From an uncultured delta proteobacterium (GTDB lineage Bacteria; Desulfobacterota; Syntrophorhabdia; Syntrophorhabdales; WCHB1-27), in NCBI GenBank assembly GCA_963810935.1, contig CAWEPK010000011.1:66429-130428 (forward strand): a stretch of 64,000 bases of DNA. Reading direction: 5' to 3'. A model generated the notes under the pieces. That model had not been told where the DNA came from. It worked only from the letters and a program-made list of their open reading frames with translations, and made no database searches. Made by a program: the position numbers and the translations under genes. Shown one piece after another: positions 1 through 64,000 of the stretch (the first letter of the stretch is position 1; every line of letters begins with the position of its first letter).

Positions 1-471
1 GGGCCGATGACGCCGAAGACTCCCAGCGGCGTGGGGATCAACCATTCATCGATGCCTGTCGCGATGTCTTCGGAGTAGTAACCCTGCTGCAGCGTGGGGA
101 TGCCGCAGGCGACCTCGACGTTCTCGATACCCCGCCTCGTCTCACCCCTCGACTCATCTATGCATTTGCCGTGCTCCTGGGTCTGGATCCTTGACAGACT
201 CTTCGAAGTTTTCCTCAAGCAATTCTTTCAGACGAAAAAGGATCCTTGCGCGCGACAGGGGAGGTGTCCTTCTCCATTCCGGGAAGGCTTCCTTCGCGGC
301 CGCTATGGCTTCATCGATCTCCTTTTCCGTGGAAACGCCTACTTTTGCAATGACCTCACCCTTCGCCGGGTTTACTACATCGACCGTGCCGCCCTTCGAT
401 TCGACCCACTCGCCTGCGATGAAGTTCTTTACCAGCGGGACCCCTTTTATGGGCTCGTCCAATACAGCCAT
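1..471 (-). CDS. mmsA: CoA-acylating (methyl)malonate-semialdehyde dehydrogenase, 5' part; runs off the window; frameshift near 195
   Basis: N-terminus KNFIAGEWVES...NPAKGE...WRRTPPLSRARILFRLKELL. A second frame continues EHGKCIDESRGETRRGIENVEVACGIP...PLGVFGVIGP, typical of MMSDH-type aldehyde dehydrogenases. Confidence 0.8.
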
Positions 472-700
472 CTCGTGACTCCTTTTTTCATGGTTTTGTG
501 CCCGGCCGGCGCCCGGCCGGGCACGTTTCGTTTGGCGCCGCTTTCGTAAGCGGTACTTTCGCCACGGCTTCTATATATTATAATGATTCAATAGTTTGCA
601 ATATATTGTCAAGAAAAAAAAGGCTTTAATTACGGGTAAACCCGCCCATCCGGTTGAGCGGCTTGCCGCCGGGTGGAAGTTTCGGCCGGTAATACGAGAA

Positions 701-724
701 GCAGCCGCCCGGGTGGGCGGCTGC
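701..724 (-). terminator. Hairpin downstream of the aminotransferase, probable terminator
   Basis: Perfect 10-bp stem GCAGCCGCCC-GGGT-GGGCGGCTGC about 35 bp past the stop; weak U-tract. Confidence 0.45.
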
Positions 725-758
725 GGTTGTTTGCTGCGATACTATCCTGATTTTAAGG

Positions 759-1865
759 CTAGAGGATTTTCCCGAGCGCTTCGAGAAGCTTTTCGACATT
801 CTCGACCCTTGCCGAATGGCCCAGGAGGCCGACGCGCCAACTGCGTCCCGCCAGGGGCCCGAGGCTGCCGCTGATCTCGATCTTGAACTCGTTCCTCAGA
901 CGCTTGCGGACAGCCAGCTCATCAACGCCGTCGGGCACGCAGACGACATTGAGCGTCGGCAGGCGATAAGGTTTTTCAACGAGCATTTTCAGGCCCAGCT
1001 TCTCCAGCCCGTCGACCAGCGCCTTATGCGACTGCATATGCCTTTCGTGCACCTTCTCCGGTCCCTCGTCGAAGAACATATGGAGCGACTGGTAAAGGCC
1101 GTAGATCATATTAATCGGGGCTGTGTGGTGGTAGACCCTGTTGCGGCCCCAGTAGTCAGAGATCAGCCCCAGGTCGAGGTACCAGTTAGGCACCTTCGTC
1201 TTCCTGCTCTTCAGTTTCTGCATTGCCTTCGGAGAGAACGCGAGGGGTGAAAGACCGGGCGGGCAGGAGACGCATTTCTGGGTGCAACTGTAAATGGCGT
1301 CGCAGTTCCAGTCGTCCATGGAGACTTTGATGCCCCCCAGCGTCGTAACTGTATCGACGATATAGAGCGTATCGCTTCCTTTGAGCATCGCGCCGATCTC
1401 GGCGACCTGGTTCTGCACGCCCGTTGCAGTCTCGCCGTGGACAACGGCGACAACGCTGTAATGCTCGCTGCTGAGCTTTTTCTGCACTTCGTCGAGGAGG
1501 ATGGGCGTCCCCCAGGCGAATTCGAGCTTATCGACGCTGCCGCCGAGCCTGCCGGCCACTTCGGCCATGCGCACGCCGAAGAGTCCGTTGATTATTACCA
1601 AGACCTTGTCTCCCGGCTCTACCAGGTTCGCGAACGACGCCTCCATGCCTGCGGAGCCCGTCCCGGATACTGCGATGGCAAACTCGTTCTCCGTATTCAT
1701 GATACGGCGGATCAGGGTTTTAAGCTCGTCCGCTATGGCGAGAAAGTAAGGGTCGAGATGGCCCAGCGTCCTTTTTGAAAGTGCCGCGTAGACCTCAGGC
1801 GGAACGCACGAGGGACCTGCCCCCATAAGCAATACATTCTCAATATTGTCCAACAGATTTCCCAT
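759..1865 (-). CDS. Alanine-glyoxylate/serine-pyruvate aminotransferase (class V PLP enzyme)
   Basis: LLMGAGPS, SGTGSAGMEA, VHGETATGV, VDTVTTLGG, SCTQKC (PLP lysine), YHHTAP. Confidence 0.92.
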   Translation of the reverse strand: MGNLLDNIENVLLMGAGPSCVPPEVYAALSKRTLGHLDPYFLAIADELKTLIRRIMNTENEFAIAVSGTGSAGMEASFANLVEPGDKVLVIINGLFGVRMAEVAGRLGGSVDKLEFAWGTPILLDEVQKKLSSEHYSVVAVVHGETATGVQNQVAEIGAMLKGSDTLYIVDTVTTLGGIKVSMDDWNCDAIYSCTQKCVSCPPGLSPLAFSPKAMQKLKSRKTKVPNWYLDLGLISDYWGRNRVYHHTAPINMIYGLYQSLHMFFDEGPEKVHERHMQSHKALVDGLEKLGLKMLVEKPYRLPTLNVVCVPDGVDELAVRKRLRNEFKIEISGSLGPLAGRSWRVGLLGHSARVENVEKLLEALGKIL

Positions 1866-2085
1866 GCGCCCTTTCTCCTCCTTTAGTTGTATGCAGGTGG
1901 GTGAGGCAATACTATCCCACGGATGAAAAGAATATTCAAGGTATTATCGCAGCTTTACTCCGAGTCAGCCCTTTCGAAAACTGCGCGACGCCTGCCTTGC
2001 CTGCCCCCGACTTGTCATAAATTAATACCACATTAACGGCGGAAAAGACATTCGTAAAAACACCGGCGGCAGGCGGCCGCCCGGC

Positions 2086-2328
2086 TTGAAATTCGGGCGC
2101 CCTGTACTAGCCGTAGACCCCGAAGGCAAGGCAATAGTCATAACTGTGGGGAAAGGGGAGAGCGCGCTCGACGTAGGGACAATCGTGGATTCAAACACGA
2201 AGCTGATAGTCGACGGCAAGAGCGCGCCGATCGGGGACCTCACCAAGGAGGTGAAGCCCGGCGATACGGTCGTGCTCAATTATGTAATGACCGGCGATCT
2301 TTATGCGAAGAAGATCATCAAGAAATAA
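2086..2328 (+). CDS. Small beta-rich (OB-like) hypothetical protein, probably 5'-truncated
   Basis: Protein-like 80 aa ORF (VLAVDPEGKAIVITV...TKLIVDGK...VKPGDTVVLNY) followed by a terminator; TTG start with no clear RBS. Confidence 0.5.
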   Translation: MKFGRPVLAVDPEGKAIVITVGKGESALDVGTIVDSNTKLIVDGKSAPIGDLTKEVKPGDTVVLNYVMTGDLYAKKIIKK

Positions 2329-2348
2329 TAGCGGCGTAAATCTGCCTG

Positions 2349-2397
2349 ACCAGCCCGGCCGGCCCGAGGAGGGGATGCGGCCGGGCTGGTACTTTTT
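2349..2397 (+). terminator. Rho-independent terminator
   Basis: ACCAGCCCGGCCG...CGGCCGGGCTGGT stem followed by ACTTTTT. Confidence 0.65.
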
Positions 2398-2596
2398 CGG
2401 GGGCCGCATCAATCCCACCGTCGAGTGAAGGTAATTCATTTTGCTGCTTCCACTTATAGATAAACGCGCGACCTTGCTGAAGTGTATCGATTCTGTCATT
2501 GTTATTGCTTAATAATACTATTTTGTAGGAATCGCGGAAATTAGACCCTTACGGCCGCAAATATTCACTTGACATAACCCATCGTAAGGGAGTAAA

Positions 2597-2609
2597 TGAA
2601 TATAATTCA
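2597..2609. promoter_or_regulatory. Putative TetR operator TGAAT-N3-ATTCA upstream of the acyl-CoA ligase
   Basis: TGAATATAATTCA just downstream of a TTGACA (2569-2574) promoter; same palindrome at 13478-13490. Confidence 0.6.
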
Positions 2610-2746
2610 GGCAACAAGACCGGCACATGCCCGCCGGTTTTGTGGACTTAGCCGCAACTATACGGTCCTTTCCTGACGTGGGTCGTGCTGGGGGGCAACG
2701 ACCCGTTCTCAGTAACTAATCACGGGTGATACAAATAAGGGGAGGC

Positions 2747-4380
2747 ATGATGCGCAAGCTCGGCGCTATAACCACCTACAAAGACGTGGAGTCCCTGTCG
2801 ATCGGCCAGGCCCTGGAAAGGAGCCGGTACATTGCGCCGCGGAAGACGTGCGTCTTCTTCAAGGAAGAGGGGCTTACATATAAGCAACTGGACGATCAAT
2901 CGACCGCGCTGGCCGCCGGGCCTCCAGGAGATGGGCATAAAGAAAGGCGACCGGGTGGGCATATATATGTTCAACCGCCCGGAGCTGTACATAGCATTTT
3001 ACGCGCTTCAAAAGCTGGGGGCCGTTGTCGCATGGATAAACGCAGGTTACAGGTCCCATGAGGTGACGTTTATTCTCGAGAACTCTCAGGCCGTTGCCGT
3101 CCTTGCCGAGAAACGGGAAGAGGGCTTTGACAACCTGGACCTCGTCCGCGAGCTGCGTCATAACCTGCCCCGCCTCGCACACGTTGTCTCCGTAGGGGGT
3201 GGAGAGGGATATGACGTCGTCTCCTTCGAAGAGCTCATTGCCAGAGGGAAGAAAGGGAGATTCGTCAGGACCGCCATCAACGTGCGCCGCGACCTCTCCA
3301 TGCTGATCTATACATCGGGGACAACCGGGGTGCCGAAAGGCTCGATGATAACCCATTTCCAGGCCGTGCGGGGAGGATACTCTCACGTGCGCGGTATGGC
3401 CGCAACAGCCGACGACGTGTTTATGGGCATACTTCCCCTGGGCCACTCCTACGGGTGCGGGACGACCCTCATACAGCCGGTCCTCATCCAGGCCTCCGTC
3501 ATCCTCCTGGAGACGTTCAACGCGGATTTGGCGCTGAAGACCATCGACGCCCGGAAGCCTACGCTTCAGCACGGTTCTCCCTCTCACTACCTCATGGAGA
3601 TGAACCATCCGAGCGCGGACAGGTACGACCTTTCTTCCCTTCGGGCCGGCTACCTCGCGGGGCAGATATGCCCGGAAGAAATCATCCAATGGGGAGAAGA
3701 CAGGAATATATACCTCTCGTCTTCATGGGGGAATTCGGAGGTCGGCCCAGGGGCGGGGACGATCTGCCCCTTCGGCACGCCCCTCGCGATACGCAAAAAA
3801 AGCGTGGGCAGGCCTGTCCCCGGGATGCGGATAAAGGTGGTTGACCCGGCGACGGGCGGGCATCTCGATGCGGGCGGAATCGGCGAATTGATGGTGAAGG
3901 GACCGAACGTTTTGAAGGGCTACTGGCAAAATCCGCAGGAAACCGGCAAGCAATTGGAAAAAGACGGCTGGCTCCATACCGGGGACCTGGTGTCGGTCGA
4001 TAAGAAGGGTTTCGTCACGATTTACGGCAGGAGCAAGGATCTGATAAACAGGGGCGGGCTGAAGATCTACCCGTCCGAGGCTGGAGGCTTTGATCCTGCA
4101 GCACCCGGACGTTGCCCAGGCGTGTATCGTCGGCACGCCGAACCCGATCCTGGGTGAGAGCATCTGCGCGTGCGTAGTGCCGAAGGTCGATGCGGCCGTT
4201 TCCCTGAAGGGGATTCGTACGTTCCTTAAAGACAGGGTGGCGAACAACAAACTGCCGGATGAGCTTTGCGTGATGCCCGATTTTCCCAGGATGCCGGGCG
4301 GCGTGAAGGTAAAGAAATTCGGCTCAGGAGGAGTACAGGAGCAGGCGTTGAATGATGGAAACCGGGAAAAGATCAGATAG
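2747..4380 (+). CDS. Acyl/aryl-CoA synthetase (AMP-binding), split by frameshifts near 2918 and 4080
   Basis: YTSGTTGVPKG AMP motif, WGNSE, GELMVKGPNV, WLHTGD, GRSKDLINRGG and C-terminal HPDVAQACIVG...KLPD, spread over three frames; GGAGG RBS. Confidence 0.88.
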
Positions 4381-4451
4381 GCCTGGTTAAGAGTGGATTC
4401 GAGTCGTGCTTGACGCTTGGTGTGGTTCTATGACGCTAAAGGGGGGCAATT

Positions 4452-5516
4452 ATGGTACGAAAGGTAATGGTGTTTGTGTGTGCTGTTTTTCTAGTTGTCT
4501 CGGTCTGCTCCGTATGCGGCGCGGCAGAGACGATCAAGCTTAAGTTCGCGAACTATTTCCCGCCGGTCCACAAGAACTCGACCCTTTTTGCCGAGTTCTG
4601 CCAGGAGATAAACAAGAAATCCGGCGGCAAGGTCGAAATCTCCTATTATCCCGGAGGCACACTGCTGACCGCCCCGAAGATGGCGGCCGGTGTGCTCACG
4701 GGCATCGCAGACATCGGCCTGTCCCATTTCGCTTATACGAGGGGGCGCTTCCCCGTGATGGAAGCGATGGAGCTTCCGGTGGGGTTCCCCAGTGCATGGG
4801 TCGGAGCGGGGGTGGCAAACGACTTCTTCGACAAGTTCAAGCCGAAGGAGTGGGACCAGTTTCATCCTCTCGCTTTCTGCGCCTCGACGCCGGCCGTCTT
4901 CGGCACCATCTCCAAGCCCATCCGGAAGATCGAGGACCTGAAAGGGTTGAAGATCAGGGGGACCGGGCGGATCGGCGATGTTGTGAAGGCCCTCGGCGGG
5001 ACACCGATGCCTGTCGAGATCGTCGACACCTATGAGGCGCTCAGAAGAAACGTTGTTGACGGCAACCTGGGGTCGGCCGAGCAGCTCCAGGGCTTTAAGA
5101 TAGGCGAGATACTCAGGTACGTGACCGCGTCGTGGAAGGCCGGGGTCTGCTTCGGGTTCTACACGGCGATGAACAAGCGCAAATGGGACTCACTGCCTCC
5201 CGATATGCAGAAGCTCTTCACTGAGGTCGCGAATGAGTATAAGGACAAGTGGGGCATAGCCTTTAACAGCATCGATATCGGCGGAATAGATTTTCTGAAG
5301 AAGAACGGCGGGCAGGTCATTACACTTAGTGCTGCCGAGACGGAGAGGTGGGTAAAGGCAGTACAGCCGTTGATTGCGGAGTTCAAGAAGGAGATGGTGG
5401 CAAAGGGTCATAAGGAACAGGACGTGGATGCATGGTTCAGTTTCATCAGGGAGCGGACGGAGTACTGGAAGGCGCAGGAGAAGGCGAGGAAGATACCGAG
5501 CATCTACGAGTATTAG
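4452..5516 (+). CDS. dctP: TRAP transporter solute-binding protein (DctP family)
   Basis: Signal peptide, LKFANYFPP, YPGGTLL, DLKGLKIRG, YEALRRNVVDG. Confidence 0.9.
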   Translation: MVRKVMVFVCAVFLVVSVCSVCGAAETIKLKFANYFPPVHKNSTLFAEFCQEINKKSGGKVEISYYPGGTLLTAPKMAAGVLTGIADIGLSHFAYTRGRFPVMEAMELPVGFPSAWVGAGVANDFFDKFKPKEWDQFHPLAFCASTPAVFGTISKPIRKIEDLKGLKIRGTGRIGDVVKALGGTPMPVEIVDTYEALRRNVVDGNLGSAEQLQGFKIGEILRYVTASWKAGVCFGFYTAMNKRKWDSLPPDMQKLFTEVANEYKDKWGIAFNSIDIGGIDFLKKNGGQVITLSAAETERWVKAVQPLIAEFKKEMVAKGHKEQDVDAWFSFIRERTEYWKAQEKARKIPSIYEY

Positions 5517-5525
5517 AGAGTCAGT

Positions 5526-7919
5526 TTAAAGAAAGCAAAGGATATGTTCGCCCGAGCATATCCTTTGCTTGTAATCCTTTTTCCCTTCTTCCATCCGTTC
5601 GAGGGCGTCGAGTATCCTTTGCGGATAAAACGGCGTCCTGTCGAGGCGCACGCCGGTTGCATTGTAGAGAGCGTTTGCGACTGCGGCGACAGTACCCGCC
5701 ACGTAGCCTTCCCCCACTTCCTTCGTGTCGTAATGGCGGCCTTTCTTATACTCTTCCGTGATCACGTCAACGTAATCGGTCTTCACCATGTCGAGTGCGC
5801 ACGGGATCCTGTATTCCAGGAATGACGGGTTGATCACTGCGCCTTTGTCGGCGAGCACCTCCTCGTAAAGGGCGTGCCCCTGCGCCATGGAGACCTGGCC
5901 GTCGATCTGGCCTTCCACGAGCATTGGGTTGAACGGGAAGCCGCAGTCGTGGGCGGTCGTCACCTTTACAACCTTCATCATGCCCGTTTCCGTATCGACC
6001 TCGACTTCGGCCACCTGTGCATAAGAAGAGTAATTCTCGGTCCACCTGCCGCGCGTGGTCGCAAGGCTCGGGTGGGCAGGCTCGTCCTTCATCGTCCTGA
6101 AATGGCCTTCGCCTATGATGGTGTCTCCCTGGTTCCTGGTGATGCTTGCGCCGATCGCGTCCCTGTAAGAAAGTTTCCTCTCGGGCTGCCGCTTGACGTA
6201 GATCTCTTTATTTCTGGCCTCAAGCTCGCTCACGTCCGTATCGAGCTCCTCGGCCGCTGCCGCGAGGAGCTTCTTCATCGCGTTCTCGGCTGCCTGCTTC
6301 GCCGCGTTTCCGGTAACCCAGGTAAGCCCGCTGATCCAGGAGCCGATATCGACAGTCGTCGTCTCCGTGTCCGCAGCATATACCTGGATGTCCTCCATGG
6401 GGACGGACATCTCCTCGGCAACGATCTGGCTGAGCACCGTCTCCGCCCCCTGGCCCATATCGACTGCGCCGGTGATGAGTGAGACCCCGCCGTCGTCATT
6501 CAGCTTCACGATCACCGAAGAGCTGTTCGGGTAGATCAGGGAGCCGCCGAAATAGGCGCACGTCCCTATGCCCACCCCGCGTTTGATCTTCGAGCCGTCC
6601 TTCTGCGCCTTTTGTGCTTTCCTGTGCTTCTCGGAAAAGCCGCTGGACCTGGCTACCTCTTCGAGGCATTGGGCGAGCCCGAAGTTCTTAAGGGCATCGC
6701 CGTTCGGCAGCGTCTCGCCCGGCCGCCTGGCGTTCCGCAGACGCATCTCAAGTGGGTCTATGTGCAGGTCGTTTGCGATGGCGTCGAACTGCGATTCTAC
6801 TGCGAAGCGCATCGCCGGCGCGCCGTGGCCGCGCTGCGGGCAGCGGACCAGGTTGTTCGTATAGACGGAGTAGCCCTCGTATTCCAGGTTCGGTATCCTG
6901 TAAGGCGCCATGAGGAAGCCCCATGCGAGGAAGATGACTACTACACCGCTCCCCCGGTACGCCCCTGCGTCGTTTATCGTGCGCACCTTTTGCGCGAGGA
7001 TCGTCCCGTCGCGGTCAACGCCTGTCTTCAACTCCACGATGAGCGGCTGGCCGTGGCGCGCTCCCTTGAAGACCTCCTCCCGGCTGTAAACGATCCTGAC
7101 GGGCAGGCGGCATTTCATCGACAAGAGGGAGGCGATATACTCGTGGCCGAAGAGGTCTATCTTTCCGCCGAAGGCCCCGCCTACGTATGTCCTGTGGACC
7201 CGCACGCTCCCGTGGGAGAGGCCGAGGGTGTCCGCCAGCTTCGCGCGTTTCAGGAAAGTCCCCATGCTGGAGAGCCACACGTTGAGCTTACCGGAATGGT
7301 CGAAGGAAGCGACGATTGCCTGGGGTTCCATATATGCGTGCGTCCGCATGTGGGTGACGAACCGGTCTTCGCGTACCAGGTACGACTCCCTGAACGCCTT
7401 TTCCACGTCGCCCCACGACGTCTGGGTCTTCCCGCCGATGTTGCGATAAGGCTCCTTCACTTTTTCATGGGACGGGTGTATCTCCGGCGCGTCCGGCAGC
7501 ATCGCATCTTCCGGGTCGAATACCGCTGGCAGCAGCTCGTAATCGACTTTTATAAGCGAAAGGGCCTCTTCCGCAGTCGATTCGTCTATAGCCGCTACGC
7601 CGGCCACCTCCTCTCCCACGTGGCGCACCCTGTCGACTGCGATGGGGTACTGGTCCGCAGGGTATCGTCCCGTCTGAACGAAGCCGTGCTTGATCAAAAG
7701 GGAATCTTTCGCCGTGACGACCGCCTTCACGCCGGGGAGCCGCTCCGCCCTGCTCGTATCGATATATACTATGCGTGCGTGGGGAAAAGGGCTTCTCAGG
7801 ACCTTCCCGCAAAGCATGCCTGGAAGGGAGACGTCGACCGTATATTCGGCGCTTCCTGTGACCTTCGCGGCGCCGTCAATTCTCGGGACCGATTTCCCGA
7901 CGTAGAAGAGCCCGTCCAT
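5526..7919 (-). CDS. Xanthine dehydrogenase family Mo-binding subunit, 4-hydroxybenzoyl-CoA reductase alpha-like
   Basis: VGKSVPRIDG, GGAFGGK, QRGHG, DMGQG, VEGQIDG, KEVGEG; start overlaps the 2Fe-2S gene stop (TAATG). Confidence 0.88.
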   Translation of the reverse strand: MDGLFYVGKSVPRIDGAAKVTGSAEYTVDVSLPGMLCGKVLRSPFPHARIVYIDTSRAERLPGVKAVVTAKDSLLIKHGFVQTGRYPADQYPIAVDRVRHVGEEVAGVAAIDESTAEEALSLIKVDYELLPAVFDPEDAMLPDAPEIHPSHEKVKEPYRNIGGKTQTSWGDVEKAFRESYLVREDRFVTHMRTHAYMEPQAIVASFDHSGKLNVWLSSMGTFLKRAKLADTLGLSHGSVRVHRTYVGGAFGGKIDLFGHEYIASLLSMKCRLPVRIVYSREEVFKGARHGQPLIVELKTGVDRDGTILAQKVRTINDAGAYRGSGVVVIFLAWGFLMAPYRIPNLEYEGYSVYTNNLVRCPQRGHGAPAMRFAVESQFDAIANDLHIDPLEMRLRNARRPGETLPNGDALKNFGLAQCLEEVARSSGFSEKHRKAQKAQKDGSKIKRGVGIGTCAYFGGSLIYPNSSSVIVKLNDDGGVSLITGAVDMGQGAETVLSQIVAEEMSVPMEDIQVYAADTETTTVDIGSWISGLTWVTGNAAKQAAENAMKKLLAAAAEELDTDVSELEARNKEIYVKRQPERKLSYRDAIGASITRNQGDTIIGEGHFRTMKDEPAHPSLATTRGRWTENYSSYAQVAEVEVDTETGMMKVVKVTTAHDCGFPFNPMLVEGQIDGQVSMAQGHALYEEVLADKGAVINPSFLEYRIPCALDMVKTDYVDVITEEYKKGRHYDTKEVGEGYVAGTVAAVANALYNATGVRLDRTPFYPQRILDALERMEEGKKDYKQRICSGEHILCFL

Positions 7920-8406
7920 TAATGGCCTCCTTTCGCGCCGTATGCGGCGGAGGCTATCGCTTGCAGTATCTTGTTGTACCCGGTGCACCGGCAGAAGTTG
8001 CCGGAGATCGCGACGAGTATCTCCTCATCGGACGGCTTCGGGTTGGCGTCGAGGAGCGCCTTGGCAGTAAGCACCATGCCGGGCGTGCAATACCCGCACT
8101 GGACTGCCCCATGGTCGAGAAACGCCTGCTGGATGGGGTGCAGCCCTTCCCCTGAAGAAAGGCCCTCTATGGTCGTGATCTTCCTGCCCTGCGCCTCGAC
8201 TGCGAGGATAAGGCAGGAGCGGACGGGCAGACCGTCCATGAGGACCGTGCAGGCCCCGCATACTCCGTCGTCGCACGCCTGCCTGGCGCCTTTCATCGAC
8301 AGGTCCTCACGCAGCACTTCGAGGAGCGTCCGGTTGGGATGCGCGGCAATCTCGTAGTCCAGGCTGTTCACCGCGAGGGAGATGAGGCGCTTCGTTTTTT
8401 TTCCAT
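7919..8406 (-). CDS. [2Fe-2S]-binding subunit (HcrC/CoxS-like); 1-nt indel in the A8 run at 8395-8402
   Basis: CDDGVCGACT...C and QCGYC...NFCRCTGY motifs; ATG at 8406 with RBS restores the frame if one A is added. Confidence 0.9.
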
Positions 8407-8417
8407 TGCTCTCCTCT

Positions 8418-9395
8418 TTAGAGGCGCTCCAGCGCTGCTTTCATCGCCCTTACGGCGAAGACGGCCAGCATCTTACGCCTGTAAGACGCAGGCAGGACCT
8501 GGTTATCGACGAGGGGCAGGTTTTTGGGGATGGACCGGCCGATTGCATCCAGGTCGATGTCAGAAGGCGCCTTGCCTTCGACAAGCCCGTCGAGGGGGAC
8601 GACTACAGGGGCGGGACCGGCCGCTGTCAGAACGAGTCTGGCCGACTGTATCGTTTTCCCGGCTACTGTGACGAAGGCTGCCGCGCCCGCCATGGGGTAA
8701 TCTACTGCGGAGCGGAGGCGGAATTTTTCGTACGCTGCGCCCGCGTGACGGAAGAGAGGCACAACGACCTCCGTCGCAAGCTCGCCCGGCCTTAGTCGCA
8801 AAGGCGCAAGTCCCTGCCCGGTAAAAAGCTCCTCGACAGGGACTTCGCGGGGCTTCGCCCTTTTTCTCTCGATCCTGACGCTTACGCCCGATGCGATCAG
8901 CGCCGGGGCGATATCTCCCTGGTAGAGGCTGAAGCATTTCCTGCCGTTCGGCACTGCGAGGCAATGCCTGCCTCCAGCCTTGAGGCACGGCTCGCGCTCC
9001 ATCCTCCAGACTGCCGACTGGTTGTAGAAAAGGCAGCGGGACCCCTGGAACAGGTTTCCGCCTATCGTCGCCGTATTGCGTATCGGAGGGGCCGCGACTG
9101 AAAGTGCGGCGTGATAAAGCGCGGGCGCGTGCTTCATTACTTCCGGGGATGCCGCTATCTCGGAAAGGGTGGTCATTGCGCCGATCCGGAGCGCCTGCCT
9201 GCCCCGGACGATCCGGCTAAGCCCGGCCACGTCCTTGAGGCCGACTACCAGAGAGGGCCGCACCAGGCCGAGCCGTATCAACGGTATCAGGTCGGTCCCT
9301 CCCGCCTGGGGCCTTGCCTCTCCGTGGTGCTCCATGACCGCCAGGGCCTCTTTCACCGTCTCCGGTCCCAGGAAGTCAAAGTAAGGCAGTCGCAT
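8418..9395 (-). CDS. FAD-binding subunit with an extra [4Fe-4S] insert (HcrB-like)
   Basis: AGGTDL, RNTATIGGNL and C-x15-C-x7-C-x8-C insert (RCLFYNQSAVWRMEREPCLKAGGRHCLAVPNGRKCF). Confidence 0.88.
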   Translation of the reverse strand: MRLPYFDFLGPETVKEALAVMEHHGEARPQAGGTDLIPLIRLGLVRPSLVVGLKDVAGLSRIVRGRQALRIGAMTTLSEIAASPEVMKHAPALYHAALSVAAPPIRNTATIGGNLFQGSRCLFYNQSAVWRMEREPCLKAGGRHCLAVPNGRKCFSLYQGDIAPALIASGVSVRIERKRAKPREVPVEELFTGQGLAPLRLRPGELATEVVVPLFRHAGAAYEKFRLRSAVDYPMAGAAAFVTVAGKTIQSARLVLTAAGPAPVVVPLDGLVEGKAPSDIDLDAIGRSIPKNLPLVDNQVLPASYRRKMLAVFAVRAMKAALERL

Positions 9396-9430
9396 AGATG
9401 CGCCCCCTTGCGCTTGGTCGTGATAAGCTT

Positions 9431-10210
9431 TCAGGAAGCGGCTGCGAACAGGGCCGCACCGAGGGCCACGGTCATTGCCGGGTCCCATCCGGGTTTTTGC
9501 GGCAGGCCGCTCACCTGCAGGATGCCCTCGACCCGGCCTATCAACGCCGCGTTGTTTGCCAGCCCGCCTATAACCACGAAGTCTTTCTTCATGCCCGATC
9601 TGGCCACTAGCGTTGCGATCCTTTCCGCCATCGCCTGCATGTAGCCTGCGATGACATGTTCGGCAGGCACGTTGTGGCGGATGAGGTCGAGTGCCTCGGA
9701 CTGCGCGTATACTGCGCAGAAGTTGCCTATTTTCGCCGCTTTTTCCGACCGCGAGGCGGCATCGTTGATTCCGGCCGTATCCTCTCCCGCAAGCGCGGCA
9801 AAGGTCTCAAGGGAGCGGCCGATGCCTGACGCGCATTTGTCGTTCCATAGGAAATCTAGTGCCCTGCCCTTTTCAGTGCAATGGACTACCCGGCAGCTTA
9901 TGCCGCCTGCGTCGAGCACAGTGCGGACGGACGGCCCCCATGTGCGGACTGCGCCCGCAGCAGCGCATGCGACCTCGGTCACGCTCTTTTGGGCGAAGGC
10001 GACCTGCGCCCTGCCCCTGCCCGTCGCAACGATGCAGCCGACCTTGTCTATCTTCAAACCGGCCGCCGCCAGGGCCTCGTCGATCGCGGCTAAGGCCGAC
10101 TCGGCCGGCGTCCGGGTAGTGACGAGAGAACATCCGGCAAGCTCTCCGTCCACCAGTATCACGGCCTTCGAGGTTGAGGCGCCTATATCTATTCCCGCTG
10201 CTGTTTTCAT
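9431..10210 (-). CDS. ASKHA ATPase/activase subunit (BadF/BadG/BcrA/BcrD, BzdQ/P-like)
   Basis: GIDIGASTSK, ATGRGR, LDAGG, NDKCASG, CAVYAQSE, GGLANN; ATGA overlap with the upstream gene. Confidence 0.88.
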   Translation of the reverse strand: MKTAAGIDIGASTSKAVILVDGELAGCSLVTTRTPAESALAAIDEALAAAGLKIDKVGCIVATGRGRAQVAFAQKSVTEVACAAAGAVRTWGPSVRTVLDAGGISCRVVHCTEKGRALDFLWNDKCASGIGRSLETFAALAGEDTAGINDAASRSEKAAKIGNFCAVYAQSEALDLIRHNVPAEHVIAGYMQAMAERIATLVARSGMKKDFVVIGGLANNAALIGRVEGILQVSGLPQKPGWDPAMTVALGAALFAAAS

Positions 10211-10983
10211 CTTCCACCCTCGATTGCTGCGCCTATGGCGCACACGTATTCCGGCATCTCCGACAGGGATGCGTCCTGTCCTATGACGGCAGGCAGGCGC
10301 CCGGCGAGCGCTTTTGCCAGGCCGCCCGCGACGACGACCTCCCTGGTCAGCGTGATGCATGTGCTCATGGCGCCTACACGGTCGGCCATGAACTTCAGGA
10401 CTGCGTTCGCCGCGTCAGGGGTTTCCGTGCCCCTGCACATCAGGTCGATGACCTCAGACTCGGCACAGAGCGCGCACTGGACGGCGACTGAGGCGTCGAC
10501 CTTCGATTTCGCCGCGAGCGTGCACATCTCATCCTCGCTCAACCCCAGTGACCGCGCCATGGCTGTGTAGAAGATGCCGAGGCCGTCGGCGCACTTGTCG
10601 TTCTGGATGACGTCGATGACGTCGCCGCTTGCGTCGTACCGGACCGCCTGGTGTACGTTCCCGCCGATATCAATGACCGTCCTCGACGCCCTGTTGAGGA
10701 AGAAGGCGCCTCGTGCGGCTGCCACGTAGTCGGGGATGGCGCCCGAACCTTCCGCCGCCGCTCCCAACGCCCGCTCCCTGTATATGCCCGTAGTAACGAC
10801 AGCAGCAGGCGCGCCTGCGCCCGCGCTTTCCAGGCACCGGGCGAGGACCGCCCGGGCTGCGCCGGCCGGGTCGAACCCGGTCGGCACCGTGCAGGAGGCG
10901 AGGACCTCCCGGCCTCTCATTACTACCGCTTTCGTATTGACGTGGCCCGCATCAATTCCTGCCAGGATCTTTTCGTTATTCAT
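10207..10983 (-). CDS. ASKHA ATPase/activase subunit (BzdP/Q-like)
   Basis: GIDAGHVNTK, TTGIYR, IDIGG, NDKCADG, CALCAESE, GGLAK. Confidence 0.88.
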   Translation of the reverse strand: MNNEKILAGIDAGHVNTKAVVMRGREVLASCTVPTGFDPAGAARAVLARCLESAGAGAPAAVVTTGIYRERALGAAAEGSGAIPDYVAAARGAFFLNRASRTVIDIGGNVHQAVRYDASGDVIDVIQNDKCADGLGIFYTAMARSLGLSEDEMCTLAAKSKVDASVAVQCALCAESEVIDLMCRGTETPDAANAVLKFMADRVGAMSTCITLTREVVVAGGLAKALAGRLPAVIGQDASLSEMPEYVCAIGAAIEGGR

Positions 10984-12125
10984 GGCGCCACCCGCGTAAT
11001 CGTTTCTATGAGGGCCTCAAGCTGAGTCCCGAACTGGTTCATCGGCACGGTCGTATCGAGCTCCAGCTCAACCGAAGGGATGCCGAGCTGCTCCAAAATG
11101 GGCTTCAATGCAACGATGTCGTTAGGCTGGGGGCTGCAAAACCGCTGATATAAAAATATCACGCCGTCCGGCCTGTAGTCCTCTATGAACTGCCTGACGA
11201 ACCTGAACCTTTTCCGCTCGCCCGTGCCCGGCACGTTGTCTTTTGCGGGGCAGGGGAGCCTGCCCGTGTAGCCTTCCGCAAGCGCAGCGAGCTTATCGGC
11301 CCTGCCTTCCGGCACCTCGAACCAGAAGTACCTGGCCGCAGTGCAGGAATCGGCGAACACAAGGCTCGCCTTGTAACCCAGGTGCTCGATCAGGTCGAAG
11401 ACCGCGAGGTCGTCGCACGCGCCTCCCGTCACCATGAGCCTTACTCCCGGCGGCTTGCCCGCATCGCCGTCAAGGCTGCCGATCAATTCTTCGAGCATCT
11501 CATTGCACTCCTGCTTATCCATGACCTGGGCGGCAAGCGTCACCGCCGCAGCTTCCGGCCCGGTTACGGGCGGCCTGTCGCTCCTCAGGAACTCCCACAG
11601 CCGTTTGAGCAGTCTTCTGTTGCGGTTGTAAACCTTGATTGCCTCTTCCAGTTTTGCGTCCGTTATGCTCTTTGTCGAGAATTTCTCTACGAACTGCCTG
11701 AATTGTCCGAAGGACTCGGCGACAAAGGCCGGGGCGGGTTTGGTTTCCATGATGTGTGGGAATGGTATGAGGTAGCTTTTCTCCCCGAACCCGGCGAACC
11801 GGACCCAGACATTGAACGCCTCGGACATATGGATGCAACTGCTGCTCGTGACGAGCAGGTCGAGGTAGTCGTAATTGTGCTGCAAGCCTTGATAGGCGCA
11901 GTCGTGCGAGAAGGAGCAGTACGTCTCATGGATGTAGCTCCTCGTCATCGCTTGCGACACGTGGTTGGTTAGGACCCTGACCGGGACGATGCCGGCCGCA
12001 TAAAGGATCTCCTCGGGGACGTGGGTGCACATGTACCCCGCAATCGGGCGGCCCAGTGCCTTTGCATATGCGTGCGGCTCCTCGCTTATCCGGCGGAAGC
12101 GTTCGACGATCGCGGCTTTTTCCAT
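10980..12125 (-). CDS. 2-hydroxyacyl-CoA dehydratase/benzoyl-CoA reductase subunit (BzdN/BcrC-like)
   Basis: GYMCTHVPEEILYAAG, YCSF, SSCIH, CTAARYF, RFCSP; HGD-D family pattern. Confidence 0.85.
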   Translation of the reverse strand: MEKAAIVERFRRISEEPHAYAKALGRPIAGYMCTHVPEEILYAAGIVPVRVLTNHVSQAMTRSYIHETYCSFSHDCAYQGLQHNYDYLDLLVTSSSCIHMSEAFNVWVRFAGFGEKSYLIPFPHIMETKPAPAFVAESFGQFRQFVEKFSTKSITDAKLEEAIKVYNRNRRLLKRLWEFLRSDRPPVTGPEAAAVTLAAQVMDKQECNEMLEELIGSLDGDAGKPPGVRLMVTGGACDDLAVFDLIEHLGYKASLVFADSCTAARYFWFEVPEGRADKLAALAEGYTGRLPCPAKDNVPGTGERKRFRFVRQFIEDYRPDGVIFLYQRFCSPQPNDIVALKPILEQLGIPSVELELDTTVPMNQFGTQLEALIETITRVAP

Positions 12126-13441
12126 TATCGCACCCCTTTCCTGCGGGCTTCCATCAGGTGGACTAACAACTCCGTTTTCCGCTGGGCGCCCGGCAGGTCC
12201 ATCTTACGGACGTCAACCTGGTCGGTGTCGTATTCCACGGTGGGAATCTCGCCCTTGAAAATGCGCTGCATGCCGATGTAGCCGTTCCTGAAGTCCGTCT
12301 CGCAGCTACGGGAAGGTGCGAGCAGGAGTCCGTCCGCCTTATATTCATCCACCATCGCCCTTGCCATCTTTTCCAGGGCCCAGTAGGAGCGCACACCCTG
12401 CCAGGTGGGCCAGCCGAGGACTATCTTGGCAAGCTCGGTGATCGCCTTTCTTCTCGTTGACACGTCGAGCTCGTCCACCCATTGAGGGTCTATAGGCTCC
12501 CAGGTCCACTTGCCGTCCACCAGCCCCTTGAAGTTGCCGCAGGTGCCGAAAGTGTAGACCGAGGCAACGATCTCGGCCCCGACGTCCCGGAGGATGCGCG
12601 CCATTTCCGGGTGGCCGTAAGTGTGGGCGATTCCGAAGTAGACTATCCTGTAGCGCTGGTCGGGGGCGACGCTCTCGCCGTTTGCGACCATGCTCTTCAC
12701 TTCCTCGAGCAGCGTCTCATACAGCCTGACGCTTTCATCGGTCGTCCTGTCAACGATCGCAGGGGGGAAAAGGGCAATGAGACGCCGCTCGTCGAGGGGC
12801 GCGGGCGAGCGCATGTTGAGGGCGCAGATATTGCCCCACAGGACGAGTACCTTGATCTCGTTCCTGGCGGCCTTGATGAACAGCTCGTCCGAGTACCCCC
12901 TGCCGGTCACCCTTTCGAGCCAGTTTATTCCGCCTTCTATCTGGTCGGAGACGTACTTTACGATCTTGGGGTCTTTCTCGGCGTTGCCGCCACCGATCAT
13001 ATCTATCGCGTACATGGGGATGCCGCCGAGGCGCCTTGAGACCTCCTGATACCATTTGGAGTGCTGGCTGCACAGGTGCGTTGTCCAGATCACGTCCGGC
13101 TTGGGATACCCGTCCCTGATCGTACCGTCGGTAATGGCGATCTTGTCCCGGACGACCTCTCCTACAAAGAGCTTCAGGTAGCTGCAAGCGTGGAAGCCCA
13201 GACCTGCGGCCTCTGCCGCCGCAATGTCCAAACGGCTTTCCTCCGGGAAGGTGCCTGCCGTCGAAGCGGCATGCGGCTCGCCGCCTATCAGGTGCACGTC
13301 CTCCCCCAGCCCCTTCAGCGGGGCCAGCACGCTCCATGTGGAGCCCATGCAGCGCAAACCGCCGGAAGCCTCCACGTAGTCCTTGTAACATCCGCTCTGG
13401 TAGCTCTTGATCTCGGGCCAGGTCTTCAGGTTATACGGCAC
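12125..13441 (-). CDS. 2-hydroxyacyl-CoA dehydratase/benzoyl-CoA reductase subunit (BzdO/BcrB-like)
   Basis: GEPHAAS, ACSYLK, PKPD...HLCSQHSKWYQ, LERVTGR, RSCE; three Fe-S cysteines. Confidence 0.82.
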   Translation of the reverse strand: MPYNLKTWPEIKSYQSGCYKDYVEASGGLRCMGSTWSVLAPLKGLGEDVHLIGGEPHAASTAGTFPEESRLDIAAAEAAGLGFHACSYLKLFVGEVVRDKIAITDGTIRDGYPKPDVIWTTHLCSQHSKWYQEVSRRLGGIPMYAIDMIGGGNAEKDPKIVKYVSDQIEGGINWLERVTGRGYSDELFIKAARNEIKVLVLWGNICALNMRSPAPLDERRLIALFPPAIVDRTTDESVRLYETLLEEVKSMVANGESVAPDQRYRIVYFGIAHTYGHPEMARILRDVGAEIVASVYTFGTCGNFKGLVDGKWTWEPIDPQWVDELDVSTRRKAITELAKIVLGWPTWQGVRSYWALEKMARAMVDEYKADGLLLAPSRSCETDFRNGYIGMQRIFKGEIPTVEYDTDQVDVRKMDLPGAQRKTELLVHLMEARRKGVR

Positions 13442-13477
13442 TTCAGCCTCCTATCTCATGCCTGCCGGCTCTATTAT

Positions 13478-13568
13478 TGAATACGATTCATTATTATCCA
13501 TCCGTCACTGCTTGTCAAGTAATTTTAATCCTGTAAAATCACATAACTAATGATATTAATGATATTCA
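13478..13568. promoter_or_regulatory. Divergent promoter region with TetR-type operators
   Basis: TGAATACGATTCA (13478-13490) and near-match TTAATGATATTCA (13556-13568) between the reductase operon and tetR. Confidence 0.6.
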
Positions 13569-13666
13569 ATATTTAAGTCACGGCTGGCCGTGTTTCCGTC
13601 CGGCAGGGGCAATCGCCTTCTTGACAAAAACAGCGGGCAATAGTAAAACCAAAGGAACGAGGCACT

Positions 13667-14356
13667 ATGAAAGGCAAAGACGAGACGCTGAAAAAAAGTT
13701 TCAAGAGAAAGGCGATCATACAGGCGGCCATCGAAGTCTTCGGCAAGAAGGACTTCCAGAGCGCGGCCATATCGGAGATAGCCCAGAGCGCGGGCGTCGC
13801 CGACGGCACCATTTACCAGTATTTCAAGAACAAGGAAGACCTCTTCTTTTCGATCCCCGTCGAGAAGACGAAAGAATTCCGCGACGAGCTTAACCTCCAC
13901 CTCCAGGGCATCCACGGCGCACTGAATAAGATTCGGAAATTCGTCTGGTACTTCCTTTATTTCTTCAAGACGAACCCCGAGTACGGAAGGATACTGATGC
14001 TCGAGATGCGGGTGAGCAGGAGTTTCGTCGCAACGGCGACGTACGATTTCCTGAAGAAATCGGTCAGCCAGGTGATGGAGATCATCGCCGAAGGGCAGAA
14101 AGAAAGGGTTATCAGGGCCGACATCGACCCATACGTCATGCGCCACCTTATCCTCGGCGTCTTAGAGCACATGGCGACGCGCTGGCTGCTCAAAGGCGCG
14201 AAATACGACCTGCTCGCGCATCATGAGGAAGTCAGCCGGCTGTTGATCGACGCGTTGAGCAGCGAGTCCGCCCGCATGGGAAAACCCACCGATAAACGCA
14301 GCGCAAGGAAGGCGCAGCCGGGGACGCCGCCCGCCAAACGCAAACCGACTCAATAA
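13667..14356 (+). CDS. TetR/AcrR family regulator (FadR/YsiA-like C-terminus)
   Basis: HTH ISEIAQSAGVADGTIYQYFKNKEDL; divergent from the reductase operon. Confidence 0.92.
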   Translation: MKGKDETLKKSFKRKAIIQAAIEVFGKKDFQSAAISEIAQSAGVADGTIYQYFKNKEDLFFSIPVEKTKEFRDELNLHLQGIHGALNKIRKFVWYFLYFFKTNPEYGRILMLEMRVSRSFVATATYDFLKKSVSQVMEIIAEGQKERVIRADIDPYVMRHLILGVLEHMATRWLLKGAKYDLLAHHEEVSRLLIDALSSESARMGKPTDKRSARKAQPGTPPAKRKPTQ

Positions 14357-14458
14357 CAAAATTGCCCGCCTCGCAGACGGCCCCGGCCCTACGGTATTCT
14401 ACCTGGTCTTCCGGCGACTCATCACGGTGCCTTGCGATAAAGTACGTTGGTCAGGCGA

Positions 14459-15496
14459 TCAAAAGATGGATCCGGAAACGGCCCCGGCCCCGGCCGATAT
14501 ACCTGGGGCTACGTACGAGAATGAGTCGAGGATGTGCGGCGCGCCGCTGTCGAGGAGGGCCTTCCAGGCGACGGTGACCGTCGGCCCCTCTACCGTCACG
14601 AGCACGTAGCCGTGGTAATCCGAGTTGCTGTATTCGCCGATTATCCTTGGCCCCTCCGGGTAGACGCCGGGCCAATGAGCCGGCCTCGGGCCTCCGGTGC
14701 CTGCGGTGACTTGCCGCATGGGATTGCCGGCAACATCTGGGATCATGGCCCGGTTGTAGGGGTGGTCATGGCCGCAGAGATAGACCCTCGCCCCCGCCCG
14801 GCCGATCAGGTCCCAGAAGGCGTCCCGGTCCTTCGGGTAGAAGGCAAGGCAGTCGAGGTGCCTCAATTGAAAAGCAGGCTCATGCCCGAAGACGAAAACG
14901 TGGGGCATCGTGTTGGATGCAAGCTGCCCTTCGAGCCATCTATAGTTCATCCTGTGGGGGCGCTCGAATTGGTCCAGGCCGACGACGAACGCGTTCTTGT
15001 GCGTAAAGCTGTAAGTGATCCCTTCTTCGCCCGGCGGGCCGTTTGCCGGTATATACGGCTCCGAAAAGACCTTTCTGAAGGCGTCACCGAGAAGGGCCAG
15101 GCTGCCGGGCGGCGGCTCGAACCGGGCCGGAAGGGGCGGCAGGGCGATGCGTTCGGGCCCGCTGTCGTGATTGCCCCTGACGGGAAAGACCTTGATCCCC
15201 GCCCCGTATACGGGCTCCATCGTCTTTTTCCAGTTCAGGTATTGGTCGACATAGGACGTTCCGCCATTCCTGAACCACCCGTTCACCAGGTCGCCCGCGG
15301 CGAGCACAAAGTCCGGCTTATCGCAGGCGATCGCGTGCGCGACCTTCCCAAGCACCGCATCGTCCACGCATGACTTTCCGGGGGCTTCCCAGTTGTCGCC
15401 CTGCGTATCGCTTATTAGGGCAAACTTCCAGCCGGCCCCGTTCCGGGGCCCGCGCAGCACGTAGCCCTTTCCATTCATAGGGCCGTCCGCCGTCAT
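14459..15496 (-). CDS. Calcineurin-like metallophosphoesterase
   Basis: ISDTQ, GDLV, GNHD, GHEP, CGHDH motifs. Confidence 0.85.
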   Translation of the reverse strand: MTADGPMNGKGYVLRGPRNGAGWKFALISDTQGDNWEAPGKSCVDDAVLGKVAHAIACDKPDFVLAAGDLVNGWFRNGGTSYVDQYLNWKKTMEPVYGAGIKVFPVRGNHDSGPERIALPPLPARFEPPPGSLALLGDAFRKVFSEPYIPANGPPGEEGITYSFTHKNAFVVGLDQFERPHRMNYRWLEGQLASNTMPHVFVFGHEPAFQLRHLDCLAFYPKDRDAFWDLIGRAGARVYLCGHDHPYNRAMIPDVAGNPMRQVTAGTGGPRPAHWPGVYPEGPRIIGEYSNSDYHGYVLVTVEGPTVTVAWKALLDSGAPHILDSFSYVAPGISAGAGAVSGSIF

Positions 15497-15528
15497 GCCT
15501 TCATAACCTCTCTCTCCGAAGGTTGAGT

Positions 15529-15891
15529 TCACGCCGAGAGCCCGGCCTGCCCTAGCCTGCGCATCTCGTATGTGCCGGGCGGCATCAACCCGGGCTTTGC
15601 CCAAGCCACGAGGTGGAGCGAAACGCCTGCCCTCTTCGCCTGGAGATAATTTACCACGTCAGGCGAAAAATCGGCTTCATTATAATCAGCGAGCACCGTC
15701 TCCACCGGGTCCTGCGCCGGGCTTTTAAACGCCCATTCGTATCGTGAGATGTAATGCTTCGCCCGCTGCATCGCAAGCTCGGGAGATCTGTCCTCCACCC
15801 AGAAGTGCGCCAATCCTCCTTCGAGCCTTTCGGCATCGGGGTTTCCGGAGGTCGGCAAAGCGTTGAAAACAAGGTAGTAAATCCTTTTCAT
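15529..15891 (-). CDS. Hypothetical protein, first gene of the leftward ModE-boxed operon
   Basis: 120 aa ORF with AAAGGAG RBS. Confidence 0.65.
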   Translation of the reverse strand: MKRIYYLVFNALPTSGNPDAERLEGGLAHFWVEDRSPELAMQRAKHYISRYEWAFKSPAQDPVETVLADYNEADFSPDVVNYLQAKRAGVSLHLVAWAKPGLMPPGTYEMRRLGQAGLSA

Positions 15892-16026
15892 GAGAGTCTC
15901 CTTTCGCTAAAAGGGAAAGCGCCCGTTCCTTCTCATTTACCTGGCGATGGACCTTGTGCCTGCCTCGCGCCCGGCAGGCCCTGACTCTCCTTTTACCCTG
16001 CCCCCTGGCTGGTCTAAGTGATAATG

Positions 16027-16050
16027 CGTTATATTATGTTGGATATAACG
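16027..16050. promoter_or_regulatory. ModE box 1
   Basis: CGTTATAT-N8-ATATAACG, overlapping a leftward TTGACA-17-TAATAT promoter. Confidence 0.8.
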
Positions 16051-16291
16051 ACTTGTCAAGATAATTTTTACCGTCGGGAAGCGTCAAAAAAGAGGGATTT
16101 TACCTTACAGCTTATCTTCCCTGTGGATGACGGCCATCGTGCCCTGGTTATAGAGGTTCCGGGCGAAGCACTCTATGGAGATGTCGGCACCGGTTACCAT
16201 GTGCATGAACATGCTGCTGTTCCCGACAGCGATGCTCCTTCCGGGGATCCCGCAAAACTCATCCTCATGTCCGCTGCGCCCGGGCGTTAAG

Positions 16292-16344
16292 CGTTATATT
16301 CGCAACTATATAACAGTATTCGTTATATACGACGCGCCATAACG
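16292..16344. promoter_or_regulatory. ModE boxes 2 and 3 (tandem)
   Basis: CGTTATAT-N8-ATATAACA (16292-16315) and CGTTATAT-N8-CCATAACG (16321-16344). Confidence 0.75.
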
Positions 16345-16396
16345 TCCCTCGATCATTTTCGGAACAGAGACATGACGAACAAAATCCTTGACAATT

Positions 16397-16420
16397 CGTT
16401 ATGCTACATCATATATAACG
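16397..16420. promoter_or_regulatory. ModE box 4
   Basis: CGTTATGC-N8-ATATAACG, immediately after the rightward TTGACA (16388-16393) and covering the -10 region. Confidence 0.78.
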
Positions 16421-16463
16421 CATGATCGCACACACCCAATCCCGATAATTTCAAGGAGCGATA

Positions 16464-18215
16464 ATGAAGAGATCGTTTATTCTATGCTGCGCCGGGCTTG
16501 CCCTTGCCCTGGCAGTCTGTGCAGCACCGGCAGGGGCGCTTACCATAGGCGGACTCGTCAGGCAGCCGCTCAACCTCGGCGCATCGGAGCTTGCGGCCCA
16601 CTTCGAGAATACGACAGTCCGTGCGACCGAGGTCGGCAGCGACAGGCAGTTCCACGGGGCGTTCGTTTACCGGGGCGTTCCCCTCAAGACACTCTTGTCC
16701 CTCGCTTCCGTCCGCAAGGAAGACTCAAATTACCAGAAGCCGTTCGACCTCGCCGTGGTAGTTAAGAACAGAGAAGGCAAGACCGCCGTGCTGTCGGTGG
16801 GGGAGATCTTCTATCGGAACGGCGGTGAGATACTGGTCGCGTTCGCCGCCGAGCCGTTGATGCCCGGCCACACGAATTGCGGCGCCTGCCACGGCCCGAG
16901 CGTCTACCAGCCGGCCCTCGACCAGTTGACGCGAAAAATAGCCTTTCCGAAGCTTGTCGTAACAGGCGACTTTTTCACCGACCGCAACCTTGAGGAGGTC
17001 ATAAGCATCGATGTCATAGAGATGCCGGCGAGGGCAGACAAGAAGCAGATGAAAGGACTCCTCTCCTCGCCGAAATTCAGTGTCTCGGACGGCAGGGGAA
17101 AGGCCGTTGAGATCACCGACCTTGCCGGCTATCGCCGGGTCGAGATAGACCTGAAGTATATGAGCGAAGGGAACGGATACCACGGCGTGAAGCGAGTGAG
17201 CGGGGTGCCGCTCAAAGACATCCTGGACAAAAACGGCATGGGCCGGGACGCCCACGCTGTGGTCCTCGCCTCGTCGGTCGATGACTACAGGATTCTCATC
17301 TCCGATGGCGAGCTTCGTCTAAACCCGGCCGGCGAGCGCATACTGGTAGCCGACAGTGTTGACGGGGTGCCCATCAAGGAGGGGAAATTCACCCTGTTCT
17401 TTCCGGACGACATTGCCTACGACAGGACCGCCAAGGCCCTGAGCAAGATCGAGGTAGTGCGGCTGGAGCAGAAGGCGAGGCTCTTTGTAATCGGCGTCGG
17501 CTGCGCGGACACGAGTCTCGTCACCTTAAAGGCTGTCTCGTACATGGGCAGGTCGGATGTCTTTGTCGCATCCGACGATGTAAAGAGCCGGTTTTCGCGG
17601 TATATCGGCGACAAGCCGGTGCTCTTCGATCCGTTCAAGAGCATGGCCCACCTCATGAAAAAGGACAACGCGGGGCTTACGGAGGAGCAGGTTAAAGAGA
17701 AGGCCGAGGCGCAGCTCGTAAAGAACAACAGGTCGATCGGCGACGCCCTGAAGGCAGGCAAGAACGTCGCCATCCTCGAATACGGCGACCCGACCGTCTA
17801 TCCGCCCTGGCCGGGCTGGCTCGACCCCGAACTGAAAGACCGCGTGGAGGTAGTGCCGGGGTTGAGTGCTTTCAATGCGTCCAACGCGATGCTCGACGGC
17901 AGCCTCACGTGCAGGGGCGGCTCCATCGTGCTCACTACGCCGAGGGCCATCATCGAGAACGTCGAGCTTGCTAAGGCCGTCTCAAACTACGGCGATACCC
18001 TCGCAGTCTTCATGGGGGTCAGGGAGATTGCATCGCTCGTACCGGCGCTGCGCCGCCACTATCCGCCGGGTACGCCAGTCTATATCGTTTACAAGGCGGG
18101 TTATTCGAATAGCGCGCACGTGGTAAAGACAACACTCGGCGAGGCAGTTGAGACTGCGGCTAAGGAGAAAGAAACTCACCTGGCGATGATCTACATAGTG
18201 CCGTGCCTCAAATAG
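16464..18215 (+). CDS. Exported fusion protein: two molybdopterin-oxidoreductase-like domains, a CxxCH motif and a C-terminal tetrapyrrole (corrin/porphyrin) methylase domain
   Basis: Signal peptide MKRSFILCC...APAGA; repeated YRGVPLKTLL / VSGVPLKDIL motifs; CGACH; LFVIGVGCADTSLVTLKA, YGDPTVY, VVPGLSAF, AVFMG. Confidence 0.75.
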   Translation: MKRSFILCCAGLALALAVCAAPAGALTIGGLVRQPLNLGASELAAHFENTTVRATEVGSDRQFHGAFVYRGVPLKTLLSLASVRKEDSNYQKPFDLAVVVKNREGKTAVLSVGEIFYRNGGEILVAFAAEPLMPGHTNCGACHGPSVYQPALDQLTRKIAFPKLVVTGDFFTDRNLEEVISIDVIEMPARADKKQMKGLLSSPKFSVSDGRGKAVEITDLAGYRRVEIDLKYMSEGNGYHGVKRVSGVPLKDILDKNGMGRDAHAVVLASSVDDYRILISDGELRLNPAGERILVADSVDGVPIKEGKFTLFFPDDIAYDRTAKALSKIEVVRLEQKARLFVIGVGCADTSLVTLKAVSYMGRSDVFVASDDVKSRFSRYIGDKPVLFDPFKSMAHLMKKDNAGLTEEQVKEKAEAQLVKNNRSIGDALKAGKNVAILEYGDPTVYPPWPGWLDPELKDRVEVVPGLSAFNASNAMLDGSLTCRGGSIVLTTPRAIIENVELAKAVSNYGDTLAVFMGVREIASLVPALRRHYPPGTPVYIVYKAGYSNSAHVVKTTLGEAVETAAKEKETHLAMIYIVPCLK

Positions 18216-18292
18216 GCAGGCAGGCCGGCTCCGGGCGGATGTTAAGCATCCACCCGGAGCGCTCGCGCCGCGAACCATGTCGGCAATCAGCC

Positions 18293-18676
18293 TTACGACG
18301 GTATAACGACGAGGCCGTCAGTGTACATCTTCGGGGTGCTGATCGAGCAAACGGATATCGTGACCCGGACGGCCTCGCGCGAGCCGGCATCTACCCTCAG
18401 GCTCGCCCATACCTGATAGACTCCGTCCGTCGCGGGGACGATGCCGAAGCCTTGCTCGTTCCTCACCGTCGGCACTACTTCACCGTCCGCCCTCCTGAGG
18501 GACAGCTCGATCCCTCCCGCACCGTTCCGGCTCGTCCACCAGACCAGATATTCCTGGCCCTTCTTCAGGGAAATCTCGCATGCGGGCGTCCCTGTCTTTC
18601 CCACCTCCTTTTCAACCTCCCGAAGAAGCCTTTGATGCATCAACGAATGAAACAACGAATCAGATAACCAGCCCAT
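18293..18676 (-). CDS. Hypothetical protein
   Basis: 127 aa ORF with AAGGAG RBS, downstream of ModE box 5. Confidence 0.6.
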   Translation of the reverse strand: MGWLSDSLFHSLMHQRLLREVEKEVGKTGTPACEISLKKGQEYLVWWTSRNGAGGIELSLRRADGEVVPTVRNEQGFGIVPATDGVYQVWASLRVDAGSREAVRVTISVCSISTPKMYTDGLVVIPS

Positions 18677-18790
18677 GACTCTTCTCCTTTTCCGCTTGCT
18701 GCCCTTTCAAATCGGCTGGGGCGGCCCGCCCGAAATCTCATGTGTGCTGAAGGGCCATCCCGAAGCTTTTTCCCGCGCGATCATGCGATA

Positions 18791-18814
18791 CGTTATATAC
18801 GTACCAATATAACG
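18791..18814. promoter_or_regulatory. ModE box 5
   Basis: Perfect CGTTATAT-N8-ATATAACG between the hypothetical gene and modE. Confidence 0.8.
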
Positions 18815-18928
18815 CCTTAGTTTAATTGAAGGACGCGGTGCTTGTCAAGGCACCGGCCTATATCCCTTGTTTGCATGGAAATCCAAAAGAACATTGCATG
18901 GGAACGAATTATGCGTTAAAATGCACCC

Positions 18929-19255
18929 ATGCGGGTCGCTTGCAGGGTTTGGCTCGATAACGATGGTAAGGCGTTCGGGGAAGGTCCTTACAGGTTGCTG
19001 AAGGGAATAGAGAAAACAGGCTCCCTTCGCCAGACGGCCGCCGAACAGGGCATGTCCTACCGTAAGGCGTGGATGGTCCTGAAGACCGTCGAGAAAAGGC
19101 TCGGCTTCCGCCTCCTCGATCGAAAGATAGGCGGGGCCTCCGGCGGGGGTTCTACCGTTACACCCTCGGGAAAGACCTTCATCTCAAAATACGAGCGGTT
19201 CAGGGCGGATGCCAACAAGTTGGTCGAGCAAGCCTACCGCAAGCACTTCAAATAG
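18929..19255 (+). CDS. modE: ModE-family regulator, winged-helix domain only (no TOBE/Mop domains)
   Basis: FGEGPYRLLKGIEKTGSLRQTAAEQGMSYRKAW...IGGASGGGSTVTP; 108 aa. Confidence 0.85.
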   Translation: MRVACRVWLDNDGKAFGEGPYRLLKGIEKTGSLRQTAAEQGMSYRKAWMVLKTVEKRLGFRLLDRKIGGASGGGSTVTPSGKTFISKYERFRADANKLVEQAYRKHFK

Positions 19256-19285
19256 CGGAAGTTTGCCTCTCTTCCATGCGCCTTT

Positions 19286-20851
19286 TTAGAACGTCCTGTT
19301 CTTATCTTCGGCGATCCATTCAGGGAACCAATGGTAGTATTCCGTCGGGTGGGCATGATCCAACCCGTCGTAAGTGGCCTTCGCCAACTCGATACCTTTC
19401 TTTGTCCTGACAAGCTTGATGAATCCCTTCTTTTCGAGCTCTACAAGCAGCGCGTCCAGCCTGTCCTCGCCGACATCCAGGGCCTCCGTTATATCACTGC
19501 GGGTCATATAGAGGCCCGGGTTTACCCGGTAGTCCTCTGCAAGAAGGTTCAGAAGTTTGTCCCCATCCACATCCTTCTCTTTGTCCGGAGGTGCAGAAAT
19601 GGGCACGGGGATACCGAGGACCGGATCGATCGTACGCCGCCGCATTTTAAGCTCATCGGCCATAGACCGAAGGGCAGCCCTGAATACGACCAACCGGCAT
19701 GCTTCCATAGTCCCGCCGGCGATATTTTCAACTTTGGCCTGGTCCATAATCTCCTCAAGAGGATAGAACGGGGTGACGCCGTCGCCGCCCATCACCTGGA
19801 TGGCGTCCAGGCTGCCCTGTAGGGCCGATTCGCAGTTATAGATCTTCGCGAGGTTCGACTCTATAGTAATATCCTTTCCGAGGTCCCAAAGGTAGGCGTC
19901 GTAATAGGTAAGGAGTCTCGCGGTTTTTGCCTTCATCACAAGGTCCGCGATCCTGAACTGGTTGACGGGGATGTCGATGGTCGGCTTACCGAACTGCACT
20001 CTCCGCTGCGCATATGGAACGACATTACGAAGAAGCTCCCGGAGCCACCCGGTCGCCGTGGCCGATATCAGGGTCCTCTCGAAATTAAGGCCGGCCGTCA
20101 TTACGCGCCAGCCGTCACCCTCATTTCCGATGCGATTGGCTGCCGGGACACGGACATTGTTGAAGTCGAGCACCCCGTTTTGGATATTGCGGAACCCCAT
20201 AATCTCGTTGACCTTCTCGACGGTAAATCCGGGTGTCCCCTTTTCGACGATAAAAGCGGTCAGGTGACGATAACTGCGTATCGCTTCCGGGTCGTTGCTC
20301 GTTCGGGCATAGACCATATGGCGCGTGGCAACGCCGGCCGACACTATGAACCGCTTCTTCCCCCGAATTACATAAACGTCGTCTTCCGGCCTTGCGGTCG
20401 TCTCTATGGCCGCAGCGTCGGTCCCGGCAAAGGACTCGGTAATAACAATCGCCCCGATCTCTCCCCCCGCAATCCGCGGTAGTATCTCTCTCTTCTGCTG
20501 TTCCGTTCCGAACTCCATGACCTGCCGTAGGCCGCCCAACATATTTCCGACGAAGGCACGCCCCGGTCCGGGCATGCAACCCATCGCTTCAGCAGCAATA
20601 CAGGCGCCTGTCGCGCCGAGACCAAGACCCCCGTATTGCTTAGGGATGGCCGCACCTGAGTAACCCTTCTCTCCTATTTTTTGAAAAATGTCCCACGGGA
20701 ATTCGCGGGTCCATCGCGTCTGTGCGTCCCTGGGCAGTATCTCTTTTACAAAGGCGGCCATGTCCGCCGAAAATCTTATCTGTTCTTCAGTCCACCACGG
20801 ATAACTTTCCACAATCCCCCCCCTTGCAGTCTCGTTGCTTATAGCCGCCAC
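19286..20851 (-). CDS. Acyl-CoA dehydrogenase with a ~125 aa C-terminal extension
   Basis: ITESFAGTD, GKKRFI, LNFER, RVQFGKP, IQVMGGDG, IAGGT. Confidence 0.9.
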   Translation of the reverse strand: MAAISNETARGGIVESYPWWTEEQIRFSADMAAFVKEILPRDAQTRWTREFPWDIFQKIGEKGYSGAAIPKQYGGLGLGATGACIAAEAMGCMPGPGRAFVGNMLGGLRQVMEFGTEQQKREILPRIAGGEIGAIVITESFAGTDAAAIETTARPEDDVYVIRGKKRFIVSAGVATRHMVYARTSNDPEAIRSYRHLTAFIVEKGTPGFTVEKVNEIMGFRNIQNGVLDFNNVRVPAANRIGNEGDGWRVMTAGLNFERTLISATATGWLRELLRNVVPYAQRRVQFGKPTIDIPVNQFRIADLVMKAKTARLLTYYDAYLWDLGKDITIESNLAKIYNCESALQGSLDAIQVMGGDGVTPFYPLEEIMDQAKVENIAGGTMEACRLVVFRAALRSMADELKMRRRTIDPVLGIPVPISAPPDKEKDVDGDKLLNLLAEDYRVNPGLYMTRSDITEALDVGEDRLDALLVELEKKGFIKLVRTKKGIELAKATYDGLDHAHPTEYYHWFPEWIAEDKNRTF

Positions 20852-20894
20852 ACACCGGCGTTCTAAAAGTCGTTAACGTCCTGTGGCTTATTGC

Positions 20895-23213
20895 TCACTT
20901 CTTTAAAGGCCAATTCCCCGCTTTCTTCAGCCCCGTTACAATCTTCTCCGGTGTTACCGGCAGTTCCTTGAACCAGACTCCGGTCGCATCGTGAATCGCG
21001 CTTACTACCGAAGGAGGCGCGCTCACGTGGCTTCCCTCGGATGCTTCTTTTGCTCCATAGGGACCGTCGGGATCATCGGTAATGATATCGATCACCTTGA
21101 TATCGGGCACATCGGTCGAACGGGGCATTTTGTAATCGAGGAAGCTGCTGTTGAGCGTTTCGCCGTCCACCATGATGAACTCCTCATAGATGGCCTGGCC
21201 GAGCCCCTGCACTGCACCGCCTTCGTTCTGCCCTTCGACGCTCACCGGGTGAAGCGGTCGTCCGCAATCATGTCCTATGGTAAAATCGGTGACCTTCACC
21301 TTGCCCGTTTCCATGTCCACGCCCACCCTGGTCGTCTGGGCGGTGAAACTGTAAGAGGTGCCGCCGTTGCCCGTACCTGTCATGAAATCCAACGGCTCGA
21401 CCCCGTAGCCCGAATAGCCCCGCCCGAGGATGACGGCGCCCGACCCTTCGTAACTGGCTATCTTTGCGACCTTTTCAAAGGACATTTTCTTGTCGGGATT
21501 CGATTTCGTGTATGCGACGCTGTTCGAGATTTCGATTTCCTCCGGAGGTACTCCCCAGACCTTCGCAACGGCTTCGACGAGTTGCTTCCTGGCATCGAGC
21601 GCGGCCCGCTGGGTCGCCTGGCCGGCAAGGGCGGTCACCCTGCTCCCGTAACTGCCCGGGTCTACAGGCGTGTATGCCGTATCGACCCTCTTTATGCTCA
21701 CGTCCTCATACCGCACGCCAAGGGACTCGGCAGCTATCATCGCAAGGACCGTGTCGGACCCCTGGCCGCAGTCTGTTGCCCCGGTGAGCAGGTTGACCGT
21801 CCCGTCTTCGCAGATACGGACTATTGCGCCGCACGATTGATGCCCCAATTGGCGGGCGCCGCCCAGGTAGGAAGTGGAGGAAATGCCTACCCCGTAAGAG
21901 AGAGCGCCGCTTCGTTTCGGCCCCTTATCTTTTTCCTTCCATACGCTCTCCTCCGCAACCGCCTCTATGGCTTCCTTGATGCCGCACGTCTTCAGGGTAA
22001 TGCCGTTTATCGTACTGTACGTCTCCCCCTTAGCGGGGTTGTCGATGGCATTGCGCATGCGGACGTCTACGAAATCTATGCCCAGCTCTTCGGCCATCAT
22101 CTCCATCTGGATCTCACATGCGAAGCGCGTGTGGGTGATGCCGTGCCCCCGCATCGCGGCAGACACGGGATGGTTCGTAAAAGCCCTCCGGCAATCATAT
22201 TTATAGTTGGGCAGCTTGTAGGGAAGGGTAGTGGCAAAGCCGGTCAGGTACATGGTGAGGGGGCTTATCGCCGTATAGGCCCCACCGTCCCCGACGACAC
22301 GGGTCTGGACTGCGGTAATGAGTCCGTCCTTCGTCATTCCCATCTTATTGTAAACGATCATGGAGTGCCTGCGACGGCAGGTTGTGAGCACTTCCTCCAT
22401 GTTATAGATGAATTTCACGGGCCTGCCCGTCTTCTTGGACAGCATGACCGCACAGAAGTCGCCAGCCACGGAATCGTTCTTCGTGCCCCCGAAACCGCCG
22501 CCTATAAACGGCTGAATCACCCTTACCTTGTTCAGGGGAAGGCCGAAGCAGGCCGCCAGGTGGCGGTAGTGGAAGTACGGGCTCTGCTTGGCGGGCCACA
22601 CCGTGATGCCGGCTGCCGGGTCATAGACGGCAAGAGAGGCAGGGGGCTCGAGGAAGCCCACTATGACGCGGCCTGTCTTGAATCTGTCTTCCCTTACCAG
22701 ATAGGAATCGGAAAAGGCCTTTTCTACGTCTCCGAAGTTCCAATGGTATTCTACGGCCACATTGTTCGGCCTGTAATCGTGAATGACCGGCGCGCCCTGG
22801 AGCAGCGCCTCCTCCGGGTCATAGACGGCCGGCAGCTCCTCGTAATCGACTTTGATAAGATCGCATGCCTCTTCGGCAGTCTCCTCGTCGATAGCCGCCA
22901 CTGCGGCCAGCCCTTCGTTGAGGTAGCGCACCTTGTCAACGGCCAGCGGCGGCTCGTCACGGGTGGTGGCCATGAAGCCCCACGTCCAACCGCCGAAATC
23001 CTTGCCTGTTATTACCGCCTTGACCCCTTTGAGCTTTTCGGCCCGGCTCGTATCGATATTAAGGATCCGGCCGTGGGGCACGGAAGCCCTGGCCACCTTT
23101 GCCCAAAGCATGTTCGGGAGTGAATAATCGGCTGCGTACCTGGCCTGGCCCGTCACCTTGTCCTTGCCGTCGATCCTGGGCACCCGTTTTCCTATGACGT
23201 TATACTCTTCCAT
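20895..23213 (-). CDS. Xanthine dehydrogenase family Mo-binding subunit (HcrA-like motifs)
   Basis: GGGFGG, AMRGHG, DCGQG, GSYGSRVT, GAKEASEG. Confidence 0.9.
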   Translation of the reverse strand: MEEYNVIGKRVPRIDGKDKVTGQARYAADYSLPNMLWAKVARASVPHGRILNIDTSRAEKLKGVKAVITGKDFGGWTWGFMATTRDEPPLAVDKVRYLNEGLAAVAAIDEETAEEACDLIKVDYEELPAVYDPEEALLQGAPVIHDYRPNNVAVEYHWNFGDVEKAFSDSYLVREDRFKTGRVIVGFLEPPASLAVYDPAAGITVWPAKQSPYFHYRHLAACFGLPLNKVRVIQPFIGGGFGGTKNDSVAGDFCAVMLSKKTGRPVKFIYNMEEVLTTCRRRHSMIVYNKMGMTKDGLITAVQTRVVGDGGAYTAISPLTMYLTGFATTLPYKLPNYKYDCRRAFTNHPVSAAMRGHGITHTRFACEIQMEMMAEELGIDFVDVRMRNAIDNPAKGETYSTINGITLKTCGIKEAIEAVAEESVWKEKDKGPKRSGALSYGVGISSTSYLGGARQLGHQSCGAIVRICEDGTVNLLTGATDCGQGSDTVLAMIAAESLGVRYEDVSIKRVDTAYTPVDPGSYGSRVTALAGQATQRAALDARKQLVEAVAKVWGVPPEEIEISNSVAYTKSNPDKKMSFEKVAKIASYEGSGAVILGRGYSGYGVEPLDFMTGTGNGGTSYSFTAQTTRVGVDMETGKVKVTDFTIGHDCGRPLHPVSVEGQNEGGAVQGLGQAIYEEFIMVDGETLNSSFLDYKMPRSTDVPDIKVIDIITDDPDGPYGAKEASEGSHVSAPPSVVSAIHDATGVWFKELPVTPEKIVTGLKKAGNWPLKK

Positions 23214-23218
23214 GGCGC

Positions 23219-23686
23219 CTACTCCTTCATCATTTGTGCGGCGGCTCTTACCGATGCAAAAATCTTCGTATATCCCGTGCACCGGCAGAAGTTCCCGGAC
23301 AGTCCCTGGCGTATCTCCTCATCACTGGGGTCCTTGTTCTTATCAAGGAGGACTTTCGTAGAGAGGATCATCCCCGGCGTACAAAACCCGCATTGCAGCC
23401 CTCCGACGTCTACGAAAGCCTGTTGAATCGGGTGGAGCTTCTCGCCATCCGCCAGCCCTTCGATAGTCGTGATCTCCTTTCCGTCGGCTTCCATCGCAAG
23501 CATTATGCAGGCATTGACCGCCTGGTTATCCATGATCACGGTGCAAGCCCCGCATTCACCGAGACCGCACCCCTCTTTTGTTCCCGTCAGCCCCAGGTCT
23601 TCCCGGAGGACGTCGAGCAGCATGGCTGACGGCTTCACCTTTACCGTATATGGTTTGTTGTTGACCTTCAGTTTTAAGGTTTTCAC
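23219..23686 (-). CDS. [2Fe-2S]-binding subunit
   Basis: GCGLGECGACT, QCGFC, NFCRCTGY; GTG start overlaps the FAD subunit stop. Confidence 0.92.
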   Translation of the reverse strand: MKTLKLKVNNKPYTVKVKPSAMLLDVLREDLGLTGTKEGCGLGECGACTVIMDNQAVNACIMLAMEADGKEITTIEGLADGEKLHPIQQAFVDVGGLQCGFCTPGMILSTKVLLDKNKDPSDEEIRQGLSGNFCRCTGYTKIFASVRAAAQMMKE

Positions 23687-24573
23687 AATTGATCTCCCTC
23701 CAGGAGGACCTGCCGGAGCGCTCTTCTCGTCATCACGTAGACCATGTCGCAGCGGTATTCCCTTGACGCCCTGTGATCGTCGATGGGGCTGCATTGCGTT
23801 ATGGCGTTGTTTGCAGCCTCGTCGATAAGACCGGACGTGATTTTTTGACCGCGGAGGATCGATTCCGCCATCGGCGCACGGACAGGCGTCGGCGCCACCG
23901 CTCCGAGGGCGATCCTGATCTCTTTACAGACGCCTTTATCGCAGGCCGCCACCACCGAGACCCCCACAACGGCAAGGTCCATGGAATGGCGGGGTGAGAG
24001 CTTGAAGTAGACGCCTTTGCTTCCGGACGGCGTATTCGGCACCTTGATGGCTGTTACAATCTCTTCCCTGCCTACGACCGTTTGCCTGGGACCGGTAAAG
24101 AACTTGTCAAGCGGAACCAGGCGTTCGCCTCCGGGGCCCCTCAAACGAACCGTGGCGTCGAGGGCCAGCAGAGCGGGAGCACTGTCGGCCGACGGAACGG
24201 CAGAACAGATATTGCCGACAAAGGTCGCGCGGTTGCGGACCTGGGGCGATGCCATACTTGCCGCTGCCTGGGCGAGGACCGGGAAAAGTGCTCGTACCTG
24301 CCCGGAGCCTTCGATTGCCGCAGCCGTCGTCAGCGCACCTATGGTCAGGCCTCCGGCCTCGCTGCACGCGAAACGCTCCAGCTCCCGCAATCCCTTGAGA
24401 TCGATTACGCAGCTCACTGCCGTTTTTTCACGCTTCTTCAGCCAGGGAATCAGGTCGGTTCCGCCTGCCATGACCTGTGCCTTCTCTCCACGCTTTACGA
24501 GAAGCGCGATTGTCTCTTCGATAGTCTTGGGTTTTAAGTAGTCAAATTGCGGTAGTCTTCGGTAAAAGGTCAT
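23683..24573 (-). CDS. FAD-binding subunit (CoxM-like, no 4Fe-4S insert)
   Basis: AGGTDL, RNRATFVGNI, ALGAVAPTP. Confidence 0.92.
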   Translation of the reverse strand: MTFYRRLPQFDYLKPKTIEETIALLVKRGEKAQVMAGGTDLIPWLKKREKTAVSCVIDLKGLRELERFACSEAGGLTIGALTTAAAIEGSGQVRALFPVLAQAAASMASPQVRNRATFVGNICSAVPSADSAPALLALDATVRLRGPGGERLVPLDKFFTGPRQTVVGREEIVTAIKVPNTPSGSKGVYFKLSPRHSMDLAVVGVSVVAACDKGVCKEIRIALGAVAPTPVRAPMAESILRGQKITSGLIDEAANNAITQCSPIDDHRASREYRCDMVYVMTRRALRQVLLEGDQL

Positions 24574-24621
24574 GGTGCCCCTCCTTATGCCACTCTCGAT
24601 GACCGGCCTGTCATCTTAAAC

Positions 24622-24655
24622 TGTACAGGTGTGTCTAAATATACATACTTGTCTA
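24622..24655. promoter_or_regulatory. Tandem imperfect palindromes, putative TetR operator
   Basis: TGTACA-N4-TGTCTA and TATACA-N4-TGTCTA, 18 bp apart, in the divergent region. Confidence 0.5.
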
Positions 24656-24782
24656 TTGTAGTAAAGTCATAAAACCGTTGTCAAGCCTTTTTTTATGAGA
24701 CTTTTGTTTACTCACAGTTGTGATCTCTCTCTTCAGTCTGTTGTTGACACGCGTCTGAGTGCTTGCTATACTAGCCGACACA

Positions 24783-25407
24783 ATGGAGAAGAAGGAGAGA
24801 GTAAAAAGCCGGGAGGCCAAGGAGAAGATACTTCGGACCACCACGCGGCTTTTGCTGAAGAAGGGCAGCTTCATGGCGGTATCGACCACGGATATCTGCA
24901 AGGCTGCGAAGATTGCGCGGCCGAGCCTCTATAACTATTTCGGCAGCAAAAGGAACCTTCTCTATTCCCTTCACCTGGACCACATGGAGAAGGTGCTGAG
25001 ACCATACCTCGATGAAGCTTCGTCGATCGACGATCCCCTTACACGCCTCACCTTCATGGTCCGCACATTTACGGGCGATGTGATCGGACGCTACCCTGAG
25101 CCTGAGGTTCCTTATCCATGATACCCTGGCCATTAAAGACCGGTATTTCAAGGACGTCAGGAAGGAGTGGAAGCGCCACTACCTTCTTTTGCGCTCAACT
25201 ATTTCCCAGTTGCAGGATCAGGGGAAGGCGCGCAAGGACATGAGCGCATCGTACGCTGCCCTCTTCATGCTCGGCATGATGACGTGGGGAACTTTCTGGT
25301 TCGACTTCGACCGCAGGGACCGCATCGATGAGATAGCAAAGGGGGCAGTCGATTTCGTTCTCGAAGGGCTCCAGGCGGGCCCATTCTGCGAACAAAACTC
25401 ACCTTAG
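24783..25407 (+). CDS. TetR family regulator (frameshift near 25105)
   Basis: HTH STTDICKAAKIARPSLYNYFGSK; C-terminus continues in another frame. Confidence 0.85.
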
Positions 25408-25540
25408 CAGCCGGCGCTTCCCCAAATACCTTCCCTGATACCGCATATTGCGGCTATATAAGCGATCCCATAGATTTTCTGTTACCCCCCTTCACAACCA
25501 GCCCCGGATGTCTTATTTTTTCCATAGGGAGGAGAAGGCT

Positions 25541-26128
25541 ATGGAAGATAAAGAATACACACGGACGATCTGCGAGATACTCGGTTCCGTTATTCCGATA
25601 CTCGAACAGGCTAGGAGGTGCATCTTCGCTGAGGACAGGGGTTGCCTCGATAAGGCCAACGCGGCACTGAAAGAAGCACTGAAGTCCTATCTCCCGCTTG
25701 CAGAAGAGCTTATGCGCAAGAAGGAGAAGAGCGCGGCCGAGCTCAGGTTCCTGACCGTCCTGCCTTGCATCCAGAAGCTCGGTATCAACATCGGCGACCT
25801 CCTGAGAGCGTCGACAACCAAGCTAGACTGCGGCGTACCCTTCACCGACAAAGGTCTCAATGAGATCAAGGACGTCATAGCCGGGGCCCAGGGCCTCGCA
25901 ATGGACACAAAGGATGTCTTCATAACGAAGAACCGCCACTTGGGCCAGCGCGTGCAGTCCGACGTCGAACGGCTTTACGAGATGGTCGACGCTTTCTCCC
26001 TGGAACACCAGGACAGGCTTATAAAGGGCTCCTGCTCCGCGAAGGCCTCTTATCTCTATCTGGATATGATGGAGGCCCTGAAGAGGACGGTGCTCCAGCT
26101 CGCTGCCCTTTCCAAGGAGGCCTTGTAG
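25541..26128 (+). CDS. PhoU-like helical protein (Na/Pi-cotransporter C-terminal domain-like)
   Basis: PFTDKGLNEI...HQDRLIKGSCSAKASYLYLDM motif; GGAGGAG RBS. Confidence 0.7.
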   Translation: MEDKEYTRTICEILGSVIPILEQARRCIFAEDRGCLDKANAALKEALKSYLPLAEELMRKKEKSAAELRFLTVLPCIQKLGINIGDLLRASTTKLDCGVPFTDKGLNEIKDVIAGAQGLAMDTKDVFITKNRHLGQRVQSDVERLYEMVDAFSLEHQDRLIKGSCSAKASYLYLDMMEALKRTVLQLAALSKEAL

Positions 26129-26193
26129 CGGCGAGGCCGATAAGATTGTAAGGTTGTATGAAATGTTCACAGGAAAATTATTAGACACGTTGG

Positions 26194-26433
26194 GTGACTG
26201 CCAATGTGACGATGACGACTACCCAGCCTCTCAATCTCGCCATCGACTTCAACGCGGGCGAGGACATAGTGGACAACACGAGGAACGGCCACCTTGAATA
26301 TTATCTCAAGCCCAGGCTTGCCAATTTCGACATGGACCACGCGGGCGCCATACTGGGCACCATCGACCCGATTTCTGCGGGCAACGCCTCCACCGCCATT
26401 TTCGTGTTCAAGGCCGAGCAAGTAAATTTATAA
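26194..26433 (+). pseudogene. Fragment resembling the C-terminal part of a DUF4382-type protein
   Basis: LAIDFNAGEDIVD...YYLKP...GAILGTI motif with no plausible N-terminus. Confidence 0.4.
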
Positions 26434-26640
26434 GATAGTACGAGCCGTACCGCTGCCAAACCGACATATGACAATTTGAGAGCCGGATAGGGGCAGCCTT
26501 CATTTTCTGCCCCTTGCGGGGAACTGCCGGGAGAGCATGACAGGCCGTTGGCTATGGTCATAGAAGTGTCCCGTTTGACGCCGGCAACCCCATCCATAAT
26601 GGCTTCTAAAAATGCCCCTGCACGGCGTCCAGCTTTTCTC

Positions 26641-26709
26641 TTGACAAGAGGATGCCAGTCTAATATCATCATGGGATACAAGTGCAAACAGACGTTTGCA
26701 TATGTGAAC
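26641..26709 (+). promoter_or_regulatory. Sigma70 promoter and palindromic operator of the iclR operon
   Basis: TTGACA-17-TATCAT; TGCAAAC-N4-GTTTGCA and GTTTGCATATGTGAAC. Confidence 0.55.
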
Positions 26710-26728
26710 AATTGAAAGGTGCAGCACG

Positions 26729-27563
26729 ATGGCTATTGTGAAGTCCGCAGATAGGGTCATTCTCATACTGGAGACTATCTCTGTCAGGGATAACGGCATC
26801 ACCCATGGCGAGCTTTCGAGGATCTCCGGCATTCCAAAGGGGAGTCTCTCGCCCCTGCTGTCGAACCTCGTTGACCGCGATTACCTGATATTCGACGCAT
26901 CGAGCAAGCGGTACGCGCTCGGCCCGAAACTTATGGCCCTCAGCTCCACGTTACCTCTCGACGTATCATCTGGTGCGCATCAGCCGGCCGATCATGCAGG
27001 ATCTCGTTGGGGAGATTAATGAGGATGCCGAGCTTGCCGTAATGAAAGATAGCGAAATTCTTTTTCTCTATGGAGTGGACAGCTCTAGGCCGCTGAGACA
27101 CGTCATTGCTGTCGGCGACCGCGCCCCCGCCTACCCGATAGCGGCCGGAAAAGCGATCCTCGCGTATCTCCCGGACGGTGAGATCGCCGATTATCTTTCC
27201 ACGGTAACGCTGACGCCCTTTACCGAGAACACCATAACCGATCCGGATGCGCTGAGGCGCGAGCTGCACAAAGTTCGCTCGGAAGGAGTTGCCTCCGGTT
27301 ACGGGGAATATTACGAGGATATCAACTCGATCGCCGCCCCTATTTTCAACATGTACGGCCGTGTGGCCGGGTCTCTCGTCGTGCCCCTGCTGAGTATCCG
27401 CCTCGATCCCGAGCGGTACCGGTTTATCGACACACGGTTGCGGAGCGCTGCGGCAAGGATATCGCGCCAGCTCGGTTTCGAGGCGGATACTAAAAGAGAA
27501 CGGGTGGCCGGAAGAAGAAAAGAAGAGGGGTGGAAAGGCGCGGGTAAAGACAAAATCCAATGA
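26729..27563 (+). CDS. IclR family regulator (frameshift near 26970)
   Basis: VKSADRVILILE...GIPKGSL HTH; AAGKAILAY, LTPFTENTITD, SIAAPIF. Confidence 0.9.
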
Positions 27564-27577
27564 AAGGAGGCAACGTT

Positions 27578-29236
27578 ATGCCAATACAAGGTTGTGCACC
27601 CTATGCGAGCGCCGATATCGAGAAGTATGCCGCGATGAGGTGGTGGCTCGGCATGACATGGGGGGATTTCTTCGACAAACATACCGATATATATCCCGAT
27701 AAAATCGGCCTGGTGGACGACGCGGGCCGATGGACCAACCGGGAACTCCGCCGGGCCGTCGACAAGCTGGCTGTCGGCCTCATGGAGCTGGGCATCAAGG
27801 AAAAAGACCGTGTCCTTTTGCAGCTTCCGAACTGGCACGAATTTATGTTTTCCTGGCTCGCCATCCAGAAGATTGGGGCTATCGTCGTCGTTTTGATTCC
27901 ACGGCACAGCGCGATGGAAATCAGCCATCTCGCCAGGCAGACGAAGCCCGTCGCCTGGATCCTTCCACAGCAGTACGGCAAGATCGCATACCAGCCGGTC
28001 ATCGATGCGGTATGCAAGGAAAACCCCGGGATAAAGCACGTAATCCAGGCAAGGACATCCGGAGAGACACCGCATCATACCCTCGACAAGCTGATGGCGC
28101 GCATGGAGCCGACCCGTCAGGAGCTAAAGGTCCTGGATGAGAGACGTCCCGACCCGGACGAGGTCTCCCAGATCCTCCCCACCGGCGGCACCACGGGAAT
28201 GCCGAAACTAAGCCCGCGCACGCACAATTGCTATTGGAATAATGTCGAGTATCATACTTACCGGTGGGAATTGACGAGCCGGGACACCTTGATGGTCATC
28301 ACGCCCCTGGGCCACAACCTGAGCGTCCACTGGGGCATGGCCGCATCCCTTTTTTGCCATGCCAAGCTCGTATTGCTCGATTCAACCAAGCCGGACGACA
28401 TATGCGCGTGGGTCCAGCAAGAGAAAGTAACGGCGATTCCGACTGTTCCCGCTTTGATAGCACGGGTCGTGCAGATGGAAAACCTCGGCGCCTATGACCT
28501 GAGCTCGCTCAAGAAGATATCGGTCGGCGGCGCCCCGAGCACTTACGAGCTGGTCAAGACCGTCGGTGAGAAGATCGGCGCACTTTTTGTCAACGGGTTC
28601 GGCTCGGTGGAGGGCACATGCTCTAGCACGATGCTGGGCGACAGCATCGACCTGATATGCGGCAGCGTGGGCAAGCCGATATGTCCTTACGACGAGCTGA
28701 AAATCGTCGACCAGGAAGACAGGGAAGTTCCCACCAACGTGGACGGTGAGCTCGTGTCGAAGGGTCCCGGCATTTTTACCGGTTATTTCGACTCTTCTGA
28801 GGAGGATAGGGCAAGAGTCTTTACAAAGGACGGATTTTTCAGGACCGGCGACCAGGCAAAGAAAGACGAGGCCGGCAATATCTGGGTCACGGGCCGCATC
28901 AAGGACATCATTATCCGGGGTGGTGAGAATATCAGCGCCGTGGAGATCGAGAATATGATGAGCACGCATCCGGCCGTCGCCGATTCCGCCGTAGTCGGCA
29001 TGCCAGACAAGATCCTCGGCGAGAGGACGTGCGCCTTTATAGTTCCGAAACCCGGCTCTACGCCCACGCTCGAAGGCATCGTCTCCTTTCTTAAGGAGCA
29101 AGGGGCCTCGGTCCTGCAGCTCCCCGAAAGGATAGAGGTCGTGGAAGACCTGCCCATGACGAAGGTGGGCAAGGTGGATAAGAAGGGCCTCAGGGAAGTG
29201 ATCAAGAAGAAGATGGAGGCAGAAGGAAAGATATAG
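27578..29236 (+). CDS. Aryl/acyl-CoA ligase (2,3-dihydroxybenzoate-AMP ligase-like clade)
   Basis: PTGGTTGMPK, GFGSVEG, FRTGD, GRIKDIIIRGGENI, KVGKVDK. Confidence 0.9.
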   Translation: MPIQGCAPYASADIEKYAAMRWWLGMTWGDFFDKHTDIYPDKIGLVDDAGRWTNRELRRAVDKLAVGLMELGIKEKDRVLLQLPNWHEFMFSWLAIQKIGAIVVVLIPRHSAMEISHLARQTKPVAWILPQQYGKIAYQPVIDAVCKENPGIKHVIQARTSGETPHHTLDKLMARMEPTRQELKVLDERRPDPDEVSQILPTGGTTGMPKLSPRTHNCYWNNVEYHTYRWELTSRDTLMVITPLGHNLSVHWGMAASLFCHAKLVLLDSTKPDDICAWVQQEKVTAIPTVPALIARVVQMENLGAYDLSSLKKISVGGAPSTYELVKTVGEKIGALFVNGFGSVEGTCSSTMLGDSIDLICGSVGKPICPYDELKIVDQEDREVPTNVDGELVSKGPGIFTGYFDSSEEDRARVFTKDGFFRTGDQAKKDEAGNIWVTGRIKDIIIRGGENISAVEIENMMSTHPAVADSAVVGMPDKILGERTCAFIVPKPGSTPTLEGIVSFLKEQGASVLQLPERIEVVEDLPMTKVGKVDKKGLREVIKKKMEAEGKI

Positions 29237-29269
29237 CTGCGCGTAAATTTCTACAAGGAGGGGCAAAGC

Positions 29270-31555
29270 ATGCAGAAGGAAGAGTATCAGGTAGTAGGCA
29301 AGCCCGTTGAGAGAACGGACGGAAGGGTCAAAGCGACGGGCAAGGCGCGTTATGCCGGGGACCTCATTGCGCCGGGTATGATTTACGGCAAGATACTGCG
29401 GAGCACCGTAGCCCATGCAAATATACTGAACATCGATACGAGCGCCGCAAAAAAGCTTCCCGGGGTGATGGCCGTCATCACGGGAAAGGATTTCCCCGGC
29501 ATCCCTTTCGGTACCAGGCCCGACACGAGGGACCAGACACCCATGCCCATCACCAAGGTGCACCATTTCGGCGAAGGGGTGGCCGCCGTTGCCGCCATTG
29601 ACGAGGATACGGCGGAAGAGGCCCTCGACCTCATTAAAGTGGAATACGAAGAGCTGCCCGTCGTTCTGACCGCCGAAGATGCGTTGCGGCCGGACGCCCC
29701 CCTCGTCAATGAGTTCTCTTCCAGCAATATTGCCTATACATCGGATTTCAGGTTCGGAGATCCGGACGCGGGCTTTAAAGAGGCGGACTACGTCAGGGAA
29801 GAAAAGTTCAGCTCCCAGCGGGTTGCCGTCGGTTTCATCGAGCCACACGCCTGCCTCGCCGAAGTGGACGCAACGGGCAGGGTCCTTCTGCAAGGATCCA
29901 AACAGAGTCCGTATCCGACCTGGCGCCATATGTGCAGGGCCCTCGACCTTCCCCTCTCCAAGATGCGCCTCGTGACGCCTTTCGTGGGCGGGGCCTTCTC
30001 CGGGAAGCATGACCCCTTCGATGTCGATTTTGCGGCAGTCAAACTGGCGCAGATCACCAACCGGCCGGTGAAGATCGTGCTCAACTACGATGAAGTGCTC
30101 GCCGGATACCGGCAGCGCAACGCCATGGACGCAGTTCTCAAGATGGGGGTGAAGAAGGATGGCAGGATTACGGCCGTCAAGGCTGAATGCGTCCTGGAAG
30201 GCGGACCGATCGCCGGCATAGGGCCGTTCAATATCTATTTCTTCGGGGCATGGCTTAACCTCCCCTACAAGGTGCCCGCTGTTGAATATCACGGCAAGCT
30301 GGTTTACTCCAACAGAGCGCCCTGCGGCACGGTGAGAGGTCAGGAGATCGTGCTGGCGCAGTACGCGGTAGACTCCCTGCTCGGTATTGTGGCCGAGGAC
30401 CTCGGCATCGACCAGGTGGAGATACGGGCCCTTAATGCGGTAACGAGCAACTATACGACTGCAAACGGCGTCGTCGTCGATGTGTGCGGCCTGCCGGAAT
30501 GCATAGAAAAATCGGCGGCATCCATCTCCTGGAAGGAGAGCAGGAAGTCGCGGCCCAAGGGTACGGGTATCGGCTTTAGCTGTGCGTCACACCCGTCGGG
30601 TGTGCGGTTGGGCGGTCACTTCGGATCGTCGGTACTCCTGAAATTACAGGAGGACGGGAAGGTGATGCTGACCCACGGCGGCACGGAGATCGGCCAGGGG
30701 GCCAACACCGTCTTTTGCCAGATGGCCGCCGAGACCCTCGGCATCCCGTTCGAGGACGTTATTCAGGGACCGAGCGATTCGGATACGGCTATCCTCGATT
30801 CCGGCATGTTCTCCGACCGCTGCACTTACTGGGACGGGAACGCAACGATTGCAGCAGCCAATGATTTGAAGCAACAGCTCGCGGTCCTTGCTGCGAAGAA
30901 ACTCCAGGCAAAACCGGAAGACCTTGAGTTCAAGAACTCCAGGGTCTACGTGAAAGGCAAGCCCGAGAAGTCCATCAGCATCCTGGACCCCGTCAGGACC
31001 GCCTACTATGACAACGGCACCCCGCTTTACGGGAAGGGCTATTGGGCTGCGACCGACATTGACCTCGTCAACTGGAAGACGGGGGCCGGCAACCTGGCCC
31101 ACGGCATAGATTTCATCGCCACGGCGGTCGAGATGGACGTGGACATGAAGACCGGACAGGTGACCCTGCGCAAGGGGGTAAGCGGTGATGACGCCGGCCA
31201 GCCCATCCACCCGGTCATGCTTGAAGGCCAGGTGAACGGCGGCTCTGCGCACATGACGGGTCATGCCCTTCTGGAAGAATGCCTTTACGACGAAAAGGGC
31301 CGCATGCTCAACTACAGTTGGCGGGATTACAAGCAGCCTACGGCGCTCGATACGCCAGAATACGTGGTCGATCACGTCCACACCCATGACCCTTACGGAC
31401 CATTCGGCGCGAAGGGGGCAGGCGAGGCAAGCTCCTGTTCGACCATCGCCGCGATCGCTAACGGCATCTACGATGCAGTAGGGGTAAGGATTACGGACCT
31501 CCCTATCACACCCGAGAAAATACTGAGAGAACTGAAGAAAAAGGAGGCCAAGTAA
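29270..31555 (+). CDS. Xanthine dehydrogenase family Mo-binding subunit
   Basis: GGAFSGK, VRGQE, EIGQG, EGQVNGG, GAKGAGE. Confidence 0.9.
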   Translation: MQKEEYQVVGKPVERTDGRVKATGKARYAGDLIAPGMIYGKILRSTVAHANILNIDTSAAKKLPGVMAVITGKDFPGIPFGTRPDTRDQTPMPITKVHHFGEGVAAVAAIDEDTAEEALDLIKVEYEELPVVLTAEDALRPDAPLVNEFSSSNIAYTSDFRFGDPDAGFKEADYVREEKFSSQRVAVGFIEPHACLAEVDATGRVLLQGSKQSPYPTWRHMCRALDLPLSKMRLVTPFVGGAFSGKHDPFDVDFAAVKLAQITNRPVKIVLNYDEVLAGYRQRNAMDAVLKMGVKKDGRITAVKAECVLEGGPIAGIGPFNIYFFGAWLNLPYKVPAVEYHGKLVYSNRAPCGTVRGQEIVLAQYAVDSLLGIVAEDLGIDQVEIRALNAVTSNYTTANGVVVDVCGLPECIEKSAASISWKESRKSRPKGTGIGFSCASHPSGVRLGGHFGSSVLLKLQEDGKVMLTHGGTEIGQGANTVFCQMAAETLGIPFEDVIQGPSDSDTAILDSGMFSDRCTYWDGNATIAAANDLKQQLAVLAAKKLQAKPEDLEFKNSRVYVKGKPEKSISILDPVRTAYYDNGTPLYGKGYWAATDIDLVNWKTGAGNLAHGIDFIATAVEMDVDMKTGQVTLRKGVSGDDAGQPIHPVMLEGQVNGGSAHMTGHALLEECLYDEKGRMLNYSWRDYKQPTALDTPEYVVDHVHTHDPYGPFGAKGAGEASSCSTIAAIANGIYDAVGVRITDLPITPEKILRELKKKEAK

Positions 31556-32427
31556 TGTTCATCAGAAGATTACCTAAATTCGCCTACCATACCCCCACCT
31601 CCCTTACCGAGGCATTGGACCTCCTTGCCTCCTACGGTAACGATGCCAAGCTGCTGGCGGGTGGGACGGACCTTCTTCTCGCCATGAAGAAGCGCACGAA
31701 GACCCCAGCGCATGTTATCAACCTAAAAACGATCCCCGGCCTCTCGGGTATAGCCGGCGACGCGAAAGGTCTCCGCATAGGCGCTCTGACAACGATGGCA
31801 GACATCATGCGATCGACCCTCGTGAAAGAGACCTACACGCCGCTCTGGGACGCTGTCTCCGTGATGGGTTCTCCCCAGGTCCGAACCCTCGCGACGCTGG
31901 GAGGCAACCTGGTCAGCGCCGTTCCTTCCTCGGACATGGCGCCGCCGCTCATCGTGCTCTCCGCCCAGGCCCATTTTGTCGGTCCCTCCGGCGAGCGGAC
32001 CTGCCCCGTGGAGGCACTCTTCGCCGCTCCCTCGACGTGCAGCCTCGGGCCGACCGACATTTTGACCCATGTCACCGTTCCCTTTCCTCAAGGGAAAGGC
32101 GCGTACCTGAAGCTCATGCGGCGTGCTGCCCTGGACCTTGCCCTGGTGGGTGTCGCCGCTTATATCTGCCTCGACGGCGACAAGGTCTGCACCCACGCCA
32201 GGATCGCCCTCGGCGCGGTGGCCCCCACGCCGATCAGGGCGACGGCGGCGGAGGCAATGATCGAGGGCAAGGTCTTCACGCAGGGGCTGGCCGCTGAGGC
32301 GGGGAGGTCTTCAGGGACGGAGTGCTTCCCGATCACCGATGTCCGCTCGTCGCTGGAATACCGCTGCAACATGGTGGAAGTGCTTACCGAACGGGCACTG
32401 CTCGAAGCACTGAGACGATCAAATTAA
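31555..32427 (+). CDS. FAD-binding subunit (CoxM-like)
   Basis: AGGTDL, RTLATLGGNL, ALGAVAPTP. Confidence 0.92.
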   Translation: MFIRRLPKFAYHTPTSLTEALDLLASYGNDAKLLAGGTDLLLAMKKRTKTPAHVINLKTIPGLSGIAGDAKGLRIGALTTMADIMRSTLVKETYTPLWDAVSVMGSPQVRTLATLGGNLVSAVPSSDMAPPLIVLSAQAHFVGPSGERTCPVEALFAAPSTCSLGPTDILTHVTVPFPQGKGAYLKLMRRAALDLALVGVAAYICLDGDKVCTHARIALGAVAPTPIRATAAEAMIEGKVFTQGLAAEAGRSSGTECFPITDVRSSLEYRCNMVEVLTERALLEALRRSN

Positions 32428-32438
32428 GGAGGAACCCG

Positions 32439-32918
32439 ATGACAAGCCTCGTGCCCCTGACGCTCACCGTAAATGAGATTACCTATACGATCACCGTAGA
32501 ATCCCACCTCACGCTGCTTGAGGTGCTGAGAGACAAGATGGGCCTCACCGGGACAAAGAAGTCCTGCAACGAAGGAGAGTGCGGCGCCTGCACCGTCATT
32601 ATGGACGGCAAGCCCGTCGCCTCCTGCCTGGTTCTGGCCCTGGACGCGCAGAACGCAAACATCACCACCATCGAAGGGCTCGCCGAAGGCGAGAAGCTCC
32701 ACCCGCTCCAGGTGGCTTTCGTGCAAAACGGGGGAATCCAATGCGGTTACTGCACCCCGGGCATGATCATGTCTGCCAAGGCTTTGCTCAATGAGAATCC
32801 CGATCCTACGCCCCTTGAGGTAAGGACGGCGATTTCCGGCAATCTCTGCCGTTGCACCGGGTATCAGCAGATTGTCGATTCAGTCATCGCGGCAGCGAGG
32901 ACAATGCGAGAAGAGTAA
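32439..32918 (+). CDS. [2Fe-2S]-binding subunit
   Basis: CNEGECGACT, QCGYC, NLCRCTGY. Confidence 0.92.
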   Translation: MTSLVPLTLTVNEITYTITVESHLTLLEVLRDKMGLTGTKKSCNEGECGACTVIMDGKPVASCLVLALDAQNANITTIEGLAEGEKLHPLQVAFVQNGGIQCGYCTPGMIMSAKALLNENPDPTPLEVRTAISGNLCRCTGYQQIVDSVIAAARTMREE

Positions 32919-33008
32919 CCGCCGATAGAATGAAAGGCATAGTGCGCAGCAGGCTGTATAGTTCGTCTGTCCTGCCGCACGCCAGGCGAGGAGGTGAAAA
33001 ACGAAGCT

Positions 33009-33293
33009 ATGAAGATATCGCTGCGGTCAAACGTGGTGCTCCCGGGCATGGGGCAGGAGGAGAGCCTGGAAATTGAAAAGGGAAAAATAACGCTCCGGGA
33101 ATTCCTTGAACAGCTTTCGATGATGTCGGGGCGACAGAACATGAAATACGTGGAACCGGGCGCGCAGGAGCCTTCCGAGGACTGGGAAGTGCTTATTAAC
33201 GATCGAGGCGTGCAGGAATCGGGGGGCATGGATACCGACCTCAATGAGGGCGATGCGGTTACGGTTAACATGCAGGTCATTGGAGGAGGATAG
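33009..33293 (+). CDS. MoaD/ThiS family ubiquitin-like sulfur carrier
   Basis: 94 aa, VLINDR...LNEGDAV...VIGGG C-terminal diglycine. Confidence 0.75.
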   Translation: MKISLRSNVVLPGMGQEESLEIEKGKITLREFLEQLSMMSGRQNMKYVEPGAQEPSEDWEVLINDRGVQESGGMDTDLNEGDAVTVNMQVIGGG

Positions 33294-33410
33294 GATATCG
33301 GACGATGGGCGCCCGTTATTAATATCGGGCGTCGGCTCGTCCCGAAAAAATGAAAGGCTTTGCAAAACTTAGGGGGGCTGCAAAGGTAATTAAAAAAAGG
33401 GGAGGCCAAG

Positions 33411-34478
33411 ATGCAAAGAAAAGTCGTGATACTCATGTTTGTCCTCGTGTTTCTCTTTTCACTTTCTTCCGTGACGTGTGCGGACGTGATCAAGCTCAAG
33501 CTCGCGAACTTCTTTCCGCCCACGCATATGAACTCGGCAATGCTGGCCAAGTACTGTGAAGAGCTGAACAAGAAGCTGGCCGGTAAAGTGGAGATCATCC
33601 AGTACACGGGTGGTACGCTGCTTACAGCGCCCAAGATGGCGGTAGGCGTCTCGACCGGTATCGCAGATATCGGTTTCTCCCATTGTTCCTATTCGAGAGG
33701 CCGGTTCCCGGTCATGGAGATCATGGAGCTGCCCCTCGGTTTTCCAAGCCCCTGGATAGCCGGCCACGTGTCGAACGATTTCTACGAAAAGTTCAAACCG
33801 AAGGAATGGGACAACTACCATCCCATCATATTCTCTACGAGCCCCGTGAACGTGGTCCAGACTCTCAGCAAACCGGTGAGGAGCCTGGAAGACCTTAAGG
33901 GCCTGAAGATCAGGGGCGCCGGGAGGATCGGGGACATAGCGAAAGCCCTGGGCGCCATACCGGTACCGCTTGAGATGGCGGACCTGTACGAGTCCCTGAG
34001 GAGGGGCGTCGTGGAGGGCAACTACGGTCCCATGGAACAACTCAAAGGCTGGAAGGTAGGGGAGGTCCAGAAATTCGTGACGCCTTCGTGGAAGGTAGGG
34101 AGCGTTTTTTCCTTCTACCTCGTGATGAACAAACATAAATGGAACAGTCTCCCCGCGGATGTGCGAAAGATCATTACCGATTATTCCACGAACGACTTCC
34201 TCCCGCGCTGGCTGGCGGAATGGAACGCCATAGACATAGGGGGCCTCGAGTTCTTCCAGAAACAGGGCGGCCAGATTCTACCCCCTCTTTCAGACGCTGA
34301 AAACGCCAAGTGGATAAAGGCCGCGGAGCCCGTGATAACCGATTTCAAAAAGGACATAATCGCCAAGGGCTACAAACCTGCAGAGGTTGACGGCTGGCTG
34401 AACTTTATCCGGGAGCGCATCGAATATTGGAAGGTCCAGGAAAAGGCAATGAAGATACCGACGGCGTACCAATACTAG
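33411..34478 (+). CDS. dctP: TRAP solute-binding protein (DctP), close paralog of 4452-5516
   Basis: Signal peptide, GGTLLTAPKMA, RGRFPVME, DLKGLKIRG. Confidence 0.9.
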   Translation: MQRKVVILMFVLVFLFSLSSVTCADVIKLKLANFFPPTHMNSAMLAKYCEELNKKLAGKVEIIQYTGGTLLTAPKMAVGVSTGIADIGFSHCSYSRGRFPVMEIMELPLGFPSPWIAGHVSNDFYEKFKPKEWDNYHPIIFSTSPVNVVQTLSKPVRSLEDLKGLKIRGAGRIGDIAKALGAIPVPLEMADLYESLRRGVVEGNYGPMEQLKGWKVGEVQKFVTPSWKVGSVFSFYLVMNKHKWNSLPADVRKIITDYSTNDFLPRWLAEWNAIDIGGLEFFQKQGGQILPPLSDAENAKWIKAAEPVITDFKKDIIAKGYKPAEVDGWLNFIRERIEYWKVQEKAMKIPTAYQY

Positions 34479-34499
34479 CGCCGGGTAGTTGCGTATGCA

Positions 34500-34528
34500 G
34501 GGGGTTCGAGGCTCTCGAACCCCTTTTT
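34500..34528 (+). terminator. Rho-independent terminator
   Basis: GGGGTTCGAG-GCT-CTCGAACCCC followed by TTTTT. Confidence 0.8.
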
Positions 34529-34560
34529 AAGAGAGCATCCGTCGAACTAATGGCGTAAGG

Positions 34561-34779
34561 TCACGTGGTTATCAGCATTACGAGCACTTGCGTAAAGTAA
34601 AAATGTCCTATTCCGGTCTTCCGGCGTACGAGCCGCAAAATCCCGATGAGTGGAGGGAGTATGTAAAAGGATGGTTGGCCGATCAGAGCTTGGAGGGGGA
34701 TTTGGTCGTTCTTGCCGGGGGACCTTGGTCGAAGCACACGGAGGCCAACCACCGCGCGGAGATCATTGACCTTACCTGA
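34561..34779 (+). pseudogene. Remnant resembling the C-terminus of a deltaproteobacterial pyruvate kinase
   Basis: SYSGLPAYEPQNPDEW...GDLVVLAGGPWSKHTEANHRAEIIDL; no intact upstream frame. Confidence 0.45.
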
Positions 34780-34807
34780 GTGATAATGGGACAATACGAA
34801 GGAAGCT

Positions 34808-36193
34808 ATGTCTGAATCCGATCCCATCTCCCTTCCCGAATGCCGTTTTGCCCTTGCCGATTCCATCGCTTTTCTGAACCCCGATCACTGGGACCTCGTG
34901 GCGGCGCGCTCCGGCCTGTTCCTCTCGCGTCCTTTCCTTCATCTCATGGAACAGCACCTCCCGGACAACCTGTCCACGCATTATGCCATCGTTTATACGG
35001 GTGACCGGCCCGTTGTTTTGGTGGTCGCGCAAAGCCTTGAGATTCGGGTTGCGGACCTGTCCCCCGGGAGACTTTCCGAAACGACGCCCGGTTTTTGGCA
35101 TTCCCTGGGAAAAGCTTCGCAAAACTCCATCAGCCGGGTTCGCAAGCGGGTCCTGCTCTACGACAACCTCTTGCTGTGGCCGCTACGAGAGGAAGCTGCG
35201 CCGCCGGCCGCCCCCGGGGAGTCGTGGCCAGACGTGGCCGCAAACCTTTGGCGCCGCTTTCGGCACTTGTTGAAGGTTGCGGAACGCGCTGCGGAATTCC
35301 CGGTTGCGTGGGTCCACTTGCGTTTTTTAGTCTGCGGAAACCTGCTCTCGACGGGTCCGCACGGCTTTGCCTTCGCCGGGCGCGAAGACCCGGCGAGGCT
35401 CTGGCCGGCGGTCGTAGAGGCGCTTAACCGCATAAGGAGGTCCGGCACAATCTTCGGCGAGTCGGACATGGTGATGATAAAGGACCTGACGGACGAGCAG
35501 GCCGGGGCGGGGGCGGCCTTGCGGAATTTTAATTTTCGCCGCTTCGAGACGGAGCCGAACATGGTGCTTGAGCTGAAGCCATCCTGGGCCGGCTTCGACG
35601 ATTGCCTCAACGACATGAAGTCCGCTTATCGGACCAGGATAAAGAAGACCCTGCAAAGCCTGGATGAATCGGGAATCGTGATCGAGCGCATTACTCCGGA
35701 TCAGGTGGAGGCCTCTGCCGCCGAAATCTATGGGCTTTACCACCAGGTGCACGACCGCAAGAAGCTGCGCCTGGCGACTATCGGGGAGAAGTGGATCCCC
35801 GCCCTTGCGCGGCATTACGAGAACGACTTTCGCACCGTGGTGGCCCGTCCCAGACAGGGCGGCAAGATCCTCGGCTTCATCACGCTAATCCGGGACAGAG
35901 AGAGCGCCTTTGGCTACTACATGGGCTTCGACAAGGCCGCGGCGGCCGGAGGTCTTCCGCTTTACGTGTCCCTGGTTTACGCATGCGTGGCCCAGGCAAT
36001 CGAGATGCGGGTGTCTCGTGTCGTCCTGGGCCGCACGGCTCTGGGGCCCAAGGCCCAGATCGGCGCCAAACCTCAGACGATGTACGATTACGTGCGACAC
36101 CGGAGCTCGGTCCTCAACCTGGCGGTCCCCAGCATCCTGGCCGTTCTTCCCGCGCCAAAAAAGGCCCCCGACCGCAATCCGTTCAAAAAATAG
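34808..36193 (+). CDS. GNAT/FemAB-like acyltransferase-fold protein with an internal duplication
   Basis: CGNLLS, MVMIKD, EPNMVL...FDDCL..MKSAYR, LGRTALGPKAQIGAKP. Confidence 0.7.
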   Translation: MSESDPISLPECRFALADSIAFLNPDHWDLVAARSGLFLSRPFLHLMEQHLPDNLSTHYAIVYTGDRPVVLVVAQSLEIRVADLSPGRLSETTPGFWHSLGKASQNSISRVRKRVLLYDNLLLWPLREEAAPPAAPGESWPDVAANLWRRFRHLLKVAERAAEFPVAWVHLRFLVCGNLLSTGPHGFAFAGREDPARLWPAVVEALNRIRRSGTIFGESDMVMIKDLTDEQAGAGAALRNFNFRRFETEPNMVLELKPSWAGFDDCLNDMKSAYRTRIKKTLQSLDESGIVIERITPDQVEASAAEIYGLYHQVHDRKKLRLATIGEKWIPALARHYENDFRTVVARPRQGGKILGFITLIRDRESAFGYYMGFDKAAAAGGLPLYVSLVYACVAQAIEMRVSRVVLGRTALGPKAQIGAKPQTMYDYVRHRSSVLNLAVPSILAVLPAPKKAPDRNPFKK

Positions 36194-36611
36194 CAGGCGG
36201 AGTGATATAAGCCTTTGCTAATTGAAAGCCTCACATAGTAGGCACATCGCAAGGTCCATGCTTTTCCGTGGCGACCGTGGTATAATAACCACGTTACACA
36301 GGTGGCTATCAACAATAAACCCACGTTTAACCGCTTCTGCGTATTCCTGAAAAGCCATCCGAGGCTGGGGGTTCTGTCAGTAAACCCCTGACAACAGAAA
36401 GGTACCGTTGCAGGCTGCGAACGGTCATCTCACATATTGATCGTCGATACGACACCAAACAATGGACCCGGGCAGGAAGTGTCAAATATGGACAACAGTA
36501 CGAGCGCGAAAACCTTCAATGGCCAACGGCGAGTCTGATAGAAGATGAAACTTTTGTTTACGTTAAGAGCTAGTTGATCGGTACGGCATCGTCAAATTGC
36601 GAGAAGCATCT

Positions 36612-36800
36612 ATGAAAATTGAGGATATTATCGATAAACCTTCCATCGAAGCAGCACCCTCGAGTCTCGCAGACTTCGACAGGATGTTGCTTGACCGGAA
36701 CATCACTTGCTTGAACGCCACGATCAGTTGCGCATTGGGCAGGAGTGATATAGGCAGGGAGCTTGATGAGTTTATCAAGAACCTGAATCGTGAAGGATGA
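36612..36800 (+). CDS. Small hypothetical ORF translationally coupled to the glucan synthase
   Basis: 62 aa; stop overlaps the synthase ATG (ATGA). Confidence 0.4.
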   Translation: MKIEDIIDKPSIEAAPSSLADFDRMLLDRNITCLNATISCALGRSDIGRELDEFIKNLNREG

Positions 36801-39800
36801 ACCGTAACGGCTCCCCTTTAAGGGCCATCTTTCACAGAAGCGCGCTCACAAAAAAGGGCGCCGGCGAGGATGCGCCGCTGCGGTCCGACCTGTTCAGCGC
36901 TTCTCAGATGGAGCAGCACGGTAGGACACTTGCGGCCCTGCACGCAGTGGGCGAGGATCGTGCCCCGGAGAGGTTGCTGGCAAGGCTTGCCGAAAACGAA
37001 GCCGTCCTTCTTGAAGTCCGCGACATAGTGGCTGAGGCCGTGAAGGCAAGCCGCAGGATTACCCCGGCCGGAGAATGGCTGCTCGACAACTTCTATCTTA
37101 TCGAAGAACAAATTCGGACGGCAAAAAGGCTGCTGCCGAAGGGATACGCCAAGGGACTGCCCCGCCTCAAAGACGGCCCGGGGAGAGGGTTCCCCCGCGT
37201 ATACGACATTGCCCTGGAGACGATCTCCCACGGCGACGGCCGGGTGGACCCGGAGGGCCTCGCAAGCTTCGTCGCCGCCTATCAGACGGTTACGACGTTG
37301 CGGTTGGGCGAGCTGTGGGCGATCCCCATCATGCTGCGCCTGGCATTGATCGAGAACCTCAGAAGGGTTGCAACGCGGATCGCCACCGACAGGATCGACC
37401 GGAACCTCGCCGATTATTGGACCGATAAAATAACTGAGACGGCAGAAACCGACCCGAAGAGCCTGATACTGACAGTCGCCGATATGGCCAGATCAAACCC
37501 GCCGATGGTCAGTTCCTTTGTTGCGGAGTTTACCCGTCGCCTCCAGGGACACGGCGCCCCACTTGCGCTCCCTCTTACCTGGTTGGAGCAGCAACTTTCC
37601 GGGTCGTACCTGACAATCGAACAGTTGGTACAATCGGAAAACCAGCAACAGGCGGCCGACCAGCTTTCCATGAGCAACAGCATCGGGAGCTTGCGCTTCC
37701 TTTCCGCCATGGACTGGCGCGAATTCGTCGAACATATGAGCGCTGTCGAACGGACCTTGCAGGAGGACCCTGCCGGGGTCTATGGCAGGATGAGTTTTGC
37801 CACCCGAGATCGCTACCGTCATGTTGTCGAGGAGACAGCAAAGAAGAGCGGAGTCGCGGAAAGCGATGTGGCCCTTGCCGCGATAGGTCTTGCCGGGGAG
37901 TATGTTGCCGGGACAAACGGCGATGACCGGGCCAGACACGTGGGTTTCTATCTCATCGACGAGGGACTGCCAAAGCTCGAAGCCCGCGTACGAGTCAGGT
38001 CGTCCGTCGCCGACATGGCTCGAAGCACGGGTCGGAGGTTTGCCCTGCCGCTCTATATGGGATCGATTCTTATCTTTGCGCTTGTCTTAGCCGCAGGCAT
38101 GGTCGCCCAGATCGGCTATCACGGCATACGCGGCCCTCTGTTGTGGATTGTCGGCGCGCTCTCGCTGTTCCCGGTAAGCTCGCTCGCCATCGCACTGGTC
38201 AACCTTTTTACTACGCGCCTTGTCACGCCCCGCCCTCTGCCGCGAATGGACTTCTCCAAGGGGATTCCTCCCGAATCGTCCACCCTGGTCGTGGTCCCCA
38301 CCATGCTGACGAGCCCTGAAAATATCGGTCATCTCGCCGATGCGCTGGAAGTCCGCTTCCAGGCAAACCGGGACGACAACCTCCGGTTCGGGCTGCTTAC
38401 CGATTTCCGGGACGCCCCCGAAAAGGAACCGGCCGGGGACGAAGCGCTCCTATCGCTGGCCCGGCAGAGCATAGAAGCGTTGAACGACAAATATAGCGGC
38501 CCGGCCGGCGACCTCTTTTTCCTGTTTCACCGCCCCCGTGAATGGAACCGGCAGGAACAGGCCTGGATGGGCTACGAGAGGAAGCGAGGGAAGCTCGCAG
38601 AGCTGAATGCGCTTCTGCGCGGAGGTGCAGGCAACGGGTTCTCCCTCGTAGTCGGCGATACCAAAAACCTGTCGAACGTCAGATACGTCATCACCCTCGA
38701 CACGGATACGGAGCTTCCCCGCGATTCGGCCCGGCAGCTCGTTGGGGCGATGGCCCATCCCCTCAATCTTCCTCTTTACGATGCGGATAAGGGGCGCATC
38801 GTGGCCGGGTACGGCATTCTTCAGCCGCGGGTGGCGGTAAGCCTGCCCGGCGCCGACCGTTCGCGCTATGCCCGCATGTGGGGGAGCGATGCCGGCATCG
38901 ATCCTTACACCCGTGTTGTTTCCGATGTCTACCAGGACCTTTTCGGCGAGGGCTCGTTCATCGGCAAGGGCATCTACGACGTTGACGCCTTCGAGCGGGT
39001 GCTTAAAGGACGCTTACCCGAGAACCTTATTCTGAGCCATGACCTCATCGAAGGATGTTACGTGCGCTCGGGACTCATCAGCGACGTGCAGTTGCTTGAG
39101 AAGTACCCGTCGCGGTACAGCGCGGACGTAAGCCGCCGCCGCCGCTGGATCCGGGGCGATTGGCAGGTCCTCAGGTGGCTCTTCCCCGGCGTTCCCGGCC
39201 TCAATGCCCGCTTCAGGAAGAACCCCCTCACCCCGCTGTCGCGCTGGAAGATATTCGACAACCTTCGCCGCAGCCTCGTGTCGCCGGCATTGACGCTTCT
39301 CGCGCTGGCCGGCTGGTGTGCGCTGCCGTCCCCCTGGTTCTGGACTGCATCGATCGTTGCTGTCGTGCTGATCCCTTCCCTGATCGGCTCCCTCATGGAG
39401 ATACTGAAGAAGCCCGACGACGCGCTCACAGGGCAACATCTCGCCGGCGCGGCCCGGTCCGCAGGCAGAAGCGTAAACCAGGCGGTGTTCGTGCTCCTCT
39501 GCCTGCCTCATGAGGCGTTCTTCGGCGTAGCCGCCATTCTGCACACCCTGTGGCAGATGCTGGTTTCGGGCAGGGGTCTTTTGGAATGGAACCCTTCAGG
39601 GGAAGCGGACCGGGCGAGCCGGACGGACCTTGCCGGGTCCTGGCTGGCCATGTGGATGGCGCCGGTCATTGCCGCTGCGACGGCGGGATACCTCCTGTAT
39701 GCACGGCCTGCCGCACTGCCCGCTGCCTTGCCGATCCTGAGCATATGGTTCATCTCTCCGGTCATCGCCTGGTGGATGAGCAAGCCCCTCCGTCCGAGGA

Positions 39801-42800
39801 GATCGCGGCTGACCGGGGAGCAGGTCATTTTCCTGAAGAAGCTTTCCCGCAAGACATGGGCTTTCTTCGAGGCTTTCGTCGGCCCTGACGACCATTGGCT
39901 GCCGCCCGACAATTACCAGGAAGAGCCGCTTTCTGCGGTTGCGCACCGGACGTCGCCTACCAATATGGGGCTTGCCCTTCTTGCAAATTTGTCGGCATGC
40001 GACTTCGGCTACATTTCCGTAGGACAGCTCATCGACCGCACGGACAAAGCTTTCCGCACGATGGCGGGCCTGGAGCAGCATCGGGGCCACTTTTACAATT
40101 GGTATGACACGCAGTCTCTGAAACCCCTGCTGCCCATGTATGTGTCGTCGGTGGACAGCGGGAATCTGGCCGCGAGCCTTCTCACCTTACGGGCGGGATT
40201 GCTCGCGCTGCCCGATGAGAAACCATTGGGAGCACGGTTCTTTGACGGTCTTTGGGACACGTTGATGGTGCTTTCGGACGCGGTGGGGAAGAGTAAGCCT
40301 GCCGCTCTCGCCCGGATGGAGAAGGACCTGGAGTCGGGGCGCACGTCATTTGCGGATTCAATGCTCGTAAATGCGAAAGAAAGCATCGAGCGCCTGGCGG
40401 CCTCTGCGGCAGAGCTGGTCCGCGATCTCCCGACTGCCCCTGACGGCGACGCCCTGTGGTGGGCCCGCGCTTTTACGGAGCAGTGCCGGGCCGCCGTCGA
40501 TGAGCTGACCATGTGGCTGCCGTCGCTTCCCGGTGCTCCCCCGACGCTGCGCGAATTGGCCTGCCTCGACAATGCGGAGCCGGGCCGCCGCGCCGGAGAA
40601 CGCATTGCCGCACTCGTTGACCTTGCCCGTCTTTCCGGGGAATTCGCCCTTCGCATGGAATGGGACTTTCTCTATGACAGGCCGCGCCACCTGCTCACCA
40701 TAGGCTACAACGTCAGCAGCGGTCGGAGTGATGAGAGTTACTATGACCTGTTGGCCTCCGAGGCGCGGCTTAGCAGCTTCGTTGCCATTGCGCTGGGGCA
40801 ACTACCCCAGGAAAGCTGGTTTGCCATGGGCCGCCTCCTCACCGTCGCCGGTGGAGAGCCGATTCTCCTCTCCTGGAGCGGCTCCATGTTCGAATACCTG
40901 ATGCCGCTCATCGTGATGCCGACGTACGAGCACACGCTTCTCGACCAGACCTGCAAAGCGGCTGTCGCAATGCAGATCGACTACGGAAAGATGCGAGGGG
41001 TGCCCTGGGGCGTTTCAGAATCGGGCTACTATATGATCGACGGCCATCTCAATTACCAGTATTCCGCCTTTGGCGTGCCCGGCCTGGGACTCAGGCGAGG
41101 GCTTGCCGGCGACCTGGTCATTGCCCCCTATGCCTCGGCACTGGCGCTTATGCTGGCGCCCGAGGAGGCAGCCAGGAACCTTGAGACCTTAGCCTCGAAC
41201 GGGATTCTCGGCAGGTATGGTTTTTATGATGCCGTCGATTACACGCCGACCCATTTGCCCCGAGGCCGCTCTAACGCCGTGGTCCGGTCCTTCATGGCCC
41301 ATCACCAGGGCATGAGCCTGCTCTCCCTTGCCTATCTGCTGCTCGACCGGCCTATGCAAAAACGATTCGAGTCGGACCCCGCGTTCCAGGCAACATTACT
41401 GTTGCTTCAGGAACGGCTGCCAAGGGCCACGGCCTTTTACTCGCACGCAGCCGATTCCGAGGCGCATTCGGCGGCACATCCTGCAGAGGAGAAGTCTGTA
41501 CGCGTCTACCCGACTCCTCACACGCCCACGCCGGAAGTACAGACTCCTGTCGAATGGCAGCTACCACGTAATGATTACCAACGCAGGCGGCGGTTACAGC
41601 CGTTGGGAAGACCTGGCGGTGACCCGCTGGCGTGAAGACTCCACCCGCGACAATTGGGGGACCTTTTGCTACGTGCGGGACGTGGCGAGCGGCGTCTACT
41701 GGTCTACGGCGTACCAGCCGGCGGGCAAGGCATCGAAGGAGTACGAGGCGATATTCTCGGAAGGGCGGGCGGAGTTCCGCCGCCGGGACGAAGGCATAGA
41801 CACCCACACGGAGATCGCGGTATCACCGGAAGACGATGCCGAGATGCGCCGGATCACCATTACCAACCGTTCGGATACGGCCCGGACAATCGACATCACG
41901 AGCTACGCCGAGGTCGTCCTCGCGTCACCCGCCGCGGACGCACTTCATCCCGCTTTCAGCAACCTCTTCGTGCAGACCGAGATCATCCGGCCGCAGAGCG
42001 CGATCATCGCAACCCGGCGGCCCCGTTCCGTCGATGAGCAGCCGCCGTGGATGTTCCATGTGATGGCGGTCCACGGTGAGGAGACGGGCGAGATGGCCTA
42101 CGAGACCGACCGCCTGCGGTTTATCGGCCGGGGGAAGACCGTTGCCGCGCCCGCTGCGATGAGCAGCCTCGCTCCGCTGTCCGGCAGCGAGGGGCCGGTG
42201 CTCGACCCCATCGTCGCCATCCGCTGCTGCATCACCCTCGCACCCTCGGCGTCGGCGTCGGTGAACGTCGTCACCGGCGTGGGCGAAACCCGTGATGAGT
42301 GCCTGCGCCTGGTCGGGAAATACCAGGACCGCCATCTTGCCGACCGCGTTTTCGAGCTGGCGTGGACCCATAGTCAGGTACTCCTGCGGCAAATCAATGC
42401 GACGGAGGCCGACGTGCAGCTCTATGCGCGGCTCGCGGCCTCGGTCCTCTACGCCAACTCAGCGCTTCGCGCAGCGCCCGGCCTCCTCTTGAAGAACCTC
42501 CGGGGCCAGTCGGGCCTCTGGGGTTATTCCATCTCCGGCGACCTTCCTATAGTGCTCCTTCGGATCGAAGACCAGGCGAACATCGAGCTGGCGCGCCAGC
42601 TTATCCAAGCACACGCGTACTGGAGGCTCAAAGGACTGGCCGTTGACCTGGTGATCTGGAACGAAGACCATGCCGGTTATCGGCAGGCGCTGCACGACCA
42701 GATCATGGGACTCATAGCCGCAGGCGCTGACGCTAACCTGCGGGACCGGCCCGGCGGCATCTTCGTCAGGTCCGCCGACCAGATAGCCGAGGAAGACCGC

Positions 42801-45371
42801 ACCCTATTCCAGGCCGTCGCACGGGCCGTCATCAGCGACAGCCGGGGAACGCTCGTGGAACAGATAGACCGCCGGGGTCCTGCCGAGCCGACAGTGCCCG
42901 CCCTGGCCCCGACCCGCACGCATCGCCCCCTCCCGGCCCCCATAGCACCCATGCCGAGGGAGGACCTGGTTTTCTTCAACGGGATAGGGGGGTTTACGCC
43001 GGACGGGCGGGAGTATGTCATTTCAACCGGCCGCGATGAGGTAACGCCGGCGCCGTGGGTAAACGTGCTGGCAAACCCCGGCTTCGGCACCATGGTATCG
43101 GAAAGCGGTTCTGCCTACACGTGGAGCGAGAACGCCCACGAGTTCCGCCTCACCCCCTGGCACAACGATCCCGTGAGTGATTCCGGAGGGGAGGCTTTTT
43201 ATCTTCGCGACGAAGAGCGCGGCCACTTCTGGTCTGCCATGCCGCTTCCCGCCAGGGGCGCCACCCCTTATGTCACGCGGCACGGGTTCGGCTACTCGGT
43301 GTTCGAACACGTCGAGCGTGGGATCATCTCGGAGGCGTGGGTCTATGTGGATATAGACCGGCCCGTTAAATTCACCGTCCTGAAGGTGCGCAACCGCTCG
43401 GGCCGGTCGCGGCGGTTGTCGGCTACAGGATACGTGGAATGGGTGCTGGGAGACGTGCGGCCCAAAACAGTCATGCACGTCGCTACGGAAATCGAGCCTC
43501 AAACGGGCGCGCTGCTCGCCCGCAATCCCTACAATACGGAATTCGGCAACCGGGTCGCGTTTTTCAACGTGGACAACACCGCCCGGACCGTGAGCGGCGA
43601 CCGGACCGAGTTCCTTGGCCGCAACGGCGACCTCAGCCACCCCGCAGCCATGGGCCGCTCACACCTGTCCGGTAGGGCCGGGGCCGCACTCGACCCATGC
43701 GGCGCGATACAAGCGGTCTTCAATCTGGACGACGGGGAAGAACGGGAGATCGTCTTCACTCTCGGCTCGGGGCAAAACGCCGATGAGGCAACCGGTCTTG
43801 CCCGTCGCTTCCGCGACCCTGTCGCGGCGCGAGAGGCACTGGATGGAGTATGGCGCTACTGGAACCGGACGCTCGGCGTGGTCCGGGTGGAGACACCGGA
43901 TCAGTCCGTCAACTTCCTTGCCAACGGCTGGCTCGTGTATCAGACGCTCGCCTGTCGCCTCTGGGGACGAAGCGGCTACTACCAGTCGGGCGGCGCTTTC
44001 GGCTTCCGCGACCAGTTACAGGACACCATGGCCCTCATCCACGCCGAGCCGCGCCTGGTGCGGGAACACCTGCTTATCTGCGCGGGCCGCCAGTTTCCCG
44101 AAGGAGACGTCCAGCATTGGTGGCACCCGCCGGCGGGCCGGGGCGTGCGCACCCACTGTTCCGATGACTTCCTCTGGCTCCCCCTCGCAACGTGCTGCTA
44201 TGTCCGGGGTACAGGCGACACGGGGGTACTCGACGAAACGGTCCACTTCATCAAGGGACGCCCGGTCAATCCTGAGGAAGACTCCTATTATGACCTTCCG
44301 GCCCGGTCGGCGGAGACGGCCAGCCTCTATGATCACTGCGTGCGGGCCATCAAACGGGGCCTTAAGGTAGGCGGGCACGGCCTCCCCCTCATCGGTTCCG
44401 GCGACTGGAACGACGGCATGAACATGGTGGGCCGCGAAGGCAAAGGCGAGAGTGTCTGGCTTGCGTTCTTCACGTGTGAAGTGCTTGGCCGGTTTTCCTC
44501 GCTCGCGCGGCTCAGGGGCGATCCGGGTTTCAGCAAGCAGTGTGACAGCGAGGCCGAAAGGCTCCGCCGCAGCATCGAGCAGGGCGGGTGGGACGGGCAA
44601 TGGTATCGCCGCGCCTACTTCGATGACGGTACGCCCCTCGGCTCGGCGGAGAACCCCGAATGCCGGATAGATTCGATAGCGCAAAGCTGGTCCGTGCTAT
44701 CGGGCGCGGGTGATGCTGCCCGTTCCCGGACGGCAATGGACGCGGTCGATAAGCACCTGGTTCGCCGAGACGACGCCCTCGTCCAGCTCCTGGACCCGCC
44801 TTTTGACAAATCCGACCTGAATCCGGGCTACATCAAAGGGTATCTCCCTGGGGTGAGGGAAAACGGCGGGCAGTATACCCATGCGGCGATCTGGGCGGCT
44901 ATGGCATTTGCTGCACTTGGCGACAGCACGCGGGCATGGCAACTTTTCGACATGATCAACCCGGTGAACCACGGGAAATCGGCGCAGAGCATAGGACGAT
45001 ATAAGGTCGAGCCATACGTCGTCGCTGCTGACGTCTATGCGGTCCCGCCGCACACGGGAAGGGGCGGATGGACGTGGTACACAGGGTCGGCCGCGTGGAT
45101 GTACCGCCTTATCGTGGAATCACTCCTTGGCCTCACGCTAAGAACGGACAAGCTCTCTTTTGCGCCCTGCCTCCCCGCCGGATGGGATGGCTTCACCGTG
45201 CACTACCGCTTTCGTGAAACCATGTACCATATAAGAGTCCGGCAAAGACGCGCAGGAGAAGCTGGGGCAACGACCGTCTCTCTGGATGGGGTCGCGCAGG
45301 AAGGGAAGGAAATACCGCTGGCTGATGACCGGGCGGAACATTTCGTGGAGGTGACGGTGGCGTCTCCGTGA
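36797..45371 (+). CDS. ndvB: Cyclic beta-1,2-glucan synthase (GT84 + GH94 domains); 1-nt insertion near 41543
   Basis: EWLLDNFY, GYERKRGKL, RWIRGDWQ, YDLLASEARL, SWSGSMFEYLMP, YQSGGAFGFRDQLQD, GDWNDGMN, RENGGQYTH. Confidence 0.92.
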
Positions 45372-45716
45372 CCGGGCGGACAGGGAAAAGCGCGCGGTGG
45401 GGGAAGCATAACCAGTACAAGGGGGCCCCTCACTCATTCATATATGAGCATCTCAGGGTGTTGTTGCTAACCAGGATAATAGGGCTTATATTGAAATAGT
45501 AGGGTAGATAGAGGCAATAGTCAGGATTTGTCTTTCTTCACCTCAGATCCTTTTTATCATCAATATCTAAAGTGTTACCCTCAAGGGATCTCCGGCTGCA
45601 GGGGTCTGAAAGGCGAAAGCAAGCCGGCGGAGGGACCGCACGAAGCGCGGGAACGGAACAAACAACCACCGCATTAATTGCGGTAATGCCCAGACAGGGA
45701 AAAGGAGCGTGTGCCA

Positions 45717-47665
<1,949 letters not shown>

Positions 47666-47694
47666 CGGCAAGTCTCAAAAGCTAGACAACAAAC

Positions 47695-47723
47695 AAAAAG
47701 GGGACCATCGGGTCCCCTTTTTT
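47695..47723. terminator. Bidirectional Rho-independent terminator
   Basis: AAAAAGGGGACC-ATCG-GGTCCCCTTTTTT between convergent genes. Confidence 0.85.
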
Positions 47724-47786
47724 CTACGGAAGCCCTCGCCCGTACTTTATCTAGCGGAGTCCCGCCCTATTACCTTCGGTGGTGCC

Positions 47787-48161
47787 TCACAGCGCGGCCC
47801 TTACGATCCGTTCCAGTTTCTTCACCGTCATGGGTTCCATGATCACATGCTCAAGTCCGGCGGTGTCTATCGTCTTCGTGGTCGGACTATCGAGGTAACC
47901 CGAGTAAAGCATCACCGGGAACCCGGGGCGTATGCGCCTGAATCGTTCGCCAAGCTCCAATCCCGTCATGTCGGGCATGTCGTGGTCAACAATGGCAAGG
48001 TCAAATTCGTCCGGCTCATCGGAGAAGGCCCTTAGCGCTTTCAGACTGCCGTTGTAACTGCTTACCATGTGGCCAAGGTCTTCGAGCATCCTGGTGGAAG
48101 CACTCACTATCGTGTCGTCGTCATCGACAAACAAGACGTGGAGCTGTCTTTTAACTTGCAT
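47787..48161 (-). CDS. Stand-alone response regulator receiver domain
   Basis: FVDDDD, VDHDMPDMTG, YSG; the conserved Lys-Pro is replaced by Glu-Pro. Confidence 0.85.
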   Translation of the reverse strand: MQVKRQLHVLFVDDDDTIVSASTRMLEDLGHMVSSYNGSLKALRAFSDEPDEFDLAIVDHDMPDMTGLELGERFRRIRPGFPVMLYSGYLDSPTTKTIDTAGLEHVIMEPMTVKKLERIVRAAL

Positions 48162-48302
48162 AATGATACTCCTCTTGCGTAGCTTAAGGCGGCAATGAAT
48201 AGGATTGACACCGGAGAAGAGACAAGGAATGATTTTTGTCTCCATCTATCGCAGCACTTCTCAATACTAATATATGACTTCTCTCTCTTCTTTGCCGGAT
48301 AA

Positions 48303-50237
48303 TTAGCTGCTTTTTACTTCCGTCCCCGTTGCCGCCTTCGACCCGGCCAGCATCTCCCGGAGCTCCTGCCCCTGCACGATCTCTTTCTCGGAGAGAAGGC
48401 GAGCGAGGTCATTGAGGACCGGCCGGCGCTCGGATAGGATGTTCCGCACCCTTTGGTGGGCCATCTCCATAACGGTTGAGATCTCCTCATCGATCTGGGT
48501 CGCCTTCGTTTCACTGTATGTTTTGTTCGGTGAATAGCCCTCCGGCGGAAACATGGGCTGACGGGACGATTCGTAGGTGACAAGCCCCAGGCGGTCGCTC
48601 ATGCCGTATTCGGCGACCATGGACCGGGCGATGTCGGTCGCCCGCTGCAGGTCATTCTGGGCTCCCGTGGAGACGTCGCCGAACACCAGCTCCTCGGCGA
48701 CCCTGCCGCCAAGGAGCACGGCGAGGCGGTCGAGCAGCTCCGGACGCGTGAGCAGGTAGCGGTCCTCCGTCGGCTGCTGCTGGGTATATCCGAGGGCCGC
48801 GATCCCACGCGGGATTATGGATATCTTATGCACCCGGTCGGCGTGTTCCACGGATTCGGCCACAATCGCGTGTCCCGACTCATGGAAGGCGACAATCTCC
48901 TTCTCCTGCGCGTTCATGACCCTATTTTTCTTCTCCAGTCCTCCGATCACCCGGTCGATCGCCTCATCGAATTCCGGCGACCCTACGGTCTCCTTATTTT
49001 TCCGGGCAGCGAGAAGGGCGGCCTCGTTCACGAGGTTCGCGAGGTCGGACCCGACGAAGCCGGGCGTGAGGCTTGCGATCTTGCGGAGATCGACATCGGG
49101 GCCCATAAGCACGTTTTTCGAATGTATCTTCAATATGGCTTCCCGTCCGTTTATGTCCGGACGGTCGACCAGGACCTGGCGGTCGAACCTCCCCGGGCGC
49201 AAAAGCGCGGGGTCCAGGATCTCCGGCCGGTTCGTGGCAGCCATGATTATGACGCCTTTGTTCGATTCAAAGCCATCCATTTCCACCAGAAGCTGGTTGA
49301 GTGTCTGCTCGCGCTCGTCGTTGCCCCCGAAGACGTTCATCCCCCTGGCCTTCCCCAACGCGTCCAACTCGTCGATGAAGATGATGCAGGGCGCCTGGCC
49401 GGCCGCCTGGGAGAAGAGGTCGCGCACGCGGGATGCGCCCACGCCCACAAACATCTCCACAAATTCGGACCCGCTGATGCTGAAAAAAGGGACTTTTGCC
49501 TCCCCTGCCACGGCTTTCGCAAGGAGGGTCTTACCCGTCCCGGGTGGTCCCACCAGGAGCACCCCTTTGGGTATCCTCCCGCCCAGCTTTTGAAATTTGT
49601 CCGGGGTCTTCAGGAACTCCACGACTTCCAAAAGCTCTTCCTTGGCTTCATCAATCCCCGCAACGTCGGCGAAGGTGACCTTCGTCTCGCTCTCCGCGAA
49701 GAGCTTGGCCTTGCTCTTGCCAAAAGACATGACCCCCTGCCCCGGCCCCATTTTTTTCATGGCAAATCGCCAGATGAGGAACATAACGCCCAGCGGGAGG
49801 ATCCAGACCAGCATACTTCCGAGGAGTTTATTATCGTAGTGTCCTGAATAATCCACCTTGCGGTCATCAAGCTCCTTGACGAGACCGGGGTCATCGACCC
49901 GAACCGTGGTGAACTGCTTTTCCGGCGCGTTATCCTTCCCTTTAAGCGTTCCGGTAATACTCTCGGGACCTAAGGTCAGTTTACTTACCGAGCCCGCTGC
50001 CACGTCCTGCTTAAACTGGCTGTAGGAGATAGTCTCGACCTTTGAAGAAAAGAAGTATTGCTGCAGGTACATAACAAGAAGGATGGCCAGCAGGAAATAC
50101 CAAATGCTGAAACGGGTCTTAGGGGGCAGACCGTCCTTTCTTTTCGGTCCGGCCTGTCCGCCGAACGACGAGCGAAGCCTGTCTACAAAATCACCCCGGG
50201 ACTGCTTTTTACGAGACTGCTTGTTCTTGGATGGCAC
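48303..50237 (-). CDS. ftsH: ATP-dependent zinc metalloprotease FtsH
   Basis: Two TM segments, [19 protein letters not shown]...RPGRFDR, HESGH. Confidence 0.96.
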
Positions 50238-50593
50238 GGTGTCCTCCCTTATGGGCCCGTGAAAGGGTTTTTACGGACGATTGTTCCCGATTTCCGAAAC
50301 CGGAAAGCCGACATCCCCTTCATTATACTATCATATATGACGGCTGACTTCCCGTCTCATGCTGTCGAGCGGCGGTCAAACGCCTCCGCTATCTTCGGCA
50401 ATAGTCAAAGTCATCAAGAGATTCAAATCTTCGGAGAGGCGACCAAGGAATCTGCCGGGCCGGCGCTGCTCTTCCGTTAGGGAAAAAGAAGAATCGCAAT
50501 ATGCCTGAACGGGAGCCGACAAGGCGGCTTCAGCGATACTAAAATAATAGTGGATTTACGTCGAAGCGGTTCAAAATAACTGGAGGGGAAATC

Positions 50594-51442
50594 ATGGTTA
50601 ATCGCAACGCAGGGAAAATGCTTTTGGTAATAATGACTGTTTTGCTTTGTCAATGGCTCTTCGCCGGCATGCTGGCGGCCGAGGAACCGGCCAAGATGGT
50701 CCAGGGCGGGGTCACTTTGACCGTGGCCGAATCCAAGAGGTTGATTGCCAAGGCCGTGGCGCAGATGCCGATCGTCAAGAACGCCCTTGAAAACGGCATG
50801 GTGATCATAACCAAGGGGACAACCAATGCCTACGTGGCAGAGGAGATCACCGGGCATAAAATGACATTTACCGAGTTTGCAGGAGGAAGAATTACCGGGC
50901 AAGGCCCTCAAGCACTGCCTAAGGGAAAATCTGCTCCCCACATGGTTTTGGAAAAAGGCAAAGCAGTCGATATTTCGCTTCCCGATGCCGTGAAAAAGCT
51001 GAAAGCGGGCGACGTTGTGCTGAAGGGGGCAAATGCCCTGGACTACAAGAATAAGTTGGCGGCGGTCGATATTATGGGGTCGAACGGGGGAACGACGGGG
51101 ATCGCCATGCCTTACATAGTGGGACGCAAGGCTTATCTCGTCATTCCGGTCGGCCTCGAGAAGCTGGTCGCAGGGGATATAGTGGATCTTACCGTAAAGA
51201 TGCGTGAGCCGATGGAGTCCCTGGACACGGTTCCCTCGATGTGGCTCCTCACGGGCGAGATAGTAACGGAGCTGGAGGCCATCAAAATGCTGACGGGAGC
51301 AACCGCCTTTCAGTCCAGTGCGGGAGGTGTCAACGGTGCCGAGGGAGGGGTATGGCTCGTTATCAGAGGGACCAAAGGGCAGGTCTCGAACGCCTTAAAG
51401 CTGATTCGGTCAATCAAGGGTGAGCCTCCGTATACGGAGTAA
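50594..51442 (+). CDS. Secreted conserved hypothetical protein
   Basis: Signal peptide, GGAGG RBS, LTVAESKRLIAKA...KGTTNAY...KGANALD. Confidence 0.75.
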   Translation: MVNRNAGKMLLVIMTVLLCQWLFAGMLAAEEPAKMVQGGVTLTVAESKRLIAKAVAQMPIVKNALENGMVIITKGTTNAYVAEEITGHKMTFTEFAGGRITGQGPQALPKGKSAPHMVLEKGKAVDISLPDAVKKLKAGDVVLKGANALDYKNKLAAVDIMGSNGGTTGIAMPYIVGRKAYLVIPVGLEKLVAGDIVDLTVKMREPMESLDTVPSMWLLTGEIVTELEAIKMLTGATAFQSSAGGVNGAEGGVWLVIRGTKGQVSNALKLIRSIKGEPPYTE

Positions 51443-51619
51443 ACCTCTGGCCCGGTAGAGGTAGCGTAGGTGTACTTTCTGAAAGACAGCGGCTGAACGA
51501 TTCTCTTGCAATGCTTCTTTTGTGATGATAATGATTAATACATAAGGGCCGAAACGGAACTGTGGATTCTCATCTTACAGTTCTCGCGCACGGTGGGATG
51601 AGCAAGGAGAGTAAGAGCC

Positions 51620-54572
51620 ATGGCCTCAAAACATCAGGGCAACTGGCTTCCGGTTTCTGTTGTGCTCTGCGGCGCCGTCCTATCGACATTGTTCTTCGCT
51701 GCCATGCATATATGGGAGCAAAAGCGGTCCCTGGACATTTTCAAGAATGACGCCGAAGACCATTTTCTGATTATAGAGAGGGAGATCGACCAGGATCTCC
51801 TTGTCCTCGCCTCCCTTAAAGCATTCTATGGCGCCTCGCTGAATGTTACGCGCGAAGAGTTCAGGGAGTTTGCTTCCCCTCTTCTAATGACTCACAAGAG
51901 TATCCAGGCCCTGGAATGGGTACCGAGGGTGCCTTATGCCAATCGCCCCGCTTACGAGGCACAGGCCCGCAGTGACGGTTATATCGGTTTCGGATTCAAC
52001 GAACTAGATAGCCGGTCACAAGCGGTGAGCGCGGGCGTGAGGGCCGAGTACTTCCCCGTCTACTATGTCGAGCCGTACAAAGGAAACGAACCGGCCCTGG
52101 GCTTCGATCTCGCGTCTCAGGCTACCAGGAAGAAAGCCATCGATGAATCACGCGACACCGGGGAGATAGTCGCGACAGCCAGGATCAGGCTCGTTCAGGA
52201 AAGGGGGGACCAATTCGGCTTCCTCGTATTCATGCCCGTCTATGGAAAGGGGCTGCCCATCGACTCCATCGCGGCCCGGCGTGCCGCTCTTCACGGCTTC
52301 GTCCTCGGCGTCTTCAGGGTAGGTAGTATAGTCGAGAAGTCCTTGTCGGGCCTAAAGCCGGACGCTCTTGGCATAGCCCTCTACGACGAAAGCGCCCCCA
52401 AAGCCAAGCAGTTCCTATACTACCACGCTTACGGGCAGCCAAGCGAGCCTCCCCCATCTACGAAACATGCCTACTCTAAGACCGTTGATATCGCGGGACG
52501 GCGGTGGCTCTTTACAAGCATACCTATGAATCGGGGAAAATTGGCCGAGGGCGGGTATGGCCCGTGGACCGTGCTTCTCGCAGGCTTCCTCCTGACCGCT
52601 ATCATAGCCAAATACTTCCGTGACAACGCCAAGCGTATTAGGGTCGTCGAGAACCTCGTGGCCGAGCGCAGCCGGGAGCTGGAGAAGACGAACGAAGCCC
52701 TTAAGCAGAGCGAGGCGGAGTACAGGACGATCTTCGAATCGATGGAGGATCTTTATACCCGGACAGACGCCGAAGGTATTATTAGGGTCGTCTCCCCCTC
52801 GCTCTACCGCCTTTCCGGCTTTCAGCCAGAGGAGCTTGTGGGAAGACCCGCCATCGATTTCTACGCCCAAACGGGTAGTAGAGACGCCCTCTTGGACCTT
52901 CTGGTGAAGCAAAGGCACGTAAAAGATTACGAGGTCCAGCTCAAGAAGAAGGATGGGAGCGTTCTTTCGGTCTCTGTCGGCGCCCAGGCCCTTTTCGATA
53001 GCGAGGGTCACTTCTCGGGCGTTGCAGCTGTCCTCCGTGATGTCAGCGAGCGCAAAAAACTGGAGGAGGAACGGGCAAAACTCTCGTCTGCCGTGGAACG
53101 GGCAGGCGAAGGTGTATTCATGCTGACGCTCGATAGGCGCTATAGTTATGTCAACGAGGCGTTCTGCAAGACGTATGGTTTTACCCGGGAAGAGTTGCTG
53201 GGGAATAGCACGGAAACCACCCAAAGCGATCGTCACCCGCAATCGTTCCATGACCTCATATACTCTGAGCCTCCAGGCAGGCAATACTTGGTCGGGGCGC
53301 CAGACTCGAAAGAGAAAAGACGGTGCGATAGTGGAGGCGGAAATAACTATTGCGCCAGTTCGCAATGAATCCGGGGTCATCATCCACTATGTCGGAATCA
53401 ATAGGGACATTACCGGGCAATTACGAACCGAGCAACAACTCCGCCAGTCCCACAAGATGGAGGCTATTGGCACCCTGGCGGGCGGCATCGCCCACGACTT
53501 CAACAACATACTCGCTATCATCCTTGGAAATGCGGAATTGGCGCTTGATGACACCCCCCAGGAAACAAACGGTATAAGGCACAACCTGGATGCCATATTC
53601 AAAGCAGCAAGAAGGGGCCGAGACCTGGTCAAACAGATTCTGACTTTCAGCAGAAAGAGCGAGCAGCGCCAGAAGAATCAGTCTCTCACCCCCCTTATCG
53701 AGGAATCCTTCGAGCTCCTTCGGGCCTCCATTCCTTCCACCATAGAAATGAAGCTTACCATCAACACGAAATCGGACACGGCACGGGTCAACGAAGCCCA
53801 ATTCCAACAGATAATAGTCAACCTTTGCAGCAACGCCGCTCATGCCATGCAGGAAAAAAGCGGATTGCTCGAGATGTCCCTTGAAGACGAAACGCTTCGT
53901 CTCGACGACTCTCCAAACCCCCGGCGATACTTGAAGGTCACGGTGAGTGATACGGGCACAGGCATGGACGAGGAAGTAAGGAAGAGGATATTCGACCCCT
54001 TCTTCACGACGAAGGGACCGGGAGAAGGCACCGGTATGGGTCTTGCGGTAGTCTATGGCATTGTCGAGGCCCATAACGGTCTCATCACAGTACACAGCGA
54101 ACCGGGTAAGGGTTCTTCGTTCAGCGTTTTTCTCCCGAAGGCAAGGACCGCCGCCGCCCGGACAGAAGCGCCGGAGGATGTTATTGCAGGCGGGAACGAG
54201 CGTCTCATGTTCGTAGACGATGAGGACGGCATCATAGAAATGGCGAGTCCCATGCTTGAGCGTTTAGGCTACAAGGTGGCCTCCTTCACCGACCCTGAAG
54301 CTGCCTTCGATGCGTTCGCCGAGGCCCCCGGTGATTTCGACCTCATTATTACCGACCAGACGATGCCCAAGATGACGGGCCTGGTGCTGGCCGGAAAGCT
54401 CAAGGCCATAAGGCCCGACATCCCCGTGATGCTCTGCACAGGATACAGCCAGGCGATCTCCGCCGAGACGACGAAAGCTGCGGGGATAGGGGGCTATGTC
54501 ATGAAGCCGATTGCCAGGAAGGAACTGGCCGAGGCGATACGGAAGGTGCTAGATCACGGGGGCGTTTACTGA
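51620..54572 (+). CDS. Hybrid sensor kinase CHASE-PAS-PAS-HisKA-HATPase-REC (frameshift near 53270)
   Basis: CHASE (ALEWVPRV, EYFPVYYVEP, ALGFDL), PAS repeats, GIAHDFNN, DTGTGM, GTGMGL, REC DQTMP. Confidence 0.9.
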
Positions 54573-54765
54573 TTTTTGCTCTTGATCATCGAAACCTGCC
54601 ATAATCCTGTTTCCCCTGTCCTCAAAGACCTCCTTTTTTGTGCGGACAACCGTTCTTGCGGTTCACGATGCTGCCCCGATTGACGTAAAAAAGACAGAGC
54701 CCCGGACTCCGGATTCTGCCGTACTGCCACGGGCATGCCACCCTTAGACGTAGTGTTTACGGGTA

Positions 54766-54797
54766 AAAATGGCGGAAGTGCATGGGAATCGAACCCA
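54766..54797 (-). repeat. att site: duplicated tRNA-Sec 3' end
   Basis: AAAATGGCGGAAGTGCATGGGAATCGAACCCA, identical to 60228-60259. Confidence 0.92.
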
Positions 54798-55213
54798 TGC
54801 ACAATGCCCGAAAACCCGCATAAACACTTAGTGCGAAAACGCCGTCGCACTATTTCGCACGGTAGTGTCAAATATCTTTCGCACTAGATACCCGCATGGG
54901 ACAACGATTTTCAGTCGGAAAAGTATAACTATTGTAAAATTTTCACTTCACCGGTAAGTATCAGGGACTCCAGCCAGAAGTCATTAGCAGGTTTGGCGAG
55001 GGCTTCGAATTCCGGAGCGCGTTCTCTCTGCTCGGTTTCCGGTCAGCAGCATAACGAAAGCAAAACGAGATCAAAGGTGAGGGGTGGCCGGACATTGCTC
55101 ACCCCGTCTGTACTAAGCCGTTGATCGATCTGAAAGGATGATCTTGAAATCACGATTTCTCATTCTACCGGTCTGTGTCGATATTACGACACAGCGCAAG
55201 CCTTCGATAGTTG

Positions 55214-56449
55214 TTAATCGCCCTCACACACTTCCCTAAACAGCAAATATATTGGTGAGTTCGAATTTGAGCCAACCAGTTGGACCCCAACATCACCCGT
55301 TTTCCCTTTCTTTAAATCAGCTACCGAATAAGTTCTTTTGGTACAGTTTATTAATATCGGGGCCTCGCCTACGATTTCTCCACCGGCGAGATGTCTCGTC
55401 CATACCGCAACGGTATGCTCGCGATTCTGATTAACGGTTCCATGCAATATATTCTTGGGATTTGAATCATAATCATAGTAATCATCTGTTGATTCAGCAC
55501 TGGTAGCAAAACGTCTCCAAATCTGTTGGCCAAAACCTGTATCCCCAATTCTATCACCAGCTGTGAGTACATTTTCGGTCGTTATATCTGCAATATTTAT
55601 CTTGAATTCTGGATTTTTCATCCTTCCACCTTCTGTAAGACTATCCTCCGCAATCATGCCCTTGCGGTCCCAAGTAAAATGTCCGCTAAAGTATACGGTT
55701 CTGCCGATCTCAATTTCAGCGATCTTACCATAAAGTGGGCTCGTTATTGAAATCGCATCCTTATACGTCACCATTCCTGAATTTATTTTCACATTCGCGT
55801 GATCTCCGCCTTTTGGAGTCGTTACCGAAGAGAGTACTCCGTTCCAATTAAAAATTTGAATGTGTTTGTTTGCGAACTCGGTAGACCATCCATTGGCGTC
55901 ATTGAAAATCAACGATGCCTTTGCTTCGTTTACTGCATTATGATACCGGTAGTAAAATTGTGCTTGGTTTTCCTCAAACACACTCTGTTGTTCGACGGAT
56001 TCCTTGAGTAATGCTATTTCAATACGCTTTGCTTGCTGGGCATACGGCGTATTTGAATACACTTCGATAAAGTGATGAATCTTCGAAATATCCTTCTGAG
56101 AAGCATATTTATTAAGTTCATCTTTTATTGACATGTCTTTCGCATCGTTGATAGCTTTGCGCGAAGTTTCATAGTACTTCGAATCTTTACTTACCTTATC
56201 AAAAGAATCAATTGCTTGTTGCCATGTCTTCTTATTAAAACAATTTAAGCCTTCAAAATAATAGGCGTCATCAAGATTCTTCCGCGCATCTTTATAATCT
56301 TTATCATTCTCCCGTACCTGCTCAAAATAGCCAATCGCATCTTTATAATCTTTATTTTTAAGAGCCTCATTGCCTTTTTCATACGAACTCGAACAACCAA
56401 TAAACATGATTCCGCAAAGGACTATAAGACAAGCATTTAAGCCTTTCAT
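55214..56449 (-). CDS. Lipoprotein with TPR-like repeats and a C-terminal adhesin-E-like domain
   Basis: Lipobox FIGC, repeated YKDAIGYFEQV / WQQAIDSFDKV helices, C-terminal AVW...INC..RTY...VC pattern. Confidence 0.65.
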   Translation of the reverse strand: MKGLNACLIVLCGIMFIGCSSSYEKGNEALKNKDYKDAIGYFEQVRENDKDYKDARKNLDDAYYFEGLNCFNKKTWQQAIDSFDKVSKDSKYYETSRKAINDAKDMSIKDELNKYASQKDISKIHHFIEVYSNTPYAQQAKRIEIALLKESVEQQSVFEENQAQFYYRYHNAVNEAKASLIFNDANGWSTEFANKHIQIFNWNGVLSSVTTPKGGDHANVKINSGMVTYKDAISITSPLYGKIAEIEIGRTVYFSGHFTWDRKGMIAEDSLTEGGRMKNPEFKINIADITTENVLTAGDRIGDTGFGQQIWRRFATSAESTDDYYDYDSNPKNILHGTVNQNREHTVAVWTRHLAGGEIVGEAPILINCTKRTYSVADLKKGKTGDVGVQLVGSNSNSPIYLLFREVCEGD

Positions 56450-56505
56450 GGTCCGCCCTCCCAACGCGACGGAGAAGAAGGCGTTAGCCCTGCTACGAAC
56501 CGAGG

Positions 56506-57765
56506 CTAATTCTCCATCGCCTTCCTAATCTCCTTATACGTGACCTCACTACTAACCGGCAACTCAAAGCCATCTGCAACAATCCGTGAAAGAGTCCCTG
56601 AACTGTTGAAACCGTACCTGTAGTCCCTTGTCCTGCCAGTCATTTCGTCTGTCCATTTTTGCTGCAAAACCCACATATTTCCAGATCGTATAAAAACTCT
56701 CTTTCCTTTGAGTCGTTCCGCAAAATCGACAATTCTGTAAGTTACATCGTCCCGAACAACCCAATCGAAAATCGGTATATATTGCATACCATTATAGAAC
56801 TGAATCTTTGCGATAAGAAGGTGCGCGGGTGCTCCTTTTGCGATCCATTTCTTAATGAGTGCTTGGTCCTTCTGTCTCTCGATGGCCGTTTGCCGCCTTT
56901 TTATAGCCTCTCGTAACTCGTCTTCCTTCTGCTGTTCCATAGCTATTCGAGCCTTCTCTTCTTCTTCCGCCTTTCTTTTCTGCGCCACGAATAGCTTTAA
57001 GTCGTTGGGGCTTATCTTTCCAAGACTGGCGGTGTACAAGATTGAATCACATTGGTCCTTCCTTTGCATTACTTTCAGTGGTAGGATTAAGGTGTTGCCA
57101 CTCGCTATAAAATCGTTTATGCCATATGTCGGAATCTGATTATTCATGTTCGGTACATAAAAAGTGAACCTGCAATGATCTGTCAGCTGCAATGCAAGCA
57201 TATCATTTCCGTCGGATGCGTCCTTCTGATTGAAATCCGCCGTATAAAATGAACCAACGGACGGAGGATTCCTATTTACGCCCGACTTCCTAACGTTCTC
57301 ATCAGTACATCCGCACGACTCGATATTGAACTTAATGGCCGTTGCTGTGCCCCGCACGCAAGTTGCATTATCGGCAGGTAGTGGCTGATAGGCCACGTTC
57401 GCAAGGCCATTAGCACCAAGGGCTTTAGCCTTATATCTTAATTGATCGTTTATGTCATCATTACTCGGCGAATCGGATGACCCCGACGCCGCGTTCGACG
57501 CTACACATAACGTAGCGGCAACTCCCGCAACAGGCTCGTAAGGGAGGGAGCGAGTAATTTCGCTATCGAGGTTAACTTCGCTTCGAAGTTGATCTATCTC
57601 TGATTGATTTAACTGGACTGGTTTTTCGCGGCTTTCCTGTACGGCTGAAATAAGTGCATTCCCAAGTGCTCCCAGCCAACTTTGAGCGGCACAGACAATA
57701 GGTGCACAAAGGCCGAGAATGAAAATATGGCCAGATATCAGAACAAGACCGATGCACCGCCTCAT
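56506..57765 (-). CDS. Secreted hypothetical protein with a YbjQ/RcsF-like segment and coiled coil
   Basis: Signal peptide; QLRYKAKALGANGL...GTATAI; KAEEEEKARIAMEQQ. Confidence 0.6.
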   Translation of the reverse strand: MRRCIGLVLISGHIFILGLCAPIVCAAQSWLGALGNALISAVQESREKPVQLNQSEIDQLRSEVNLDSEITRSLPYEPVAGVAATLCVASNAASGSSDSPSNDDINDQLRYKAKALGANGLANVAYQPLPADNATCVRGTATAIKFNIESCGCTDENVRKSGVNRNPPSVGSFYTADFNQKDASDGNDMLALQLTDHCRFTFYVPNMNNQIPTYGINDFIASGNTLILPLKVMQRKDQCDSILYTASLGKISPNDLKLFVAQKRKAEEEEKARIAMEQQKEDELREAIKRRQTAIERQKDQALIKKWIAKGAPAHLLIAKIQFYNGMQYIPIFDWVVRDDVTYRIVDFAERLKGKRVFIRSGNMWVLQQKWTDEMTGRTRDYRYGFNSSGTLSRIVADGFELPVSSEVTYKEIRKAMEN

Positions 57766-57866
57766 AACGCCTCCCCTGCTATGCTCATTGAGAGTCTAAT
57801 TACATTGTGTCCGCGAATTTTCTAACGCTTCTTGGTCGCCCTAATAGACTTGCCGGAAGGTTGATA

Positions 57867-58361
57867 TTAAGGTGCTCGTTTCATATCCCAGAATGCAAAT
57901 ATTAATAAGGCGACACCGATGACAAGAATCGGTATCCAGAATAACGGCGAATGCGCCGGAACAATGTGGGGCACCCAAGTAGTCACTGTCGAAGTAGAGG
58001 ATGACGTACCAGTGGCCGCTCCCGTAACCGCACCACCCGCACCTCCGAGAACGGCAGCAGTAACTATTAGAGCAGCACCTGCTGGCAAACCTATGCCAGT
58101 ACCGCAAGCTACAATGCCAACGCCGCCTATAACGGCAGCGAGTACCCCTCCGCCGACCGCACCGATACCTGCGCCGATTGCAGCGTTTCGTCCTTTTGTC
58201 GAAGGCGTCGTATCCTTGATGGTGCTTTCGATCATCTCCGTTCTTTTGGCGCTCGCCATGCATATGCCAAAACACATAACACAGGCTCCGAGTCCGACCA
58301 AAACGAATGACTTTATTCTGATCTTTTTCACGCCGCATGAAAAGGTCATGATGTTATTCAT
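57867..58361 (-). CDS. Glycine-zipper membrane protein
   Basis: AIGAGIGAVGGG...LGGAGGAVTGAATG plus terminal TM helices. Confidence 0.6.
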   Translation of the reverse strand: MNNIMTFSCGVKKIRIKSFVLVGLGACVMCFGICMASAKRTEMIESTIKDTTPSTKGRNAAIGAGIGAVGGGVLAAVIGGVGIVACGTGIGLPAGAALIVTAAVLGGAGGAVTGAATGTSSSTSTVTTWVPHIVPAHSPLFWIPILVIGVALLIFAFWDMKRAP

Positions 58362-58684
58362 CTCTTCTACACCCTACGGTAAATAGAGTCAACTGAAAAA
58401 TACAATCATACGGGTAGTATGTTTTACCCAACTGTATTTGTCCCTGTCGGATTAAACGTTCATTTTTGGGCTGGGCTGGCTGCCATGTTGTTCTTGGCAA
58501 AATCTGTTCAAAATATTGCATTTTTGGACGTTTTCACCGACAAGGGGGTGTATCACGCCGGTAAAACCATGGCTATTCCAAAATTGTCACTTTACCGACA
58601 AGGGTCAGGGATTCGATATAGAAGTTAACTACACCTCTATGCGCCAAACCTGCTAGGTAACATCCTTAATCGATCCTCTGACTT

Positions 58685-59245
58685 TTGGGAATCGACTTTT
58701 TCTTGTCTGTCATAAAAAACAGAGGTAGAATGTCAGAGGTTATTGGCCGAGTCCTGCCGCCATTTAGATTCCATGGTCTCGTCTTGAAATATAGGCGTAT
58801 ATATACACCTCGCTTTGAGCAAAAGCACCTCCATGTGATCATGTATGGACAAAGCGTCGCAGAGGTGGTGGCAAATTCTGAAGCTGTTTCGGTTATCCCG
58901 CACACGTTAATAGACAACGCCGCGAAGTACTCTCCAAATGGCGGACGTATTGAAATTGTTACTTCTGATTCTGATGAAGGTATCGACTTCTCTGTATCTT
59001 CATATGGGCCCAAGCTCCACGAACACGAGTATAGCAGACTGTTTTCTCCGTTCTATCGAGGAGAAATAGCCAGAAAATGCGAGGAAGAAGGAGCAGGATA
59101 TGGGCTTTATATTAGCCAGTTAGTGGCAAAACGACATTTGGGGACTATCATCTCGTTCGAACAGATCAACAACAAGGTCGTAGAGGGCCTCCGCTGGACG
59201 ACTTTTGAAGTTCGGATTCCTTTTAAAGCAAAGGTTCTAAGGTGA
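58685..59245 (+). pseudogene. 5'-truncated histidine kinase (HATPase_c only)
   Basis: LIDNAAKYSP, LFSPFYRG, GAGYGLYIS; no HisKA region or good start. Confidence 0.65.
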
Positions 59246-59471
59246 ACAAAAACCTGAAATACACTGAAAATAGGGGGAACACCGGCGCATTTAAATTGAA
59301 CGCCTATAGAGATTCAAAGGCGTCCTCACTCACCCATAAAGCCTTCAAAGAAAACGAATAATTATAATCTAGCCCACCGTTAATGAAATGGGTTGGCATT
59401 CGTGAATCAATCCATTATCCTTTAATAGCCTAATTGATGTTTTCATCGAATCGAGTGGGTAAGAGGGCTTT

Positions 59472-60199
59472 ATGAAGGCAGCAAAGAGAGCCGTGGTCGA
59501 GCCGGATAAGCGACGGACGGTCGCCTATCTTAGGGTATCGACTGACGGACAGGACTTAGAGAAGAACAAGGCCGATATTCTACGCCTTGCGAACGATAGG
59601 GACTTGGGCAGGGTTGAGTTCGTGGAGGAGAAGGTTAGCGGCAAAGTCTCATGGAAGAGGAAAGGAAGATAAAGACCATCATTGATGAACTACGGGCAGG
59701 GGACAACATCCTTGTGTCGGAGTTAAGTCGCTTGGGCCGCTCGATGCTGGACATCTTGCAGGTGTTGTCGATCAACAGAACCAAGGATAAGACGATACAT
59801 GAAGGTCAGGTTGTCTCCGAGTTTCTCCCATACATGGCAATCGAGCGGGAGAAGAAGAGAAAGTACGGCATCATCTCGCCATACTTCTTCGTCTATAAGA
59901 ACGGGAAGCTACCCGGTAAGAGATATACCCACACGACGCTGAACAAGATATGGAAGACAGCCTGTGAGAAAGTTGGGGAGTCAATAACGATGTATCAGGG
60001 CACAAAGCACAGCAGGGCGAGCCAGCTTGTGAACGAGGAGAAGCTCACCTTGGCCGACTTGCAGATGGCAGGGGACTGGGCTTCATCCGAAAGCGTCAAG
60101 AAGTATGCAAAGGTAGAGATGGCCACGAGGAAAAACCTGCTGGAAGGCAAGGTAACGCCGCTCAAAAAGCCGTCGCACGAAATCGCACCAGTAAGATAG
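59472..60199 (+). pseudogene. Chimera of a serine resolvase N-terminus and a tyrosine integrase C-terminus
   Basis: AYLRVST, EKVSG, VSELSRLGRS, then from about 59772 RTK...YQGTKHS...GDW...KKY. Confidence 0.75.
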
Positions 60200-60231
60200 G
60201 AGCCTAAAAGCCCTTGATATTATAGGGAAAA

Positions 60232-60327
60232 TGGCGGAAGTGCATGGGAATCGAACCCACCCACCAGCTCGTCACCGGTGCACTGGTTTTGAAGACCAGG
60301 AGGCCCACCAGGCGCCTTGGCACTTCC
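60232..60327 (-). tRNA. selC: tRNA-Sec (anticodon UCA)
   Basis: 96 nt, 8-bp acceptor stem GGAAGTGC/GCACTTCC, anticodon loop CTTCAAA, long variable arm, GGTTCGATT T-loop, encoded CCA. Confidence 0.95.
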
Positions 60328-60441
60328 GTTTGATTTGATATTTTCTCATGAATTGAGGGTCGATTTCAAGGAGGCCCCTGCCGGGCGGAGGTGCACTGCT
60401 TTAGCCGCCGCCGGTTGCTGCTCCTGTCCTGATTCGCCGGC

Positions 60442-60978
60442 TCATTCGATCAGCAGGAAGGCAAAGCGGTTCATCGCCTCGTGATAATCTTTCAGCGGCT
60501 GTATATTATAGCCAACGCTTCGGACCGTCGTATAGACGTCGATACCCATAGCGTCCGCACCGGGACGGCTTGCCCTTTTGTCCTTGAGCCCATCCGGTCG
60601 CCCGAGCACTCGTCGCACTGCCCACGCCTCGAAGCCGATAAGGAACGCCTTATAGTATCCGGCCAGAAAAACGTCCCTTTCAAGCTTCCTGAGCCTGACC
60701 GCCAGGTACCTTCCCCACGGCACGCGCTCCTTCAGGTCTTCGAACGCCATTTCGAAATGGAAGATAGCCGCCTCGTCATATTCCGAGAAGATCTCCCTGC
60801 ACTGCTCGATGGACGGGACATTGGGAGGACAGCTTCCCTTTATGCCGTATGCCGGGCAGCCGAACAGGCACCTGAGCCTGACCCACTGGGCCACCGTTAT
60901 GTCCTTTGACTTTATCCATTTGAAATCGGTAAAACCGTGGCGGGCAAACAATTCTTCGAGCGCTTCTCTTTTCGCCAT
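60442..60978 (-). CDS. DUF2284 family predicted metal-binding protein (short compensated frameshift)
   Basis: VRLRCLFGCPAYG...SCPP, LERDVFLAGYYKAF, RPGADAMGIDV; a CDEC motif lies in an alternate frame. Confidence 0.75.
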   Translation of the reverse strand: MAKREALEELFARHGFTDFKWIKSKDITVAQWVRLRCLFGCPAYGIKGSCPPNVPSIEQCREIFSEYDEAAIFHFEMAFEDLKERVPWGRYLAVRLRKLERDVFLAGYYKAFLIGFEAWAVRRVLGRPDGLKDKRASRPGADAMGIDVYTTVRSVGYNIQPLKDYHEAMNRFAFLLIE

Positions 60979-61089
60979 CTCTGCTGACCCCCGTTTTTGT
61001 TCGGCTTGAAAGCCTCTCCACACTATTGCACGAAAAGGGATGAGGGTAAAGGAAATAATCGCGGCGTGGGGCGGCCGCCCGGGGTGCTA

Positions 61090-61464
61090 TTAACGCTTGC
61101 CTATTTTGGCGGCAATGCGCCCGCCCAGCGCCTTGCATGCGTCTGAGATCAGGCCGATGTCTTTAACTTGCAAATCGTCCCAGTGGATGCCCGCGACGAC
61201 GACTGCCTTCCTGCCCAGCGTGGCGGAGAGCATTTCGGAGATCATCTTTACAGTCACGTCTTCCTTGTGGCCGGGGAAGGTAAAGACGGACGACGTAGCG
61301 CTCGTCCGGCGGGGGTCCCGAAGGCTGGGCCTGGGCGCGGCCATTGCTACGGCCCCTATGTGGACCACCCCTCCCCATATCGTGACAAGAAGGTCTTCGC
61401 CCATCTCATCGACGCGTGCAAAAATGCGGAACCGCCCCCGCTTAGCCAAAACCTAAACCCTCAT
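61090..61464 (-). CDS. LpdD/PAC4-like protein (prenylated-flavin chaperone family)
   Basis: MGEDLLVTIWGG..HIGAVA...GHKED...VVVAGIHWD. Confidence 0.65.
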
Positions 61465-61507
61465 GGCTGACCTCTACCCTTTGCCGTCTCCCCGGCGCAT
61501 ATGCGAT

Positions 61508-62152
61508 TCACAGCCTGAACCACTTGTGCTCCTCGAAACGCTCCGTGCAGCGGAGGATCCTGTTCTGGTAGTTCGCGACGAACTCCTCCTGGAGCCTCAC
61601 CGCCACGTGGCTGAATTCCTGGCTGCCCAGCATCCTGCCTATATCGACGGGGTCTTTGAAGGTAAGCTCGCCGATGACCTCGCTCACGCCGCCGAAGATC
61701 ACGTTCCACCCGCCCGTCACCTCCACGTACCCAAGGCTCTCTATCGCGGGGATATACGTGTTGATTACGAAATCGACGTATTCTTTTTCTGCGGGCCACA
61801 AGTAGTAATACTGGTTGAACTTCCAGACCCCTTTCTGTATAGCGTAGCCTTCATGGCGCACCCTGCCCGTCGGCTGAAGGAAAGCCGCCCTGTAATTGTA
61901 AACCAGGGATTTGAGCCGCCTGACCAGCTCCTTGAACTTGTTGTCCACCATTGCCCGGGACAGCCCGTCGATGCCCCCGGCGCGGTTGACTGCAACTATC
62001 CTTGGGCCGAAGCCCACCTCAACGTAGTAGCCTCCGACCGGCAGAAGACCGGCGGCCGACATCTCGGGGATGAATATATCGGTAATGAATTGCACGTACT
62101 CTTCTTCCTTCCCCTGAATGATGTCCCAGGATTGGGTGAACAGGATATCCAT
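61508..62152 (-). CDS. Hypothetical protein of two tandem NIPSNAP-like domains
   Basis: Halves align: EEEYVQFITDIFIP..GGYYVEVG vs EKEYVDFVINTYIP..GGWNVIFG. Confidence 0.65.
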   Translation of the reverse strand: MDILFTQSWDIIQGKEEEYVQFITDIFIPEMSAAGLLPVGGYYVEVGFGPRIVAVNRAGGIDGLSRAMVDNKFKELVRRLKSLVYNYRAAFLQPTGRVRHEGYAIQKGVWKFNQYYYLWPAEKEYVDFVINTYIPAIESLGYVEVTGGWNVIFGGVSEVIGELTFKDPVDIGRMLGSQEFSHVAVRLQEEFVANYQNRILRCTERFEEHKWFRL

Positions 62153-62193
62153 AGTTAGTCCTTTGCAAAAAAACGGGTACCGGACCGGCCCGC

Positions 62194-63192
62194 CTATCCC
62201 ATCGATCCGATAGCCTGCTCTACGGTCCTTCTGTCCAGCGATACCTCCCGGAATATATCTTCGACGAGAGATGCATCCATGCGGCCGAAGTCCTTTTCCC
62301 GGGGCGTTACGATGATGCCGCCCACCTCTGCGACGGCCGGACTGACCGAAAGGCAGTCCTCCCCGTTCAGATAAAATGCGTCCGGGCGATGTTTCGCGCG
62401 GGGGAAGAGGAGCATAGTATATTGTCCCGGAGCGCGAAAGCAGATGATGTTCATCATCGGCTCATCGGCCACGCCAAGCACTTCCGCGAGCGCTGACGTA
62501 AACCGGCTGAAAGCTCCTTCTAAGGCTGCGCGGCTACCGCTTTGAAGAATGACCACCTCGCGCCCTATACCCGGGCGAGCGAGACGGAGACATCGGCCGT
62601 GCCTGGTATCGAGACCCGGCCCGCTTTGCGGACTTCGCCCTCGACCGGCATGACGCGTGCGGGCGCTGCCTGAAAGTGCATGTGGTCCGGTGCGGAGGCG
62701 CCGCATTTCGGCCCGTTGTAAAGCAGCCTGAAAGAGGGGCCGAAAGGTACCCGTGAGCCGGAGGAGTGCGCCGGCCCTGCCCGCTATCGACTGGGGCTCA
62801 TGGGCAATAAGGGGGATCGTGAAATGCGCGGAGAAGACAGGCATGGGGTTGCAGAGGACCAGGTATTCGTCCCTGTAAAGGACGGCCTTCTGGCCTTCCG
62901 GCCGGTTGTGTGAACAAAGAAAGCAGGGCCGGGAGCGGACGCCTTCTTGGCGTACGTCCGCCAGCGTGCTCGTCATCCTGCCGGGGTTGTGCTGGACGCG
63001 GACCGAAAACCCTTTGCAATCTATCTTGCGCTCCATCACGTGCGCGAGCGACGCGTAGCCCTTCCGGCACGCGGGCCACGTTTTCTTCTGCTCGTCGAGG
63101 AGGGCAAGGCTCAAGGCCGAAAGAAGACCGGGCGCCTGGCCGTCTTTGAAAACGCCAAAGATCCTGTCCATGGGAACGGCGTCTTCGGTCAT
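62194..63192 (-). CDS. DUF4922 / nucleotide-sugar phosphorylase-like protein (compensated frameshifts)
   Basis: QHNPGRM, RPCFLC, LCNPMP, FPRAKHRP, SPAVAEVGG; YNGPKCGASAPDHMHFQ lies in an alternate frame. Confidence 0.75.
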   Translation of the reverse strand: MTEDAVPMDRIFGVFKDGQAPGLLSALSLALLDEQKKTWPACRKGYASLAHVMERKIDCKGFSVRVQHNPGRMTSTLADVRQEGVRSRPCFLCSHNRPEGQKAVLYRDEYLVLCNPMPVFSAHFTIPLIAHEPQSIAGRAGALLRLTGTFRPLFQAALQRAEMRRLRTGPHALSGSARTRHAGRGRSPQSGPGLDTRHGRCLRLARPGIGREVVILQSGSRAALEGAFSRFTSALAEVLGVADEPMMNIICFRAPGQYTMLLFPRAKHRPDAFYLNGEDCLSVSPAVAEVGGIIVTPREKDFGRMDASLVEDIFREVSLDRRTVEQAIGSMG

Positions 63193-64000
63193 GGCTTCCT
63201 CCCGGCCTCATTCATCATGGCTAACACACTCGGCCGTCCCTACCCGTCCTTGAAAAGGTCGTTTTTGTTCGCGCTTTCCAGGTCGAGGGCTGCGTCCGTA
63301 TTGCCGGGCCAGCGCCTGCACAGGTAGAGGCGTTGGTTAAACCCTGCCGATCCTGTATTCCCTGCAAACCCTTAAAGCCGCGGCGTAATCCTCACCGTAG
63401 CTGACGTTCGGGAAGCCGATGTCCCGCATGAGCGCGGTCAGGAAGGCGCGCGGCGCGCCGAGGCCGTTCACGCGCAGGGCGTTGTTATGCCCGTTCTCGT
63501 CCGTCCATTCGCTGTGGTCGACCAGTCCGGGCGGTATCTCCTTCAAGTCGAAATCGACCAGCTTATACGCGCCGATGACCATGGCATATCCAGTCCGGAG
63601 GAGGTCGACGATGCGCTGCAGGGTGCGGGTACTTGCGTAAAGGTCGTCGGAGTCGGGCCTTGCACTGCATAGCGCCCGCACGCACGGCTTTGAAACGCCT
63701 CGTTCCAGCAGCCGCCGATGGCAAGGTCCGTCCTTTCCGGCACGATGTGGTGGAGCGCAGGGCGCTGCCGGGCAAGCCCGCGAAGAGTAGCGGTCGTCCC
63801 GTCCGTCGAATGGTTATCGACGACGATCACGTTGAAGGGGAAGCCGGTCTGTTGCGATAGCGCGCTTTGAACGGCCTGTGCAATCGTTTTCTCCCGGTTC
63901 CGCACCGGGATGATTGGGGAGCACCTCCACGGGGAAGGCCGGTCCGGCTGCGTCAAGGCTGCGCAGGCGTGCGGCAGGCACGCAGGCCCCGATCTTTTGC
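63189..64000 (-). CDS. Glycosyltransferase family 2, 3' part (several frameshifts)
   Basis: IIPVRNREKTI, VVDNHSTDGT, DSDDLY, NGLGAPRAF, YGEDY. Confidence 0.8.

Follow-up and report, generated by a model that had tools for sequence, protein, structure and literature searches.

The O-N-P-Q proteins encoded in the window (the whole 64,000-nucleotide stretch analysed) are, by alignment, tree position and fold, a long-branch offshoot of BZD-type class I benzoyl-CoA reductases (BCRs). Judged across loci, the conserved unit is O-N-P-Q plus a TetR gene and a palindrome 22-23 bp behind a -35 box. The ring pocket is rebuilt with invariant polar residues, which suggests that a polar-substituted substrate, likely an amino- or hydroxy-substituted benzoate, is attacked rather than benzoate itself. 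Our preferred reading, to which we give roughly one chance in three, is a TetR-controlled funnel: DctP and the ligase would bring an ortho-amino or ortho-hydroxy benzoyl-CoA (likely from anthranilate or salicylate) to O-N-P-Q. The locus is laid out as follows.

2569-2609, plus strand: ligase-dctP operon promoter with TTGACA (2569); the palindrome TGAATATAATTCA (2597-2609) follows after 22 nt
2747-4380, plus strand: ligase, an AMP-forming acid-CoA ligase of the FadD/aryl-adenylate type
4452-5516, plus strand: dctP, a solo TRAP solute-binding protein (DctP)
5526-7922, minus strand: hcrA-like, molybdopterin subunit of the xanthine oxidase family, with a 15-codon read-through tail
5533-5570, no strand: 14-bp perfect inverted repeat, likely a terminator shared by the convergent operons
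7919-8406, minus strand: hcrC-like, 2x[2Fe-2S] subunit
8418-9395, minus strand: hcrB-like, FAD subunit with an extra four-Cys [4Fe-4S] loop
9431-10210, minus strand: Q, BzdQ-like ASKHA activator subunit
10207-10983, minus strand: P, BzdP-like ASKHA activator subunit
10980-12125, minus strand: N, BzdN-like subunit with the six Cys of an [8Fe-9S] double cubane
12125-13441, minus strand: O, BzdO-like catalytic subunit
13478-13518, minus strand: reductase operon promoter with TTGACA (13518-13513) and AATAAT; the palindrome (13478-13490) covers the predicted start site
13667-14356, plus strand: TetR of the YsiA/FadR type, divergent from the reductase operon

An earlier sequence-only reading had described this locus, and its observations held in part. 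Gene content and orientation of both operons were as listed, and the lack of a ferredoxin gene holds for window positions 1-25000. Overlapping starts and stops exist at O/N and C/A (TAATG) and at N/P and P/Q (ATGA), but Q/B and B/C are separated by gaps of 35 and 11 nt. The 9-bp gap between the convergent operons is present but derived, because the hcrA stop codon has been lost: sequence comparison finds TAC at the former stop in the window, backed by two public DNA runs, and TAA in the sister species (locus L021). The tail extends 15 codons past the former stop and across the hairpin at 5533-5570, and the hcrA-like protein has 797 amino acids versus 780-783 in close homologues. In the assembly, the ligase is frameshifted by +1 twice, near 2916 and near 4079, and a run of eight A residues (8395-8402) throws the hcrC ATG out of frame. 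Contigs of four public DNA runs from one study are one base shorter at 2916/2921 in all four runs, one base shorter at 4079 in two of three runs with coverage, and five bases shorter at 8395 in all three runs with coverage. These lesions are most likely assembly errors, not broken genes.

All four reductase subunits, two catalytic proteins of the HGD-D family and two ASKHA activators, occur in 29 of 31 related loci, and the other two loci stop at a contig end. The subunits had been called divergent, and they indeed miss the equivalog cut-offs of NCBIfam TIGR03190/03191/03192 (240/453.8, 211/448.6 and 189/380.2 bits), while alignments, tree and fold identify a BZD-derived class I enzyme, not a dehydratase. 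A quick IQ-TREE search places the O clade, on a long stem (1.27), as sister to protein P0121 (support 97), in a group with three over-cut-off BzdO representatives (90); the clade nests in the BZD radiation, away from the HadB-like proteins. The structure nearest to O is BzdO (TM 0.92, rmsd 2.2 A). The O protein of the window keeps Cys86, Cys124, Cys380, Glu55, His127, Trp36, Tyr88 and Tyr296, and the catalytic [4Fe-4S]-OH2 site is present with its three Cys, Glu65 and His131 (the last two in reference numbering); 119-120 of the 120 clade O proteins conserve the residues that PMC11971306 names as catalytic or cluster-binding. All 28 of 28 loci conserve the six double-cubane cysteines of N (33, 70, 97, 261, 292 and 330 in the window), and His330 is replaced. 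That a strict anaerobe has a class I enzyme is less surprising than had been supposed, given precedents in THN-CoA reductase, Desulfotomaculum gibsoniae and Ferroglobus (PMC12016498, PMC4148979 and PMC5736913).

The pocket of O underlies the predicted substrate class, and favours the earlier suggestion of a hydroxylated or substituted substrate as likely. Every one of the 120 clade O proteins has His57, Ala272, His273, Thr300, Thr382 and Asp383, whereas Thr300, His273 and Asp383 occur in none of 49 non-clade controls, which have Leu at position 383 in 40 cases and at 300 in 44. Where a hydrophobic benzoyl pocket has Leu302, Leu383 and, at the thioester oxygen, Gln274, the clade has Thr, Asp and Ala in all 120 proteins, versus mostly Leu/Leu/Gln in controls. 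The O-N gene order, also singled out earlier, is a mark of the clade: it is found in every clade locus showing both genes, and N-O in all controls holding both. The BZD hallmark of an N-O-P-Q order with dch, had and oah nearby is absent from the clade. That O-N-P-Q is a plain second, generic benzoyl-CoA reductase is highly improbable. In its favour, no catalytic residue is lost, Dch, Had and Oah are encoded in the host, and a search of the class at E<=1e-65 turned up no canonical BzdO, although this search was weak and gave no match anywhere; but the pocket departs at positions nearly invariant in controls, all subunits score far under the NCBIfam cut-offs, the ligase is not a benzoate-CoA ligase, BamB is already present in the hosts, and the cassette comes with a repressor of its own. 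Databases label clade proteins "benzoyl-CoA reductase subunit B", which probably misstates what the host organisms eat.

The activator subunits are altered at their phosphate sites. Q keeps cluster residues Cys126 and Cys165 and the base Glu79, with the phosphate-site Ser, Asp and Thr replaced (Ala11, Ser105 and Ile), and P keeps Cys131 and Cys170, with motifs GxDxGH, DxGGN(V/I) and NDKCADG. The canonical Q motifs (GxDxGS, GGQD, CAAGTG) are all present in 35 of 35 control BzdQ, picked by NDKCAAGxGRG; clade Q proteins have the Ser in 1 of 23, the Asp and Thr in 0 of 23, and the Glu69 equivalent in 23 of 23. ATP-driven reduction by O-N-P-Q is uncertain because P and Q both lack the phosphate-site Asp (D94-equivalent of DCCP-R) that is invariant in BzdQ. 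These replacements would suit a non-aromatic radical enzyme, such as a dehydratase of the 2-hydroxyacyl-CoA type or some other one-electron catalyst that relies on catalytic activation alone and tolerates weak ATPase sites, and this reading also draws on a loop, RIVYFGIAH, that aligns nearer HadB than BzdO, and on PaaK-like and long-chain-type ligases among the neighbours. We consider it very unlikely: the double-cubane cysteines that are lost in such dehydratases (PMC11971306) are kept, His127 stands where HadB has Ala, the activator is heterodimeric, and tree and fold side with BzdO. On the double cubane, the His131 position and the activator, a HadBC/HgdAB assignment was rejected.

The palindrome, TGAAT-N3-ATTCA, is found at 2597 and 13478 as first noticed, both times 22 nt behind a TTGACA box. 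These are the only exact copies in the 4.06-Mb genome, where about 0.8 would be expected anywhere. Across clade loci the spacer to TTGACA is 22-23 nt in 19 of 19 pairs found, and 18 of 27 loci carry a palindrome in the 300 nt upstream of O, versus 9 of 1487 background windows. A TetR orthologue is present in 16 of 31 related loci; the protein in the window scores 139 bits versus the cut-off of 200 for NF053878. The shared operator proposed earlier is thus borne out as a conserved operator-like site at a fixed promoter position, kept with TetR across genomes, and we predict that TetR binds it.

The ligase was rightly judged not to be a canonical benzoate-CoA ligase: TIGR02262 is not among its best 25 families, and its pocket reads HSYGCGTT, where benzoate-CoA ligases have KLFFAYGLGN. 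An intact orthologue (L040) has 542 amino acids and is about 80% identical. The structures closest to the window-type ligase are salicylate- and 2,3-dihydroxybenzoate-AMP ligases, though these matches are distant (E 5e-63), and an unrelated ligase beside the Dethiobacter cassette (L035) is nearest to the anthranilate-CoA ligase 4WV3. Both have Ser at the position of BadA Ala227, which is Thr in the anthranilate ligase and Asn in the salicylate ligase. PMC10803450 links this position to ortho substituents. The two neighbour ligases may therefore point to ortho-polar acids, one Ser being weak evidence. Weighing against the ortho-substituted funnel, the ligases that adjoin the cassette across loci are of at least four non-orthologous types, PaaK-like included, and one genus has six genomes where the window-type ligase stands apart from O-N-P-Q and the 12-20 kb read contain no operator. 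No dctQ or dctM accompanies dctP inside the module.

Of 96 genomes in the class, 20 carry the conserved unit, which also occurs in other phyla; the reductase is 77-87% identical across phyla, and carriers nearly always also encode a tungsten class II BCR (BamB in 19 of 20). None of the 31 clade loci has a dch-had-oah set and three have a single beta-oxidation-type gene, whereas dch, had or oah matches adjoin the cassette in 18 of 38 control metagenome BZD loci; this absence is weakened because many clade loci stop at contig ends. The host genome encodes Oah above its cut-off, as well as Had, Dch and BamB, and ferredoxins are encoded elsewhere in it. In 7 of 31 loci, amidohydrolases adjoin the cassette; they could release an ortho-polar acid from an amide. 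Molybdoenzymes of the xanthine-oxidase and DMSO-reductase families are likewise frequent neighbours. Such neighbours and the polar O pocket would also fit an N-heteroaromatic CoA ester (pyridine- or pyrrole-carboxyl-CoA), with the new His and Asp binding the ring nitrogen. This is decidedly unlikely, since no downstream enzyme is conserved and a reduced heterocycle would need dedicated hydrolases, while two neighbour amidohydrolase types have no close homologue (E<1e-20) in the host genome.

In the ortho-substituted funnel that we prefer, an aroyl-CoA would free TetR from both palindromes. Electrons would pass from a ferredoxin encoded elsewhere through the P-Q [4Fe-4S] cluster and the N double cubane to the O [4Fe-4S]-OH2 site, which would add hydrogen to C4 and C3, as in BzdNO. 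The resulting 2-amino or 2-hydroxy dienoyl-CoA would tautomerise or hydrolyse, with loss of NH3, to 6-oxocyclohex-1-ene-1-carbonyl-CoA, the substrate of host Oah, and therefore no dedicated ring-opening genes would be needed. As a parallel, PMC5742626 describes 2-fluorobenzoyl-CoA, also ortho-substituted, as ring-reduced and reaching Oah-level intermediates without new enzymes. A bolder version is a long shot: O-N-P-Q might be a new Birch-type subclass for energy-starved anaerobes, the long-missing anaerobic 2-aminobenzoyl-CoA (or salicylyl-CoA) reductase, whose two rewired ATPase sites would bring its ATP demand below that of class I BCRs, or even to zero, since its ortho-substituted product would collapse to a stable enone that goes straight to Oah.

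The Hcr-like trimer has the three-subunit xanthine-oxidase-family plan and the extra [4Fe-4S] loop in the FAD subunit that is described in PMC11760930. Its subunits are below the NCBIfam cut-offs (639/994.55, 251/404.55 and 160/257.8 bits), and the A subunit is 38-41% identical to over-cut-off HcrA and belongs to a separate paralog clade of 23 members (FastTree support 100). These scores and the separate clade set the trimer apart from HcrABC. The trimer had been read as an integral step, but no close hcrB or hcrA lies within 10 kb in 31 of 31 related loci, and the genes are deleted in the sister species. In relatives a PaaK-like ligase and TRAP genes accompany them in a separate sensor/sigma-54 module. 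The trimer is probably a lineage-specific graft from a neighbouring sigma-54 module, not required by the reductase; in the operon it appears to be a recent, dispensable addition, likely co-transcribed with the reductase in the window. A member of the Hcr-like clade is found anywhere in the genome in 14 of 20 reductase carriers versus 11 of 76 non-carriers, figures that come from few genera whose members, as kin, are not independent. This co-occurrence was counted in favour of the sequence-only reading.

An alternative that is possible, if somewhat unlikely, has a meta or para hydroxyl or amino group removed reductively, yielding benzoyl-CoA for the host class II BCR, while the Hcr-like enzyme would strip a second, para, substituent, for instance of a 3,4-disubstituted benzoate. 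It is the closest to the earlier view. Phenylphosphate-synthase-like routes normally lead to para-substituted acids (phenol and aniline routes), and gene pairs of this type adjoin the cassette in three loci (L030, L038/L118 and L041), which also counts against the ortho-substituted funnel. In 4 of 31 loci bamBCD is found immediately downstream of the cassette, and the high frequency of BamB and of the Hcr-like clade among carriers fits as well. In the literature, class I BCRs turn 3-chloro- and 4-fluorobenzoyl-CoA into benzoyl-CoA (PMC5742626), and Hcr-like proteins are proposed as the 4-aminobenzoyl-CoA reductase of D. anilini (PMC7500099). However, the bamB linkage comes from one genus, the Hcr-like genes show the absences noted above and in relatives have their own ligase and regulator, and ATP spent merely to regenerate benzoyl-CoA would be costly for an energy-limited host. 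The earlier idea of a self-contained pathway is supported only in part, because the trimer is a separate clade whose usual place is a sigma-54 module and which the sister species has deleted; moreover, the locus has no ring-opening genes or dctQM, and BamB, Dch, Had, Oah and ferredoxins come from elsewhere in the host.

According to PMC8388817, genes for anaerobic 2-aminobenzoate degradation are barely known, and PMC7500099 assigns the deaminating step for aminobenzoyl-CoAs by annotation only. The O-N-P-Q clade is a specific candidate that can be cloned, and because a ligase, a binding protein and a repressor come with it, its ligand can be sought in three independent ways. It also raises the energetic question of why syntroph-type bacteria with an ATP-free tungsten reductase retain an ATP-type one, and whether the altered ATPase sites of P and Q cut the ATP cost.

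Among known systems, the BZD enzyme of strain CIB (PDB 8S02/8S1T/8S2R; PMC11971306), whose radiation includes the clade, shares the four-subunit plan, the fold (TM 0.92), the [8Fe-9S] ligands in N, the [4Fe-4S]-OH2 ligands in O, and Ser44, Trp46, Glu65, Tyr97, His131, Tyr298 and Glu381 in O. It differs in sequence (about 30-33% identity) and in Gln274, Leu302, Gly382, Leu383, Tyr67 and Pro275, all replaced in the clade, which also has altered Q phosphate motifs, the order O-N-P-Q, no adjoining dch/had/oah or ferredoxin gene, TetR control, and hosts with a class II BCR. The 3-methylbenzoyl-CoA reductase MbdONPQ of Thauera chlorobenzoica (PDB 9G87/9GAI) is likewise a class I variant for a substituted benzoyl-CoA, with subunits given as ONPQ in the PDB title, but it is more distant (18-19% identity, TM about 0.82), MbdQ keeps GxDxGS and GGQD, and the substituent of its substrate is non-polar. 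The known special-substrate class I aryl-CoA reductase of strict anaerobes, compared by description, is alike in class and host lifestyle, whereas its 22-gene operon includes ferredoxin and beta-oxidation genes. The 2-hydroxyisocaproyl-CoA dehydratase HadBC/HadI (PDB 3O3M, 4EHT) shares the protein family, an O-N-like subunit order and an ASKHA activator, but lacks the double cubane, has a homodimeric activator and lies on a separate branch (TM 0.79, versus 0.92 for BzdO). HcrABC of Thauera aromatica (PDB 1RM6) differs from the Hcr-like trimer, whose clade has Gln-to-Met and GAY(S/A)SRQT-to-GSWISGLT changes and in four genomes is found alongside an over-cut-off HcrA; the two share the three-subunit plan, the extra [4Fe-4S] loop, the catalytic Glu and the RGHG motif, and 1RM6 is the best PDB match for both Hcr-like subunits tested.

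The BzdO-like catalytic subunit O, whose partner N is BzdN-like, defines a tight clade akin to BZD-type benzoyl-CoA reductases (BCRs). Among the 120 homologues listed, O proteins of the clade share 78 to 99% identity, and the next full-length cluster lies at 35%. A quick IQ-TREE phylogeny nests the clade within the BZD radiation on a stem of 1.27; the 106 O-like proteins in it comprise the window protein, 8 clade members and 97 full-length representatives drawn from the 150 listed, fragments being left out. The predicted model of O (pLDDT 91.5) most resembles BzdO in structure (TM 0.92), followed by MbdO (0.81 to 0.83) and HadB (0.79). Cys95/128/380, Glu65, His131, Ser44, Trp46, Tyr97, Tyr298 and Glu381, residues named in PMC11971306, are kept in 119 to 120 of 120 clade O proteins, and N retains its six double-cubane cysteines at 28 of 28 loci. 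The cluster ligands, tree and fold argue against a dehydratase, and O-N-P-Q is predicted to act like a class I BCR.

All reductase subunits score at about half the NCBIfam cut-offs, and the reductase falls outside the BZD equivalog. The TIGR03191 profile, run across the class at 1e-65, has no match anywhere, which by itself is uninformative. Several exchanges in the O pocket are each present in 120 of 120 clade proteins: Tyr67 to His57, Gln274/Pro275 to Ala272/His273, Leu302 to Thr300, and Gly382/Leu383 to Thr382/Asp383. His273, Thr300 and Asp383 occur in none of 49 non-clade control O proteins.

The clade is present in 20 of the 96 genomes of the class (carriers), two more having weak matches only, and also appears under the record titles Dehalococcoidales, Dethiobacter and Desulfobacteraceae. 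At 31 compared loci, the O-N-P-Q cassette is complete in 29; TetR is present at 16, and a window-type ligase and a close DctP at 5 each; because kin are not independent, our locus and genome tallies are descriptive only. Of the 12 genomes with a window-type ligase, 11 are carriers (a frameshifted copy in genome G086 was missed by the search); in one genus this ligase lies apart from the cassette and has no operator. Ligase partners at other loci are long-chain-type, PaaK-like or benzoate-family. A 686-aa molybdoenzyme of the DMSO-reductase family adjoins the cassette at L029, L031, L039, L045 and L051 (also L028 and L037), and at some loci further neighbours are a PaaK-like ligase, a creatininase-family hydrolase, an MmgE/PrpD protein and a flavoprotein resembling fumarate reductase; two paralogs of the molybdoenzyme, 58% identical, are encoded in the window's genome (contigs C7 and C10). 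One cassette lies on a 3.9-kb contig (L034) in a record titled Bacteroidetes. BamB and Oah were not found in that genome, and the contig is possibly misbinned.

Genes, strands, overlaps and both palindromes of the module are located where the sequence-only reading had placed them. Features of the promoter and uptake parts are:

2426-2438: one-mismatch copy of the palindrome
2597: palindrome TGAAT-N3-ATTCA
2747-4380 (+): ligase
4452-5516 (+): DctP
13478: palindrome TGAAT-N3-ATTCA
13556-13568: one-mismatch copy of the palindrome
13667-14356: divergent TetR

In the assembly, the ligase contains two +1 frameshifts and the hcrC start codon is out of frame. The sister-species ligase is frameshifted at other places, and the extra bases are absent from DNA-run contigs (2916/2921 in 4 of 4 runs, 4079 in 2 of 3 covering, 8395 in 3 of 3 covering), so these breaks are likely assembly errors. 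The contigs come from four DNA runs of one study, possibly of the source population, and hence are not independent of the assembly. A pseudogene reading is rejected for both, as short-read contigs restore the frames. The 9-bp gap reported between the convergent operons is real but derived, as it results from read-through of hcrA, whose stop position is TAC in the window and TAA in the sister species. The frame then crosses a 14-bp hairpin, and the hcrA-like product is 797 aa long versus 780 to 783 in close homologues. Two runs match the window exactly at this point, ruling out sequencing error. No dctQ or dctM accompanies dctP inside the module. The nearest structures to DctP are 4N6D, 4PGN/4PGP and 4NAP; ligands of the latter two sets are presumably indole acids and D-tryptophan, to which we give no weight as evidence.

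The 4.06 Mb contain two exact palindromes, both at the module's promoters. Across loci, the spacer between TTGACA and the palindrome is 22 to 23 nt in 19 of 19 pairs, and at 18 of 27 loci a relaxed motif is found no more than 300 nt 5' of O, versus 9 of 1487 background windows. Relaxed TGAAY-N3-RTTCA shows no genome-wide enrichment (4 found versus ~6 expected) and is informative through its position only. TetR, a YsiA/FadR-type regulator, is predicted to bind the palindromes. No wider regulon was found in the window genome. In genome G087 and at locus L049, the motif also lies 5' of a different transporter-ligase operon, suggesting a regulon of uptake, ligase and reductase. A promoter scan called the reductase promoter alone (5 sites versus 4.0 in shuffles) and showed no convincing excess of terminators. 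The one-mismatch copies, one 5' of each main site, may act as auxiliary operators or serve TetR autoregulation; in several relatives the palindrome is present two or three times.

Hcr-like genes lie directly behind Q in the window, and had been taken as part of the module. Several observations argue against a conserved role there: close hcrA or hcrB genes lie within 10 kb of the cassette at none of the 31 loci; the sister species (94 to 95% DNA identity) has a deletion joining the first hcrB codons to hcrA-end remnants; and in G087 the Hcr-like module sits ~10 kb behind Q, where it has a sensor and a sigma-54 regulator of its own. In relatives G078, G087, G017 and G031 the trimer is 3' of a PAS sensor and sigma-54 regulator, and in relatives a PaaK-like ligase is downstream, often with TRAP genes. 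The Hcr-like clade occurs without O-N-P-Q in seven genera. Its presence in 14 of 20 carriers versus 11 of 76 non-carriers counts against this reading, and may reflect a shared diet.

The Hcr-like FAD subunit carries the HcrB-type [4Fe-4S] loop. In a FastTree phylogeny, the Mo subunits form their own clade, with 38 to 41% identity to over-cut-off HcrA and distinct Mo-site motifs, the residues being compared from alignments only. Sub-cut-off scores and the separate clade rule out canonical HcrA, and both types occur together in G088, G089, G090 and G093. In this Mo subunit clade (57 to 91% identity, 25 of 96 genomes), Met replaces the usual Gln and GSWISGLT replaces GAYSSRQT. The B-C-A trimer recurs at L075 (in G087) and L076-L080, followed by a PaaK-like ligase, TRAP Q-M-P or both; in 4 of these 6 it is preceded by a PAS sensor and a sigma-54 regulator. 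This recurring module could encode a reductive molybdoenzyme of a new kind, perhaps akin to the hcr-like proteins that aniline induces in D. anilini.

The window genome's BamB shares 87% identity with the protein at L023, whose match to the class II BCR structure 4Z3W scores 1134 bits. BamC/D, Oah above cut-off, Had, a candidate Dch and, from a motif search, 11 small ferredoxin-like ORFs are also encoded, so the module supplements a benzoyl-CoA pathway of the kind normal for strict anaerobes. BamB is present in 19 of 20 carriers and 3 of 5 distant hosts. At L023, L025, L027 and L044, all of one genus, O-N-P-Q-TetR-SDR lies immediately 5' of bamB-bamC-bamD. Elsewhere in the window's genome are two further HGD-D-family pairs (C8:820652-824784 and C10:18399-20941), one of which is accompanied by a ligase and by TRAP and beta-oxidation genes; an activator pair lies apart from them (C18:30099-31740). 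Other features of the window, including two more xanthine-oxidase-family Mo trimers within 19286-32427, are:

19286-20851: acyl-CoA dehydrogenase with a C-terminal extension
20895-24573 (-): Mo trimer; its Mo subunit (20895-23282) scores 685 bits on the HcrA model, above 639 for the module's own hcrA-like
27560-29236: another aryl-type ligase
29270-32427 (+) onward: Mo trimer
33411-34478: another solo DctP, with clear sequence similarity to that at 4452-5516
36797-45371: very large glycosyl hydrolase/cyclic glucan synthase-like gene (by eye), split into two frames that overlap near 41330-41635, probably through a further assembly frameshift
55001-60000: low-GC island (42-47% versus ~58%), two hypothetical proteins on the minus strand

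A dch-had-oah set is absent from all 31 clade loci, so the product must join the general pathway. A single crotonase, hydroxyacyl-CoA dehydrogenase or thiolase match is found at 3 of the 31, versus 18 of 38 metagenome BZD controls with such genes within 6 kb. THN-CoA reductase is located in a beta-oxidation operon (PMC12016498). Reduction of an ortho-hydroxy or ortho-amino benzoyl-CoA would give a dienol or dienamine, which on chemical grounds would collapse to 6-oxocyclohex-1-ene-1-carbonyl-CoA, the Oah substrate. We tentatively favour this ortho route, at a probability of roughly 0.35, on weak hints: two neighbouring ligases, unrelated to each other, come closest to enzymes that activate salicylate and anthranilate, and both ligases have Ser at the BadA Ala227 position, which PMC10803450 links to ortho substituents; O has lost the Gln that binds the thioester oxygen; and amidohydrolases are recurrent cassette neighbours. 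A somewhat less probable alternative is reductive elimination of a meta or para group to give benzoyl-CoA, which has precedents for 3-Cl and 4-F (PMC5742626) and over which these hints favour the ortho route; phenylphosphate-synthase-like neighbours point away from the ortho route. Such a pair, comprising a 615-aa PRK08296-family protein and a 375- to 398-aa PEP-synthase-like protein, lies between the ligase and TetR or the O gene in three genomes (L041:17308-20415, L118:2225-5286, L119:10547-13606), with no carboxylase seen beside it at these loci.

The activator subunit Q differs from the controls. In DCCP-R, phosphates are held by S9-N11 and the Q93/D94 stretch, with D94 or E69 as the base (PMC9351452). 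HadI, HgdC, MbdQ and DCCP-R all have GxDxGS, GGQD and CAAGTG, as do 35 of 35 control BzdQ proteins, unlike clade Q, which has the Ser in 1 of 23, the Asp in 0 of 23 and the Thr in 0 of 23. At the corresponding places, the residues of clade P are His and NV/NI. In the BZD type a degenerate P is usual and a degenerate Q unusual, whereas in the clade both are degenerate. The clade keeps the four cluster cysteines, the E69 equivalent and, apart from single exceptions, the leading Asp of the phosphate motifs, so we read the ATPase as altered but not necessarily dead. This alteration is the basis for the speculative idea of an ATP-sparing Birch-type reductase.

Class I enzymes are already described for strict anaerobes in PMC12016498, PMC4148979 and PMC5736913, so the occurrence of one in such a host is not in itself new. 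The literature searched, which covered few subscription journals, contained no description of the clade, and a mention inside a phylogeny is possible; we also drew on PMC7500099, PMC4539516, PMC11760930, PMC8388817 and PMC7317905. The present analysis adds the operator geometry, tested against controls, and corrections for assembly errors and read-through; it also adds a history of graft and loss for the Hcr-like genes, the finding that Q is rewired, and a specific model with an ortho-substituted substrate.
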